From NCBI GenBank assembly GCA_001643675.2, contig LSRY02000049.1, positions 124,001 to 188,000 of the forward strand: a DNA stretch of 64,000 nt, given 5' to 3'. How positions within the stretch are numbered: position 1 is the stretch's first letter; every line of letters starts with the position of its first letter. A program made the translations under genes and the position numbers. Origin of the DNA: Monocercomonoides exilis PA203. Lineage: Eukaryota > Protista > Preaxostyla. Positions 1 to 64,000 of the stretch are shown here, piece after piece. The notes beneath the pieces were generated by a model. The model saw only the letters and a program-made list of their open reading frames with translations, made no database searches and was not told the origin of the DNA.

Positions 1-10
1 TTTTTGGATA

Positions 11-2050
11 GGGTGATTTTTTTATCCGGACATAATTTTTATTTTTAGATAAAAAATAAATATTTTTTTATAAATCGCATGTTGAAATTTTCGAAAAAAT
101 GCAACAATCAATAGTAAATATAATCCATCAATTCTCTTTTAATAATTTTTCTGGTATTTCTTCGTTCATTATCATCTTCGAAATCATCATCTTTTAAAAT
201 TTGGGATTTCGATAGTTTTCTTTTTTTCGGCTTCTCTTCAGAAAACAAATCTTTTTCAATTTTTTCTTCAGCAGAATCATCAATTTTCTTTTCCTCTTTC
301 ATCTTTTTGTATGCTTTCCATTCATCTAAAAATGCTTGGTCGGATATATTTTTTCCATGGAAATTGAAACGATGGGATTTTTTTTTCAGCTGAACAGAAG
401 GAGTGTCAGGTAACTTCATCAATACGGAATTGGACTGCCCAGACAACACGCCGCTCTTTTCAAATGCAGAGTGAATTGTTGAAGGAAGCAATGCAGTTTT
501 CAAAGCCTGTGGCAAGGCATTTGCAACTGCTTTTCGTCTGAGTGCGATCGAAGAAGATGATGGAACAACATAGTTTGAATTGAAACATCTTTTAAACACA
601 GCAAAAACTCCGCAGTCAAGTGGCTGTGTGAGATGAGTACTGTGTGGAATAAATGTAACAACGTCAATTGATTCATCTGCAAATTTTTGCCATAGATCTG
701 GCTGTGCTCTTGAAGGATGAGAATCCAAGAGAAGCAAGCATCTTTTTTCGTTCATTTCCAGCAATTTTCTTCTTTGGACAATTCCAGGTAGTAGTATCTC
801 TTCAGCATAGCGAGCAAACAATGCATCTGTCATCCATCCATCATTATCTGCCCATGCGTGAAGCTGCGGGCTGAGCAAGACCTTCATTTCTTGTGGAAGT
901 TTTTTAGATGGCCAAAGAACAAGGCTTGGCAAAGAATAACCATCAGCAGCAACTGCAACCACAAGAGTTGAGTTTGGCATGTTGATTGGTGTCTTGGAAA
1001 ACCCGACTGGAACATCTGAAGGATGAACGGCTAGTTGTTTTGTGGTGTCGGAAAGGCGCAAAGAGGATTCGTCGGTGTTGAAGATGAGAGAAGGAGAGTA
1101 TTTGTGAGAATCATGAAGTGATTGCAGAAGAGAGAAGAAAGGTTGAAGAGACTGTTTGTTTGATACCGATAATCGTTGAATATCAACGTTATGAGGAATG
1201 GATGTCTTTAGGTCTGGATTTCGTTTAACGAATGAATACGGAGTTGATTTTGAAATTTTAACTTCTTGATCTTCTTCTTCTCCACTTCGAATTTTTCTAT
1301 CAGTTAGCACTGATTCCATCTTTAATTATTATAAACAGTAAATATTTATTTGAAATAAATAAAAATGCAAACCAATCTTTTTGTTTGAGTTAAAGAATAA
1401 CTCACTCCTGTCATGCTTTCAATTCTGATAACTCCGGTTATCACTTCTTTGTCTTCTTTCGTGAACAGCTCTGGCCGACCAACTTTTCCCACGGTTCTTC
1501 CCTTTTCAACGGCAGTTACAGCTCGGTTTATCGATGAACGAGAGAATTCATTCAGATTAGCAGCGTCGGTAACACGGCATTTTCCGTCAGCAATTATTGT
1601 GGCAATACGTACTAATCGATTTTTAATTTGACGATACTCGAAAGATTTCATCAAATCTCTTAATTTCGTTAGTCCAATTTCTTTTCTTTGTTTCACTGCG
1701 CTCATACAAATAAAGTAATGGTTATGATCTTTTTTTATTTTTAGAAAAAAATTTTTTTTGAAATGAAAAAAAACCAAAAAAATTTATTGGATTAAATTCT
1801 AACTTAGTAATACCCCTTGCTATGACCTAATCTCCTCAGGGGAGGCACAAATCAGAGATGGAGGAGCTAACCCCCCCATCTCCCCCCCCCCCCCATCAGA
1901 GATTAGGTATAGTAATTTAATCTTAATTTCGAACTGTTGACTTTTCCTTATATATTAAAAATATGATAAAATATCCAAAAAGTGGGAAGAAATAATTCAT
2001 AATTAAAATTTTTGTCCGGATAAAAAAATGTCCGGATAAAAAAACCACCC
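11..2050 (-). mobile_element. pogo/Fot-like (Tc1/mariner superfamily, DD35D) DNA transposon, apparently intact, 2040 bp
   Basis: 23-bp TIRs GGGTG(A/G)TTTTTTTATCCGGACAT at 11-33 and 2028-2050 (1 mismatch); TA at 9-10 and 2051-2052 as TSD; internal transposase; subterminal TGTCCGGATAAAAAAA direct repeat at 2013-2044. Confidence 0.95.
108..1705 (-). CDS. pogo-family transposase (HTH + DDE_1), 2 exons (1705-1373, 1319-108), ~514 aa
   Basis: HTH-like AANLNEFSRSSINR and GRP motif; catalytic FNTDES, LLLDSH and QPLD with 35 aa between D2 and D3; phase-0 GTTTG..AAG intron 1320-1372 joins the two ORFs in frame. Confidence 0.92.
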
Positions 2051-2316
2051 TAGTTATTTATTTATTTAAAATGTGAATGATTTATTTTTTAATATTGTTA
2101 TAAATAAGTTTCAAAACTTTATTTTGGATTAACTTCTCAATAATATTTGTAATTTCAATCATAATTGTGAATGTTTCATTTCAATGGTTTTTATAGTTTT
2201 GTGAAATTTATAAATTATTATCTTTGTAATATTCAATTGTTTGCTTGCGGATAATATTTATCAATCTTATATTTGCCCAATGAATTAGTGAAACGTGATT
2301 TTTTGTCTTCAAAGAA

Positions 2317-2674
2317 GGCATAAGTGTAAAAAAATACCTCCTTCAGTTTTATGATTTTTTTCATTTCAACAAATTTGAAATAAATAACATAAAAAAGCAA
2401 CACTTTTGGGTGGAGCAGTTTTTTGATTCTTTGACTAAAATTTCTTCAAAAAATTTTTGTGATCAATCCCATAACTGAATTTTCATAATCATCTTTTTAA
2501 CTTTTAATGTTTATTTGCGATAATTGAGAATCAATCTTAACATCAAGTGAAACTGTTTATTTAAAGAAACAAGTTGAGTGTGTAATTTATCATTATTTAT
2601 TTTATTTTTATCTGTTATTCTTTTGATATTTAACTTTCACTAATTTATCAATAACAATTCATAATATTTCGTTG
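2317..2674 (+). repeat. Left 358-bp terminal inverted repeat
   Basis: Reverse complement of 5663-6020; no mismatch noticed by eye. Confidence 0.93.
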
Positions 2675-3145
2675 TAATTAATTTTTCTCAATGATAACAT
2701 TTATAATAGAATTTTCTATTATTCCAATGCATTCAAATTGTCATTCATCATAAAGAATTCTTTAATTTTTGATTTTTTTTTGAATTGAAATGTTTTCCAT
2801 TTGAAATGAAAGCTATCGTTCTTGTTTTTTTTTATTGATTTTGTTTCATGAGACATAATTGTAAGATAACGATTATTGTTCATTTTGCTTTTGTCGAATT
2901 GTCTCAAATAATAAAAATTGTGAATGAAAATCCAAAAAAGTGTGCAATACTAACGTGATCTGTTTTTTGTGTGTTCGTTTCATAAAAAATGAAAAGAACA
3001 AAAAACTTCAAAAGGAATAAATACAAACGGTACATATTTTTCCATTGTTAACCAAGCTGCTCGAAATACACTTGAAATGCTCTAACAATCCCTATGCGTA
3101 CCCAATTCCACAACATAAAAAATTCTATGGATAAAAAGTCAAATT

Positions 3146-4450
3146 TTGAATCGGCTCAATAGAAGTTCTCATTTTTTCCTTTTAAAATTACCTATGATTT
3201 CTGAGTTATACATGAACTTAAAGAAGATGAAGATGAAGTGGAAAAAGAAAAAGAAAAAGAAAAAGAAACAGAAGGAGAAGGAGAAGAAAAGGAAGAGGAA
3301 GAAGAAGAAGGAGCAATTGGAGCAGCAGAAGAGGAAGAGGAAGAGATGGAAAACGTATCAACTTCTGTTTTTTCAGAGAGCTGTGATTGAACTGGGAGAT
3401 TTGCATTGGCAAGCATCGAGTCAAAAGACAAGGGAGTTTGCGTGGGTGCTGCTTTGACAGAAAAAACAGGACGAGAAGAAGGAAGCTTAGAAAAGGGAAT
3501 GGAAGCATTATGAACTGAAGAAGAAGAAGAAGATGATGATGATGATGGCGATATTGTTGTTGAAGGACACATCAAAGAACCCATAAAGCGCGAGAAAAAT
3601 TCCTGACGCGGTAGATGCACAGGTGTTGCAGTTGAAGTTACAGCTGTTGGCTTCCCAGTCGATTCTGTATACGCTTCAGAGCAATAAAGAATCTGCATTT
3701 AATTCTGTTTCCTATGCCTCACATCCTCATCATCCTCCACCCCTTCTTCCTTCTTCTTCTTCTTCTTCTTCTATTTATTCTTCTTTATATTCTTCTTTTT
3801 CTTCTCTTTCTCTTTCTCTTTCTCCTTCTCCCCATCACCTCCTGCGCGTGTCGCATCATCTTCATCGCCTGACTTGTCTGATTGACAGCTGTTATGAATG
3901 TGAATAAAACAATCACAAAAACAAGGGCAAGAACAAGAGCAATGTGGAGAACAACAAAAAGGGAGGTGGAAGATCTGAAGGGGTTGTTGTGGGTTTGGTG
4001 GTGAGTGGATGGAAGGAGAGAAGAATTCACTATTGAAGTAGAAGTGTAAGAGGAGGAGGAGGAAGAATAAAAAGAAGAAGAAATTGTGGTGGTCTTGACA
4101 AACAAACGTCCAATAAAGAAGAATTTTGTTGTTGAATGACATGATTATTTCGAACACAAATGTTCTCGGGTTTAATCCTCCGCTTTTCACACATTTGAAT
4201 AAGCTCATCTGTTTTTTTTTTTCGTTGTTTCTTCTTTCTTTGTTATTTCTCTCAAAGCACTCTCCTTCTTCTTCACATTCATAAACCTTGTTAATAAGAC
4301 TTGCAGTTTCAACAAGTTGTATCTTTTCATCTTGTGGAAGTTTCAATCGAGTTCTGTGCAGGTCTTGAAACAGACACCTTCCTGTTCCAATCCATCAGTC
4401 AAATTGGATGGCTGATGAAGAGCATCAAATACATCAAGCTCGATGTGTCT
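3146..4450 (-). pseudogene. Decayed Ser-rich / TM plus basic-tail host-gene fragments (cargo)
   Basis: Short broken ORFs (3192-3698, 3785-4105) with poly-Ser, a hydrophobic stretch FVVLHIALVLALVFVIVLFTFI and poly-K/R; interrupted by stops. Confidence 0.45.
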
Positions 4451-4899
4451 GGTTGACATCTAAGATAAAAAAGAAGATGAATGAAAAGAAGATGATTAGT
4501 AGGAGGATGATATTGAAGATGAGAAATGGGAAAAGATAATTTTGTCTGTTAAATAAAAGCCAGATAATGCGATATGCTGAGTGTGTTGATAAGAGGAAAG
4601 ATGATCAATTTGAAAGAAGCGAACGAATAATCAGATTCAATATGAGGTGAAAAAGCATATTGATCGCATGAGAATGCGTTGATGTGTTGCTTCGCTTAGA
4701 TGATGAAAACCATGCAATGAGTATCGAGAAAAGAACAGGAAAAAGTTGTGGAGAATTGAAAAAAAATGATTCAGCAAATGAATTCAAATAATGTGTATTA
4801 GATGAAGATACAAAAAATAAAGTTGATACACAGCATACAGTGATTTTCGTGACAGCTTTTCTGAACGGAAGTGTTTGAGAATGAACAAATATTTGGGTG

Positions 4900-5573
4900 A
4901 GTAGGATGAGGGAGGCATCTTGTGTATCTGTCATGAGAAAAGAACAAATTCTATTATTTCACATGGACCAAGTTGTGTTGTTCCGCAGAGATCGGTGTTT
5001 GTCCCATTATTTGACACGATTTTGAATGTTGTAATGAGAGGGAGCCAGTCATTGAGCACATCGCAACCAGCTTGTCCATTATTCCACACTCTTTTTGATG
5101 GGGTTGTTGAACCACAATTTTCAAATGGAGATTGAATGATGCTGCTGCCATTGAAGAACACATCATTTCCTCTTCCATTGGTTGCAGTATTACCATCAAA
5201 GAAACAAAATGTGATGAATTTTACTCCATTCATCCAAGAATAAGAAGAAAGAAAAAAATGGCTGCACCTCCAAAAGATGCGGAAGCAGTCAGTTTGTTAT
5301 TGATGAACTTGCATTCATTGATTGAAAACTGAATTAACTTTGCAGAGGAAAGATTTTGAAATGAAAAACCAGAAGAATCACACAAATATTAAAAAAGTAT
5401 TAACTTTTTGTTAACATAAACTGTCAGTTTGACAGAAAACTGCAGATTCCAAAATGCCATCCAGTTCCACACTAATCAATAATTTTTCAACTTTCCACTT
5501 TGTTTTCTAAGAATATCCAAACAGAATTTGACTGTGGATAACCAAAACAAATAGCTTTTCCATATAAATATGA
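4900..5573 (-). pseudogene. Fragment of beta-helix/pectin-lyase-like surface protein family (cargo)
   Basis: ECKFINN..GGAAIF..FCFFDGNTATNGRGNDVFF and CG....PC motifs typical of right-handed beta-helix surface proteins; signal-peptide-like start near 5573 followed by stops. Confidence 0.55.
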
Positions 5574-5662
5574 GTAACTTGCGAAATTAGATTTTCGGAT
5601 ATCTGCATCTCACGAATTATTTACAATAAATAGATTTGCATTTGGTAAATAAAAACTTATTT

Positions 5663-6020
5663 CAACGAAATATTATGAATTGTTATTGATAAATTAGTGA
5701 AAGTTAAATATCAAAAGAATAACAGATAAAAATAAAATAAATAATGATAAATTACACACTCAACTTGTTTCTTTAAATAAACAGTTTCACTTGATGTTAA
5801 GATTGATTCTCAATTATCGCAAATAAACATTAAAAGTTAAAAAGATGATTATGAAAATTCAGTTATGGGATTGATCACAAAAATTTTTTGAAGAAATTTT
5901 AGTCAAAGAATCAAAAAACTGCTCCACCCAAAAGTGTTGCTTTTTTATGTTATTTATTTCAAATTTGTTGAAATGAAAAAAATCATAAAACTGAAGGAGG
6001 TATTTTTTTACACTTATGCC
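5663..6020 (-). repeat. Right 358-bp terminal inverted repeat
   Basis: Reverse complement of 2317-2674. Confidence 0.93.
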
Positions 6021-6895
6021 TCAAAGAAATCTTTTTTTCCTCAATATATGTTAAAGCATAATTGCCATTGCTTATAAGTGATTAATAAGTTGCAGTTTTT
6101 TCAATAATGCACACAATCATATTACAGTTTCTGTTCATTTTTGTTCATTACACTTGTTTTAGCAAACTCTTTTCAATTTCATTTTTGATTCATTTTTCAC
6201 TTTTTCAACAAAAATAGAACGTTGTAGCCACTAGGGATAAAAATAAATAATATAGTTATTTTTATTGAATTTTCATATTTTGCTGATCATGAAAAAATCC
6301 AACGGAAACATGTTGAACAAGTATTTAAGTGATTAAGAGAATTTTCATGAGTCGAATGATAAACTGTAACATTGTTTCAATGTCAATATATTGCATACAC
6401 TGGTACTGTGTTTTTTAAAAAATTTAGAGTCATTCTTTGGCGTTTTATCATTACAACAAATCTTAAAATAATTTATAACATTTTAATTTTTTGTTTGAAT
6501 AAGAAAATAATCGTAAAGTTAAAAATAGAAAAAACTTTTTGCAAAGTCCAATAATAAATAAATAACAGACTAATTATTGTTTTGAACGTAAATTATTTTA
6601 AATAACAGCTTGATTGAAAAAAAATTCAAATCATATAAAAAGAATTATTCTATCTGAATAAAACATATTGAAATAAGAGAACAAAAAATGCAAAATGTCA
6701 ATTCATTTGACATTAAAGTTTTCGAGGAGAATTCCTAAATTATTTATTCAACAATTACAGTTCAATTTATCCCTGGTGAAAAACACTGAGAAAGAAAAAG
6801 AGTTGAGAAAAATCAATCAAATATGTCACAAATAAAACATTGAAAATATAAGATTAAAACTTTTTAAGCATTATAAATTTTGTGAAATCAAAATA

Positions 6896-7322
6896 CAGTG
6901 AAGTTCGGTTATAATCACATTCGATTTTGCACGATTTTTTGTGATTATAACCGAACTTGATTATAACCGAAACTGTTTTTTCATTGAAAATTTTAACAGA
7001 AATAATTTTTTATAATGAAAAAAAAGTATTTTCAATATTTATTGAAATCCACACATTTGTTTCAATTTTTCAATTTTCAATGATTCAATGTTCTTTATTG
7101 TTAATAATAAAGCAAAAAATAACAACTTTCATTTTTTCAAAAATTTCAAAATAGACAGAAAAATACCCATTATTTTTTAAAAATTGTGATTATTCGCGAT
7201 TTTGGTGTGATTATAACCGATGAAATTTCACTGGAAAAATGCTATATATTTTGATGCGAGAAAAAAATGTGATTATTCGCGGTCTTGATTACAACCGAGG
7301 TGATTATAACCGAGCTTCACTG
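6896..7322. mobile_element. Tigger/pogo-type MITE, 427 bp
   Basis: 23-bp TIRs CAGTGAAG(T/C)TCGGTTATAATCAC; TA at 6894-6895 and 7323-7324; several internal TGATTATAACCGA copies; no ORF. Confidence 0.9.
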
Positions 7323-7857
7323 TAATTCACAATATAATAAATAAATTTAACTCAAACATAAAAGAACAAATAAGCGACATTTCCAACGAATATTAATAAA
7401 TAGAGCAATTTCTCATAAAAAAGCATAAGAAATAACTATTACAAACACCTTTCAAGGAAGATGCAGAACCTTCTATTTGTTTTTCACATATAAAAGGGTT
7501 AGATCAGAAAATGAAAATGGAAAATACAATTTTGAATATTTCGAATCATTAAAAATTATATGAATCTTTGAACTTTGATTAAAAAGCAAGCACTCAGATA
7601 TTTTTTTGATTTGTTATTTTATCCTTTTTTCCTTTAAAATCGAAAATGTTCATTTCCGAACTAGTTTCAAAAAACCAAATTTTCAGAAGTTATAAAAAAT
7701 GGAGTAAAATATAATACTCAAACAAACTTGTTTTTCGCATTTTCGAGGTTGGTAAACTTCTCTGAAAAGCAAAAATATATTTTTTCTAAAAATTCAACTG
7801 CTCACTTGGATCGGGTTTTGCACTTGGATCGGGTAAAGCACTCACTGTAGTGGGAAA

Positions 7858-7881
7858 AATAATAATAATAATAACAATAAC

Positions 7882-7974
<93 letters not shown>
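7858..7974 (+). repeat. (AAT)n microsatellite
   Basis: ~39 AAT units with two AAC interruptions. Confidence 0.95.
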
Positions 7975-8751
7975 CATTATAAAACAGTTTCCTTGATATT
8001 TTGTTTCATTCAATTTGGAACACATTAAATAGAAATTTGTCAATCAATTTGTTATTTTCCATTTTCCAACAGTGCAGTACTGTTCTCATTTAAATTTTTC
8101 GAATAAATAAAGATTCAAGGAAATATTTATCAGTGTCATGATTTTTGTTCCAATTGAATTGATTTTTTAAGTTGTTAAACAAAGGAAGATTTGAAATTCA
8201 TATTATCATTTTCATCTATCTTTGATATGTATCTATTGACTGATGAGCAGAAATCAACAGTTTCATCCTGAATATACTCGGTGAACAGGATACACTTTTC
8301 TTGTATCAAATGTGGGGGAAAATACGGACTTTCAAGCTTTTTTTGCACAATGCATGAAAAAATTGTTTCACTTATAACATTATTAAATTTAATCAGATTT
8401 CAAAATAAATTTGATTTTCATATCCGTAACCAGGCATAGTTGAAATCAAAACATAAAGTTTTTCAATATTTCACGAATGTGAAAAAATGAATCCATTTTT
8501 ATTGTGTTTTTTGAAATAAGATAGTCAATGAAAAGTTCATAATTCTTCAATGAAAATGCCTGGAGTCAAATATTTTGTCCCATGTGGATAATTTTTATCG
8601 TTTTTTTACAAGTTCCTTTTATTTCATTTTCAAATTATTTATTGTGCAAAAAATACAAAATATCGAAAAAAATACCGGGAAAGACGTTTTCTTAATAACT
8701 GCCAGAGAAAATATACTGATAATATTTTTTTTATTAACCTTGTCTCAACTG

Positions 8752-8914
8752 ACTCGTTTGATATGATAGTCTTTCATTTCCGCTTTATTTGTTCATGGAA
8801 TATAATTATAAAAATCAAGAAGAAATGCGAAAACTTTTTTCTCTGAGAATTATATAATAATTATATTTCATAAACAAATAAGGCGAAAATGAAAGTCTTT
8901 CATGTCAAATGAGT
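8752..8914. repeat. Imperfect inverted repeat (~58-bp arms, ~47-bp spacer)
   Basis: 8752-8809 reverse complement matches 8857-8914 with about 8 mismatches. Confidence 0.7.
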
Positions 8915-9103
8915 AAAGGAAGATAAATGTGATTGTTTTTGAAATCATATTTTTTTGTGGGTATGGATAATTTTCTTATTCGCAGTTTCTCAAAAAAGTG
9001 TTTTTTAAAAAGCGTAATATGCTTTCCAATTTTTGTCTTTCAATTACATGTTATCACAGAAAAACAGAGAAAAGTGGATTTATGGTTTAAACAATAACAT
9101 TTA

Positions 9104-11302
9104 TAGTCTGGGACAAAACTCGGGATAAGGACACCACCCGGGACACTTCAGTCTAGAATAATTTTTTTGAATGTTTATTTAAAACAATTCAAAATTAAAA
9201 AACAGTTCTTGATTAATTTTCTTGATTTTATCTTTTGAATGCCTGTCAAAAAATATGTCTCTTCAATAAGAAATTATATCAAATTGAATGATCAAACTTC
9301 CATAAATCATATGAAAAAAACAAACGTTTCTTCGCCTCTCCCTTTCAACAAATAATTACCGATTTAGGCCTCAGCAGAGTTTCGCAGGATACCTTCCAAA
9401 GCGGAAAAAGTTGATTATCTTCTGAAACAAGATGGAATTAAACCTTCAGATCTTGTGAAAGAAAAAATTATTACTCATTCTTCCATTTACCGGCATATGG
9501 CTTCAAAAAAAGCAGGGCCTGATCCTTAACATGCTGGCAGACCAGGGCTATGCAATAAAGAAGAAATCGAGGAAATAGAAGATTGTGAAATTGCTGAAAT
9601 ATCATCCACAAACAAATTGACAGTTTCAGACATTATCAGATTCGCGTGTTGCTTTATGTTTGTTTTATTTTTTATTTTGCATTTTTGATAGTCAGAAAAT
9701 GTGATGATGAAGAAAAAGAAGGAATGCACACCAATGCCTGAAGCCAGAAAAATCAGCAAAAAATGGGAACGCAGGTTGATAAAGAAAAGTGGATTACCGA
9801 AATTAATAAAACCAACTTTTATAGATCTTCATCCCCTTCAAGCGTCGATAATTGAAAATATGAGGAATAGGTTTTCGTTGTTGAAAAATGTGATTGATGA
9901 TAATAATATTTCATCAGATTTAATCATCAATATGGACGAAACTGTCATCTTGATGAAGCAGTCGAACAAGGAAATAGTAGTCACAAAAGAATCTCAACAT
10001 TCTTTTTTATCAGAAGCACAGAGAAGGAAAAATGCTTCATTATTTTTTTCGATTTATGCAGATGGGACGTCACTTGATCCAATCATGCTATGTCCTTCTC
10101 AGACCATTTCCGAGGATCTAAAGTAATTGAAGTATCATCAAATTAACTGTTTGGCAAATGGGACAGGCTGGATGACAAGAAGAGATTTTGAAAAGGTTAT
10201 GATAGAAATATTATTGCCAAAAATTAATGAGAAAAGAGTTGAGCTTCATGGACAGTCTTCCTTCTCATTGATTGTTCTTGATGGGCATTCCTCTCGCCTA
10301 AGTTTTCCAGTGATATCTTGGTGCAGAGATCATTTTATCCATTTATTGATTCTTCCATCACATTCAACATATCTTGCTCAGCCTCTGGATAGGTTTGTAT
10401 TCGTGTATTTCAAAAACAGTCTGAAAAGAGCATTCTCGGTTCCTTCTGATTCGTCAATTTCTTCTTACAGAAAATTATTAATACCAGCAGTATCAGAAGC
10501 GGTTAATAATTCTCTCTCTCCAAGAATTGTGAAAAAGTCATTTGAAGCATGCGGAATTTTCCCATTTGACCCTTCTGTCGTATATCAGTGCCTTCCGCAG
10601 AACATTGAAACCTCTTCGACAGCAAAAAAAGTTGTAAACAATTCTTCACTTTCAAGTAGTATCAGCATGAAATTGATAACAGGAGATAATTTTTTCGAAA
10701 GCTTTTCTATACAATTAGATAAAAAAAAGAAAAGTCACCCAAACAGCTCAGTTTCATCGCAAGATATTGCAATTTCTGAGGTGAAGAAATCATCTCATGT
10801 TAAGGTCAAAAGCTCCAATGAAACAGGACCTGTTGAAAATGTCAACTTTCAAAATCACGGAAGGAAAACAATTATTCACGATGATGTTTCTTCGAAACAA
10901 TCTGATAATTCAGAGGATAGAAATGAGCAACAAGATACAACAGAAGAAGAGATTCTTTTCCCCAGTGAAAAATGGAAAAGAAAACTAACTTCAAAAAGCA
11001 AATGGGGATCCATCTTCCATTTCAGTTAAAAATATTTAATGTGAGTTTCAAATTATTTATTCTTTGCTTATTAAAACATGATTCGACGTTATTCAACAGT
11101 GCTTTGTTTTCAATTGCTTTTTAAGCGCCAATCTTTTTTAACTGATTTTTTAATTGCAAATTCAATTCAGATATTTTCATTTGGCTTGTTCGATCTCCCA
11201 AAATACACGAATAGCTCGAAAGTCGTTTAATTTTTCCATAGAAAAGTGTTGAATTTTGTCATAAAAAGCTAAATGGAATATCCAGGGTTTTGTCCCTGAC
11301 TA
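9104..11302 (+). mobile_element. Second pogo-like DD35D transposon, defective, ~2.2 kb
   Basis: TIRs TAGTC(T/A)GGGACAAAAC(T/C)C(G/T)GGATA (24 bp, 3 mismatches) flanked by TA at 9102-9103 and 11303-11304; ends ambiguous by 2 bp. Confidence 0.88.
9311..11029 (+). pseudogene. pogo transposase pseudogene (exons 9311-9643, 9692-11029) with 4 premature TAA/TAG stops
   Basis: GRP, INMDET, VLDGH and QPLD (DD35D); stops at 9353, 9365, 9527 and 10124; no frameshift; GC..AG intron 9644-9691. Confidence 0.88.
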
Positions 11303-11304
11303 TA

Positions 11305-11817
11305 TTGATAGGAAGAGCGAAGAAGAGGAAGGATAAAAAGAAACGAAAGAAGAGGTTCTTTTGACGAGATGACAAGCAACGTTGAGTTCTTATTTTTTTA
11401 ACCGCCAATTGTGCAATGAAGAATTCACAGGGCTTTTTGGCAGTATCATTCAGGTGTTTCTTGCGGCAAAGGATGATCACAGCGATTTTTGCAAAAAAAG
11501 CATTTGCCTATTTCGAGAAGCAGCTGAAAGCAAAGGAGCGAAAATTGAAGAGTTATTGAAAGGAGGAGCTGTTGATGCTATCTTGGATGAGATACAGCGG
11601 ACAACATTGAATGGGGAATTGGCATCTGAACGCTTGAGATTTTTTCATTCGATTTTGTGGTGATTGAAAGGAAAAGAGAAAGACGAAATGGAAGAAGCGA
11701 AAAAAAAGCACTGAAAATGAAAGTACTTGAAAAGATGGAAGAAGAAGGATTAGAAGATTTCATCATAAACTTTCATGAAAGAATTAAATTTCTGAGATGG
11801 CGATATTCCTATGAATA
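11305..11817 (+). pseudogene. C-terminal fragment of a helical multicopy lineage-specific protein family
   Basis: IEELLKGGAVDAILDEI..EEAKKKALKMKVLEKMEEEGLED read through an internal TGA; no start; abuts the transposon. Confidence 0.5.
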
Positions 11818-11867
11818 AGCAATTGATAAAAATTCGTATATGATCAGATATATTATATACCGACGTG

Positions 11868-11973
11868 AAACTGTGTGAATTTTCATTATTTTATATTAAA
11901 TATTTGTTAAGATATTTGAATTAAAAAGTTTTGTCCAGATAAAAAAATATCTGGACAAAAAAAAAACACATTA
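11868..11973 (+). mobile_element. Solo terminal remnant related to the right end of the pogo element at 11-2050
   Basis: TTTTGTCCAGATAAAAAAATATCTGGACAAAAAAAAAACAC aligns with TTTTGTCCGGATAAAAAAATGTCCGGATAAAAAAACCACCC. Confidence 0.6.
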
Positions 11974-12637
11974 TTATTTACGAAACAAGTCTTTATTTTT
12001 TTTTCAACTCTATATTTTGCAAAATACACATTGTTGTAGTGAAATATCTTTCGATACAAAGATTATTTATGAACTTTTACGCTAATAAGATAATAATACT
12101 GTGTCAAATTAAACCAGCCCAGTTCTCAGTGAATATGCAGAAGAATGTCATGAAATTATTAATTTTTTACTTTTTACCGTGAATAACAAAAATAATAAGT
12201 AATCTAATCTGTTTATTTCACTTATAAATTTAATATTAAAATTCATCGAAAAAATTTATTTGTAATAAAAAAGAATTAATTACAAAAGGTTGGAAATAAT
12301 GAGTTAATAACATAAATGAGTATAAAATTCATACAAAATATAATTTGCTAAATTTTTAAAAAAAGAAAACAAATAACAACGAAATTTACGTGTTGAAAAC
12401 TCGCAACTTTCAAAAGTTAATCGTTGCAATCAATCAAGTTCGAAAATACACAAAACATATTCACCTTCACTATACCAAAACTTCAAAAAAATGAATGACT
12501 TTGAAGTTATTATTGTTTGTCAAATTTCAAATAAATTGCTACCTCCTTGCTTCAGAATTTCGTTGAATTGAAAAATGTAAAATGCTCTTTAACTCTTCAT
12601 AATTGTAAAAAACACAATTTTTTAAAAAGTCTGAATA

Positions 12638-13746
12638 TCAAGAATTTGCTTTAACTGTGTTTATTGCTTCTTTTTCCAATTGTTTACGAATAAGCATTCG
12701 CTTTTTCACTTGCTCAAGTTGAGGAACAAGAGCTGATAAAACATTCAACATACAAAAAAAAGGTTAGCTTATAAAAAAAATATTTTCTGAAAGCACAAAC
12801 CTCGAGTCCTTTTTAGATAAGATGCTTCAATTAGACGTTGGGCAATTGTGCAAGCCCCATCACTTTCTTGAACACTCATAAATGAAATAGCTCTATATAA
12901 TGGAAGAAGGGCAACAAATAATGGACGACCTTCTTTTACTGGAGGAAGAATGTGCTTTGAAAGAATAGAATTGGGTAAAAAATCTGTTTGTTGACAAGCA
13001 CATTTCTGAGAACTCAAGGAAAATACGAAGGATATAATTGCAGATTTCAATTGCGAAGAAACAGAACAAGATCTGAGAAAGATGTAAAGCATTTGATTAA
13101 ATTTGCAATCTCTCAACAAGAAGTTCTGCATTGTTGGGTATGACATTGTTATGTTACTGAATATTGAAAATTTTTTAAATCAAAATTTATTACAAGAATT
13201 TATTAGCGTTCATACAAGAAAGAAAATAAAGCACGGGCAAAAGCAATTTCATTTCCAACCTGTAAAAATATGAAAATATGAATCGAAAATAAAATTATAT
13301 TCATACATGGTACATTGAAAATAAGCACTGGAGCGAATTTATTACCATTATTTTCCTTTCATATTCGTCCATTTGAAAGCAAATGTCAATCCACATTTTC
13401 TCTGCATCAGGCTAATATAAAATAAAAACGATTATAAAATTTGAAAATTTAAAAAAATACCAATTCCAGTATGTCAAAAGAAATATATTGAGGTGCCTCA
13501 AAAAATATGCAGGATGACTTTTCATAAAATGGATCATAAAAGAAATTTGTTGGTAAGTGTTGTTCTTTTAACAAAAAAACAATTTTCCAGATATGTGATT
13601 TTATAAACAAAAAATGACAAACTGCGTTCTTTTTTTGGTAATCTAGAAGTTATTTTTTTACCATCTAATTTCTGAAAGCAACGTAAAACATAATAAAAAT
13701 AATATTTTCAAAACATTCATATTATGCAAAATCATACAACATTCAT
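12638..13746 (-). CDS. Hypothetical multi-exon protein (boundaries uncertain)
   Basis: Chain of short exons joined in frame by 50-70 nt GT-AG introns, including ORF 12769-13146; no recognisable motif. Confidence 0.4.
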
Positions 13747-14043
13747 TTTTGGAAAGTCAATCTTTTTAGGTTCTGCTCACAACTATTCAATTAAAAGGCT
13801 TGCAAAATACTTCCGAATAAATCCGAAAACAAAAATCTGTTGATCTTTTCGCCATAATATCCAAATTATTTCAGAAATGAGTTTCAAGAAACATTTGTTA
13901 ATTCTTTTGTACATGCTTCCGTTCCTTGTAAACGTATGAAACAATTAAAAAAAAAAAGGATTTTTTAAAAAAATTTTAAATTTAAAATTTCTTTGAAAAA
14001 CGATTAATTGAAATTTCATTCTGAATATTTCAAGTGAAATGTG

Positions 14044-15886
14044 TTAGTGAGATGAAAATCCATCGTCGATCATTTGAATAACAACAAACTCTTCAACATA
14101 CACAGGGCCACTGCCTCTCTCATCTGTAATTTGATTTGATTCTTTTCCTTTTTTCTGAGATTTTCCCCTTCCTCTTCCACGGCCTCTTCCAGTTTCCTTT
14201 GTTTCTTTCTTTTGCTTTTTATCAAACTGAGATTTCTGGAAAGCAAGTAGACTTGCAGCATCAGCAATCCAACCATCATCAGGCTTTGTGCCATCTTCGT
14301 CTCTCATTGCATCGTCAAATCCATCATCAGCTTTTCCAGTGCCTTTGCCACCTTTTTCCTTCGCCGAAACGTCTTTCGCAGAGTCTGAACAATTTTCTCT
14401 TTTCTCGAGCTCCTGCGAAGGAATGCAACTGTTTGGACACGTGTAACACACAATCGTACCAAAGTTAGGTGCATCATTTTCAAACATTGTTTCCACATCA
14501 AGTCGATCCAAAATCTGAGGCATAATCTGAAATTCAAACATACGCTCTGCCCCGCAATACGGACAGGGAGGAATAACTCTGCCTTCAGCTGCAGAACGAA
14601 TGTGATGTCGTCGAGAGGAAGACGACGACGAAGAAGAAGATGCACAATCTTCATCATCGTCATCATCTTCGTCATCATCGTCATCGTCATCATCTGAATC
14701 CAGCAATTCGCTTGAAGCTGCTCCCTTTTCAGCTGAGGCTCCTTCTGTTTCTTCTTTCTTGGTGCTAAGACTTTTGTCTTGTTCTTCATCATTTTCTGAC
14801 ATGTAACTTTCGCCTGTAATTTCTTCTCCCAATCCTTTTTCACTTCTCTTTGAGCATCCTGTGGACTTTTTCTCACCTTTTTTCGACTTTGACTTTTCAA
14901 TTGCATCTTTCATCTCATTAACTTTTGCGATATCTTTACTTTCTCTTTCTTCTCTTTGACGATCTGTTCCATCACCTCCAATAACACCCTTTTCTGCACT
15001 TACCCATAAAACATGACCGTTGTTCACGTTGTAGCGAATGCATTGATCTGATTCCAAGCTAATACGTTTCTGAAATCTTCTGAGAATAATATCATTTGGT
15101 TTTGATTTTGTATCTTCATCATCTTTTTCTGTTGAAGCAGGTATTTCACTTTTTGGTGCTGAAGAAGAAGATGCTAAATCTTGATCAGTGGAAGAATCTT
15201 CCTCTTCTTCTTTAATTCCAAGCATCCCAGCTTCTCCTCCAACTTCTTCTTGTTCTTTGAGATATTTTTTATACAATTCGTTTTCATGCTCTCCTGAATC
15301 TGCTGTTGTTGTTAACAATGACAGATCAGGCTCCGGCTCTGTTACAATTTCAAATTCTAAAAATTCACTCACTTGCTTTCGACTTTTAGTTGACTGCTTT
15401 AATGGAAAGGACTTTATCGACTCACCTTGATCTTTTTCTTGTGTTCGAAAAAGTCGTACACTATATAATAAAGATAAAAACCGAGAATTAAAACCTAATG
15501 CTCTCAAACTTTCCTTTTTCAATGCAACCACCATGTGTACAACAATAGAGATATAATATTCTCTCTTTTGCGTGATCATATTGGGAAAATGGAGCATACA
15601 TCTGAAAAAAGTCAAAAATTATTTATTTTCAAAAAAATATAAACTTAAAATTACCTGAAGAAGAAAAGTTAGCGGAGACTTACAATTTTGACAAATTAAC
15701 GATTTGGAATCAATCCCTTTTGAATCCATAAAAATCTATTTTTAAAAAATTTATTAATATCATAAATAAAAAATAGTTACAAACTGGCTGACCTCCAACT
15801 TTACTTGTTCGAAAATCCATTTGCATGCCTCTAGGGATCTCTTCTAAAAAACCAAGTTCAATTTCTTCTTCTTCAGATAAAGCCAT
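14044..15886 (-). CDS. PDCD2L: PDCD2-like / Tsr4 (uS5 chaperone) protein without MYND finger, 4 exons
   Basis: Spliced N-terminus ELGF..SKVGGQP..CQNCKSPLTFLLQMYAP..ERILYLYCC..VRLFRTQ; C-terminal QCIRY, IPPCPYCGAERMFEFQIMPQ, FGTIVCYTC, YVEEFVVIQ. Confidence 0.85.
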
Positions 15887-15969
15887 TAGACAAAACGATC
15901 TTTACCATGACTAAAATATTCTTTTAAAAATATTTATTGTTATGGGTGCAAGCAAGAAAAAAAAATTCG

Positions 15970-17475
15970 ATGGAATATGTAAAATATGAAATTGACGATT
16001 TTATAGAAAAATTATTATTCATATTAAATAAATATTTGTACGTTTATACGTTTTGCTATCAACAACAATTTTCTTTGGAGCTTGTTGATAAAAAGGAAAA
16101 ACGACTTTTGTGCGTTGGCAATTATCAAAAATTAAATGATATGATTGGGTTTGCTTTCTATCTTTAACGTTGATTATATTTTCCGAGGGAATTTAGAGAT
16201 GAACAATTAACCAAAGAAGATTTTGTTTCTTTGAAATTGCTTATTCACAACGCTGTGAATTCATCATTTATTAAAAATTTATCACCTGATGCTCATCTTG
16301 TATGCCATTTATTTTTTTTGTTTGATTGATATTTGTGACATTTTTGTTAGTGCGCAACAACATCTCAAGATATCACAAATAACATTTTACAGTCATCAGA
16401 AATTCTTAATACAGAGAAATATTTTGGTGTAAAATTTGTTAAAAAAACGCCATCAGGAGGAATAAAGTTTCATCTGCTTCTTGCAAAGCGATGTTTGATG
16501 AGTTTAATTTTTTCGGAAAAATTTTATTCTAATAATTTATTTTAGCATTTCCTGATTTTCCTGTTTCATCAAATACTTTACCGTCATTACAAGCAGTTAG
16601 ACTGGACAATTCTTCAACCGAGAAACTTTTTTACAAGAGCAACCCTCCCCAAATAATACGTTTGAAGCAAAAGATAGAGAAAGAAATATTAGAGGAACAA
16701 AAGGATGATGAGTTAAGTCATGAAGAAAAAATAAAAGAAGCTTATGAAGCAAGAAACAAAAGAGAAGAAGAAAGATTGAAAAAAAAGCATTTTAAAGAAG
16801 ACAATGTTGGACAATTACAAAAAACACAAGACAAAATGAAAAGTGAATATTTTAGGCTTTTATCGGAAGAGCGAGAAAGGCACAAAGATGAAAAGTGGCA
16901 TAACGGTATGAGATTTGTTTGTCTGCAATAAGTTTAATGAACGCAAAATTATCTTTTATTTAATACAAACAATGTCATCATTTATTGCCATTCTGCTCTT
17001 TTGAAGCGTCGATGTTTGAAGCAACTGATGAACAGAGAATCAAGCAGACGCTGATTACATTTGGCAAAGCTATTGAAGACTCAGTTTGAAACTTTGGTTT
17101 TTTTTTTTTAATAAAATAATTGACATCTTATTTGTTTGCAAACATGGTAAACAATGATCTATCGTCATTTTCCCAGGGTGATGCAGCAATGATAACATTA
17201 TCTGCTGATGAAATTAAAGAGGATTTGGTCGATGTGAATTTTTGCCAGACAGGGGTGTGCTTTTTGACTACAATAAATAAATTGCATAATTAATTTCATT
17301 TTCTATTCTTTTTTTGGTTGTCATTATTAAATTGCATATAAACAATTCTTCTCATTCGTATTTTGCTTGTTCAAAAAATAAAATAAAATAAAAAAAAAAA
17401 AATAAAAAGGAGGAACTTGGTGCTCAACTTGCTCAATACATTGACGAATATGAAAAGCTGTTGGAGTCAGCTTGA
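15970..17475 (+). CDS. Hypothetical multi-exon coiled-coil protein
   Basis: Successive exons with GT-AG introns; charged coiled-coil exon at 16662-16906; last exon EELGAQLAQYIDEYEKLLESA*. Confidence 0.5.
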
Positions 17476-17835
17476 TTTTCTTCCGGCAGCTCAATTTTTA
17501 TTTTTTCAAATTTGCGATGCTTGGGTCTTTACCGATTTTGAGGGGATTTCAATTCTTATTTTTATTCGCCTTGGCAGGAATCTTCCAAGATCATATTTCA
17601 TAGCTTATAGTTTTTCTTTCGGCTTGTGATTTGTTTTTATAAACTTCGAATAAAGAATTTGAGGAAAAAGAATGATATTTTCAACGCAAAGATTTTTTTT
17701 CCTCAAAGAAGCAAAAAGAAGATAAATGGATAATTAAAAAGCAAAACAATCGATTTACAGAAAAAAACTTTTTCATGAATCTTTATACATGTCAATACAG
17801 ATTCCTTATCTTTTCATGTAAACCTCATCATCATT

Positions 17836-19933
17836 TCACAATTGCCTAGTCAGATATTGTATGGCAGCATCAATGCTCCCATCAGACACTGCATACGCCT
17901 CTTCAGCTTGCTCCCGAGTGAAGCCCAGTTCCAACAGCGCGTTGAGCACTTGCTCTGCTGAAAGAGACTCCAAAGAAGAAGGCTGTGCTGCTCCTGCTGG
18001 CTGTGTGGATGACACTGAAGCAGAAGGAGTTGATGAAGATGGAGAAGTGTGTGGTGATGGTGTAGTGCGGTTAGCTGAAGAAGAAGAAGAAGAGGAGGAA
18101 GAGGAAGAGGAAGAAGAAGATGATGATGATGAAGGAACAGATGAAGAAGACATTGGCTCATCATCTTCCATTGAAGATGATTCTGGAAAAACCTAATATA
18201 AATCAATAAATATATACACATTTACATTGTTCAAAAAAAGAAAAGCAATTCTTATATAAAATCTTAAAAGAAGAAATGATGCAATACTCCGTCTTTAACT
18301 TCTGCCTCTGAAAGAAAAGAAACAGTCTCACTTCCAACTGACATGCTGTTTGTCCCAAGGTCAATGATACACTTTGGAAATAAATGAACAATTAAGAAAA
18401 ATATTCATTACATTCATTAGAAATTAGAAAGAGAAAAAATTTATTCAAAATTCAGAAGAAAAAAATAAAGAATTTTTAGAAACAAACTCGATGTCTCTTG
18501 AGATTATCCAAGCCAAGTATCAAATCCATATCCTGCCCTTCAAGAACAGTGAATGATGTCATAAAATAAGAATTCCCAATCTGTTGAGAATCACATTGCA
18601 CAATAAAACACGATATTTATTCAGACAACAGTTTTTAAATTAAAATTTAAATTTAATTAAAATTAAAAATTTTTATTAAAATTCTCAAATATTTTATTTG
18701 GCATATTTTTCACAAGCCTTTATGTCGATTGCGTGTACTCTTCCAATAATCTTTCCAGTTCCAACACCTCGTGCGACTCCAGAAAAGCGAGTATCAAGTA
18801 AATGTGTCAAACTTGAATTAAAAAAGTAAGTGAAGCCAAGTTGAACGTTCAATCACAATTATTCAAATAAGAAACAAAAGATTATTTCAAATTAAACATT
18901 AATCAAAATATTTCTTCAGAAAACAAGAAAAAAAAACATCATTGAATCACACTTGCATCGCTCACAGCATTTATCGCTCATAATTGTCGATTGGGCGCCT
19001 GTGTCCACCAGCGCAACTAAGGAATGTTTGTTGACTGTCACTGGGATGTACAACATTTGAACAACGCCAAACACCTCAGGCGTTTCATCCATTGCTTTCT
19101 GATAGTTCTCGTCAATTTGCTGATTTTTAATAACTTTCTCAATCTCTGCCTGAGCTTCTGCCCCGTAAGGATCTTTTTTAATGCGTATCTATTTGTGAAA
19201 ATAGTGTAAAAAACGTAGACCAGAAAATTCATTTGGATAATGGAAAAAAATAAATGAGTTAAACATAAATATACAAACATATTTGTTTTTTAAAATTGTG
19301 TATTCTTTCATATCTCTTCGATAGCTCTCAAGTAACAATCTTTCTATTTGAGGAATGTCGTTTGTTTCAATTGCTTTTGCCAGTTCAGGATTTCGTAAAT
19401 TTATTCTTTCTCGAAGCAAGGCATCAGAACGATACGAAGCAATCATAATATCAGCTTCTAACAATTTGGGAGGTGGTGGAAGTTGTATTTGTATATCGTT
19501 TGGATCGATTGGTATTGCAGAAGAATCTTCCGCTGTCACAGAATTTTGAGAAAGTGGCATATAATTCCTATAAATGTTGAAAAATCAATGTTTAAAGGAA
19601 AAATACACAGACTTTGGACGAGCAATCAACTTTAATGGCCTTTCTTCCGATAAAACTAAAAAAAAAAGTTATTGCAAATTATCCAACAAAAAAGTGCAAA
19701 ACACAAATGAATATGGTAAATTTTATGTTTAAAAATCAATTCATACAGGCTAATTTCATGTTATCAAATAACAATCGTTTATTAAATATAACATCTACAT
19801 TGTCCACATCAAGCTCAGTATTACTGGCAAGAAGAGCTTTAAATTCCAAAACTGTAGCGTCTTCATCAATAGTAATAGGAAGCTCAATATTTATATGCGG
19901 AAGCGTCACAATAACTTCAATTTGTTGTGCCAT
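17836..19933 (-). CDS. DDI1: DNA damage-inducible protein 1 (UBL - retroviral-like aspartyl protease - UBA)
   Basis: N-terminal ubiquitin-like domain; [22 protein letters not shown]; [21 protein letters not shown]; [12 protein letters not shown]; C-terminal UBA ([21 protein letters not shown]); multiple introns. Confidence 0.93.
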
Positions 19934-20040
19934 CCTTTGTACAAGCTATTTTCTCTTGACAATATTTATGTTTCCGCTTGTTATTAGAAATAAAATTTTA
20001 TGCTGGGCATCGATCTCCGAATTGGTCTTTGTGCCTTTTC

Positions 20041-23000
20041 ATGGGAAACTCCACATCCACAGATCAACAAAGTGAAGAACAAGAATCGCCGATAAATATA
20101 CTAGCTAATAGACTTCATTCACCTTGGCTTGGCGTTATACGAGTAAGAATAAAGGAGCTTAATGTTCCCAGAATTTGTGGGCGTCATTTTTCCGCAACAA
20201 TAAGGTATATTGACTTTTTAATAAAACAGTTTGTCTATAAAATTCATTTTACAGATTCGGAACACAATTATTTACAATTCAAGCAATACCAACCGAAATT
20301 GTGAAACAGACATTCAAACAACAAACTCGCCTCCCTAAGGTATTTTCACAAGTTGAAACCATTTCTAAAGGATCAAACATTTTTCCGAGCATGGCATTTA
20401 CTCCGCCCTCTCTTCTTTTTTGTGGTGGTGATTTCCCTCACACAAAAGCTACATCAGGTGTTGCATCTTTTACTGCTTCTGCAGCTTCAACAGAAGTGAT
20501 AGTTTCATCCCAAACTGCAAATAATCATATACAAGGATCTGATGAATGCTTTCTTTGGATTCGTTCTGTCTCTTTAAAACTCAGAATTGCAGTATCAATT
20601 TTTCAAAAACGACCAATGCCTCAGCAGGAATTACAAAAGCAACATCAACAAAAGCAAAAACAAGCATATCAGAATAACTCTAATAAAAATACTGATATTG
20701 TTCCAACTAATAAACCAAAAGGTGAAAAAAAAACGAAAAAAGATGGATATTTGGGAACTTGGTCCATCAGCATCGAGGAAGCTCTTCGGGAACACTTTAT
20801 TGCAAACAACGAAACATTGCACTTCGATGACATTTCTGGAGAAGAAGGCAAAAACGCCGCAGAAATATTCTATCAAACATTCACAGAAAAATCAGAAAAA
20901 ACCGTAAATATGATCAAATCGTTACCATCTTTTTCATTTACAACGCAAGGATTTCTTCACGAAAATCCTCTTATTCAAGATACGGATATCTTTTTACACA
21001 AATATCATCAGATTTTGGCTTCAGACGCGTTTATTCCTCCACGTGTGGTAGGAAATGGCGGGCTTTCTGCACAAAAGAGCAGCCAAGCACAAGCAATACC
21101 ATCACCCGAAACCGTAGCTTCCTCCTCCTCATCCTCCTCTCCAGAAGCGCTGATGCATGCACATCCAATAGCAGGACTGCCTTTAATCAATTCATCCTCA
21201 TCGTCTTCTTCTGCTTCCGCTTCTGGTAGTCAGACTCAAGTTTTCTCACCTCCCCTGCCAAGAGTTGTCAATCCTCCAAGCACAACATCATCTTCTACCT
21301 CATCTCAGCCACTTTCTCCATTCACTCTGCCATCATTCGAAGCTCTAAGCACATCAGTCGTAGCTCCGAAGTCTCCAACACACTCTTCTTCTTTATCAAC
21401 ATTACCTCTTTCCTCCTCCTCTTCCTCCTCTTCCATCTCTTCTTCTTCCATCTCTTCCTCTTCTCCCCAGCTGCCTTCACTTGCTCCATCAGCTTCCCAA
21501 TCTCTCATTCATCACAATTCCTCCAACAGCTCCGATGGAACAAGCATTCAAGGTACCAATGACTGTTCACTTTCATTGCCTTCTTCCTCAGTCCCGTTCT
21601 CACCGCCTCGCTCTCAGCTTAACTTGACTGAATTCATCTCACAAGCTGCAATACAGGACACCACAACGATGCTTACTCATTCAGAGACACAGTCTGCTTC
21701 AACTGCAAAGACAGCATCTGCAACGCTATCACCATCACATTCAACAGAAGCCTTACTTGTTTCATCTCCCTCAAAAACCCCTGTTCTTTCATCTTCATCT
21801 GGATCTGCTGCAAACGAGTCGATCTCTCAGCCATCAACCCTTCCATCCTCTTCCTCCCCTTCTTTATCTTCCTCGTCCTCTTCCTCTTCCACTCCTTCTC
21901 TTCCATTGTCCATCCAATCTCCCTTTGTCACACCCGCCTCGCTCGCTGCCCCATCCACAGAACGCTTCAAAGCGACGTTCATTCCGTCGATGAAGGAGGT
22001 GCTCCGCCTGCGGCATCGCGACTTCTTCTACTCTCTCCTCTGCGGCGAGGTGACACTCGAGTTCCACTTCCAGACAACCACCGCCTTCCTCACGGAGCTC
22101 TACGAAAGGCTCCTTCGGTACTTCGACCTCGACAAAGATGGGTGTCTGAACCCGTTTGAGTTCGCAGTGCTTCTGGCAGCAGTGTCTGCAGAGCCTGTGG
22201 AGACAGCAGCCGAGCGAGCTGCGAAGCGAGAATGGGACGAGCTGTGTGAAAAGCGGAGGAGGAAAGAAGAAGAAGAGATGAAGGCAGCACAACTGGAAAG
22301 AGACGGGTTCTTTGCTCAGTCTGAGTTCTTCTCAGACATCGAAAGAGAGTTTCGAAAGCTGCCGCTCTTCTTTATGGACATCTTCAAGAAGCTGAATCTG
22401 CACAACTCGCCAGACAGGCAGATGCAGCAGATGTCTTCAAATGAACCACCAAATGCAACAACATTTTCTCCAGTCAAAAGCGCAATGCCACTCTCTCCTC
22501 AAAGCGACAGTCCAACATCACAGAACTTTCCTCTTCCTTCCACCTCAACTGCAACGATCCCTTCATCCTTCTTCCCACCTCTCTTCCTTCAGGCGCACCC
22601 TGACCCCTCCACCCTCACGTGCCCCATTTCCTCTCTTTTGGCTGTGCTGCTCCACCAGCCCTGCCGCTCCATCCTCCGCACCACCCCCATCACAGGCGTC
22701 GACCTCTGCCACTCAGCCGCCTTTGCCGACGACTCCGCTGTCCTCTCCACAGTCATGCACGAGCTGATGAATGCGCCCCAGCTGCATCCAGACCCGCTGT
22801 TTGAGATCCAGGCGTTCATGGGCAACTGCATGAGCGCCTGGCACAACGGCGTAGATGACTGCCTCAACAACCCGACGAATGCGCTTCTGCCGTTTGGGGC
22901 AGGAAAGATCAAAGACGCTGTGATGCACGAGGAGCTGCAGATGCCCAGAGTGAAGGAGAAGGAGAGGACGCGTGTGAGGAAGCAAAGAAGACAGCTGATG

Positions 23001-26000
23001 AAGCAGCGGAGGAGGGAGATGCTGGAGATGATGCAGCGAGAGAGCGAGCAGCTGCAGAGCGAACAAGAAGCAGATGAGTCAACAACATTGGGGAAAGGGA
23101 AGAAGAAAGGGAAGAAAGGGAGCAGGAGATACACCACTGAAGTGGCGAATGCGCTGCGGCAGGAGGCAGCAAGGAAGTTCCTGCAGATGGTGAAGGACGA
23201 CCTCGAAGCAGACGGGACGTGGGACTGTGCGGCGGTGGATGTGGACACGATGGTAGCACTGGGCGATGAGCAGAGCACGAGTTCGAGTGAGGAGCAGTCA
23301 GAGGAGGATGAGTGGGTGGAACATATTGTACCGCTGACGTGGGTGAAGGAAAACAAAGTGGCCAGAAAGAAAGCAGAGAAGAGATGCAGACAGGGAGAGA
23401 ATCTGTTCTCCACAGCGTCGTCGAGCATATCCTATCCAAAGAGAAACATCAGCCACTCACCTGGAAACAGAGGCTCATCTTATCCATCCTCTCCTTCGAG
23501 GCTGTCGCTGTGCAATTCAGAACTGAATGAAGGGAAACAGATGAAGGAGGAAGACACAATTGCATCTGTGCAATCACCCAGCTTCATTCTTCCTTCTTCT
23601 TTTTCACCCAGACCAGGAAACATCAGCCCCATGTCACCAAGACCCCGCACCAATTCTCCATTCTCTTCGGCTTCTATTACAAGCACTGGAAAGCACACAC
23701 CATCCATCCCCATAGCATCCATGCTCCATGCCCCGCTGTCTATCGCCCTCACATTCTCTCTCTCACAGGCAGCTCAGCAGAACCTCATCGCAACTTTGAT
23801 TCGGCTGAGGCAGGAGAAAGAGCAGAGCGATCTTTTGGCAACGGCAGCAGATCTGCCTCAGCAGAAGACACCACTTGCCATTGCCCCAACAACACCCATT
23901 TTGAGCCCTGCTCCCCCACAATGCATTCAGAACAGCCAAAACACACAAAACACACAAAACATTCAAGGAACACAAAACAGCGCAGCTGCTGTTCACTTAG
24001 CATCTTCCTCTCAAACACAGGCTGTGTTCCAAGGGTCAGGCTTTGCTATTGCACGGCTGGATGACCCAGCAGTTGCAAAGGCATCTTCACCTGCCATTCC
24101 GCCAGCCACACCAACACAAACAACATCTGTTCAATCATCTGCATCATCATCATCATCATCTACAACTTCTTCTTCTTCATTATCCAATTCTCCTCAACAG
24201 AACTTGCCAACCACACCTGTACCTTTCTCCACTACAATTACTACCAGTGACGGCTCTGTAACACCTGATGCAGCACAACAGCGCTATTCAGTTAGTTCTT
24301 CACAGAGGAGCATCCAATCTCCTGCACCTTCGCCTTCATTGTCTGCTGCTCTGCCACAGCCAAAAAAAGCAGCAAAATTAGAAATGCAGCAAATTCAGCA
24401 CATTTCGCGTGCATCGCAGCTTTTCTTCCACCCTCTTTACTCACCTTCTCACGTCACCTCTTTCGCTTCTTTGTTTTCGACGTCTCCGCCAAACAGCTCC
24501 AAAACATATGCCATTTCGCCTGCTCTTCCACCCCCACACCCACAAAACAGCGATACAGCAACGATCAACCCTGCTCCACAGACGAAGACTGGCCCATTGA
24601 AGCGTCTGAAGAAGTTTCTTGGCTTTTCAAAGAATGCCCAGCAATCACAGCTTTCTCAGCCTTCTCAATTTTCTCAGACTTCTCAGCCATCACAGCTCCA
24701 AAAGCAGCACTTTGGCCGGAAAGAAGCAGAAGTGCCGTATTATTTGAGTGGCGAGTATGGTTATTCATCTGCCATGGAGAGTGGAGGAAATGCTGCAGCA
24801 TCACCCACACCGTCCCCTTTGTATCTGCACACACCAGACATCAGCCAATTCCCTCAGATATCATCTTCTGGCTCTGCTTCATCTGATTTCTCTTCTCTTT
24901 CCTCTGTTTATGCCTCTGTTTCTGCCTCTAATACATCTACACCCACACCCACACCTGCCCCTACCTGTCGCCATGACTCAATGTATTCTCCTTCTCTCTC
25001 TGTTGATGCTGAGCGCAGACAGTCAGTTTCTCCTTCTGCACAAATTCCTCATTCGCCTTCAGGTTTTAATCGACAATTGTCTTCTTCTTCAATTTCTGGC
25101 AATCAACCTGCAATGTTTCCTTCATCTCCTTCTTCAGCATCATCTGCCGCACAATTCACAAATGCAGGAAACGAATCCTCATTCCTTTCTCCTTCTCCTT
25201 CTTCTGCTTCTGCTTCTTCTTCTTCTTCTTCTTCTTCTTCTTCTTCTTCTTCTTCTTCTAATTCATCTGTTCTTACGTCCCCAAGTCAAAATTACTATCT
25301 CAACACAAACTATGGCTCTCTCTATTCTCTTTTAGATGCATTGGCTGAGCTGCCTCCCTCTGCATTCCATCAGCTCTTCTTTGCACCTGAGGCAAGTCAG
25401 CCAGACACTCACACACAAACAGAGAACTATTCAACAGCATCATCATCATCATCATCATCACCTTCTTCCTCTGCTTCTGCCTCTTCTTCTTCTTCTTCCT
25501 CTTCTTCTGCTTCAAATTCACTTCCATCTTCTGCTTCATCAACAGGCAGTTCTCTTTCTCCTGTGCCATCTCTCACCCAGCCGATGGAAGTGCAGTCATC
25601 ACATCTGTTTCCAGACGGATCTCAAACAACACCCCAATCATCTTGCTCATCTGCTCCTTATCAACTGCCTCCATCCAACTCTTCTTCTTCTATTTCTTCT
25701 TCTTCTTCCTCTTTATCATCTACTTCTTCTTCCTCTTCTCTTCCTCCATCAACATCTCCTCTTCCTTTGCCCCGTCCTCCTTCTACCGATCAGCGCTTCT
25801 CTCCTCGTCTCTCTCTGAATCCACCTACAGTCTCACCCACAACCACACCTCCTCCTCTTCCCCTTCCTCTTCCTTCTCCCTCTGCCTCTATCCCTGGCTC
25901 TCCTTCTCCTTCTCCTACTCCTTCAGACTCTTCTTTGTCTCCTTCTCTGCGCACCCACCGCCTCCAGAGCAAAACTAAACGACCAACTCTTTCTCGACTG

Positions 26001-29000
26001 CGCCAGGTGTTCTCCCGCAGCGACTCGCTCTACATCGACGACGATGATGAAACAGATGGCTTGTTTGAGTACACAGGGAATGATGGATACCAGCAGAGCT
26101 ACGACGATGGCGAGGCAGACGATGAAGAAGAGACAGACACAGACATCGCTGATGACTTCTCAGAGGATTATCTCTTCCTCCCTTCGAGATACCCACAGGC
26201 CTCGCCATCTGCTGCAAGTGCAGCTTCTTTCTCTTCTGTTGCTTCTCCATCACTCGTCCGCCCTACTGCTGTCTATCCACACAACGCTTCTTCTTCATCT
26301 TCCTCCTCTTCATCTTCCTCTTCTGCTGCTTCTTCTGCTGCCTCTGCCTCATCAAAACCACAAAAGCGGGACTTCGAAAGGCTTCTGAGGGTGCTGTATC
26401 CACACAGATGGGACGGGGTGACGAGTGTGGAGTCGGTGAAGGCGCAGCGGCGGATGCGGCGTGTGGAGTACAACCGGATGAACGAGCTGCTGGATGGCAG
26501 ATGTCTGCGCATTGTGGACAGAGAGAGTGGGCTGATCACAAAGGAGCATCTGCCGGCAATGCTGGTGGCTGCGTTTAAGGCTGGCTACTGCACTTCCTGG
26601 GGCCGCCGCATCGCCCGCTCGTCGCTGATGAAGCAGTGGTTCGTGATCATCACGAAGGACATGGGGAAGAGGAAGAAGAACCCGACGTCGGTGAATGAGA
26701 TCCTGCCATTCATCAGAGAACACTCAGTGGATGTGACAGAGATTGAGAAGCCGATTGAGTCGTATACGAATTTTGACGACTTCTTCAGCCGCAAGCTGAA
26801 GCCAGGTGTGCGGCCGATTGCATCGCCAGAGGATGACTCTGTGCTTGTGTCGCCTGGAGACAGCAGAATTATGGTGTTCCAGTCGATCAACGACGCCACC
26901 GCAGTGTGGGTGAAAGGAAGGAACTTCGGGCTGGTCACCCTCCTCTACGGCATTCCTGAGCTCTTAAACATCTTTGTTGTCGAGCCGAAGGACAAGAAAG
27001 GAGAAAAATCGATGAAAAGAAAGATGAGAAGAGAAAAACCGTACCATGGTGGAAGAAAGGCGCCTGCATCGCCTGCCAATCAACAGCCAAAGAGATTCTT
27101 TTTGCCAACAATTCTCCACAAGCGCACATCAGAACAGCAGACAACTGCTGAATCTTCACAGAAACTGAATGAAAAGCCTGAAAAGGCAGCAGATGTCTCA
27201 ACAGGATGTGTGAAGAGTGCTGCTTCGTCCTCTCAGCTGCAGTCGCCTTTGTCGGCGGATTCATCTCAAACAACACTCGGCGAAGGAGCTGAGAATGGAA
27301 GCATGAAGCAAGCAGCAAAAACTGCAAAGGGGGCAAAAGAAACAAAAGTTACAAAAGGAGATAAACAAGAAGCAGGAAGAAATGGATTGAATGGAGATGC
27401 AGATGGCGATTTATCTTCTTCTTCGTCTTCGTCTTCATCAACAACAACAACCGACGATGATGCGAATGGAAGAGGCTGGCTGACAATTGGTCAAATTGAG
27501 CAGAAGAAGAACTTGCTGAACAAAGAAATGATGAAAGATGAGAAGATCCAGAGGAAAAGAACGATGAAAGAAGAGCAGAGGAAAAGAAAAGCGGAGTCAA
27601 TGAGACTGAAATCGGAGCAGAAAAGAGCGAAGGAAGAAAGGAAGAAGAAGGAGAATGCCGAAAAGGACAGGGCAAAGGAGAGGGCGAAGCACTTGGCAGC
27701 CACAAAGAAGCAGGAGAAGAATGTGGAGAAGCTTATTCGACAGGCAGAGAGAATGAGAGCGAAACAAATAGAGGCAGAGCAGAAGCAGAGGATGAAGACG
27801 CAGAAGGAGAAGCAAGGGGAGCAGAACAACAAAGCAGCAACAATATCATCCACAACATCACCGTCTGTACCTGTTGTTTCGCCTGTTTTGTCTCCACCTC
27901 TCTCAGCGTCATCAACAGAAGCTACTCCCACACCACTCTCAGACAATGCGCACTCATCTTCTTCTTCTCTCCCTGCTTCTTCGCCTTCCTCTGTCTCTTC
28001 TGCTAACACCCGCTCCACGTCCTCCCTCCGCCCACTCGCTTTGTCTCCCTCACGAGCTGACGGTGCAACACCAATTCAACAGAAAGATGCAAGCGCCGAT
28101 GCTCGTCTGCAATGCAAAGCGCCTCTTCAGCCAATTCCTCGCTCCACTTTGGCTGACATCTTCACCGCTGCCACGCACGACAGACCGCCAAATGTGCCAC
28201 TTGTGTCTGTTGAAGGGCAGCCGTTCTATTTGCTGACTGTATCTCACAGCTCTTCCTCTGCATTCACTTCTCCTTCTCCTTCTCCTTCTTCTGCTTCTGC
28301 TTCTTCTCCTCAATCAGTTGTGCTCCCACAGGTTCCCTTTGATGTGTTTGATCGTCTTCAGCCTTACTTCATCTGCTCCAAATGTCGCAACCAGCATCAT
28401 CTCCTTCAGATACCGCAACAACCACATCAAACTCAGACTTCTGTGGAAAGAACACCCATTGCATCTGATTCGAGTGACACTGGAAACAACAGCCATCACA
28501 AAAGTGGCAATAGCTTCAGCAATGCTGTTAATAATAGCAATAACAATAATCATCTTAACACTCACAACAGCAGCAACCACAACAGCGATGCCAACCTTCC
28601 CCGTGTCCTTTCAACAACCCCTGCTGAAGATTCCCCCGAGGCCTCTCATCAACATTCCTATGCACAATCGCCACGTGCACCTTCTTCCGACTCTTCTCCT
28701 TCGCCTGCTCGTCCTTCTGGAGACAAGTCATCTCCATCTGTGACGCCCCGCATTGACCCGCGGCATCACTGGCTCCATTCGCCGTGCTCAGAAAACTCGT
28801 CGCAGGCAGACACAGACACAGATGCTGTGGACTCTGATTCACTTCTGTCGATGCAGAAAGACCTGGCAAGTGCAATTGAGATGTCCCCGCCTCATCATCC
28901 ATCGGTGCTGTCGACACAGATTGATCAACAGCAGACAGCTCAGCAGTTCGCGTCATTTGCATCATCATCATCATCATCATCATCTTCTTCTTCTTCTTCT

Positions 29001-31007
29001 TCTTCGAATTTTGTGCCACTCTCCCCAGCAACACCTTCAACAGCCATACCATCTCTCTCTCCAATGCCAGCTGCCTCGCCAAGTGCTAATCCCAATCAGC
29101 ACATTGATCCAGTGAGAATTGACAATCTGAATTCTCAGTCATTCTTCTGCTTGTTGTGCAATTCTTACATTCTGTCACCATCATCCACCAGCAAGCCAGG
29201 AATCACTGCTCGTTTGAAGAACTTTATTATGCCGCCTTCATCTCAATCACATCAGCAGAGCAATTCCATCACAGGACAAGTATCCTCAGGTCATGCTGGT
29301 GTTATTGTCGCCCTGCCAAACGAGCAGACACCAGAAACACAACCGTTTACGAGTGAATTTCCAAAAGAGCTCAATTTTTCATTCAATTCACTGCAAGTGC
29401 AAGCACAAGCACAAGTATCTGTTGTTTCTCCCTCTGACGGGCAGCTGCCCCGCTCTCAAAAGACGCCAAACTGCATCTCGTCTGCCCTGTTTCCTGAAGC
29501 ACAGGCCGAAGCTTTTGCGGAGCCTCTTGTGAGAGAAGCAAGCATGCCTGCAGGCGCAACGACTCCAGACTCGACTGCTGCATCATCTGATTTTCAGATC
29601 AAAACAGCTGATGCAGAAAGCGAAGGAAGAAAAGTTGACAAGTGCGGTGTGTTGGTGGAGGATCGTTCTGATCCAGTTTTGACACATAGCTCACATGAGA
29701 GTTCAGTTGAGTCAATGGTGCGAGTGTTTGCTGAGGCTGCCAAGGAAGATGAGGAAATCCCAACGCCATTTGAACCGTTTGCTGCGTCGTTGGAGATGCA
29801 GAAGTGTCTGAAGGAAGCAGAAAAGAGCGGCATGGTTATTCCTTCTCCAGATGAAACACCCGAATCACATGCTTCACTGCCATCGGTGGCAGACGGAAGA
29901 GGAGGAGACGAGGAAGAGCAGATGCAGCAGCAGACAGATGGGCAGGCAGAGCGTGGAGAAGAACTCACAGGCGATCCATACACTGAAAGCGACCTGTCAG
30001 GCGACGAAGAATTTGAGGACGAGCAGTTTGGCGAGCGGAATGTGATGGATGAGCTGAATGCGGTGGAGAAAGCAGAGCTGAAAGAGATTGAGGAGGAAGT
30101 GAAGAGCCAGCTGCGCGACGAGGAAAGAGCAATGGCCTCGTCGCCGTCGCTGTCTTCGTTCCCGTCCCATCTGCTGGAAAGCAGCTGCTCCCACGCTGAC
30201 GATGAGAGGAGCCAAAGGCCTTCCATTCTGATGGCTGCACTGACAACACCCGCTGAACAGCAGCAGCAACAACAGCAACAGCAACACAAACAGCAAAAAC
30301 AACAACAAATTCAACAGCAGCAGAGTCCTTCCACAAAGCCATCGTTTGAGCCAGAATGCACAACGGACAATGCTGCCATGCAGAGTTCAGTGAGACAGCA
30401 GTCATTGCAGGCTTCATCCTCTGCATCTTCAGCATCGTCTGATGAAAGGTCACCTGACCATTCATCCATCACTTCTTCTTTGCCTCAGAATCCGAAAGTG
30501 TTCTCATCTGCCTCGTCTTCTCTTACTCCCCCGTCTCATTCATTCAGCTCGTCTTTGCCGCTGCGTGCATCCATTGTGATATCCCGTCTGGCGCCGCAGG
30601 ACTACCACCGTGTGCACACGCCCTGTCGCTGCAAGGTCGTCTCGATGCACCACGTGAAAGGGACGTACTACACAGTCAACCCAATCGCTGTCAGGCAAGA
30701 CATCGACGTGTTCACAGACAACACCCGTCTGCTGTTCCATCTGTCTTCTCCTTTCTTCGGCTCGTTCGTGCTGGTGATGGTTGGGGCGTGCTATGTCGGG
30801 AGCTGTGTGTCGTCGGTGGTTGTTGGGCAGGAGCTGAACAAAGGCGATGAAATTGGGTATTTCCTACACGGAGGCTCATCTGTGCTCTTGCTGTTTCCTC
30901 GCCATGTCCCGTCTTTTGATGCTGATTTGCGGACGAATTCTATCAAGAAGATTGAAACGTTCGTCAGAATGGGAACAAAGATTGGGACAGTTAAGTCATC
31001 TCATTAA
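20041..31007 (+). CDS. PSD2: Giant type II phosphatidylserine decarboxylase proenzyme (C2-like, EF-hand, PSD), ~3638 aa, intron 20205-20254
   Basis: YTNFDDFFSRKLKPGVRPIA, SPGDSR, VKGRNF, RLAPQDYHRVHTP, YYTVNPIAV, VGACYVGS, KGDEIGYFLHGGSS, ETFVRMG; EF-hand DLDKDGCLNPFE; MGNSTS start. Confidence 0.9.
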
Positions 31008-31276
31008 GTTTGCAGTTAAGTTTTTTCTTTGACACTGCAAATTTTTGTGAAATCGTTGTAAATGTGAACATTAATCAAATTAGAATTTTAAATTTCTGTT
31101 AAATGTAAATCTCTTTTTGTATTCACTCTCATTAATATTTCATATTTTTGTTATAACTATATTATGTATGTTTGTTGATGGAGATCTTTATGCATTGTTC
31201 TCTTTTAGTCAACTTAGTTTCATACAAATTATTAGTTTTTGATCATGCTTTTTATTTATTTCATTTTTCTGGTTTA

Positions 31277-32718
31277 ATGGCTTTTGCACCTCTTTCACGA
31301 ATTGATTTTAAAGGTTGTACACAACCTACAAAAAATTCAGAAGGGGATCCTGTGGTTGTTTTTTCTCCAGAGCTTCAGCATTCGTCTGACAAGCGTTATT
31401 TAGCCTGTCCTTGCACAGATGGATTTGTTCGCTTTTATGATCGATCAACGTTTTCTCCACTTGTTAGTCTATCTGCTTATGGACCAGATAACGTAAATCC
31501 AGTGAGTGGTATAATTGGAGCATGTTTTGCTCAAAATCAGCCTCATTTGTTCTTTACGCAAACTCCAAACAACGACAGAGTTCGCGTATGGGATTTAAGA
31601 ACAAAATCAGTTGTTATGGATTTGCCAAATCGTCATCATGTGAATGCAATAGATTGTAACACTTCCGATACATGTCTTGCTGTTGGGACAACAGAAACAG
31701 TAAATCTTTGGTCTGCTTTATTTTCAAATTTTTGATGTTTTATATGTGTATTTATTTCATTTTGTTTTATCAAAAAAAAAAGGGATTTGAGAGGAGGAAA
31801 AATTGCTGTTGTTTGGGATGAAAATCACAGTGACGAAATAACAGAAGTTAAATTTTCAAAAATATCACCAAATTTGCTTTTAACAAGTGGAGAAGATGGG
31901 CTTGTTTGTGTATGTGATTCAAGTCGTACTGATTTAGATGGTGGAGTTATTGGAAGTGTGTTAATTTTTGTTTTTTTGATTTATCATTATTCCAAAAATA
32001 TTTATTTCAATGAATAAATAAAGTTTTTAATGTTGAATCTTCTGTCACATCGTGCTGCTTTATGGGAAGTAATGATGAAAATGTTGCTGTTATGACATTT
32101 ACAAATTCATTTTCTGTGTGGAATTTCCCAAAAGACGATGAAACTCAGGAAGGAGATGGACTTCTTTATGTGCTGAAAGATGCGCGACCTGAAATATCGA
32201 AAATCATCCCTGGTTCGCAATACACTTCACAAGTCATTTCATCTTCTGTTTCACCAGCTGCGGCTTCTTCAAGTGCAACTCCATCCATTTCATTAACTTC
32301 TTCATCTACTCCATCAGATGGTGGAATGGATGTTGAAGAGGCATCAAGCTCTTCTGTTGCTTCATTTCCTTCTGCGTCGTTGTTATCATCATCTTCTTCT
32401 TCTTCTTCTTTTCCATCGACAACATCCACTGCTTTTGGTGCTCCATATACTTCTACTGAAGGTGTAATACTATCTGATGTAGATTATCTAATTTCTTGTC
32501 ATTATAATCCATCGACTCGTCATGTCGTCTTGCTTTCTGGTGACCACAACGGTAAAGTTTATGCCACAACTGTTGAAAGAGATGGATTAACACATCTGTT
32601 TACACTTAATGGAGGGCATTCCAGTGACGTGCGTGCAATTGATTGGCTTCCTGATGAACCCCAGATGCTAATGACATCTGGAGAAGATGGAACAGTTGTA
32701 AAGTGGTTGTTTCGATAA
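31277..32718 (+). CDS. WDR89: WD40-repeat protein, WDR89-like, 3 exons
   Basis: ENHSDEITEVKF..LLTSGEDGLVCVCD, DYLISCHY, GGHSSDVRAIDW..TSGEDGTVVKW. Confidence 0.75.
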
Positions 32719-32968
32719 ATTAATTAATAAAAAAATGTAAATTAATTTTCTGAATTTTTTTCAAAAAAATTAAAATGAACAAAGAATAAATAATATCTAA
32801 TATATGGGACAAGATCACAAGAAATTTTTTCTATTTCCTATTTGGCGTTGAATAAGTGTGCCTTTTGTTCATCATTTTTTGATAAATGTTTATGTAAATC
32901 TGTCGTTATCCTTATGAAAATGTTTAATAAAATTTTATTCTTATAATAATTGATCAGACATATTTCAA

Positions 32969-35900
32969 ATGATTAATCCTTTTGCCACCACGCCAGCTGC
33001 TAACCCTTTTGGTGCTCCGGCTGCAAATCCATTTGGAGCAGCTCCAGCTGCTAATCCTTTCGGAGCACCCGCTTCTGGGGCAGCAAATCCGTTTGGTACT
33101 GCGCCAGCTGCTAATCCGTTTGGTACAGCTGCTCCGGCTGCCAATCCATTTGGAACAGCGCCTGCAGCCAATCCATTTGGAGTGCAACCAGCCGCTAATC
33201 CGTTTGGTGCACCAGCTCCCGCTGCTAATCCATTTGGAACACAACCAGCTGCAAACCCTTTTGGAACTCAACCAGCTGCCAATCCATTTGGCACAACACC
33301 TGCAGCAAACCCATTTGGAACGACACCAGCCGCAAATCCGTTTGGAACTGCACCTGCTGCTAATCCTTTTGGAGCACCTGCAGCTACGGCAAATCCATTT
33401 GGTGCTCCAGCTCCAGCTGCCAATCCGTTTGGAGCTCCAGCAGCGAATCCGTTTGGAACGACACCAGCCGCAAATCCGTTTGGAGCTCAACCCGCGGCCA
33501 ATCCATTTGGCGCTCCTGCTGCTACGACAAATCCATTTGGTGCTCCTGCTGCGACAACTAATCCATTTGGCATTCCTTCAACAGGTGCTACTGGCATTTT
33601 TGGTGCGACAAATGGTTTGACACAAATTCCTGGTGCAACAACTCCTCCTCAGCAGCAAGTTCTTCCTCACGGAACAACTCTTGGAATTGGACAGCCAAAG
33701 ACTGTTCAGGATCCTCAAAAGGTTGGTCATACGCTTGTGTTTTGCGCTGTCAATCATCAGCCGCAATACGTCCACAAATCCATTGAAGAGCTACGGTTAG
33801 AAGATTATTTCTTGGGGCGTGTGATTGCTGGACAGGGCATTCAATCAGCTAATCAGATTCCAGCAGATAAATTGAATGTTTCATTCAGCGTTGTGAAAGG
33901 AGCTGCTGCAGCAAGTCCATTTGGGGCTCCAGCAGCAGGAGCAACGAACCCATTTGGAGCTGCGACAACTCCTGCTGCTAATCCTTTTGGTGCGCCAGCT
34001 GCTGGAACAACCAATCCGTTCGGTGCGCCTGCAGCGACCAATCCATTCGGGGCGCCTGCTGCTGCGGCAACAAATCCCTTTGGAGCGCCTGCCGCTAATC
34101 CATTTGGTGCTCCAGCGTCAACCAACCCATTCGCGGCGGGAGCTACAGCCACAAACCCGTTCGGGGCTCCTGCTTCAACCAATCCGTTTGCGACAACACA
34201 GCCAGCTGCTAATCCCTTTGGCGCTCCTGCTGCTACGGCCAATCCGTTTGCTGCGCCTGCTGCAAACAACCCTTTTGCAACTGGAGCTGCTGCTACTAAT
34301 CCATTCGCAACAGGGGCAACTACAACAGCAGCAGCAAATCCCTTTGGAGGAGCAGCAGCTCCAGCAAATCCATTTGCGCCACAAGGGACAACAGCCAACA
34401 ATCCGTTTGCTACAAACACCGCAAATCCGTTTGCAACTGCAGGAACTGGAACAGCAGCTGCAAATCCTTTTGCACAGACGACTACAACAACCAATCCATT
34501 TGCGCCGAGTGCAACTGCCAACAATCCATTTGCCAATCCTGCAACAGCAAATCCCTTCGCTCCACAAGGCACAGCAGCCAACGCCGCAGCTGCTGCCGCT
34601 GCTTACAATCCCTTCGCGCTGAATCCTGCTGCTGTTGCCTGTGCTTACCCAGCTGCCTCGCTGCCTCCACAGACGCTGAAGGACCTCTTCCCTGGGATGC
34701 AGCCTGCGCCTGGGACAACCGCACCTTCTGGAACATCTGTATCATCTCCATATGGACAGAGTCTGTTGTACGATCCACGTTTTTCTTTGGCTATTTCTGA
34801 TGACTTGCAAGCAGCAACTGACACAAAAGATGGCAATGCTTTACAATCAGACTCACAGACAAAACCAGATGGAAACTTATCTTCTCTTTCTTCTTCTGCT
34901 GCTGCTTCTGCTTCACTTTCACCTGATGCCATTTCAGCGAATGCACCACAAGCATCTGCCTCGTCTATTCTTCTGTCTGCTGCTGCTGAGACGCACAAGA
35001 CGCGCACACCAACAACACTCAACAATCCTCTTGCAACGCTCCTTCAGACACCCAGTCTGCTTCAAATAGACGACATCCCAACTGCCACCACAGCGACGTC
35101 TTTGACTGGGTCTTCATCGACTGATTCGTCTGGGAACAAGACTGACGCTGTGGTTGAGATGTCACAGGGCCTGCTCTCTCGCTATAGCTCAGGAATGGTG
35201 CCTCCAAAATCATCATCAAACAACACTTCATCATCAGTCACTGCCAATTTGCAGAACAAGATTGCCTCGTTTGCTTCGAAGATATCGCCATATCCGTCTC
35301 TGTTCGACAAGTCTTCGTCGTTTGAGTCTGTTGTGGTTGAGCCAACAACAGTTATCATTCAGCCCACGAAGGATGTGAAGCGCTTGTTCATTGACGATCC
35401 AGTTGCGCTTGTCAATAAGCTGAAAAGAAATGCCCAATCTTATTCATCTTCGCTATTTGAAGGGAATGGTGATTTCATCATTAACTTCCCAAAGGAATCA
35501 TCAAAAATGACAGTTCCTTCTTCTCCTTCTCCTTCGTCAACTCCTTCTCCTTTGCAATCACCTTTATCAGAGCATCCTTCGAACTCAAAAAGAGGACAAT
35601 CAACAACACCACTCGACTCACCAATCGGATCAGGCCAAGCATATTCATCATATCCAATCACGAGGAATGAAAAGAGCTGCATGGAAGATGAAAGAGATCG
35701 TGATGAGTATTCCAGAGAGCAAAGCCACATGAAATACAGGAACCCAGAGCAGCAAGAAGGCTATGGTTCTTCTCCAGTTCTTCAGAATGTTCCCTCGCGC
35801 TATCACAACGTGGATGATGTCATCCAATCCAAAGACGAATGGGGCGAAGCATCTGAACAGAATCCGATGGCTTCCTTCCAGTCAATGCAGGAGCCAAAAT

Positions 35901-38900
35901 GCAACAGCAGATCTTCCTCTTCCACGCCTCGGTCACAGAACCAGCCAAGGTCTCTTTCTCGTCCTCAGTCTGCTTCTCGCTATTCCACTCCAACCATTCT
36001 GACTCCGCGCTCTGAAGCATCTGCACATTCACTGCGCTCTTTGCACGACAAACTGGCAGACAATGGCTTCGACAGAGATGAGCTGAGAGAGAAACCCGAT
36101 TGGATTCCATCTAAATATCCTCCCATGATGACTGATGACACATACCGCTGCTCACCTTCAATTAAAACGCTGTCGACATATTCAGATGCAGAATTGGCTG
36201 CTGTTGAGCAGTTCAAGATCTGGAAGCCGCACTTTGGGCAGATAACATTCCTGGAGCCTGTTGATCTGAGAGGAGGCATTGTACTTAATGAGATTGTGGT
36301 GTTCAGATCAAAGGAGGTGGAGGTGTATCCTTGCGAAGACGAAGACGAAGAGGAGGAAGAAGACAAAGAGAAAAAGCACAGTAGAGAAGAAAGTTCGAAT
36401 AAAAAGAATTCTCAACAGCAGAAAAAGAATGCCAAGATTGAATGTCCCAAGCCAGGCGAAGGTCTGAATCATCCTGCTGAGATTATGCTGTTTGGAGTGT
36501 TTGTATATGAAAAGGGCACCAAAGAGCAGAGCACAGATCCTGTGCGCATAAAGCGATTCTCCAAGAAAATCAAAGAGAGAACTGCTGCAATAGGCGGAGA
36601 ATTTGTGTCTTATTCGCCGAATGAAGGTGTTTGGTGCTTCCGAGTTAAGCACTTTTCGAAATATGGACTGGTGGATGACGATGATGATGAGGAAGATGAT
36701 GTTGAAAATGAGAACGGACTCGATAAAGAGTATGAAAGCACTGGAAATGAAGCGTTTCCTCGATCAAAGCAGATGATTGGTGAATCTCCAAAGTCGGTGA
36801 GTGATGTTCCTCGCCCAATGAATTTTTTAGAGTCACATACAACACCGTCTAGTTCGGTGTTTGTGAATCCAGTTTTGACGCAAATGAATGTAACATTGCT
36901 TTCCTCTCCAGCAAATACTAATTTTTTTCCTGCATCTCATCAACTAAGTGACAACATCATTTCATCTTCCCCTTCCTCCCGCTTCACTTCAACACAGAGT
37001 AAAGAAAGAGATTTATCCTCAACAGAAATTCACAGTAATCTGCAAACAAAAATGAGAAATTCAATTCTTCTCAATAACACTCTTTCTGCTCCTCGCTCAT
37101 CAAGTTCATCTGAGAAAGCTAAATTGCCATCCCAGCAGATGGACAAAGAGACCGTAAATCGAGTTTTAGAGGTTGCATCTTCGATGGTTATAACTTCAAA
37201 ACCCCCAATCACAATTCATTTCTCATCTCGTCAGTCTGCTCCATTTGCTTCAAACAGCGGTAAAAGCCAATCCGATCCGATGAATTTATTTCGAGACTCG
37301 TTTGAGATTGCTTGGGCGAAAACTGGCACAACCACGAACAATTCAAACCAAAATACAGCAGGATGTGGATATGTGCTGTTCATCCCAAAGAGACGACGCG
37401 ATTTGAAAGAGGCAGTTGCTTCTCTGAGTTTGACTCAAACTAATACACTTCCTGGAATGCCTGGTACAAGCCAAAATTCTGTCAAGGCTTCTTCGGCTTC
37501 AGAAATTGTCCAGCATTTGAGTGAAGCAGATTTCCCTTCTGATTATTTTGCACAGACAAAGAAATTTCCTCCACAGCCTTTGAGTACTCCTCCTCTGTTT
37601 TCTACATATCGTGTGGTTTCGGCGCCTGGATTTGAGTCAATGGCTCTTGCAAGATCTGTTGTGTTCCCTTTTTTATCTGTTTTGCTCGGAATTGCTCGAA
37701 AGTTTAACAGCAAAACAACTCCTGCATCTGTAATCCAATGCAAAGTCTCTGCATCTCTTCTTCGGATTGCTGCTGATATGGAAGCCACATACAATGCATT
37801 CATTCAGAACTCAGAAAATACAGATAGAACCAGTCTAATTGTACAGCCAATTATCCGAGCAATGAATCTGATGAAACTGGCATCTGCTCTTTGGACACCG
37901 ATTGTGTCATCTCCCTCTGGAATTGTTTCAGAATCTACAGTTATTTTGTCTGAAAGAGATTATTACGGACATCCAATTTTGATGGAGCAGCGTGTTCGGG
38001 CGATTTCTCGATGTTTATCTGAGATTGTTGGGTGTGATGTGGAAGCAGACATTGAACGTGTGACATCATCACTGGCAGCAATTCAACAGCCATCTGTCCA
38101 TCAGAAGTATTCGCAAGCAGTCTCTCAGATTCTGTTGTGCCTCACTGGCCATCAGGTGGAAAGGGCTGTGACGATTGCTTCAGAAGCTGGATTCCATCGG
38201 CTGGCGCTGCTGCTGTCGGAGATTGAGACTGTCACTTGGATGCCTCATTCGCATCCACCACTGTGTGGACAGCAGTCTCATCAGAAGCCGTTGTTTACTG
38301 CTCTGATGCAGGCACAAGTTGCTCTTTGGGATGATGATTCTCAGAGAGAGAAAGTGGAAGATGAGCTTCTGTCAGTAATAAAGGTTTTATCAGGTTCTCT
38401 TCCATTGCTTAAGGAAGTGGGGTGGATGAGGGTGTTTGCCATGTTGTTTTGGTATCGGTTGTCTGTATCTAAAGACGAGGATGAAGAGAGAAGCATTTCA
38501 TCAAATGAAGCGACTTCCACAGTTGCAAATGCACTTTCCAGATTTCATTCTTCAGTACAATCTGGAATGTCAACACCACCATTTGTACCATCAAATTCGA
38601 ATATCTCAAAGAAGTTGTGCAACGAACAAAAAATGGAAGAAGATGTTGAAGCTATTGAATCAAGCGATAATGGTGCAAATGATTTTATTGTTGAATCACT
38701 TCACCGTCGCTTCCATTTCGAACTCCATGCAAATGAGACTAAACAAGAAGATAACTTTTCAAAGTGCACAAAAAACTGCGCGCAACATTTTTTATCAGAA
38801 GAACTCATTCATCCCAACGAGAGAAAGAAACGTCAGATTGCAGAATCTTCCATCGCAAGCAGCGAGAAGCGTGATGAATCCATTATTTCTCGATCTCTTC

Positions 38901-40780
38901 GATCTCAATGGCTTTCCTCACTCTGTGAGCCTTTCTATTGCAATGCCTCAACATTCTCCGCATCGAATGCTCCTTTTGACGCGATGTATCATCTCTTGTC
39001 AGTGTTTGCAGACTCATCTCATTCAATGGAATCGCTTCTCCATCCTTTAGCAGCAACAGATTCGCCTTTGGATTATCGTATTCCTTTCTTGCTTCTCTCA
39101 ACGATTAGCTCTGGAATGAAAATCGGCTCTCTCCCACCGTCTCCACTAAAAGGACAGCCTTTGGGATCATTTGAAAGTGCCTTGTCATTTGCTTCAATCT
39201 CTCCTCTCTTTCTAAGAACTACAGTCAATTTTGCATATCAGCTGACTTCTGCTGGGTTGTGGGAATGGGCAATATTCGTGATTTTGTCTCTTCCCGTTGC
39301 AGATAACTACTTTTTACCAATGGTTAATTCTTCAACAGCATCGGCTGATATTTCTGCTTCTGCTTCATCATCATCATCATCTTCTTCTTCTTCTTCTTCT
39401 TCTTCTTCTTCTTTGAGTGGTGCAATCTCAATCAATCAACAACGCCATAATCCTATTTCAAGTAAAACCGGCACACTGTTTCCACTTTTTGATTGTGGTC
39501 TAACCAAAAAGGAGATAAACAAGCTCAGATCTGAATCATTCAAATTCCCCACGACTGATTTGGAAGGAAGAGGAATAGACGAGTTGCCATTTCGATGGAA
39601 GATGATTCGCCTGGTTCTTCTTCGAGCTGCGCATCAACTCGCACAAATGGCATCTCAGTCTGCTTTCTCAACATCTTCTGACGCCCAATTAATGGGAGAA
39701 TGGGACATGTTTCCAGCGATTCCTTCTTCACTTCACTTTTGTTCTCTCAATGGCCACCTGCCAGCTGATCAGCCTAACACATCAAAGCTTCCATTTCTTT
39801 TCCGCTTTGCCACTGACATTTTGTGTGTGCCAATGGAATGGATCCACGAAATGATTGCAGTGTATCTGTCATCTCAGTCTGAGCCTGCTGCAAATACTCG
39901 AAGACGAGCAATTTTCCACTCTCTGTGCGGATGTCAATGGTCTCTTGCACATCGGCTTCTTCTTAACGAAGCTGAGGCAATCATTGAATCAACCATCCTT
40001 TCATCTCCTCTTTTTGTTGCTCTTATTCAGTCTCAAGCACCAATTGTAAATCATTCTTCATCTGTTCTGCAAAAGGGATCACAGGCTTCAAATTCTGAAA
40101 CATTGAACCACACTTCACATCTTGTTAGAGAAGCATTTCTCTTTGATGAAGAAGAAGACTTCAGTTCTTTGTTGCCAAGTGAAATAAAAGCAGACTTTAA
40201 CATTTCACCAACGTCTGCTTCTGCTTCTTCATCTTCGTCTTCGCCTTCGTCTTTCGCTTCCTCACCCACATTTCTTTTTGATAACAATGAAGAATTGAAG
40301 CAATCAATTATCGAAACTGATACACTCGTTTCATCTAATCAGGCTTTTTCTTCATCAAAAGAAATTGTGTCTCTTATCAAATGTCTTGAAGCAATAAATA
40401 AAGCAATAGTTTGTGGAAATGCAACAGTATCTTCTTTCAATGAAAATGGAGGAGGACTAATTCTTCGATTCGTTAACGTAATGAAGCAGTTTGAAGAAGC
40501 TTTCATTCTTCCTCCAAAATCTAAGTCCTCTGCTTCAACTCCGATGCTTCTCTTGACATCACTTCCTTCGTCACTTCAATCACTTCACTCTGATTTGTCC
40601 AATCTTGAATCCGATATTTGCGAGTGCATTATTTGGAACAGTCAAACCTCTTCATTGATGCACACGCAGGCTCTGATGAAACTGGTTGTTTCAAAGGCAG
40701 AAATGATTTTAGCTCGGGAGCTAACAGAGTTAGACGCGAGCCATTATATCAATTCACCATCTCACCAAATAGAATTTTAA
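32969..40780 (+). CDS. NUP98: Nucleoporin Nup98-Nup96 precursor (Nup145-like)
   Basis: FG-repeat N-terminus; GLEBS motif KSIEELRLEDY; autopeptidase domain GQITFLEPVDL..GEGLNHPA..WCFRVKHF|SKYGL (36650-36658); helical Nup96 region (GLWEWAIFV). Confidence 0.95.
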   Translation: MINPFATTPAANPFGAPAANPFGAAPAANPFGAPASGAANPFGTAPAANPFGTAAPAANPFGTAPAANPFGVQPAANPFGAPAPAANPFGTQPAANPFGTQPAANPFGTTPAANPFGTTPAANPFGTAPAANPFGAPAATANPFGAPAPAANPFGAPAANPFGTTPAANPFGAQPAANPFGAPAATTNPFGAPAATTNPFGIPSTGATGIFGATNGLTQIPGATTPPQQQVLPHGTTLGIGQPKTVQDPQKVGHTLVFCAVNHQPQYVHKSIEELRLEDYFLGRVIAGQGIQSANQIPADKLNVSFSVVKGAAAASPFGAPAAGATNPFGAATTPAANPFGAPAAGTTNPFGAPAATNPFGAPAAAATNPFGAPAANPFGAPASTNPFAAGATATNPFGAPASTNPFATTQPAANPFGAPAATANPFAAPAANNPFATGAAATNPFATGATTTAAANPFGGAAAPANPFAPQGTTANNPFATNTANPFATAGTGTAAANPFAQTTTTTNPFAPSATANNPFANPATANPFAPQGTAANAAAAAAAYNPFALNPAAVACAYPAASLPPQTLKDLFPGMQPAPGTTAPSGTSVSSPYGQSLLYDPRFSLAISDDLQAATDTKDGNALQSDSQTKPDGNLSSLSSSAAASASLSPDAISANAPQASASSILLSAAAETHKTRTPTTLNNPLATLLQTPSLLQIDDIPTATTATSLTGSSSTDSSGNKTDAVVEMSQGLLSRYSSGMVPPKSSSNNTSSSVTANLQNKIASFASKISPYPSLFDKSSSFESVVVEPTTVIIQPTKDVKRLFIDDPVALVNKLKRNAQSYSSSLFEGNGDFIINFPKESSKMTVPSSPSPSSTPSPLQSPLSEHPSNSKRGQSTTPLDSPIGSGQAYSSYPITRNEKSCMEDERDRDEYSREQSHMKYRNPEQQEGYGSSPVLQNVPSRYHNVDDVIQSKDEWGEASEQNPMASFQSMQEPKCNSRSSSSTPRSQNQPRSLSRPQSASRYSTPTILTPRSEASAHSLRSLHDKLADNGFDRDELREKPDWIPSKYPPMMTDDTYRCSPSIKTLSTYSDAELAAVEQFKIWKPHFGQITFLEPVDLRGGIVLNEIVVFRSKEVEVYPCEDEDEEEEEDKEKKHSREESSNKKNSQQQKKNAKIECPKPGEGLNHPAEIMLFGVFVYEKGTKEQSTDPVRIKRFSKKIKERTAAIGGEFVSYSPNEGVWCFRVKHFSKYGLVDDDDDEEDDVENENGLDKEYESTGNEAFPRSKQMIGESPKSVSDVPRPMNFLESHTTPSSSVFVNPVLTQMNVTLLSSPANTNFFPASHQLSDNIISSSPSSRFTSTQSKERDLSSTEIHSNLQTKMRNSILLNNTLSAPRSSSSSEKAKLPSQQMDKETVNRVLEVASSMVITSKPPITIHFSSRQSAPFASNSGKSQSDPMNLFRDSFEIAWAKTGTTTNNSNQNTAGCGYVLFIPKRRRDLKEAVASLSLTQTNTLPGMPGTSQNSVKASSASEIVQHLSEADFPSDYFAQTKKFPPQPLSTPPLFSTYRVVSAPGFESMALARSVVFPFLSVLLGIARKFNSKTTPASVIQCKVSASLLRIAADMEATYNAFIQNSENTDRTSLIVQPIIRAMNLMKLASALWTPIVSSPSGIVSESTVILSERDYYGHPILMEQRVRAISRCLSEIVGCDVEADIERVTSSLAAIQQPSVHQKYSQAVSQILLCLTGHQVERAVTIASEAGFHRLALLLSEIETVTWMPHSHPPLCGQQSHQKPLFTALMQAQVALWDDDSQREKVEDELLSVIKVLSGSLPLLKEVGWMRVFAMLFWYRLSVSKDEDEERSISSNEATSTVANALSRFHSSVQSGMSTPPFVPSNSNISKKLCNEQKMEEDVEAIESSDNGANDFIVESLHRRFHFELHANETKQEDNFSKCTKNCAQHFLSEELIHPNERKKRQIAESSIASSEKRDESIISRSLRSQWLSSLCEPFYCNASTFSASNAPFDAMYHLLSVFADSSHSMESLLHPLAATDSPLDYRIPFLLLSTISSGMKIGSLPPSPLKGQPLGSFESALSFASISPLFLRTTVNFAYQLTSAGLWEWAIFVILSLPVADNYFLPMVNSSTASADISASASSSSSSSSSSSSSSSSLSGAISINQQRHNPISSKTGTLFPLFDCGLTKKEINKLRSESFKFPTTDLEGRGIDELPFRWKMIRLVLLRAAHQLAQMASQSAFSTSSDAQLMGEWDMFPAIPSSLHFCSLNGHLPADQPNTSKLPFLFRFATDILCVPMEWIHEMIAVYLSSQSEPAANTRRRAIFHSLCGCQWSLAHRLLLNEAEAIIESTILSSPLFVALIQSQAPIVNHSSSVLQKGSQASNSETLNHTSHLVREAFLFDEEEDFSSLLPSEIKADFNISPTSASASSSSSSPSSFASSPTFLFDNNEELKQSIIETDTLVSSNQAFSSSKEIVSLIKCLEAINKAIVCGNATVSSFNENGGGLILRFVNVMKQFEEAFILPPKSKSSASTPMLLLTSLPSSLQSLHSDLSNLESDICECIIWNSQTSSLMHTQALMKLVVSKAEMILARELTELDASHYINSPSHQIEF
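32975..34617 (+). repeat. Coding NPFG/NPFA repeat arrays of Nup98 (two blocks flanking GLEBS)
   Basis: About 44 NPF motifs (AAYCCNTTY) spaced ~24-36 nt apart. Confidence 0.9.
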
Positions 40781-41058
40781 AGATTTTGTCATTAAACACT
40801 TTTTCAAACAAATATAAACAAAAATTTTCAATATTTCTTTTCAATAATGATGTGTTAATTTGTTGTCACAGAACTCTCAAGGTATAGTCAGTGTAAAGGA
40901 TGTCAGACTTAAGCAAAAAAACTTACAATAAAACTTCAAAAAAACTAATAAATAAAAATAATAATAATTTGATTATGATAGTTGAGAAGTAAAGTGCCTG
41001 AGATGATTTATCATCTGGAAGGAAGAAAGAGGATGTGTAATGTTCATATGTTATGAAC

Positions 41059-41894
<836 letters not shown>

Positions 41895-42489
41895 TGCGAA
41901 CGGCTTCAAATAAATGAATTGATCTCTTGAGAATACTTTATTGTGGTTCGATCAAAAAGTAAAATAAAAATTTTTTAATTGCAGAAAGAAACCTTGAAAT
42001 ACATTAAAATAACAAGAAAGACAGTAAACCTGAGTGACGTGAAGAAGATTTTCCCTTCACGTCCGTCACTGGAGTTTTTTCACGTCAGTATTTAAAAATT
42101 TCAAATTCGTTTGTTTTTTGGTGTCCAATGGAAAAAATTTCTAAAAAAACATTCATTCAAAAAAATTATTAATCATATTTTAATGCATTTTCAAATTTTT
42201 AAATTTTTTTGTTCCATAATTATTTTTGCAAAATTTTCAAAAATCAAAGATCAGCGATTGGACATTACAATCGTTTGGAAAATTTATGATTTGTTTATTA
42301 TTTTTTGATAAATTGCTTGACCCATATATTCTGAATATATTGAACTTCAATATGAAAAAGAAATGGATATTGACATGTTTGCTTAAATTTTTATTTTTGT
42401 TGTTTATGAAAAAGAAATAATACCATTTTCAATAGTCATGAAATGCAATTTTTCTATTTAAGTTTGAGATAGAAACTTTAAGATTTGAA

Positions 42490-43088
42490 ATGATTTCTAT
42501 TTCTCTTTTTGTTCTAATTTTTCAACTATTTAAGAAATAGAGCTACGTATTTCAAACAAGAAGTATTCCTTTGGATAAACAAAATTTTGTGGACTCATAA
42601 GGTGCTGAAGAAGGATTTTCTGTTTTAAATAGAGAAGAAGGTTTGTTATTTATTTGTTTTACAAAATATGAATGTTTATTTATTGACAGCTTTTGCACTG
42701 ATTTCAGAGCAGCAGATAGAAATGATCGAAAATGAATAAAAGCACTATTTCTTGTTATTCAGTCTGACTATCAAGATCGGACAGCGAATTCATAAGGAAA
42801 GTGTTCAGGATGAAGGGACTTGGAAGGGAATTGGAGATGAAATTTTCTGACGAAAAACAATCTTTTTTTCACTAAGAAAGATGGAATTTGAGCAGAAAAT
42901 GTAAATTTCACATTTTTCAGAAGGACCAGAAATCGATGCATTTGATGGAGAAACAACTGATGGAAAATACGGTTGGAGAATCAGATGATGAAACACTTGA
43001 AAACAGAAGGAATTATGAATTTTTATTGGAGGGAAACAGGTGCCAATAGGATAACATAGAGTTATTGACTTGAGCATTGGTTCTGAAG
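42490..43088 (+). pseudogene. Intron-containing fragment of a secreted-protein gene (hAT cargo)
   Basis: Signal-peptide-like MISISLFVLIFQLF; GTTTG..CAG intron 42641-42689 preserving the frame; next donor at 43089; many in-frame stops. Confidence 0.5.
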
Positions 43089-44090
43089 GTTTGATATTGT
43101 TATTTTTTGAAGTAATTATAATTTTGTTTTAAGAATGCTGAAAGAGCGAAGGATAAGATGATTTTGAAGAATAAAAAGAAAAGTTGGGAAGGAAGAATAA
43201 AGAAGGACAGATGAAATGCGAGATATTTCGAAGATACTTGGCATTGGGCTTTGGCGAAGAATTAGTTTTTGAAGAAAGATAATTTGAGTGAAATAAGGGA
43301 AGCGAAAGAAGAAGAGATGGAATGAAAAAGAGATTGACGCATGCTTTGTATTTTTAGATGGAGAGAGAAAAGATTGAGCTGAAAGTGAAAAACTATTCAA
43401 AGGTTTCTCCTCTGCAGAAGAAGACAATAACCTGAAGACGAGAATTTCAATGAATTTCTCCATTGGTATTTATTTGCTCTCATCATCTCAATTTTCAACA
43501 ATTAATAATCTCATTCAATCCATTCATCATCATCTTCTTCTTCAAATATATCAACAACATTTCACACGCTTCTTCTTCATTATCATCATTCACTTCATCT
43601 GATTGGATTTCTTCACATTCTGAGTTGAAATCAGAGATCATGAATGAAATGAAAAGGAAACAAGGAAATATGTTGATGAAGGAAAACATAACAAATCAAA
43701 ATGAGAAAAAGATGAATAGAAAATGAAAAATAAGAAAGATGGTTGAATAAAGTGAAAGAAAACAAAGTTCTTGATCTAATAAAATATTTTGAAAGGAAAT
43801 GTGGTCAAAAGAATTGAAGAAATTTTTGTGATGATAAATATTTAGTGAAAAAGGAGAAAAGAAGGACGAGAAGAGAATAACGAACCAGAAATGCATGCAA
43901 CAGCGGAGCAAGATGAGGATAAAGAAATGATAACTGAAGATGACAATGAAGCAGAAACAGAAGAAATAGCTCCATTACTATTTGCACTGAGCGGTGGCTG
44001 AAACAGAAATACTTTTAAAAGAAGAGAAGCTTTATGCAGCTCCGAAAATCGGATAGTCGAGCTATTTTTGAACAACATTCTCAAAAATAT

Positions 44091-46451
44091 CTACTGATAT
44101 GGCTCTCTGAAACCGTCGTTCCATTCACAATCTTCGTTTCCTTCGCCCAGCATCCCCCTCATCCTTCCATCCAAATCATCTCCATCCAAATCCTGCAGCC
44201 CATCCAACCCACCAAACTTCTCCTTCTTCGACGACATCCGCCATTCGTGTCCTCTTCCTCCTTCATTTGAGTCTTGCATCCACAAAGGAGGTAGACAAAC
44301 TGCGCTGCCTTGCTTGTTTGTTGCTCCAGTTGAAATAATCCATTGAATTCCATGAATCTCCTGTGATTGTATAGACCCCTGAAGTACCATTTCCCTTTGA
44401 GAATTCAATGGAACTGAAACTGTACCAGAACCAGAAGAAGAGCCAGAAGACGGATTCAATAAAGGAGGAAGAGATCCAATTATGCCGCTCACTTCTTCTG
44501 CATCAGTCATCCTCCTTCCTTCAGCACTGCTGCTTCTTGGTGACTCTCTCAGTTGGATCAGGTTACTTTTGTCCTCTCTTGGAGTTCCTTTTATAGCGGA
44601 CGTCGTTGGAGAAAGGTTGTTCATCCCAAACGCTTCTCTCTTCTTTTCCTTCTGCAAAATCCTTATCTTCTGCTCCACTTTTGCCTGTGCTGCTATTTCC
44701 AGTACCTGCTTCGTGGTCTCATTGAGCTGAATGCAACTGATCAATGCTCGCGATTGCAGTGTAAATGCAGCAGCTGCTGAAAGCGGATCAACAGGCTGCC
44801 TAGTCGGCGCCAATAGAAACTGGTTTTCTTCGTTTCTCGCTTTTTCCAGTACAGGGCGGAACTGCTCAAGTCGTGTGGCTATTTGAATGCCACGCGACTT
44901 CGTCATGCGCTCAATGACACTCACTCTCAGTGGCTTCTTGCGGATGCTTGGCTGATGCGGTGCAATTGCAAGTGAGGAGGAAGATGAAGATTGAGAAGAC
45001 ATCGGAAAAGAAGAAGGAATTCCTTTGATTTTTCCCAGTTGAAAGTGCTGAAGGAGAATGAGGCGATGACGGAGTGATCATAAGTTTTGCCTGAGTTTAT
45101 GTTGGAAACAACAACATTAGATAAAGAGGATGAAGAAGAAGCATTCATAAAAGAAGTTCGACATGTTGAAGGGAAACATTGATACAAAAAGATCTGAATA
45201 ACTTTTGAACTTGCTTCTTCATTATTCACAGCAAATGAAGTTGAAGTATTCTGATTTTCAATTGAAGAATTCCACTTCGAATTCATCGAAAGAGAAAGTT
45301 ACAGAAGTAAATTCACCTAAATAACAGAATGCATCACATAAAGTTGTTCATCGCACACACATTTCTATCCTTCTGCAATTTTTCCTTTGATCGGCAGAAT
45401 CGTCAAAACCTGCAACTTGATCAGCGGATGGATCTCTTTCCAGTCATGCAGGATGTCTCTCTTCTTTCTTTTCTCGTACGCCCTCTTCTGCAGCGCCAGG
45501 TGCCGCCTCACACGAGTACACATCAAACACGCCAGACTCCGCTCGATGCTCCTACCAGCCACACTCATAAAGCCAATTCTTTCATGTGGCAACAAACACA
45601 GCTGCAAAGGTAGCGGAGAAAGAGTAGCTGGAATTGTTGTCGTTTTTTCATGTGCTAGCGGCTTTGTTCCTTTTTCGCGATGAAGTCTTCATCGGCCAGA
45701 AGCGCTTGCGGCACAGTCTCCATATGAGTGATACCTTCTGTCCATCACTTCCTTCTCTTAACTCCTCCTCCTCCAACATTCTCGTTCATCTCGTTCATTG
45801 AGCTGTTTCTGCTTTCCAGCTTGATTGGAATCCTCACAAAATAACCTATTTTCATCAACTGATGGAAGCTCCGGTTTATTGTCTGCTTTCCACACTCCAG
45901 CACAATCCCCCTTGTATCAGGGCACTCAAGCAGAGGGAAATCAGACGCCGATGCATTCAGCCGCTCCACATCACTCAGGTCGAGTCTGTAGTCGATGCTC
46001 GTCCCACCTTCGTTCCGCAGCACAATCGACTGCATTGGTGCATCCACCTCGCCGATGGGCACATGCTCCAGAAAATGCATCGCCGTCGTCTCTGCGCCTC
46101 GTCCACTCTCAAACACAACATGTGCATCAGTTGGACTCAGCGTCTGGCACACGATCTCCAAAATGTCTTGCTTCCCAGCGGAGCAGCATCCAAATAGAAT
46201 GGCAGGTGCAGCAGATTCTGCAGCAAGCGCATATCAGCCTCTATGATAAGTTTTTCTTCGTGGAGGTTGAATATCCCCGCTGATAGTGTGAGCTCGTGGG
46301 CATAAATATGGTTTAGATAGTTAAATGACAGCTTTTCCTGCAGAATCGTCTTTTCAGTGATCCAGCTGTGCTCATCCACACAGCTGAAGAGGGAAGGATT
46401 CTTGAGATTTCTCCAAAACATGAAACTGTAAGTGCATTTGGCTAGATTCAA
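44091..46451 (-). pseudogene. CFAP65/CCDC108-like axonemal protein fragment (hAT cargo)
   Basis: HVPIGEVDAPMQSIVLRNEGGTSIDYRLD..DFPLLECPDTRGIV..YFVRIPIKL resembles the CFAP65 Ig/ASH-like segment from memory; broken by frameshifts and stops; assignment of 44091-45002 to the same donor is uncertain. Confidence 0.5.
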
Positions 46452-47122
46452 AGGGCCAAAAAATGTTTTGATCGTGCGGAGCTCTCTTCACAGAATGGCG
46501 TTGCTGTGTTGTTTTTTTGGACGGGCCAGGCAGAATTGCTAATGTCGAAATAGTTAAAGAAGGAATGATTTGTTAATCGAATGGTTTTAGAAGAGGAAGA
46601 GAAGAATAAAGGAAAGATACAAACAATTAATGACTTTATGAATGAAGGCCAGTGAAGTGATCTTCATTTCACAAGCTGTATCAATCGAATGAAATGATTA
46701 AATGCTAACACTCAAACAAATCAATATTCATTTTATAATAAAGGTTAAAATTGATGATGCTGAGAAAGTGCATCTATATTTTTTGTTTTGTTTTCATTTT
46801 GCATTGTTCATTTGAAACAATCTTTCATAAAATTTCAATTTCAAAGTCCTTCATTACAGGAACATAAAACCACAAGTTTGCGATGTTAGACAAAGAGAAT
46901 GAACGTTTTATATTATGATAAAAACATATGTCTGCATGATTTTTCATTTTTAAAATACATATTATGAGAAATCATTCGCAACTTAAAGATCATTTTATCA
47001 CGTTGAAAGCGTTGTATTTTTGAATATGATTTATATGTTTTGCTTGTTCAATAAGAATAACTTGAAAAATAGAATGAAATGAAATAAATTTTTAAAAGAC
47101 AAATACAAAACAGTGATTAAAG

Positions 47123-50031
47123 TCAAATATGAAGTAATGCTTCCAAAGTTTGTAAGCTTATCGAGTTTCTTTTATCTCCAATTATGTTTTTGATTTTCGA
47201 AATAATTCTCTCGCAACTAGCTTCGCTGCATGGAGATAGGATTAGTGACAAACATAAGCCTGAATACAACGATTGGAGATTACCAAACTCAGCAATTACA
47301 TTGTAAAAGATTTCTGGATCTTTTTCGAGCATTTCTTCCGGCTTCGATTTCATCTGATTTTCAAAGAACAACTTGCAAGCAGTTATAGAATTGTTTCCAT
47401 AATCTTTAAGCACGCTCCGAGCATAATTCGTAAATGATCTGTCAAGTCGAGGAAACCAGTTTGTGTATAGCAAATTTTGGATTTCTTGCAAAATAGTTTT
47501 TTCTTTCTCTTCGTTGAATTCTATACATAAATCTATTTTCTTTGTCGAAAATAATTCCTGTACTTCTTCTTCATCTTGAAACGTCTCTTCTCCAGCTGTG
47601 CTGCATGCACAATGAAAGGAGTCATTTCTCAATTCAGTATCGATATCTGAAAAATGTTCTGAAGAAGAAGAAGAAGATCTCAAAGTCTGCGAGATGGAAG
47701 AAGAAGGTGATGTTGATGATGACGCAAAATCTTCCCGTATAAATGAAGAATCTTCTGTTTCCAATTCCTTACGAAATAAACAATCATATACATCATCAAT
47801 CGCATCATTTTCTGCTTGTACAAGTCCATATTCGTCGCTTTCTTCGCTTTCACTGTCTTCCAAACCCTTCAATTCACCAATTTTCGTAAGATCATCTTTT
47901 TCTTTTTCTTCAATTTCTTTTATTAGTTTTTCGATCTCAATAAATTCCTCATTTTTATTTTCCGAACCTAAAAATCATGAAAAAATAAAAAAAAAAAAAA
48001 ATTAAATAAAAATGAAGAAATATTGATTGCAAACTATTGCTTTTAATTGATGAATTTTGTTTGTCGAAGCAAACTTGTTTTCTTTTTGGCGTTGAAAGAT
48101 CATAAATATCATGAGTATCTTCATTCATAAAGGAAGTTGAAGAATCGAAAGAATTAAAACTTTTTGACACAAAATATGTATTTTCCGAAATATCTAATGG
48201 AAAAGGCCAAGGATGAAAAATTGAAACAGGGAAAGATTGAGGTTGATTTAACAATGTTGTTTCACTTTCATCGGATTGTTGAATAGTACACCCCAATGGA
48301 AAAAAGGAAGAAAGTTGAGATTTCGGAAATGTATGTTTTCTTAATAGTTGTATTCCTTCTGGGGTTAATGCATAAGAAAGTGACACGTACTCCCCCCGAA
48401 TTCCTGTTAAAAAATAATTATGTAACAAAATGATAATGTTTACGATTGCGTTGCGCCATTTTGCATCTTGAAACAAACGATGCTTGGAAATATGAAAAAG
48501 ATAATCAAATGAATCGAGTAAATAAGGAAACACTCGAAAAAGCTTTGTTCTGTCTTTTTCAAACTTCAAATGTAGATTCTGTAGAGGGAAAAGCAACAAC
48601 TCAGTTTTGATGATATCTAACACACTTGAATAGTCCATAAATTTTTGATTAACAACAACATCGAATTTTTTCCTTACAAATGAAGAAATATTGTACAGGC
48701 TCATCCATCTTGTTGTGACGAATGAAGGAATGCGCTTTTTCAAGAGTGTTCTTACAGATTTAGAATGGGATCGTTGTGAAAAATCTTGTAACATTTGTTT
48801 GATGGAAATTAAAAATGGTATTTTTGAAAAAGCATTAATGATGACTAAATTTGTTAGATGGTTGCAGCAATGAATATGAACTGGAAAAAATGTGTATCTG
48901 TTTCTTTCAGAACTTCCTGATCTTGTTTCTTCGAATTCAGAGAATTGAGTTATTGCCTTTTTCTGTGAAGAAAAACCATCAGTGCAAAAACTTCTGATCA
49001 CTGCATTGAATGATCGAAACTCTGAGATTAATTGTTGAATGAATAAAAAAAACTCCGACGTTGTTCCACACGATTCATAAAGACCCCAAAAAAATGGAGA
49101 AGAATTCAAAGACAAAATGGAAACATTCACCACCATGAATTTTTTATTTGCAGCAGTTGCTCCATCAAACATTATGCTTATTCCCTTGTTTGAAACTTTT
49201 TGCTTTTTTTCCTTCTCTTTGTCAGTTTTTTCATTGATGATCAAATGAGAAATTTTCCTTCGTGTTAAGTATGGGAAAATTGACATAGGTGAAATAGAAG
49301 GATTTGCTTGACCGGCTCGAATTAAGGAGAATATGAATGTATTAACTTCCTTTGAGGATGAAGACAAAAAAGAAGCATTGCACCTTCCAACCATCGATAT
49401 AAACTGCTTTTCTAATTCTTTGGGTGAACAATCTCGTTCAAATGATATAGTGTGCTCTTGAGAACTTTTGGTAATGGGTAAATCTGTCTGTTTTTTGAAA
49501 TTCAAAAATTCTCTAATACTCAGTAAATCGCACTTGTGATGTTTAACAATAGAATAATTCTTCCTTCCTGATATGCCGCAAGCATATCCATCCTTGGATA
49601 CAGGGCAAAGGAAATACTTGTGACAATCTTTCCCTGTATATCCATTTTCGTCCGTAATTACATAAGTTATCCATAAACTATCTTCCAACAGTTCAAATTT
49701 GAGCTTTGATATATATTCATTTTTCTTTTTTGGATGAACGAACACTAGGAAAAATTAACAAAAAATGAATCTTGAATATTATTTTCAAATTTAACGTTAA
49801 CCTGTTCCATATTTTGAGTTAATGCGTTTTTGCAGTTGAACAAATGAGTACTTCGCTTTCTCCATTTTCTTTTTCATTTTTTCATAAGCTTCTTGCTGCA
49901 ATGAATCAAATACAAAATAAAATATTTTATCAAATTCATTTTTTTAAAAAGCAAACAATTATAGGGTTATTGATGCTCGAAACCAACTCATCTGGTAATT
50001 CACTTTGATAATCTTTCGACGGTATTTCCAT
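47123..50031 (-). CDS. hAT transposase, 4 exons (50031-49957, 49895-49802, 49744-48035, 47967-47123), ~907 aa
   Basis: SIMFDGAT, FCTDG, HIHCCNHLTNL, TRWMSLY and dimerisation motif SEASCERIISK..DKRNSISLQTLEALL; three GT-AG introns give one continuous 2724-nt frame. Confidence 0.9.
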
Positions 50032-51242
50032 TTGCGTATTGACTGAAGCTGACGTCAGTGACCGTCAATGACAATTGAAATTCCTCAAATGACTAATGCG
50101 TCAGTGGAATACATTTTATTTGTGTGATCAAAAATAAAAACAAAATTCTAAGATATTATTTATTAATTTTTTGAAGGTTAGAATAAAAGAATAAAAATAA
50201 TATTAACATTATCAAAACACTGTGAAAGAATTAATTAAAATTTTTCAGTGACGTGATAAAATTTCCAAGTCCGTCAGAATTCAAAAATTTTACGTCAAAA
50301 GTCATTACGTCACTCAGGTTTAAAAGACAGAATAATTCTTTTCACGTTATAACTTTTTGAATTTTGTTTGAATATCCTTCATTTTTTCATAATCTTGCAT
50401 TAAAAATATTTTGTATCTTTGATTTATAACTCAGAAAATTTTTGTCCAAAATTATTCAAAGCTTTTTCCAACAATCGTCAAACAGCAATAAAATAATTTG
50501 AGTTGCTTTCAATGAAAAATAACAAATTAATATTTTTTTCTTTAAAGATTATTTTTGGAATAATTAAAAAATTATTTTCGAAAAATAAATGTTACAAAGC
50601 GATCACCATTATAATCTGGACGAAAAAAGAAAAACAAACCAACAAAACAAATGATCTTCTTGGATGTGAAATAACAACTACAATGAAAAGAAAAATTAGA
50701 GGATTTCAATATTTGCACAGTCATATAATTTTTCTCACTTTGAAAAGAACAATTCTTTGTGATTGTTTTATAATGAAACATTTTTTTTTGTTCTTCGATA
50801 ACAAAAATGATTTTTTTGAAAAATTATAGTAAAGAATTCGAACAATCGAGATTAAAAGAAGATATCATTCTAAAAAAAAAATGATTTCACTTTTAAGTTG
50901 TCTCCTCCTTGTGGTTGAAACCTATTATTCACATGATTTGATTTTTGTGCAATTTTTTGCCTGAATAATCTTGAAAAGTTCCTTTTGAATAATTTTTTAG
51001 TGATAATGAAAACAGAATATTCAGATTAATTATCTGTTCCAATTCAACAAACTTTTCTCAGTTGAATATTTCTGGATTATTGAAATTCAACTTCGATTTT
51101 TGTGCAGTTTCTTGAGTGAGAACAGAAATTTGATTAAATTTTTAAAATTTCAATTTAACCTGAAAATTGAACACAACGAAGTTTTCAGAAAAATATGGAC
51201 AAATTACAAAATAGCTGATATTTTCTCTTTATTCAATGTTTT

Positions 51243-51245
<3 letters not shown>

Positions 51246-51279
<34 letters not shown>

Positions 51280-51397
51280 CTTTTTTTTTGCTTTTTCAAA
51301 TTATGTAACCTACTCTTCAACCATCACTGAGAATGAAAGTGTAGTTTTTCTTTTCTTTCTTTTTTTTTTTTCTTTTCTTTTCTTTCTTTTTTTTTTT
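51246..51397 (+). repeat. Poly(T) low-complexity tracts
   Basis: Long T homopolymers. Confidence 0.8.
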
Positions 51398-51995
51398 ATT
51401 ATTAATTCTGGAGCGAAGACTGAAAATTTATAATAAGTTAGTGATTAAACAAAAACGAAAAATAGATCAATGAAATAAATACAGATATACATCATTTGCC
51501 ATTTTTCAAAAAGAGAAAAATGAAGATGGATAAACGAGAAGAAGTTGAATGCTTTGTTTCAAATTGGAACATCTTTATTTAACATAAAGATCTATTTCTC
51601 TTTGAAATGATTCAGGAAATAATTTATCAATTGAAAAAACAAAATAATTTTGTAATTAATAAAAATCTTGAAAAAAATAAAAGAATAGATTTCCATTTAT
51701 TCCGATCAATTAAAACATTAAGTGAAAAAGAATTTTTATTCGAAAAAAACATAATTATTATTATTTTAAATTTTCAATGAAAAAAAAAATTGTGGAGAAT
51801 ATTTGAATCAGTTATAAGCAATAAAAATTCGTATTTCACTTTTTGTTTTAAGGTGGATAGTGAGGTTGTAATTTTTCTTTTCAGAATACATTCAAAGAGT
51901 TTCATTTCTCTCTTTCAATAAATTGTAAATTTTGGTTTAAATATTTTATCACTTGTTAATTTCTGAAACTGAAAACAATGATGTCACATTCATTC

Positions 51996-52034
<39 letters not shown>

Positions 52035-52182
52035 TAAAATAAAATTAAATATTATATAAATAAAACACTTTCCGCTCCGTTTCTCTTTCTCTTTCTTTTT
52101 TCCTTTACTTGTTTGCAAACATTTGCTGCATTTTTTTTTTCCTTTTTTACAAAATTCAATAAAACGAAACATATTTTCATAT

Positions 52183-53526
52183 TCAACATGCTTCAGATTG
52201 CTGATCTGAGAAAAGTTGAACAAGTGAAAGAAATTGATCGAGAAAAGATGAAATAAAAGATTGAGTTTGTTGAAAAATATCAAATAGAATTTGCGTTGAT
52301 GGTGAATTAATATGAACAACTTTCAAAAGTGTGCTAATATGATGTTGTGCTTGCTGTTTGAGTAAAGTTTTTTCATCAAATTGAGCAGAGTTCGACTTGG
52401 CAAACAAGGTTACGCTATCACGTTTCAAAGGAGGATGAGAATGAAGCAATCGAATTGCATCAGTTTCAGAGCGAAGTGATGACAGTATTGAATGAGTGCC
52501 TTCTGAAGACGATGAATTTAACAAGTTTTCCGAAGCAAATTTTTTGAAAAAAGGCTCTGTGAACTCCAAATTTTGAGGGGAAGGTTCAATGAAACGCAAC
52601 TTTAAATAATAAACATAGCATTTGATTGATCGAAAAAAATAAAAAATACACACTTGAAAATCAGGAGTTTTTGAAACAGAATCCGAAGCAGCTGCTTTGA
52701 CATAAAATTCAAATGGACACTGTTTTTGACCAAAGCTAGCAAAAACACGGAAAATTATTTCAATGACAATCTTATCGAGAGAACATTCAGATTTTTCCAT
52801 GTCCGAATCTTCTAATGATTGTTGCTGCTCATTGTCAACTTGAATAATTGGTGATGACTCTGATGATCTTCTGTAACAACCATCAAGAAGTGACACTCCT
52901 TGAATTGCTTCCCAAAGATTGACAAATATTTCTTCTTTTGATTTTCCAGAAGATTGTTGAAGAATTTCACCAATATTTTTCTCTCCAGTTTGAGTTGTTG
53001 AATTAAATGAACTATCATCGATTTCACTTCGTAAGCGTGCTTCCACTTTTGATAATTCTTGTGATGCTTCATCGCAATCTCCAACCTCAGATTCAATTTC
53101 TTGAAGTTTTATAATATCCTTCATAATATTATCAAGTAATTGAGTCTCTGTACTTTTATCAAAAGTTGGATAACTTCCATCAGAGTTTATTATTTTGTTA
53201 ATTTTTTCCTGTGCTTCTGTTTTTTTAAAAATTAAAATTGAAAGTGAAAAATTTTTTGAAAATTTAAATTACCATCAAATATTCTTGTTGAAGAATCTTC
53301 AGAAAGTAAAAATTCCCAAAGTGCCACCATTAAATCAGAATTTTGTTGCATTTTGATTGATTCATTCAAAGAAAACTAAAATAAATAACACAATTTACAA
53401 TTTTTAAAAATCTATAAATATACAAACAATTGATTCATCTTTGCACATCAACAAATCCTGTGAATCAAATATTTGAAGGTTTCCAATGGATGTCTCCGAT
53501 AAAATATGAGGGAGTTGCTCTGACAT
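52183..53526 (-). CDS. Hypothetical multi-exon helical protein
   Basis: Exons MSEQLPHILSE.., FSLNESIKMQQ.. and long ORF 52183-53124 joined by short AT-rich GT-AG introns; no motif recognised. Confidence 0.55.
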
Positions 53527-53733
53527 CCTTCTCAAATAAAAAATATTTCTATTTTCATCCCAATTTTAATTTTTGAAATAATAATCTCTTTTGATATCTA
53601 TTCTTTATGATGCATATTAATTATTTCTATTTTCTGGTATTGAATTATATTCACGATTATCAATTCTATTGCAATTAAGTTGTTATGGGAAATAATTCTG
53701 TTGATTCGTAAGCAATTTTAACCCTAAATCTTC

Positions 53734-55790
53734 ATGGGAAGTTGCATTGGAAGTCAGTTCTAATTATTTTGCATATATATAATTTTTATCTTTTATAAAA
53801 AAGGTTGCATTGGGTCAGCTGTAGGAGCTGCTTGTATTGGATGTTGCTGTACTTGCAGAAAAAAATCTAAAAGCACAGACCTTTGTATGAATTTACATGC
53901 TTGAATGCATTTGAATATTTTATTTATTTTCTTTATTTGAAAGCTGCTAGGATTGGAACTCTTGTTCTTTTGAGTATCGGATGTGTTCTAATATTAATTG
54001 GTTCCATATGGGTTTGAATGATATCTTTTCGAAAAAATGTCAATTTTTATATTATCTTGTTAATAGGGCTTTCGAATTTTTAATAACAAACCTTTTGGCT
54101 ATGATGTTGGAGGATGCATTGGAACAATTGACCTTTGTTCTGAAAAACTTCTTGTTTTGAGGGTATGTACTTTTTTATCATTCATTGAATATCACCCGTT
54201 GGATCTGTATAGATTGGAATAGCATTAGTTCTAACGTTTTTGTTCTTCTTTCTCATAAGTTTGATAATGTGTTTCACGGCAAATTCTGCATGCTTATCGT
54301 TAAATAATGGATGGTGGGTGTTTAAAGTAATACTGTTTCTTGGAGTTGTCGTTGGGTGCTATTTTATCCCTCCAGTATGATTCCTTTTTATAATAATTAT
54401 GAAAATTAACATTTTGAAAAAAATTACAATAATCATAGAAAGTTGTTTCTGGATTATTCTATGTGATGGTTATCGGAAGTGCAATATTTTTAATTATTCA
54501 AATTGTGCTGCTTATTACCTTCTTTGATGCTTGGAATGAAAGCTGGCGAGATAAAAATTGTCTTGCTGGCTTGACTATCTTCACAATAATAGTAAGCATT
54601 GGATGGATAATCCTGACTGCTTTGACATATGTCTTTTACAACAGTTTGCAAAAAGCAATTCTTGTTTAATAACATTTCTTGCTATTATTTTCATTTGGAA
54701 TTTTTTCAAAAAAATATTTAGAATGCACTCTCGATTTGGTGTTGACATCTGTCGGAGTTGCCTTTGCGATTATCATGATACTCATCACATTCAAAGTGTC
54801 TTCAGCGTCGATATTCACAACGAGCCTTGTGCTGATCTACTGTGCCTGGCTTAACCTGTCCTCGCTGATGGCCAACCCCAACAACGAATGCTTCACATTC
54901 TATGCATATTCCACAAACGACGGCGCAGGCGGAACGGTGATGAAAGTGTTTTCTGTGCTGTTTACGTACATCGCCCTGTGCTTTTCGTCGTTTTCGTACT
55001 CTGGTCAGATGAAAGGGCAGGACAGCCCAAGCGTTTCGAGCAACGAAACAGCGGAATACAAGAATGAAACAGGTGTGGATATTTATTAGAAAGAAAGCAA
55101 TTTTATTCCTCACGATCATTGAGAACGATTGATTTATTTTGCATATTTTAATAACTGCCTTAATGGATCTTAATCTTTATTTTATTTTATTTTATTTTAT
55201 TTTATTTTTTTGTATATAATTCTTGTGATTAATTGTATCTTTTTTTCATCAGATGAGTACAAAAGACCTCGATCCAAAGAAATGGCTGGCAACAAAGACG
55301 ATATTGCGGGAAGCATTTCATCATATTCGTCAATTCGAAGAAGCGATCAGCAGATTCAGTCAAACCCCGTTGCGAATGGCGAGTCAATCATTGCAACCTC
55401 TCAGCCAATGCCTGAATATGCCTCGTCTTCGACTGACGTTTCGGATGAGGACAAAACGAATGTGAAACCTTATGTGTATCCATATTGGAAGATGTACTTA
55501 ATCTACATTTTGGCTTCAATGCACATATCTGTTGTTATCGTTGGCTGGTCGGTTACAGATAGAGAAGCATTGTCAGGCTTATCTGCAGGGTTTGCATCAT
55601 TAAGAAGAATTAACACGAACTATAACATTTACTTTTTAATATAATTATTGGCATTTTTTTTTTCAGAGCAAGCACTGCTGCGATGTGGTCCAAAACTGCT
55701 GCCCATTGGGTTTGCATTTTGCTTTACATTTGGCTTATGATTGCACCAGTTGTGGGCCCGAAACTCTTCCCGAACAGAGTTTGGGAATGA
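53734..55790 (+). CDS. SERINC: Serine incorporator (SERINC/TMS1) membrane protein, multi-exon
   Basis: Cys-rich MG start; NNGWWVFK, YFIP, FLIIQIVLLITFFDAWNESW, Y.YW..IYILASMH, W.K...W....LYIW..IAP...PNR. Confidence 0.88.
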
Positions 55791-56028
55791 AAATGAATCA
55801 TCTCGCATTAAATAAATAAAAACCTTTCTTTAAGCTTTTTTAAAATGATTTTAATTTTTTTAGTATACAGTATTTTGTGTCTTATTTTTTAATTGTTTGA
55901 AAGTTATTTTTTGTTATTTCGAAATGTTTATTTTGATCTTCAACCAATATTATTTCATTTTCTAATACCATTTTTTAAGTTATCGAAAATTATTTGATCA
56001 TATTTTCAAAACTCATTATTAACCAAAT

Positions 56029-57035
56029 ATGGTATGATTTTTTAAATCAGAATTATTGTAAAACTTTTAACATACTTATTTCTATTTCAAAAATATGATT
56101 GACTTTGCGTTTTTTTTACAATGATGTTTAGCTTAAATTGAAAGAATTGGCAGAAAAGAGAAGAAGAGAAAGAGAGAAAGAAGCTGAAGGAGGCGCATCT
56201 TCTAGCGACGATTCAACAAAAAAACGTGCTGTTTCACCTCGATCACTCGTTCTTTCAACAGGTTTTTTTTCCTACCAGTTTTAAATTGAATCAATTTTTG
56301 TTCCAAGATATTAACTCATTACAGTTGCCAACATCATTCAAAATGAGAGTTTGACGCACATTTAAATTATGTATTTTCATTAAATGTTTTGCTTTTGACA
56401 TATTCAGTTCCCAGATCCTTCAAGCATTCGAGAATTAGAATTCATTATCACTCCTGAAGGAGGAATGTGGCAAGGCGGATCTTTTCTATTTCATTTAACT
56501 TTCCCAGCTGTATGCCTTTGGAGTATTTTTTAAAAAAAATTCATGAGAAAATTATGAATTTTTTAATAGAATTATCCTAACTCTCCACCAAAAACAAAAT
56601 GCATGACAAAAATTTATCATCCAAACATTGATTACGATGGAAACGTTTGCTTGAATGTTCTTCGCGATGCTGAATGGACTTCTGCAATGAACATTGAGCA
56701 AGTTGTTTGTGGACTTTCATTTTTGTTCTATGAACCAAATCCAGCTGATCCATTGAACAAAGAAGCAGCAGCTTTGATGGGACGTGACATTGAACTGTTT
56801 AAGAGGAAGATTAAGGATACATATAGAGGCGGATATGTTGATGGGTTTGAGATAATTTGCGAATTTTTAAAAAATTTTATCATTAATTCACTTATTTTTG
56901 TGAAATAAAAAATGTTCTTTATTTATTTTAAGTGTAACTTACGAAAGACAGCCCATTCAGTTTGCAGTTCCATCTTCTGGTGCATCTTCTTCCAGTGTCC
57001 CATCATCGAGTACACAACCAAGCACAAGGAAATAA
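56029..57035 (+). CDS. UBC12: NEDD8-conjugating enzyme Ubc12/UBE2M, 6 exons
   Basis: M|LKLKEL N-terminal docking peptide; YPNSPPKTKCMTKIYHPNIDYDGNVCLNVLR; FLFYEPNPADPLNKEAA; RGGYV. Confidence 0.88.
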
Positions 57036-57198
57036 ATTGTGAATGATTAATAATAAATTATTTATTGAATAACTCGATGCATTAAAATAATTTAAAGATT
57101 TATTGCTATTTTGGCATATCTTTCCCATAGTTATTTTATATAAACTTTTTATTACTCAAAATTTCAGATAATAAAGAAAATTTTGAATTTTTTCTGAA

Positions 57199-58605
57199 AT
57201 GGATGAATTGCATAATAATATAGAAAAGAAGAATGAAGGAATATTTACGGATTTTCATCCATTAAAAGAAAAAAAACATAAAAAGAAAAAGCATCATCAC
57301 AAAGATTCAAAAAGTGAAAAAAAACACAGATCTTCAAAAAATCATAAGAAACGCATGCTTGACGAAGATTCAAAAGAAAGTTCAAGCGATTCGACTGAAG
57401 AAGATGAGAAAATATCAGAAAGAAATAACTCGTCAGATTTGGGCACCGAAAGAAACGAAGACTCGCAAAAAGCACCTAAAACAATCCACGTTCATCACAA
57501 AAAATCACATGCTTCAGAAAAAAATGATGAACAGATGCAAAAAGTGAAGAAAATAAAATATATCGAATACTCAAGCTCCGAATCAGACTCATCAAGCTCT
57601 GATAGTTCTTCAGATGAAACATCGGACAGCACGAAGCAATTGAACCCAGACATGAAATCAGATTCTAAGGCTTCAGATGAACCAACTTCAGCTTTTTTGT
57701 GTACAAAAGGAGAAATAAATAGTGGAGATAAATTAAGACAGATCCATATTTCAGGGATTTCATTCAACACAACTAAGTCATCAATAATTTCTTTTTTGAG
57801 TCAGTTTGGCAAAATAAGGTATGCACTTTTTTTGAGCTTTAATATTGAAAACATATTTTCCAATTCTTTATAATTTTTCGAACATTTTTTCAGTCGGATT
57901 TTTCTTCCAACAAAAGGTGACGGTAGAATGCTCGGTTATTTGTTTTGTGAATATGAAGATGAAAAATCAGTTGATAAAGCTGTTTCTTGCACGGGTCAAA
58001 TTCTTGATGAACGACCATTGAACATATCTCCTCGTCAGCAAAAAGCGCCACCTCCAGCAGTTATTGAAGTTTCGACTCCCGTCGAAGTGCAAGAGAAAAT
58101 CGAATTATCTCCGCTGCCATCACTATCACATCAAACAACAGCAACTCAGCCTCAAACAGCAAAAGGATCTTCGACACTGTACTTGGGGAATCTGCCTTAT
58201 GGAGCATCTGTCGATGCGCTGAAGGAGTTTTTGACTCCAATTTTAGTTGAATGTCCTTTTGTCCGCGTGAGAATCACAACAGAAAAAGACACGGGACGCT
58301 CAAAAGGCTATGGCTACGTAGATTTTGGGACAGTGGAAGAAGCAGAAACTGCATTTCATACACTTTCTGGACAAATATTCAGAGGAAGGGCACTAATAGT
58401 TGATTACACTGAAAGTAGAGAAAACAAACGAGGAACTAAAAAAAGTAACAACGCGTCATTTTCTCAGGGCAATGATCGCCAAAAACAAGCAAACAGCGGT
58501 AAGGAGCCATATAAGCCAAAATTCTTCAAGAAAAACTTCCAAAACGATGAAAATTCTGATGATTCTCGAAAAATTCACTGGAAAGCAAATCCTGAAGATT
58601 TATAA
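57199..58605 (+). CDS. Two-RRM RNA-binding protein with K/S/acidic N-terminus (nucleolin/Nsr1-like), intron 57819-57893
   Basis: RNP2 IHISGI and LYLGNL; RNP1 LGYLFCEY and KGYGYVDF. Confidence 0.8.
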
Positions 58606-58770
58606 GATATTATTTATTTATAAAAAAATATTCACTTCACAATTTTAAATGAAAATAATCAATAAAAGAAACAAAAATTCAATTTTGCATTATATTTTTT
58701 GAGAAAAATTCCCACTATTTTTATTACTATTTTTACATAATTTTTACAACATTTTAAAATTATTGCATAC

Positions 58771-59553
58771 ATGCTACGTCAACAGCCAGCATATGAGATA
58801 GTTTTGTCCTTATTTTGGTTGAGAATAATTACCATATATACATGATAAAGTCAACTCTTCCAGAGATATCTTTTGAAGAAGTTTCAAAGCATTCGACAGA
58901 TTCTGACCTTTGGTTTCCTCTTTTCTTATCAAAATAGTCTTCTTGACTTTCTTCTGTTTTTATGGTCATTTTGTTTATAGGGTTATTGTGAAAGGGATTG
59001 TCCTCGATGTGACAAATTTTAAGCACAGAGCTGGAAGAGCTCCTCTTCTAAAATCAGGTGGAAAAGATATAACAGAATCATTTAGTATGAAGAAGAGTTC
59101 ATAAGAAAATTATCATTTAAACAACTTGCAATTATTTTCTTCTTATCAACAGACAGATATCACGCATATGTAAATTGTGCTTTTTTACCAGGTGTCAAAG
59201 TTGTGGGTAAACTTCAAGGTTGCACATATAAATCAAACTTACTTCATCCTTCTTTACAAATGCCATTTCTTACAGGTGCAGTTACCTCACAATCAACATC
59301 TTCATTTTCATCATCATTGTTTGGTATGCCTATTATTGGTTCAGAGCCTGCTCCATCAATGCCATCTGCTCGCGCCTCTTCATTTCCACATCAGCCTTCT
59401 GTGTTCCAACCCATTTCACCACAACCTTCATCTACAGAAGCAAATACAAAAATGTCCAATTTTTCTTCGCTTTCAAAAGTTGATGAAAAGCCAAAAGAAG
59501 AGAGCACAACAAAACCATCAATCATTTCTCCAACAGACTTAACTTCTTCATAG
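58771..59553 (+). CDS. Soluble cytochrome b5-like heme-binding domain protein, 4 exons
   Basis: Spliced ISFEEVSKH..DLWVIVKGIVLDVTNFKHRAG..GGKDITESFNRYHAYVN..VGKL; introns 58801-58850, 58913-58980, 59085-59152. Confidence 0.78.
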
Positions 59554-59749
59554 AATATTAAATCGACTTCTTTTTTTTTTGTCCATTAAATGTATGTCAA
59601 ATTTCAAATATGTATTATCCACACGACTGCGCATAAGTGAAGGATTATTTTGAAATCAAAGAAGTTGAAAGGCTTTTCTATACAAAAAAAAAAAACAGGA
59701 AAATGAAGATCATTGATGCCTACATAAAATTTTATTTTTGGATAGCTTA

Positions 59750-62298
59750 ATGATTTTATGCTTTATAGAATTGTTTTTAACAGTTTTTTCCTTTGGTTGT
59801 GAAAATATTGCAAACCATTCATTTCCTTCTGATATTAAAAATTGCTTGGAATCAATAATTGTTTGAATAAAGTTGCAATGTGTTTTTTATCTAATTTTTA
59901 CTATGTTAGATCACAGATGACGAAATTAACAATACAGTAGGCCTTACAAATCAATTTCTTGATAGTTATGTTCTTAAAGATTATTCTTTAAACCCACCAC
60001 CAATCTACGAATTAAATAAAGTGAATGTTACAGAACAATTAGAAAATATTTGGAAACCTATCCCTCAAAGAAAATATGAATACTACGAAAGAATAAGAAA
60101 TGCAGTTAAAAAGTTTCACGATCCTTTGACGAACTTTATTCCCCCATGTGCAAGTCTGTTTGTTTATGTTCTTCCAATAAATTTCGAAGCCATACACACC
60201 AATAACCAATCAAATGGAGAACCTTTTATTGTGGCCAAAAAAAACAATAATATGGATGCATTTAGTTATTATTATAGCAGCATTAAGAATGATGTATTTA
60301 TCAATAAAACAATAACAAAAATTTATTTAGATCCAGCTTCAGACAAATCTAACAGCGAAAGCGCTTTTCAGACAATATTTAGTTGGGCTAGAGACCAACG
60401 CTTATCGAGAGAACCATTAAATTCATTAAATCTTGCTCTTTCATATTATTTTTCGAATCGTCCGGGATCTCTTTTTGACATTCCGCTTAATGATAATATT
60501 ATTGTAACATACAAGGATGGATTGGCAGAGAGAAACGTTTCAATACCATTTTATTCGTATATGCTTCAAAATAATACCAAATTAAAAGATTATTGTGCTT
60601 TACGGAATGAAAAAACAGCAATTGACAATCAACATCTCAAGAGAATATCATCATCCCCTCTTCATTCAATCAATTATGAATCAAATAACTTTCATATTCC
60701 TCAACGTCAACAATCACCATTAGCATCTTCAGCTTCCTTCCCACCTAATAAGGTTACTGCAAACGAAGAAAGCAACATTGAACGGTTTGAGGAAGGATCC
60801 ATCAATTCACTGTACTTCAAGAAGGAACATATAGGAATGATTATCATCCGGTCGATGGCCCTTGAAGATTTAAGCGCATACGGGAAGACAATTTTTGACG
60901 GTGTCAATTTCCTGAAGCAGAAGAATGTCAGCAGAGCGATTATTGACATGCGGGGAAACCAGAACGGGAAAGTGGATATGGCGTCGCTCACATTCAAGTT
61001 CTTTTTCCCAGAGGCGTTTCCTTACTTTGGGAAGCTGGACATGGTGAAGACAAACGTTACGAAGGAGCTGACGAAAGTGATGCTCGCAGACTCGTTCACG
61101 ACGTTTGAGGACATCGACAGCTTTGAGCCGATAAAAGACTTGTATGGCGGGAAAACGGTGAAGAAAGAGAATTTAGATACGAATTGGACGCAGCCGTTCT
61201 ACAGGAACACAGAGAAGCTGTTTCTCTTTGGAGACTCGTCCCACAGAAAAGAATGGGAAGGGCATCAGCTGTTTGCGCCGGAGAATCTTGTTGTTGTGAG
61301 CGACGGGACAGCAGACTCTGGGGGAGCAGTGTTTATCAAGCACGTCCGGGAAAAGAAGCTGGCGAAGATGGTGGGGCTGGGGTGGGCAGAGAAAATGAGG
61401 AAGGAAAACAAGATGAGTTCTGCATTTATGAGAATGGAAGCAGCAAATGATGGAAACAGAAATAACAGAGAAATAGACAAGAACGAAGGAAGAAGAGAAG
61501 GAGAAGGAGAAGGACAAGGAAAAGGCGAAGAAGAAGAAGAAAGTGATTATCTGTTTAACTTGGCAATCGGGACAACAGGTGGCCAATTCAGTGCAGAGGC
61601 TATTCAAAGCTGGAGGGAGAATGGAGATGTGATTGTGGATAAAGACAAGCTGCCTGAGGGATATATGCGCAAATCGACTGATTTTCTGTTCTCTGTGCTG
61701 AACATGTGGTCCTTTGACCCGCAAAACAGTGAGCCCAAAATACTTGACTATGATTACCTGCCACCTGACGAGGCCATCAGCATCTTCCCGTCCAGCGAGC
61801 AATATTCTGAAGAGAGCCTGCAGAAGCTTGTTGACGCCATCGTCGAAAGGGGTGTGTTTGAGAAGTGCTACGAATGGCAGGTGCTTCCGGATGCAGATTG
61901 CGCTGCGCCGGATGGGAAGGAGAATGAGCTGTGGGGAAGGCCCTGTGTGAATGGAGCGTTTGACAAAGGGAGCTGCAAGTTCAGCAGGTGCAAGCGAGGG
62001 TATTATCTGAAGGACGGAAGCACGTGCACGGAGATTCCTCATTGGGAGTATGCAGAGAAACAGAAACAGAATCCTGAGGGCAAAAAGCACAACTACACGA
62101 TGCTTTTTGTTATTCTTGGTTCGAGCATTGCTTTGATATGTGTGGTGGCGGTGGGAGTGTGTCTGCTTGTTCGGCTGAAGCGGAAGAGAGCGCCGGCAGC
62201 CAACAAAAGTGTGTCTGAACAGGATGACATGTGGGACGAAGACTCAGAAGATGAGGAGCATCCGAGAGACAATTCGAGAGAGTCCAGATGGGATGGCA

Positions 62299-62330
<32 letters not shown>

Positions 62331-63073
62331 AGCAATGGATTTAATGATGATGATGATTACGATGATTACGATGATGATGATGATGATGCATACACACACA
62401 ACTACAGTGGAGAAGATGGGAATGCTGGGTATGACAGCGAGGGCATTGAGCTCCACCGGCGGAAGGGGAAGAAGAGGAGGAGGGTGACTGTGAGAGACCA
62501 GACAACAAATAGAGAGCGAATGAACGAGGCAGCATTCAGAACAAAGGGAAACATGAGTGGGAAGAAGAAGAAGAAGAAGAAGAAAAAGAAGAAGAATAAC
62601 ACTAACACTAACACTAACAATAGTAATAGAGTAGGCATACAGCCATTGCTGAAGGAAGGCACTGTGAAGAAGAGTGGGGCAGCTGGCAATGTTCTGCTTG
62701 CAGCTGATGGGATTGACACACAGCGAGTGATTGGCCTTACTCAGATTGCTTACAGCTTACCCGCATCTTCTTTGTCTGACTTGCAGTCTCTCTCTAATTT
62801 CTCTGCTTCTTCTGCTGTTTCTTCTCCTTCTCCTTCTTCTGCCACTCGACGCTCTCTTTCTCCTTCGTCTTCTGTTTCAGCTGGATCTTCCCTTTCCACT
62901 TCACATAACACAACTTTGTCTTCCTCTTCTCCCTCTTCTCCCTCTTCTTCTTCTTCTTCTTCTGTTTCCACATCGTGTGATGCGTCTGCTCTTTCCTCTC
63001 TCAACACACAAAACATGACATTCAGAACAATCACAACTGAAAGCGGAAAGCAGGTTGTTGTTGCAACAATTAT

Positions 63074-63105
<32 letters not shown>

Positions 63106-63173
63106 TAACAGTTGCACAGGAAAGTTCAAATAAAGAAGAAGTCGCTTCAACTACTCCTATCTCTGTTGAATGA
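59750..63173 (+). CDS. Type I membrane protein with peptidase S41-like (tail-specific protease) domain, Cys-rich juxtamembrane region and low-complexity tail
   Basis: Signal peptide; IIDMRGNQNG and VVVSDGTADSGGAVF resemble S41 DLR.N.GG and catalytic-Ser motifs; C..GYY Cys cluster; TM YTMLFVILGSSIALICVVAVGVCLLV; intron 59861-59909. Confidence 0.65.
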
Positions 63174-63419
63174 TGATGTACAAATGCGTTAATGCATTGC
63201 TATTTTTTGTTCAGCTTATTAATTTTTATATTTTGTTGTTATATATTTTTATGTTTCACAAAATATTATTTTTTTCAAAATTTTCTTTATAAAATTTAAT
63301 TTTTTAAATAGATATATTTTAATTTTTAAAAATTATAATTAAAAATTTTAAGTAGGAATGATTTAATTTTTCGATTCGAATAAAGGTTTATATCCCATTT
63401 TTAAAAGGGATCCAAAATA

Positions 63420-64000
63420 ATGTTGATTCTTCTTGACACTCCGGCAGGCTTTGGGCTTTACCAAATCGATGACAAAACGCAAATACAACAATTAAATGCT
63501 TCAAATATTAGTTCATTGTATGTAGAAATAAATTACAATTTTTATAACATAAATTTTTAAATGAAGATCAAAATTTGTCGGGTTCACCAAATTTGAGAAT
63601 ATGAACGATGCCCTTAGCGCAGCTACACACATCACAGAAGGTAAGCTGCCTTCACAATTGAAAAAGTTTTTGGAAGTTGAAGTGAAACAACATCATCTTA
63701 CTGGAGATCTTGGAGTTGCAGATCTTAGAATTGGAAGTGCAATAAAAAAGAAACTTGAAATCAACTGCGTTTTTGATAATGACTTGCTAGAGCTTATGAA
63801 GCTACTGAGAGGAGAGTTGGAAAAAGTTGTAAGTTCAGATGATCTGCGCAAAATGTCAATTGGTTTATCCCATTCCCTTTCCAGATTCAAGTTGAAGTTC
63901 TCACCAGAAAAAATTGATGTGATGATTGTGCAAGCTGTTGGTTTGCTTTATTAATCAAATTGCAATGTGGACAAAACTTCAAAATCTTCAAAAAATTGAA
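63420..64000 (+). CDS. NOP58: Nucleolar protein 58 (C/D snoRNP), 5' part, runs off the window
   Basis: MLILLDTPAGFGLY, LGVADLRIGSAI, MSIGLSHSLSRFKLKFSPEKIDVMIVQA. Confidence 0.9.

Follow-up and report, generated by a model that had tools for sequence, protein, structure and literature searches.

Host-gene fragments in a probable non-autonomous Merlin transposon of the oxymonad Monocercomonoides exilis

The genome of M. exilis PA203 harbors a 3,704-bp element, located at positions 2317-6020 of the window (the whole 64,000-nucleotide stretch of contig LSRY02000049.1 analyzed here), that is very probably a non-autonomous Merlin DNA transposon carrying fragments of host genes. In contig coordinates the element occupies C46:126317-130020. 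An earlier note on this DNA had read the element as a Pack-type transposon, and this reading is supported by the existence of a genome-wide family with the same termini, by host donor loci for pieces of the interior, and by the lack of a transposase in the window copy. As far as we have found, what is new here is gene capture by Merlin; Merlin itself was already known in the species.

Structure of the element and its family

Direct arm-to-arm comparison yields a perfect inverted run of 358 nt (2317-2674 against 5663-6020), which cannot arise by chance, with mismatches beyond it at arm positions 359, 363, 365, and 371. The left terminal inverted repeat (TIR; 2317-2686, plus strand) can be extended to 370 nt with three mismatches, and its partner (5651-6020, minus strand) is perfect over 5663-6020; a repeat search of the window returned the arms as 2316-2686 and 5651-6021, at 371 nt and 99% complementarity. 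Both arms start with GGCATAAGTG, and an 8-bp target-site duplication (TSD), TCAAAGAA, directly abuts the left arm at 2309-2316 and the right arm at 6021-6028. The identical 358-bp TIRs, the GG starts, and the exact TSD thus stand as the earlier note described them, as does its remark that no transposase is present: tblastn with the family transposase found no match in the window element, and Pfam found no transposase domain in its ORFs.

Between the arms lies a chain of pieces on the minus strand. It begins with a left subterminal backbone of unassigned origin (2687-3235), common to the transposase-bearing copies and to two old relatives (L056 and L058), and continues with a Ser-rich piece (3236-3766), a transmembrane (TM) and K/E-rich piece (3832-4086), a further stretch of backbone (4087-4837) comprising “mid143” and the first 82 aa of the TM/K piece, and a decayed beta-helix-like piece (4838-5603). 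Pfam searches of the cargo ORFs returned low-complexity noise only. The decayed beta-helix, TM plus poly-K, and Ser-rich pieces originally proposed are all present and all broken by stops. Their description as “scrambled” does not hold, however, as the pieces keep the order and strand seen in transposase-bearing relatives, and the suggestion that the foldback might yield dsRNA against the donor genes fares no better, as only the arms are self-complementary and the arms contain no donor sequence.

The TIR is by no means confined to the window. A genome-wide search, which the earlier note had proposed as a check, returned 41 TIR matches forming at least 17 arm pairs, all 17 of which carry the terminus GGCATAAGTG or a one-base variant. 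Of the 34 ends read, 33 begin with GG; the variant at locus L034 is GGTATAAGTG, and the one exception, the right end of L039, begins with TG. Perfect 8-bp TSDs, all different, flank 13 of the 17 pairs (the window and 12 other loci). The window copy and the copies on C8 and C69 share the same mosaic and occupy different sites, each with a TSD of its own (TCAAAGAA, AATCATAT, and CATAAGAA, respectively), which indicates that the mosaic has transposed as a unit. The interiors also differ between family members, as had been anticipated for a capturing family: in the sister subfamily represented by L036 and L037, which shares the termini, has TSDs of its own, and lacks a transposase, the cargo is ~0.9 kb of another host gene, an 8739-aa frame. 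Subfamily copy number is low (3 + 5). TIR length varies from 182 bp in the transposase-bearing copies to 319-612 bp in the non-autonomous ones, and in the other non-autonomous copies measured the two arms are 99-100% identical however diverged the interior, except in L038 (96%). Near-identical arms are thus no measure of age for the recent mobilization proposed in the earlier note.

Transposase-bearing relatives and superfamily

The autonomous partner sought by the earlier note exists in the form of five relatives, 6.5-10 kb in length, that encode a DDE_Tnp_IS1595 transposase of 426-670 aa between the same termini. Transposase-bearing copies lie on C38, C48, C27, and C63. For example, a 426-aa ORF in L042 matches PF12762 DDE_Tnp_IS1595 with an E-value of 1.5e-17 and 64.5 bits (cut-off 27). 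The five transposase copies share 95-100% aa identity, four of them are free of stops, and their dN/dS is ~0.35. Element positions 1-3247 of the window copy can be aligned with positions 1-3307 of L041 at ~79%, and with L042 and L043 in the same way, and within the first 20 terminal bases the window ends agree with the transposase-bearing relatives at 17-18 positions. Since DDE_Tnp_IS1595 is the sole transposase type found between these termini, the window element is assigned to Merlin (a superfamily reportedly going back to Feschotte in 2004) and not to Mutator. The original proposal of MULE or Merlin ends thus stands for Merlin and falls for Mutator/MULE.

Two alternative accounts of the ends have to be weighed, and neither has more than a minute probability. 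MULEs can have long TIRs that begin with G, and hAT elements typically duplicate 8 bp of target sequence; on this textbook knowledge the element might be placed in one of those groups. Its 8-bp TSD differs, however, from the 9-11-bp TSD of a MuDR-type MULE, and an IS1595-type transposase fits neither a MULE nor, despite the matching TSD length, a hAT element; moreover, Merlin is defined by 5'-GG termini and an 8- or 9-bp TSD in PMC8101967, with which the present ends agree. An assembly artefact, in which inverted arms arise from palindromic nanopore reads, is just as hard to credit. The assembly is indeed nanopore-based (PMC8767320), and large palindromes occur at four other family loci, where the flanks are inverted too. 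The window element, in contrast, is flanked by a direct 8-bp duplication and not by inverted flanks, and 12 further copies with the same termini and their own duplications lie at unrelated sites. With 13 independent insertions, each with its own 8-bp TSD, the arms of the window element are not an artefact, and one of the possibilities on which the earlier note would have abandoned its reading falls away.

Donors and history of the interior

Separate donor loci for the interior, which the earlier note had called for, were found elsewhere in the genome. The Ser-rich piece (531 bp in the element) derives from a contig-14 gene present in a single copy (C14:564099-564899), to which it is 79.6% identical at the nucleotide level over a 573-column alignment; the donor is the end of a 918-aa open frame with no Pfam domain and with an in-frame stop. 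The TM and K/E-rich piece (255 bp in the element) derives, at 86.7% nucleotide identity, from a single-copy transmembrane kinase gene (C13:1186599-1187149), a 2171-aa frame with a Pkinase domain, and spans the only predicted TM helix of that gene, between its N-terminal part and the kinase domain. Both pieces lie in frame within the host genes, and a genome search placed each at exactly one non-element locus plus 7-8 element copies. The beta-helix-like piece (766 bp in the element) comes from the N-terminal region of a giant tyrosine-kinase family; it matches more than 1200 places, in frames of up to ~3000 aa ending in a kinase domain, and is 68-71% identical at the nucleotide level to the members compared. 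No Merlin TIR was found near the host loci retrieved.

The genome search did not single out an individual donor for the beta-helix piece, nor, in L041, a recent source of the divergent beta-helix patch, for which the best host match is just 81-83%. Likewise, it found no donor for the backbone at 4087-4837, which is confined to the element family and its old relatives, with mid143 matching elements only. In a tree with six host family members, the beta-helix pieces of the elements do not form one clade relative to the host genes (AU p = 0.0012). Since donor identities are just 68-87%, the captures are taken to be old, and parsimony is the basis for their direction. Two giant ORFs within the window were considered as donors and rejected, as neither matches the cargo; the first (20301-31007) bears a phosphatidylserine-decarboxylase domain and the second (32969-40780) bears Nup98-96 domains.

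The order of events can be followed in the relatives. L058 and L056 possess the backbone and lack the 844-bp block formed by the C14 and C13 pieces, and in L058 a (GAT)n tract occupies the site of this block. Comparison with these old relatives demonstrates, at the level of sequence, a stepwise gain of cargo, and a direction of transfer from host to element would follow from the same comparison. As the same cargo is present in transposase-bearing copies, capture predates transposase loss, and the ancestor common to these copies and the window element would already have held the chain of host fragments on one strand. Repair synthesis or template switching at simple repeats (GAA/GAG/GAT) may have brought the pieces in, and all piece junctions indeed sit in purine-rich triplet repeats. 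This cargo-carrying lineage gave rise to the window copy, a deletion-type derivative; abortive gap repair with arm-to-arm copying could have removed the transposase part and extended the 182-nt arms to 358 nt. Cut-and-paste insertion at TCAAAGAA duplicated the 8 bp. Because the window subfamily differs by ~20% from the transposase-bearing copies extant today, we infer, rather than demonstrate, mobilization in trans by these relatives, and the window copy would presumably move only if their transposase recognizes its ends. In several copies the pieces stand in one open frame; this frame is broken in the window copy, the cargo of which is probably non-functional now.

Two further explanations bear on the cargo itself, and both appear improbable, the first slightly more so than the second. 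The interior might be the element's own accessory gene, with the window copy a plain deletion derivative; conversion or exonization would then have transferred the pieces from the element to the host loci. The presence of the same interior in all five transposase-bearing copies, an open frame of 379-437 aa in several copies, and the restriction of the mid143 backbone to elements would all be in keeping with such a gene. On the other hand, the older relatives without the C13/C14 block, the correspondence of the C13 piece to the only TM helix of a kinase gene, and the occurrence of the beta-helix piece in a vast host family of large frames with no TIRs nearby all speak for entry from the host, and the backbone and Ser-rich parts evolve at a dN/dS of ~1 or higher. 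Alternatively, the chimeric frame might be a working, element-encoded membrane protein assembled from host parts, which aids the element or the host and of which the window copy would be a dead version. The C14 and C13 pieces are fused in frame in the C25, C27, C63, and C8 copies, and dN/dS is 0.2-0.6 over the TM/K and beta-helix pieces. These values, however, rest on very small substitution counts, and divergence among the source host paralogs accounts for the low value in the beta-helix piece; furthermore, the neighboring parts look neutral, the frames differ between copies, and the predicted frame has no domain match.

Gene capture in a protist Merlin family

Most of what is documented on gene-fragment capture by cut-and-paste transposons comes from plants, fungi and nematodes having contributed isolated cases, and the literature searched contained no report of gene capture by Merlin or in a metamonad protist. 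Like the plant Pack-TYPE elements (Pack-MULE and Pack-CACTA, among others; PMC8903248, PMC6379663), the window element is non-autonomous, is bounded by TIRs and TSDs, and combines fragments of several unlinked host genes, which are joined on a single strand and in some cases share a reading frame, and it has sister elements with different cargo. It differs in its host (an oxymonad protist), its superfamily, its low copy number, and the origin of one fragment from a host family of more than 1000 members with which it is taken to be still exchanged. The cargo also sits in transposase-bearing copies here, and capture by the non-autonomous element itself, a feature lying outside the published Pack-TYPE definition, is not what was found. 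Outside plants, the Turmoil-1 element of C. elegans (PMC2572040) similarly has two protein-coding fragments transduplicated into a DNA transposon with TIRs, although its captured sequences reside in the inverted repeats, whereas those of the window element lie between the arms.

Merlin elements with 8-bp TSDs have already been published for Monocercomonoides sp. PA203, where PMC8101967 reports seven families. The present family resembles them in the IS1595 transposase of its autonomous relatives, its 5'-GG termini, its internal tandem repeats, its 8-bp TSDs without a clear target consensus, and the co-existence of several families, and it may be among the published F1-F7; the TIRs given there are mostly 23-29 bp, as opposed to 182 and 319-612 bp here. 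The terms “non-autonomous,” “captured,” and “host gene” are absent from PMC8101967.

The window element and its relatives thus provide a clean, donor-resolved case of capture, both for the Merlin superfamily and for a metamonad protist. They also offer a concrete way into the question of why repeats overlapping the kinase family make up nearly half of the M. exilis genome, since mobile elements carry fragments of this family and exchange them with it. It is tempting to go further and to regard Merlin in M. exilis as a standing shuffling system for the largest host gene family, one that repeatedly picks up pieces of giant receptor-like tyrosine kinases and other large genes, joins them in frame at simple-sequence repeats, swaps beta-helix segments with host paralogs, and spreads the products. 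This is a speculative proposal that we hold to be rather doubtful; if it were true, transposons would be driving a share of the “unclassified repeats” (29 Mb) that overlap kinase genes. The practical value is modest but real, in that such elements will mislead gene prediction and the annotation of repeats in the reference genome of an “amitochondriate” eukaryote.

Some minor observations concern the surroundings of the element and the reading of its interior. A flank search found no empty site; the 264 bp adjoining the insertion are unique, so that there is no paralogous empty site. In the left flank, only window positions 1850-2052 are repeated, and these represent the end of another transposon with at least 40 copies. 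Targeting of tRNA genes was considered and rejected, as no tRNA gene lies within window positions 1-12000. Finally, a ciliate-like genetic code, suggested by in-frame TAA, TAG, and TGA codons in the E-rich interior, was rejected because the transposase and host ORFs of 2600-3600 aa are open in the standard code; the in-frame stops of the window interior are decay.

Structure and superfamily of the window element

By far the largest inverted repeat of the region has arms at 2316-2686 and 5651-6021 (371 nt, 99% complementary, with 2,964 nt between them). In a base-by-base comparison, arm identity is perfect over exactly 358 nt (2317-2674 versus 5663-6020), with mismatches beyond this point at arm positions 359, 363, 365 and 371. 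Both arms start with GGCATAAGTG, and the octamer TCAAAGAA abuts the outer end of each (2309-2316 and 6021-6028); the coordinates, 358-nt arm length and target duplication read by the earlier note from the sequence alone were exact. Its observation that the element lacks a transposase was also borne out: frames in the interior are all short and riddled with stops, and no match to the family transposase was found there.

That transposase is encoded by five relatives of 6.5-10 kb with the same termini, located on contigs C38, C48, C27, C63 and C25. Their 426-aa ORF, longer in some copies, matches PF12762 (DDE_Tnp_IS1595; E 1.5e-17, score 64.5 bits, cut-off 27), is stop-free in four of the five, and shows a dN/dS of ~0.35 among copies. 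Since an IS1595-type DDE domain, 5'-GG termini and 8-bp duplications fit the published definition of Merlin (PMC8101967), the window element belongs to this superfamily; membership in MULE or hAT was rejected on the same transposase, termini and duplications. Merlin elements have already been published for strain PA203, with >100 copies in at least seven families, 8-bp duplications, and TIRs mostly of 23-29 bp (PMC8101967); the terms "non-autonomous", "captured" and "host gene" are absent from that paper.

A search of the same genome with the arm sequence yielded 41 matching places, and 17 arm pairs were fetched for comparison, all of which start with GGCATAAGTG or a one-base variant. Perfect 8-bp direct duplications, every one different, flank 13 of the 17, and the copies on C8 and C69 have their whole structure in common with the window element (arms 96-97% and interiors 86-88% identical to its own). 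Because these independent insertions carry their own duplications, an assembly artefact is ruled out as the source of the arms. The other four pairs (C91:1061826-1066338, C91:1518982-1523493, C58:1152476-1160826 and C48:313733-318999) have no direct duplication, their flanks being themselves inverted copies (99.5-99.9%) over at least 1.3-3 kb, a length limited by the stretch fetched; they represent either large palindromic structures with an element end at the centre or nanopore read artefacts, and they were left out of the insertion count. No empty site was found for the window insertion.

The unique centre of the C58 palindrome (L045, 4512-4907, plus strand) contains a decayed DUF5906/VapE-like (D5-type primase-helicase) fragment, hinting at the remnant of a virus- or Polinton-like element. 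Around the transposase-bearing copy on C38 (L042) lie the 388-nt, perfectly complementary arms of another inverted-repeat element (414-801 and 8373-8760), and this Merlin copy may be a nested insertion.

Host-gene pieces and their donors

With the C38 copy as reference, three segments were found that match loci outside the element family. The first, at window 3236-3766, is 79.6% identical in nucleotides to C14:564099-564899, the end of a 918-aa frame in which no known domain was found; the next, at 3832-4086, is 86.7% identical to C13:1186599-1187149, within an open frame of 2,171 aa that includes a protein-kinase domain. The captured part of the latter (aa 731-833) holds the frame's only predicted transmembrane helix, which lies between the N-terminal part and the kinase. 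In genome-wide searches, each of these two segments matched one non-element locus and 7-8 element copies, the remaining matches being short simple-repeat noise.

The third piece (4838-5603) is 68-71% identical in nucleotides to a family of beta-helix-like domains with >1,200 matching places in the genome, many of them in ~3,000-aa frames; the single such frame checked has a tyrosine/serine-threonine kinase domain at its end. The genome paper lists this kinase family among the largest in M. exilis, and it overlaps the "unclassified repeats" there (PMC8767320). A language-model look-up placed the domain near the DUF1565, Chlam_PMP and Beta_helix clusters, which fits the "beta-helix surface protein" of the earlier note, although only as a lead. 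No Merlin TIR was found near the fetched host loci. Judged from these matches, the interior is a mosaic of host-gene fragments with separate donors, much as had been proposed. Short members of the beta-helix/kinase family (400-780 aa) cluster at C25:1.5-2.5 Mb, often in inverted pairs of identical copies separated by a few kb (e.g., 1547349/1553729, 2500833/2505501 and 2050377/2065640).

The same termini also enclose different interiors in elements flanked by duplications of their own, a pattern that the earlier note had advised looking for. The sister subfamily L036/L037 has neither transposase nor beta-helix piece and carries ~0.9 kb matching one host locus (C18:462331-463241, 80%) within an 8,739-aa open frame, and L039 combines a nested 2.5-kb TIR element with a 642-bp match to one C1 locus. 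The nested element (L039 1895-4430) has 192-nt arms and many genome copies, the best at 96% (C18:106638-109172). A ~255-bp repeat at window 43937-44191 recurs at 3513-3766 of the L037 element and in >10 genome copies (74-83%).

Descent, capture and exchange of the cargo

The window element is 3,704 bp long, and its positions 1-3247 form a single unbroken alignment, at ~79%, with 1-3307 of L041, a transposase-bearing copy; L042 and L043 align in the same way. Past this point only 87 unique bases precede the right arm of the window element; the transposase-bearing relatives have tandem repeats and then the transposase gene. The window element thus derives, by a deletion-type change, from a lineage already carrying the cargo; the interior is inherited, not "scrambled" as first described. 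Arms of the transposase-bearing copies are 182 nt long and 97-98% identical; those of the non-autonomous copies measure 319-612 nt at 99-100%, with one exception (L038, 96%), and in the window subfamily the right end has gained a copy of the inner stretch of the left end. Arm identity of 99-100% holds for almost every non-autonomous copy, including those with interiors 12-14% apart, a pattern that suggests arm-to-arm copying or selection acting on the ends. The recent mobilisation suggested by the earlier note cannot therefore be dated from arm identity, and although the intact duplication would fit a young insertion, it is no proof of one.

Backbone and beta-helix piece are present in two old, diverged relatives, ~70% identical (L056 on C17 and L058 on C9), which lack the 844-bp block of C14- and C13-derived pieces, and L058 has a (GAT)n tract exactly where the block is missing. 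All junctions, whether between the C14 and C13 pieces or between either of them and the backbone, lie in GAA/GAG/GAT-type triplet repeats, in elements and donors alike. The pieces may have entered during repair synthesis, through template switching at these simple repeats, a mechanism also proposed for plant Pack elements.

The beta-helix piece has a history of its own. Identity between L041 and L042 is 96-99% over most of the left 3.7 kb and drops, chiefly within an ~800-bp beta-helix block (L042 element ~2485-3280; L041 3485-4290), to 72-75%. The L041 patch is closest to host paralogs (81-83%), as against 76% to sister elements; because even this best genome match is so distant, its source is either absent from the assembly or went unscored. 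In a tree comprising 16 copies from elements and 6 from the host, the element-borne ones do not form one group, and forcing them into one costs 49 log-likelihood units (AU p = 0.0012, with only 6 host rows). From the sequences, we would call this repeated replacement of the piece from the host family, with no high-identity donor of the patch in the genome.

Chimeric frames, Pack-TYPE status and neighbourhood

In the copies on C25, C27, C63 and C8, a single open frame of 379-437 aa spans the C14- and C13-derived pieces, each in its donor's frame; the window copy retains it only as separate fragments of 117-207 aa. Neutral evolution is suggested for the backbone and Ser-rich parts (dN/dS ~1 or above, from few substitutions between copies). 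The foldback cannot yield dsRNA against the donor genes, as had been speculated, because self-complementarity is confined to the arms, which are free of donor sequence.

As a non-autonomous class II element with coding-gene fragments between its TIRs, the window element qualifies as Pack-TYPE (PMC8903248), distinguished by its Merlin superfamily and protist host. No report of gene capture or transduplication by Merlin, of Pack-Merlin, or of transduplication in protists was found in the literature searched, where the nearest non-plant case was Turmoil-1 of C. elegans (PMC2572040).

Elsewhere in the window, a ~20-kb block of 42-54% GC stands within ~30% GC surroundings and includes two giant intron-free frames, one of 3,568 aa (20301-31007) ending in a phosphatidylserine-decarboxylase domain and one of 2,603 aa (32969-40780) with Nup98-96 domains. 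Pogo-like DDE_1 transposase frames lie at 108-1319 (minus strand) and 10127-11029 (plus strand). At 1850-2052 lies the terminal part of a repeat found in at least 40 copies (80-97% identity); it stops 264 bp short of the Merlin insertion.
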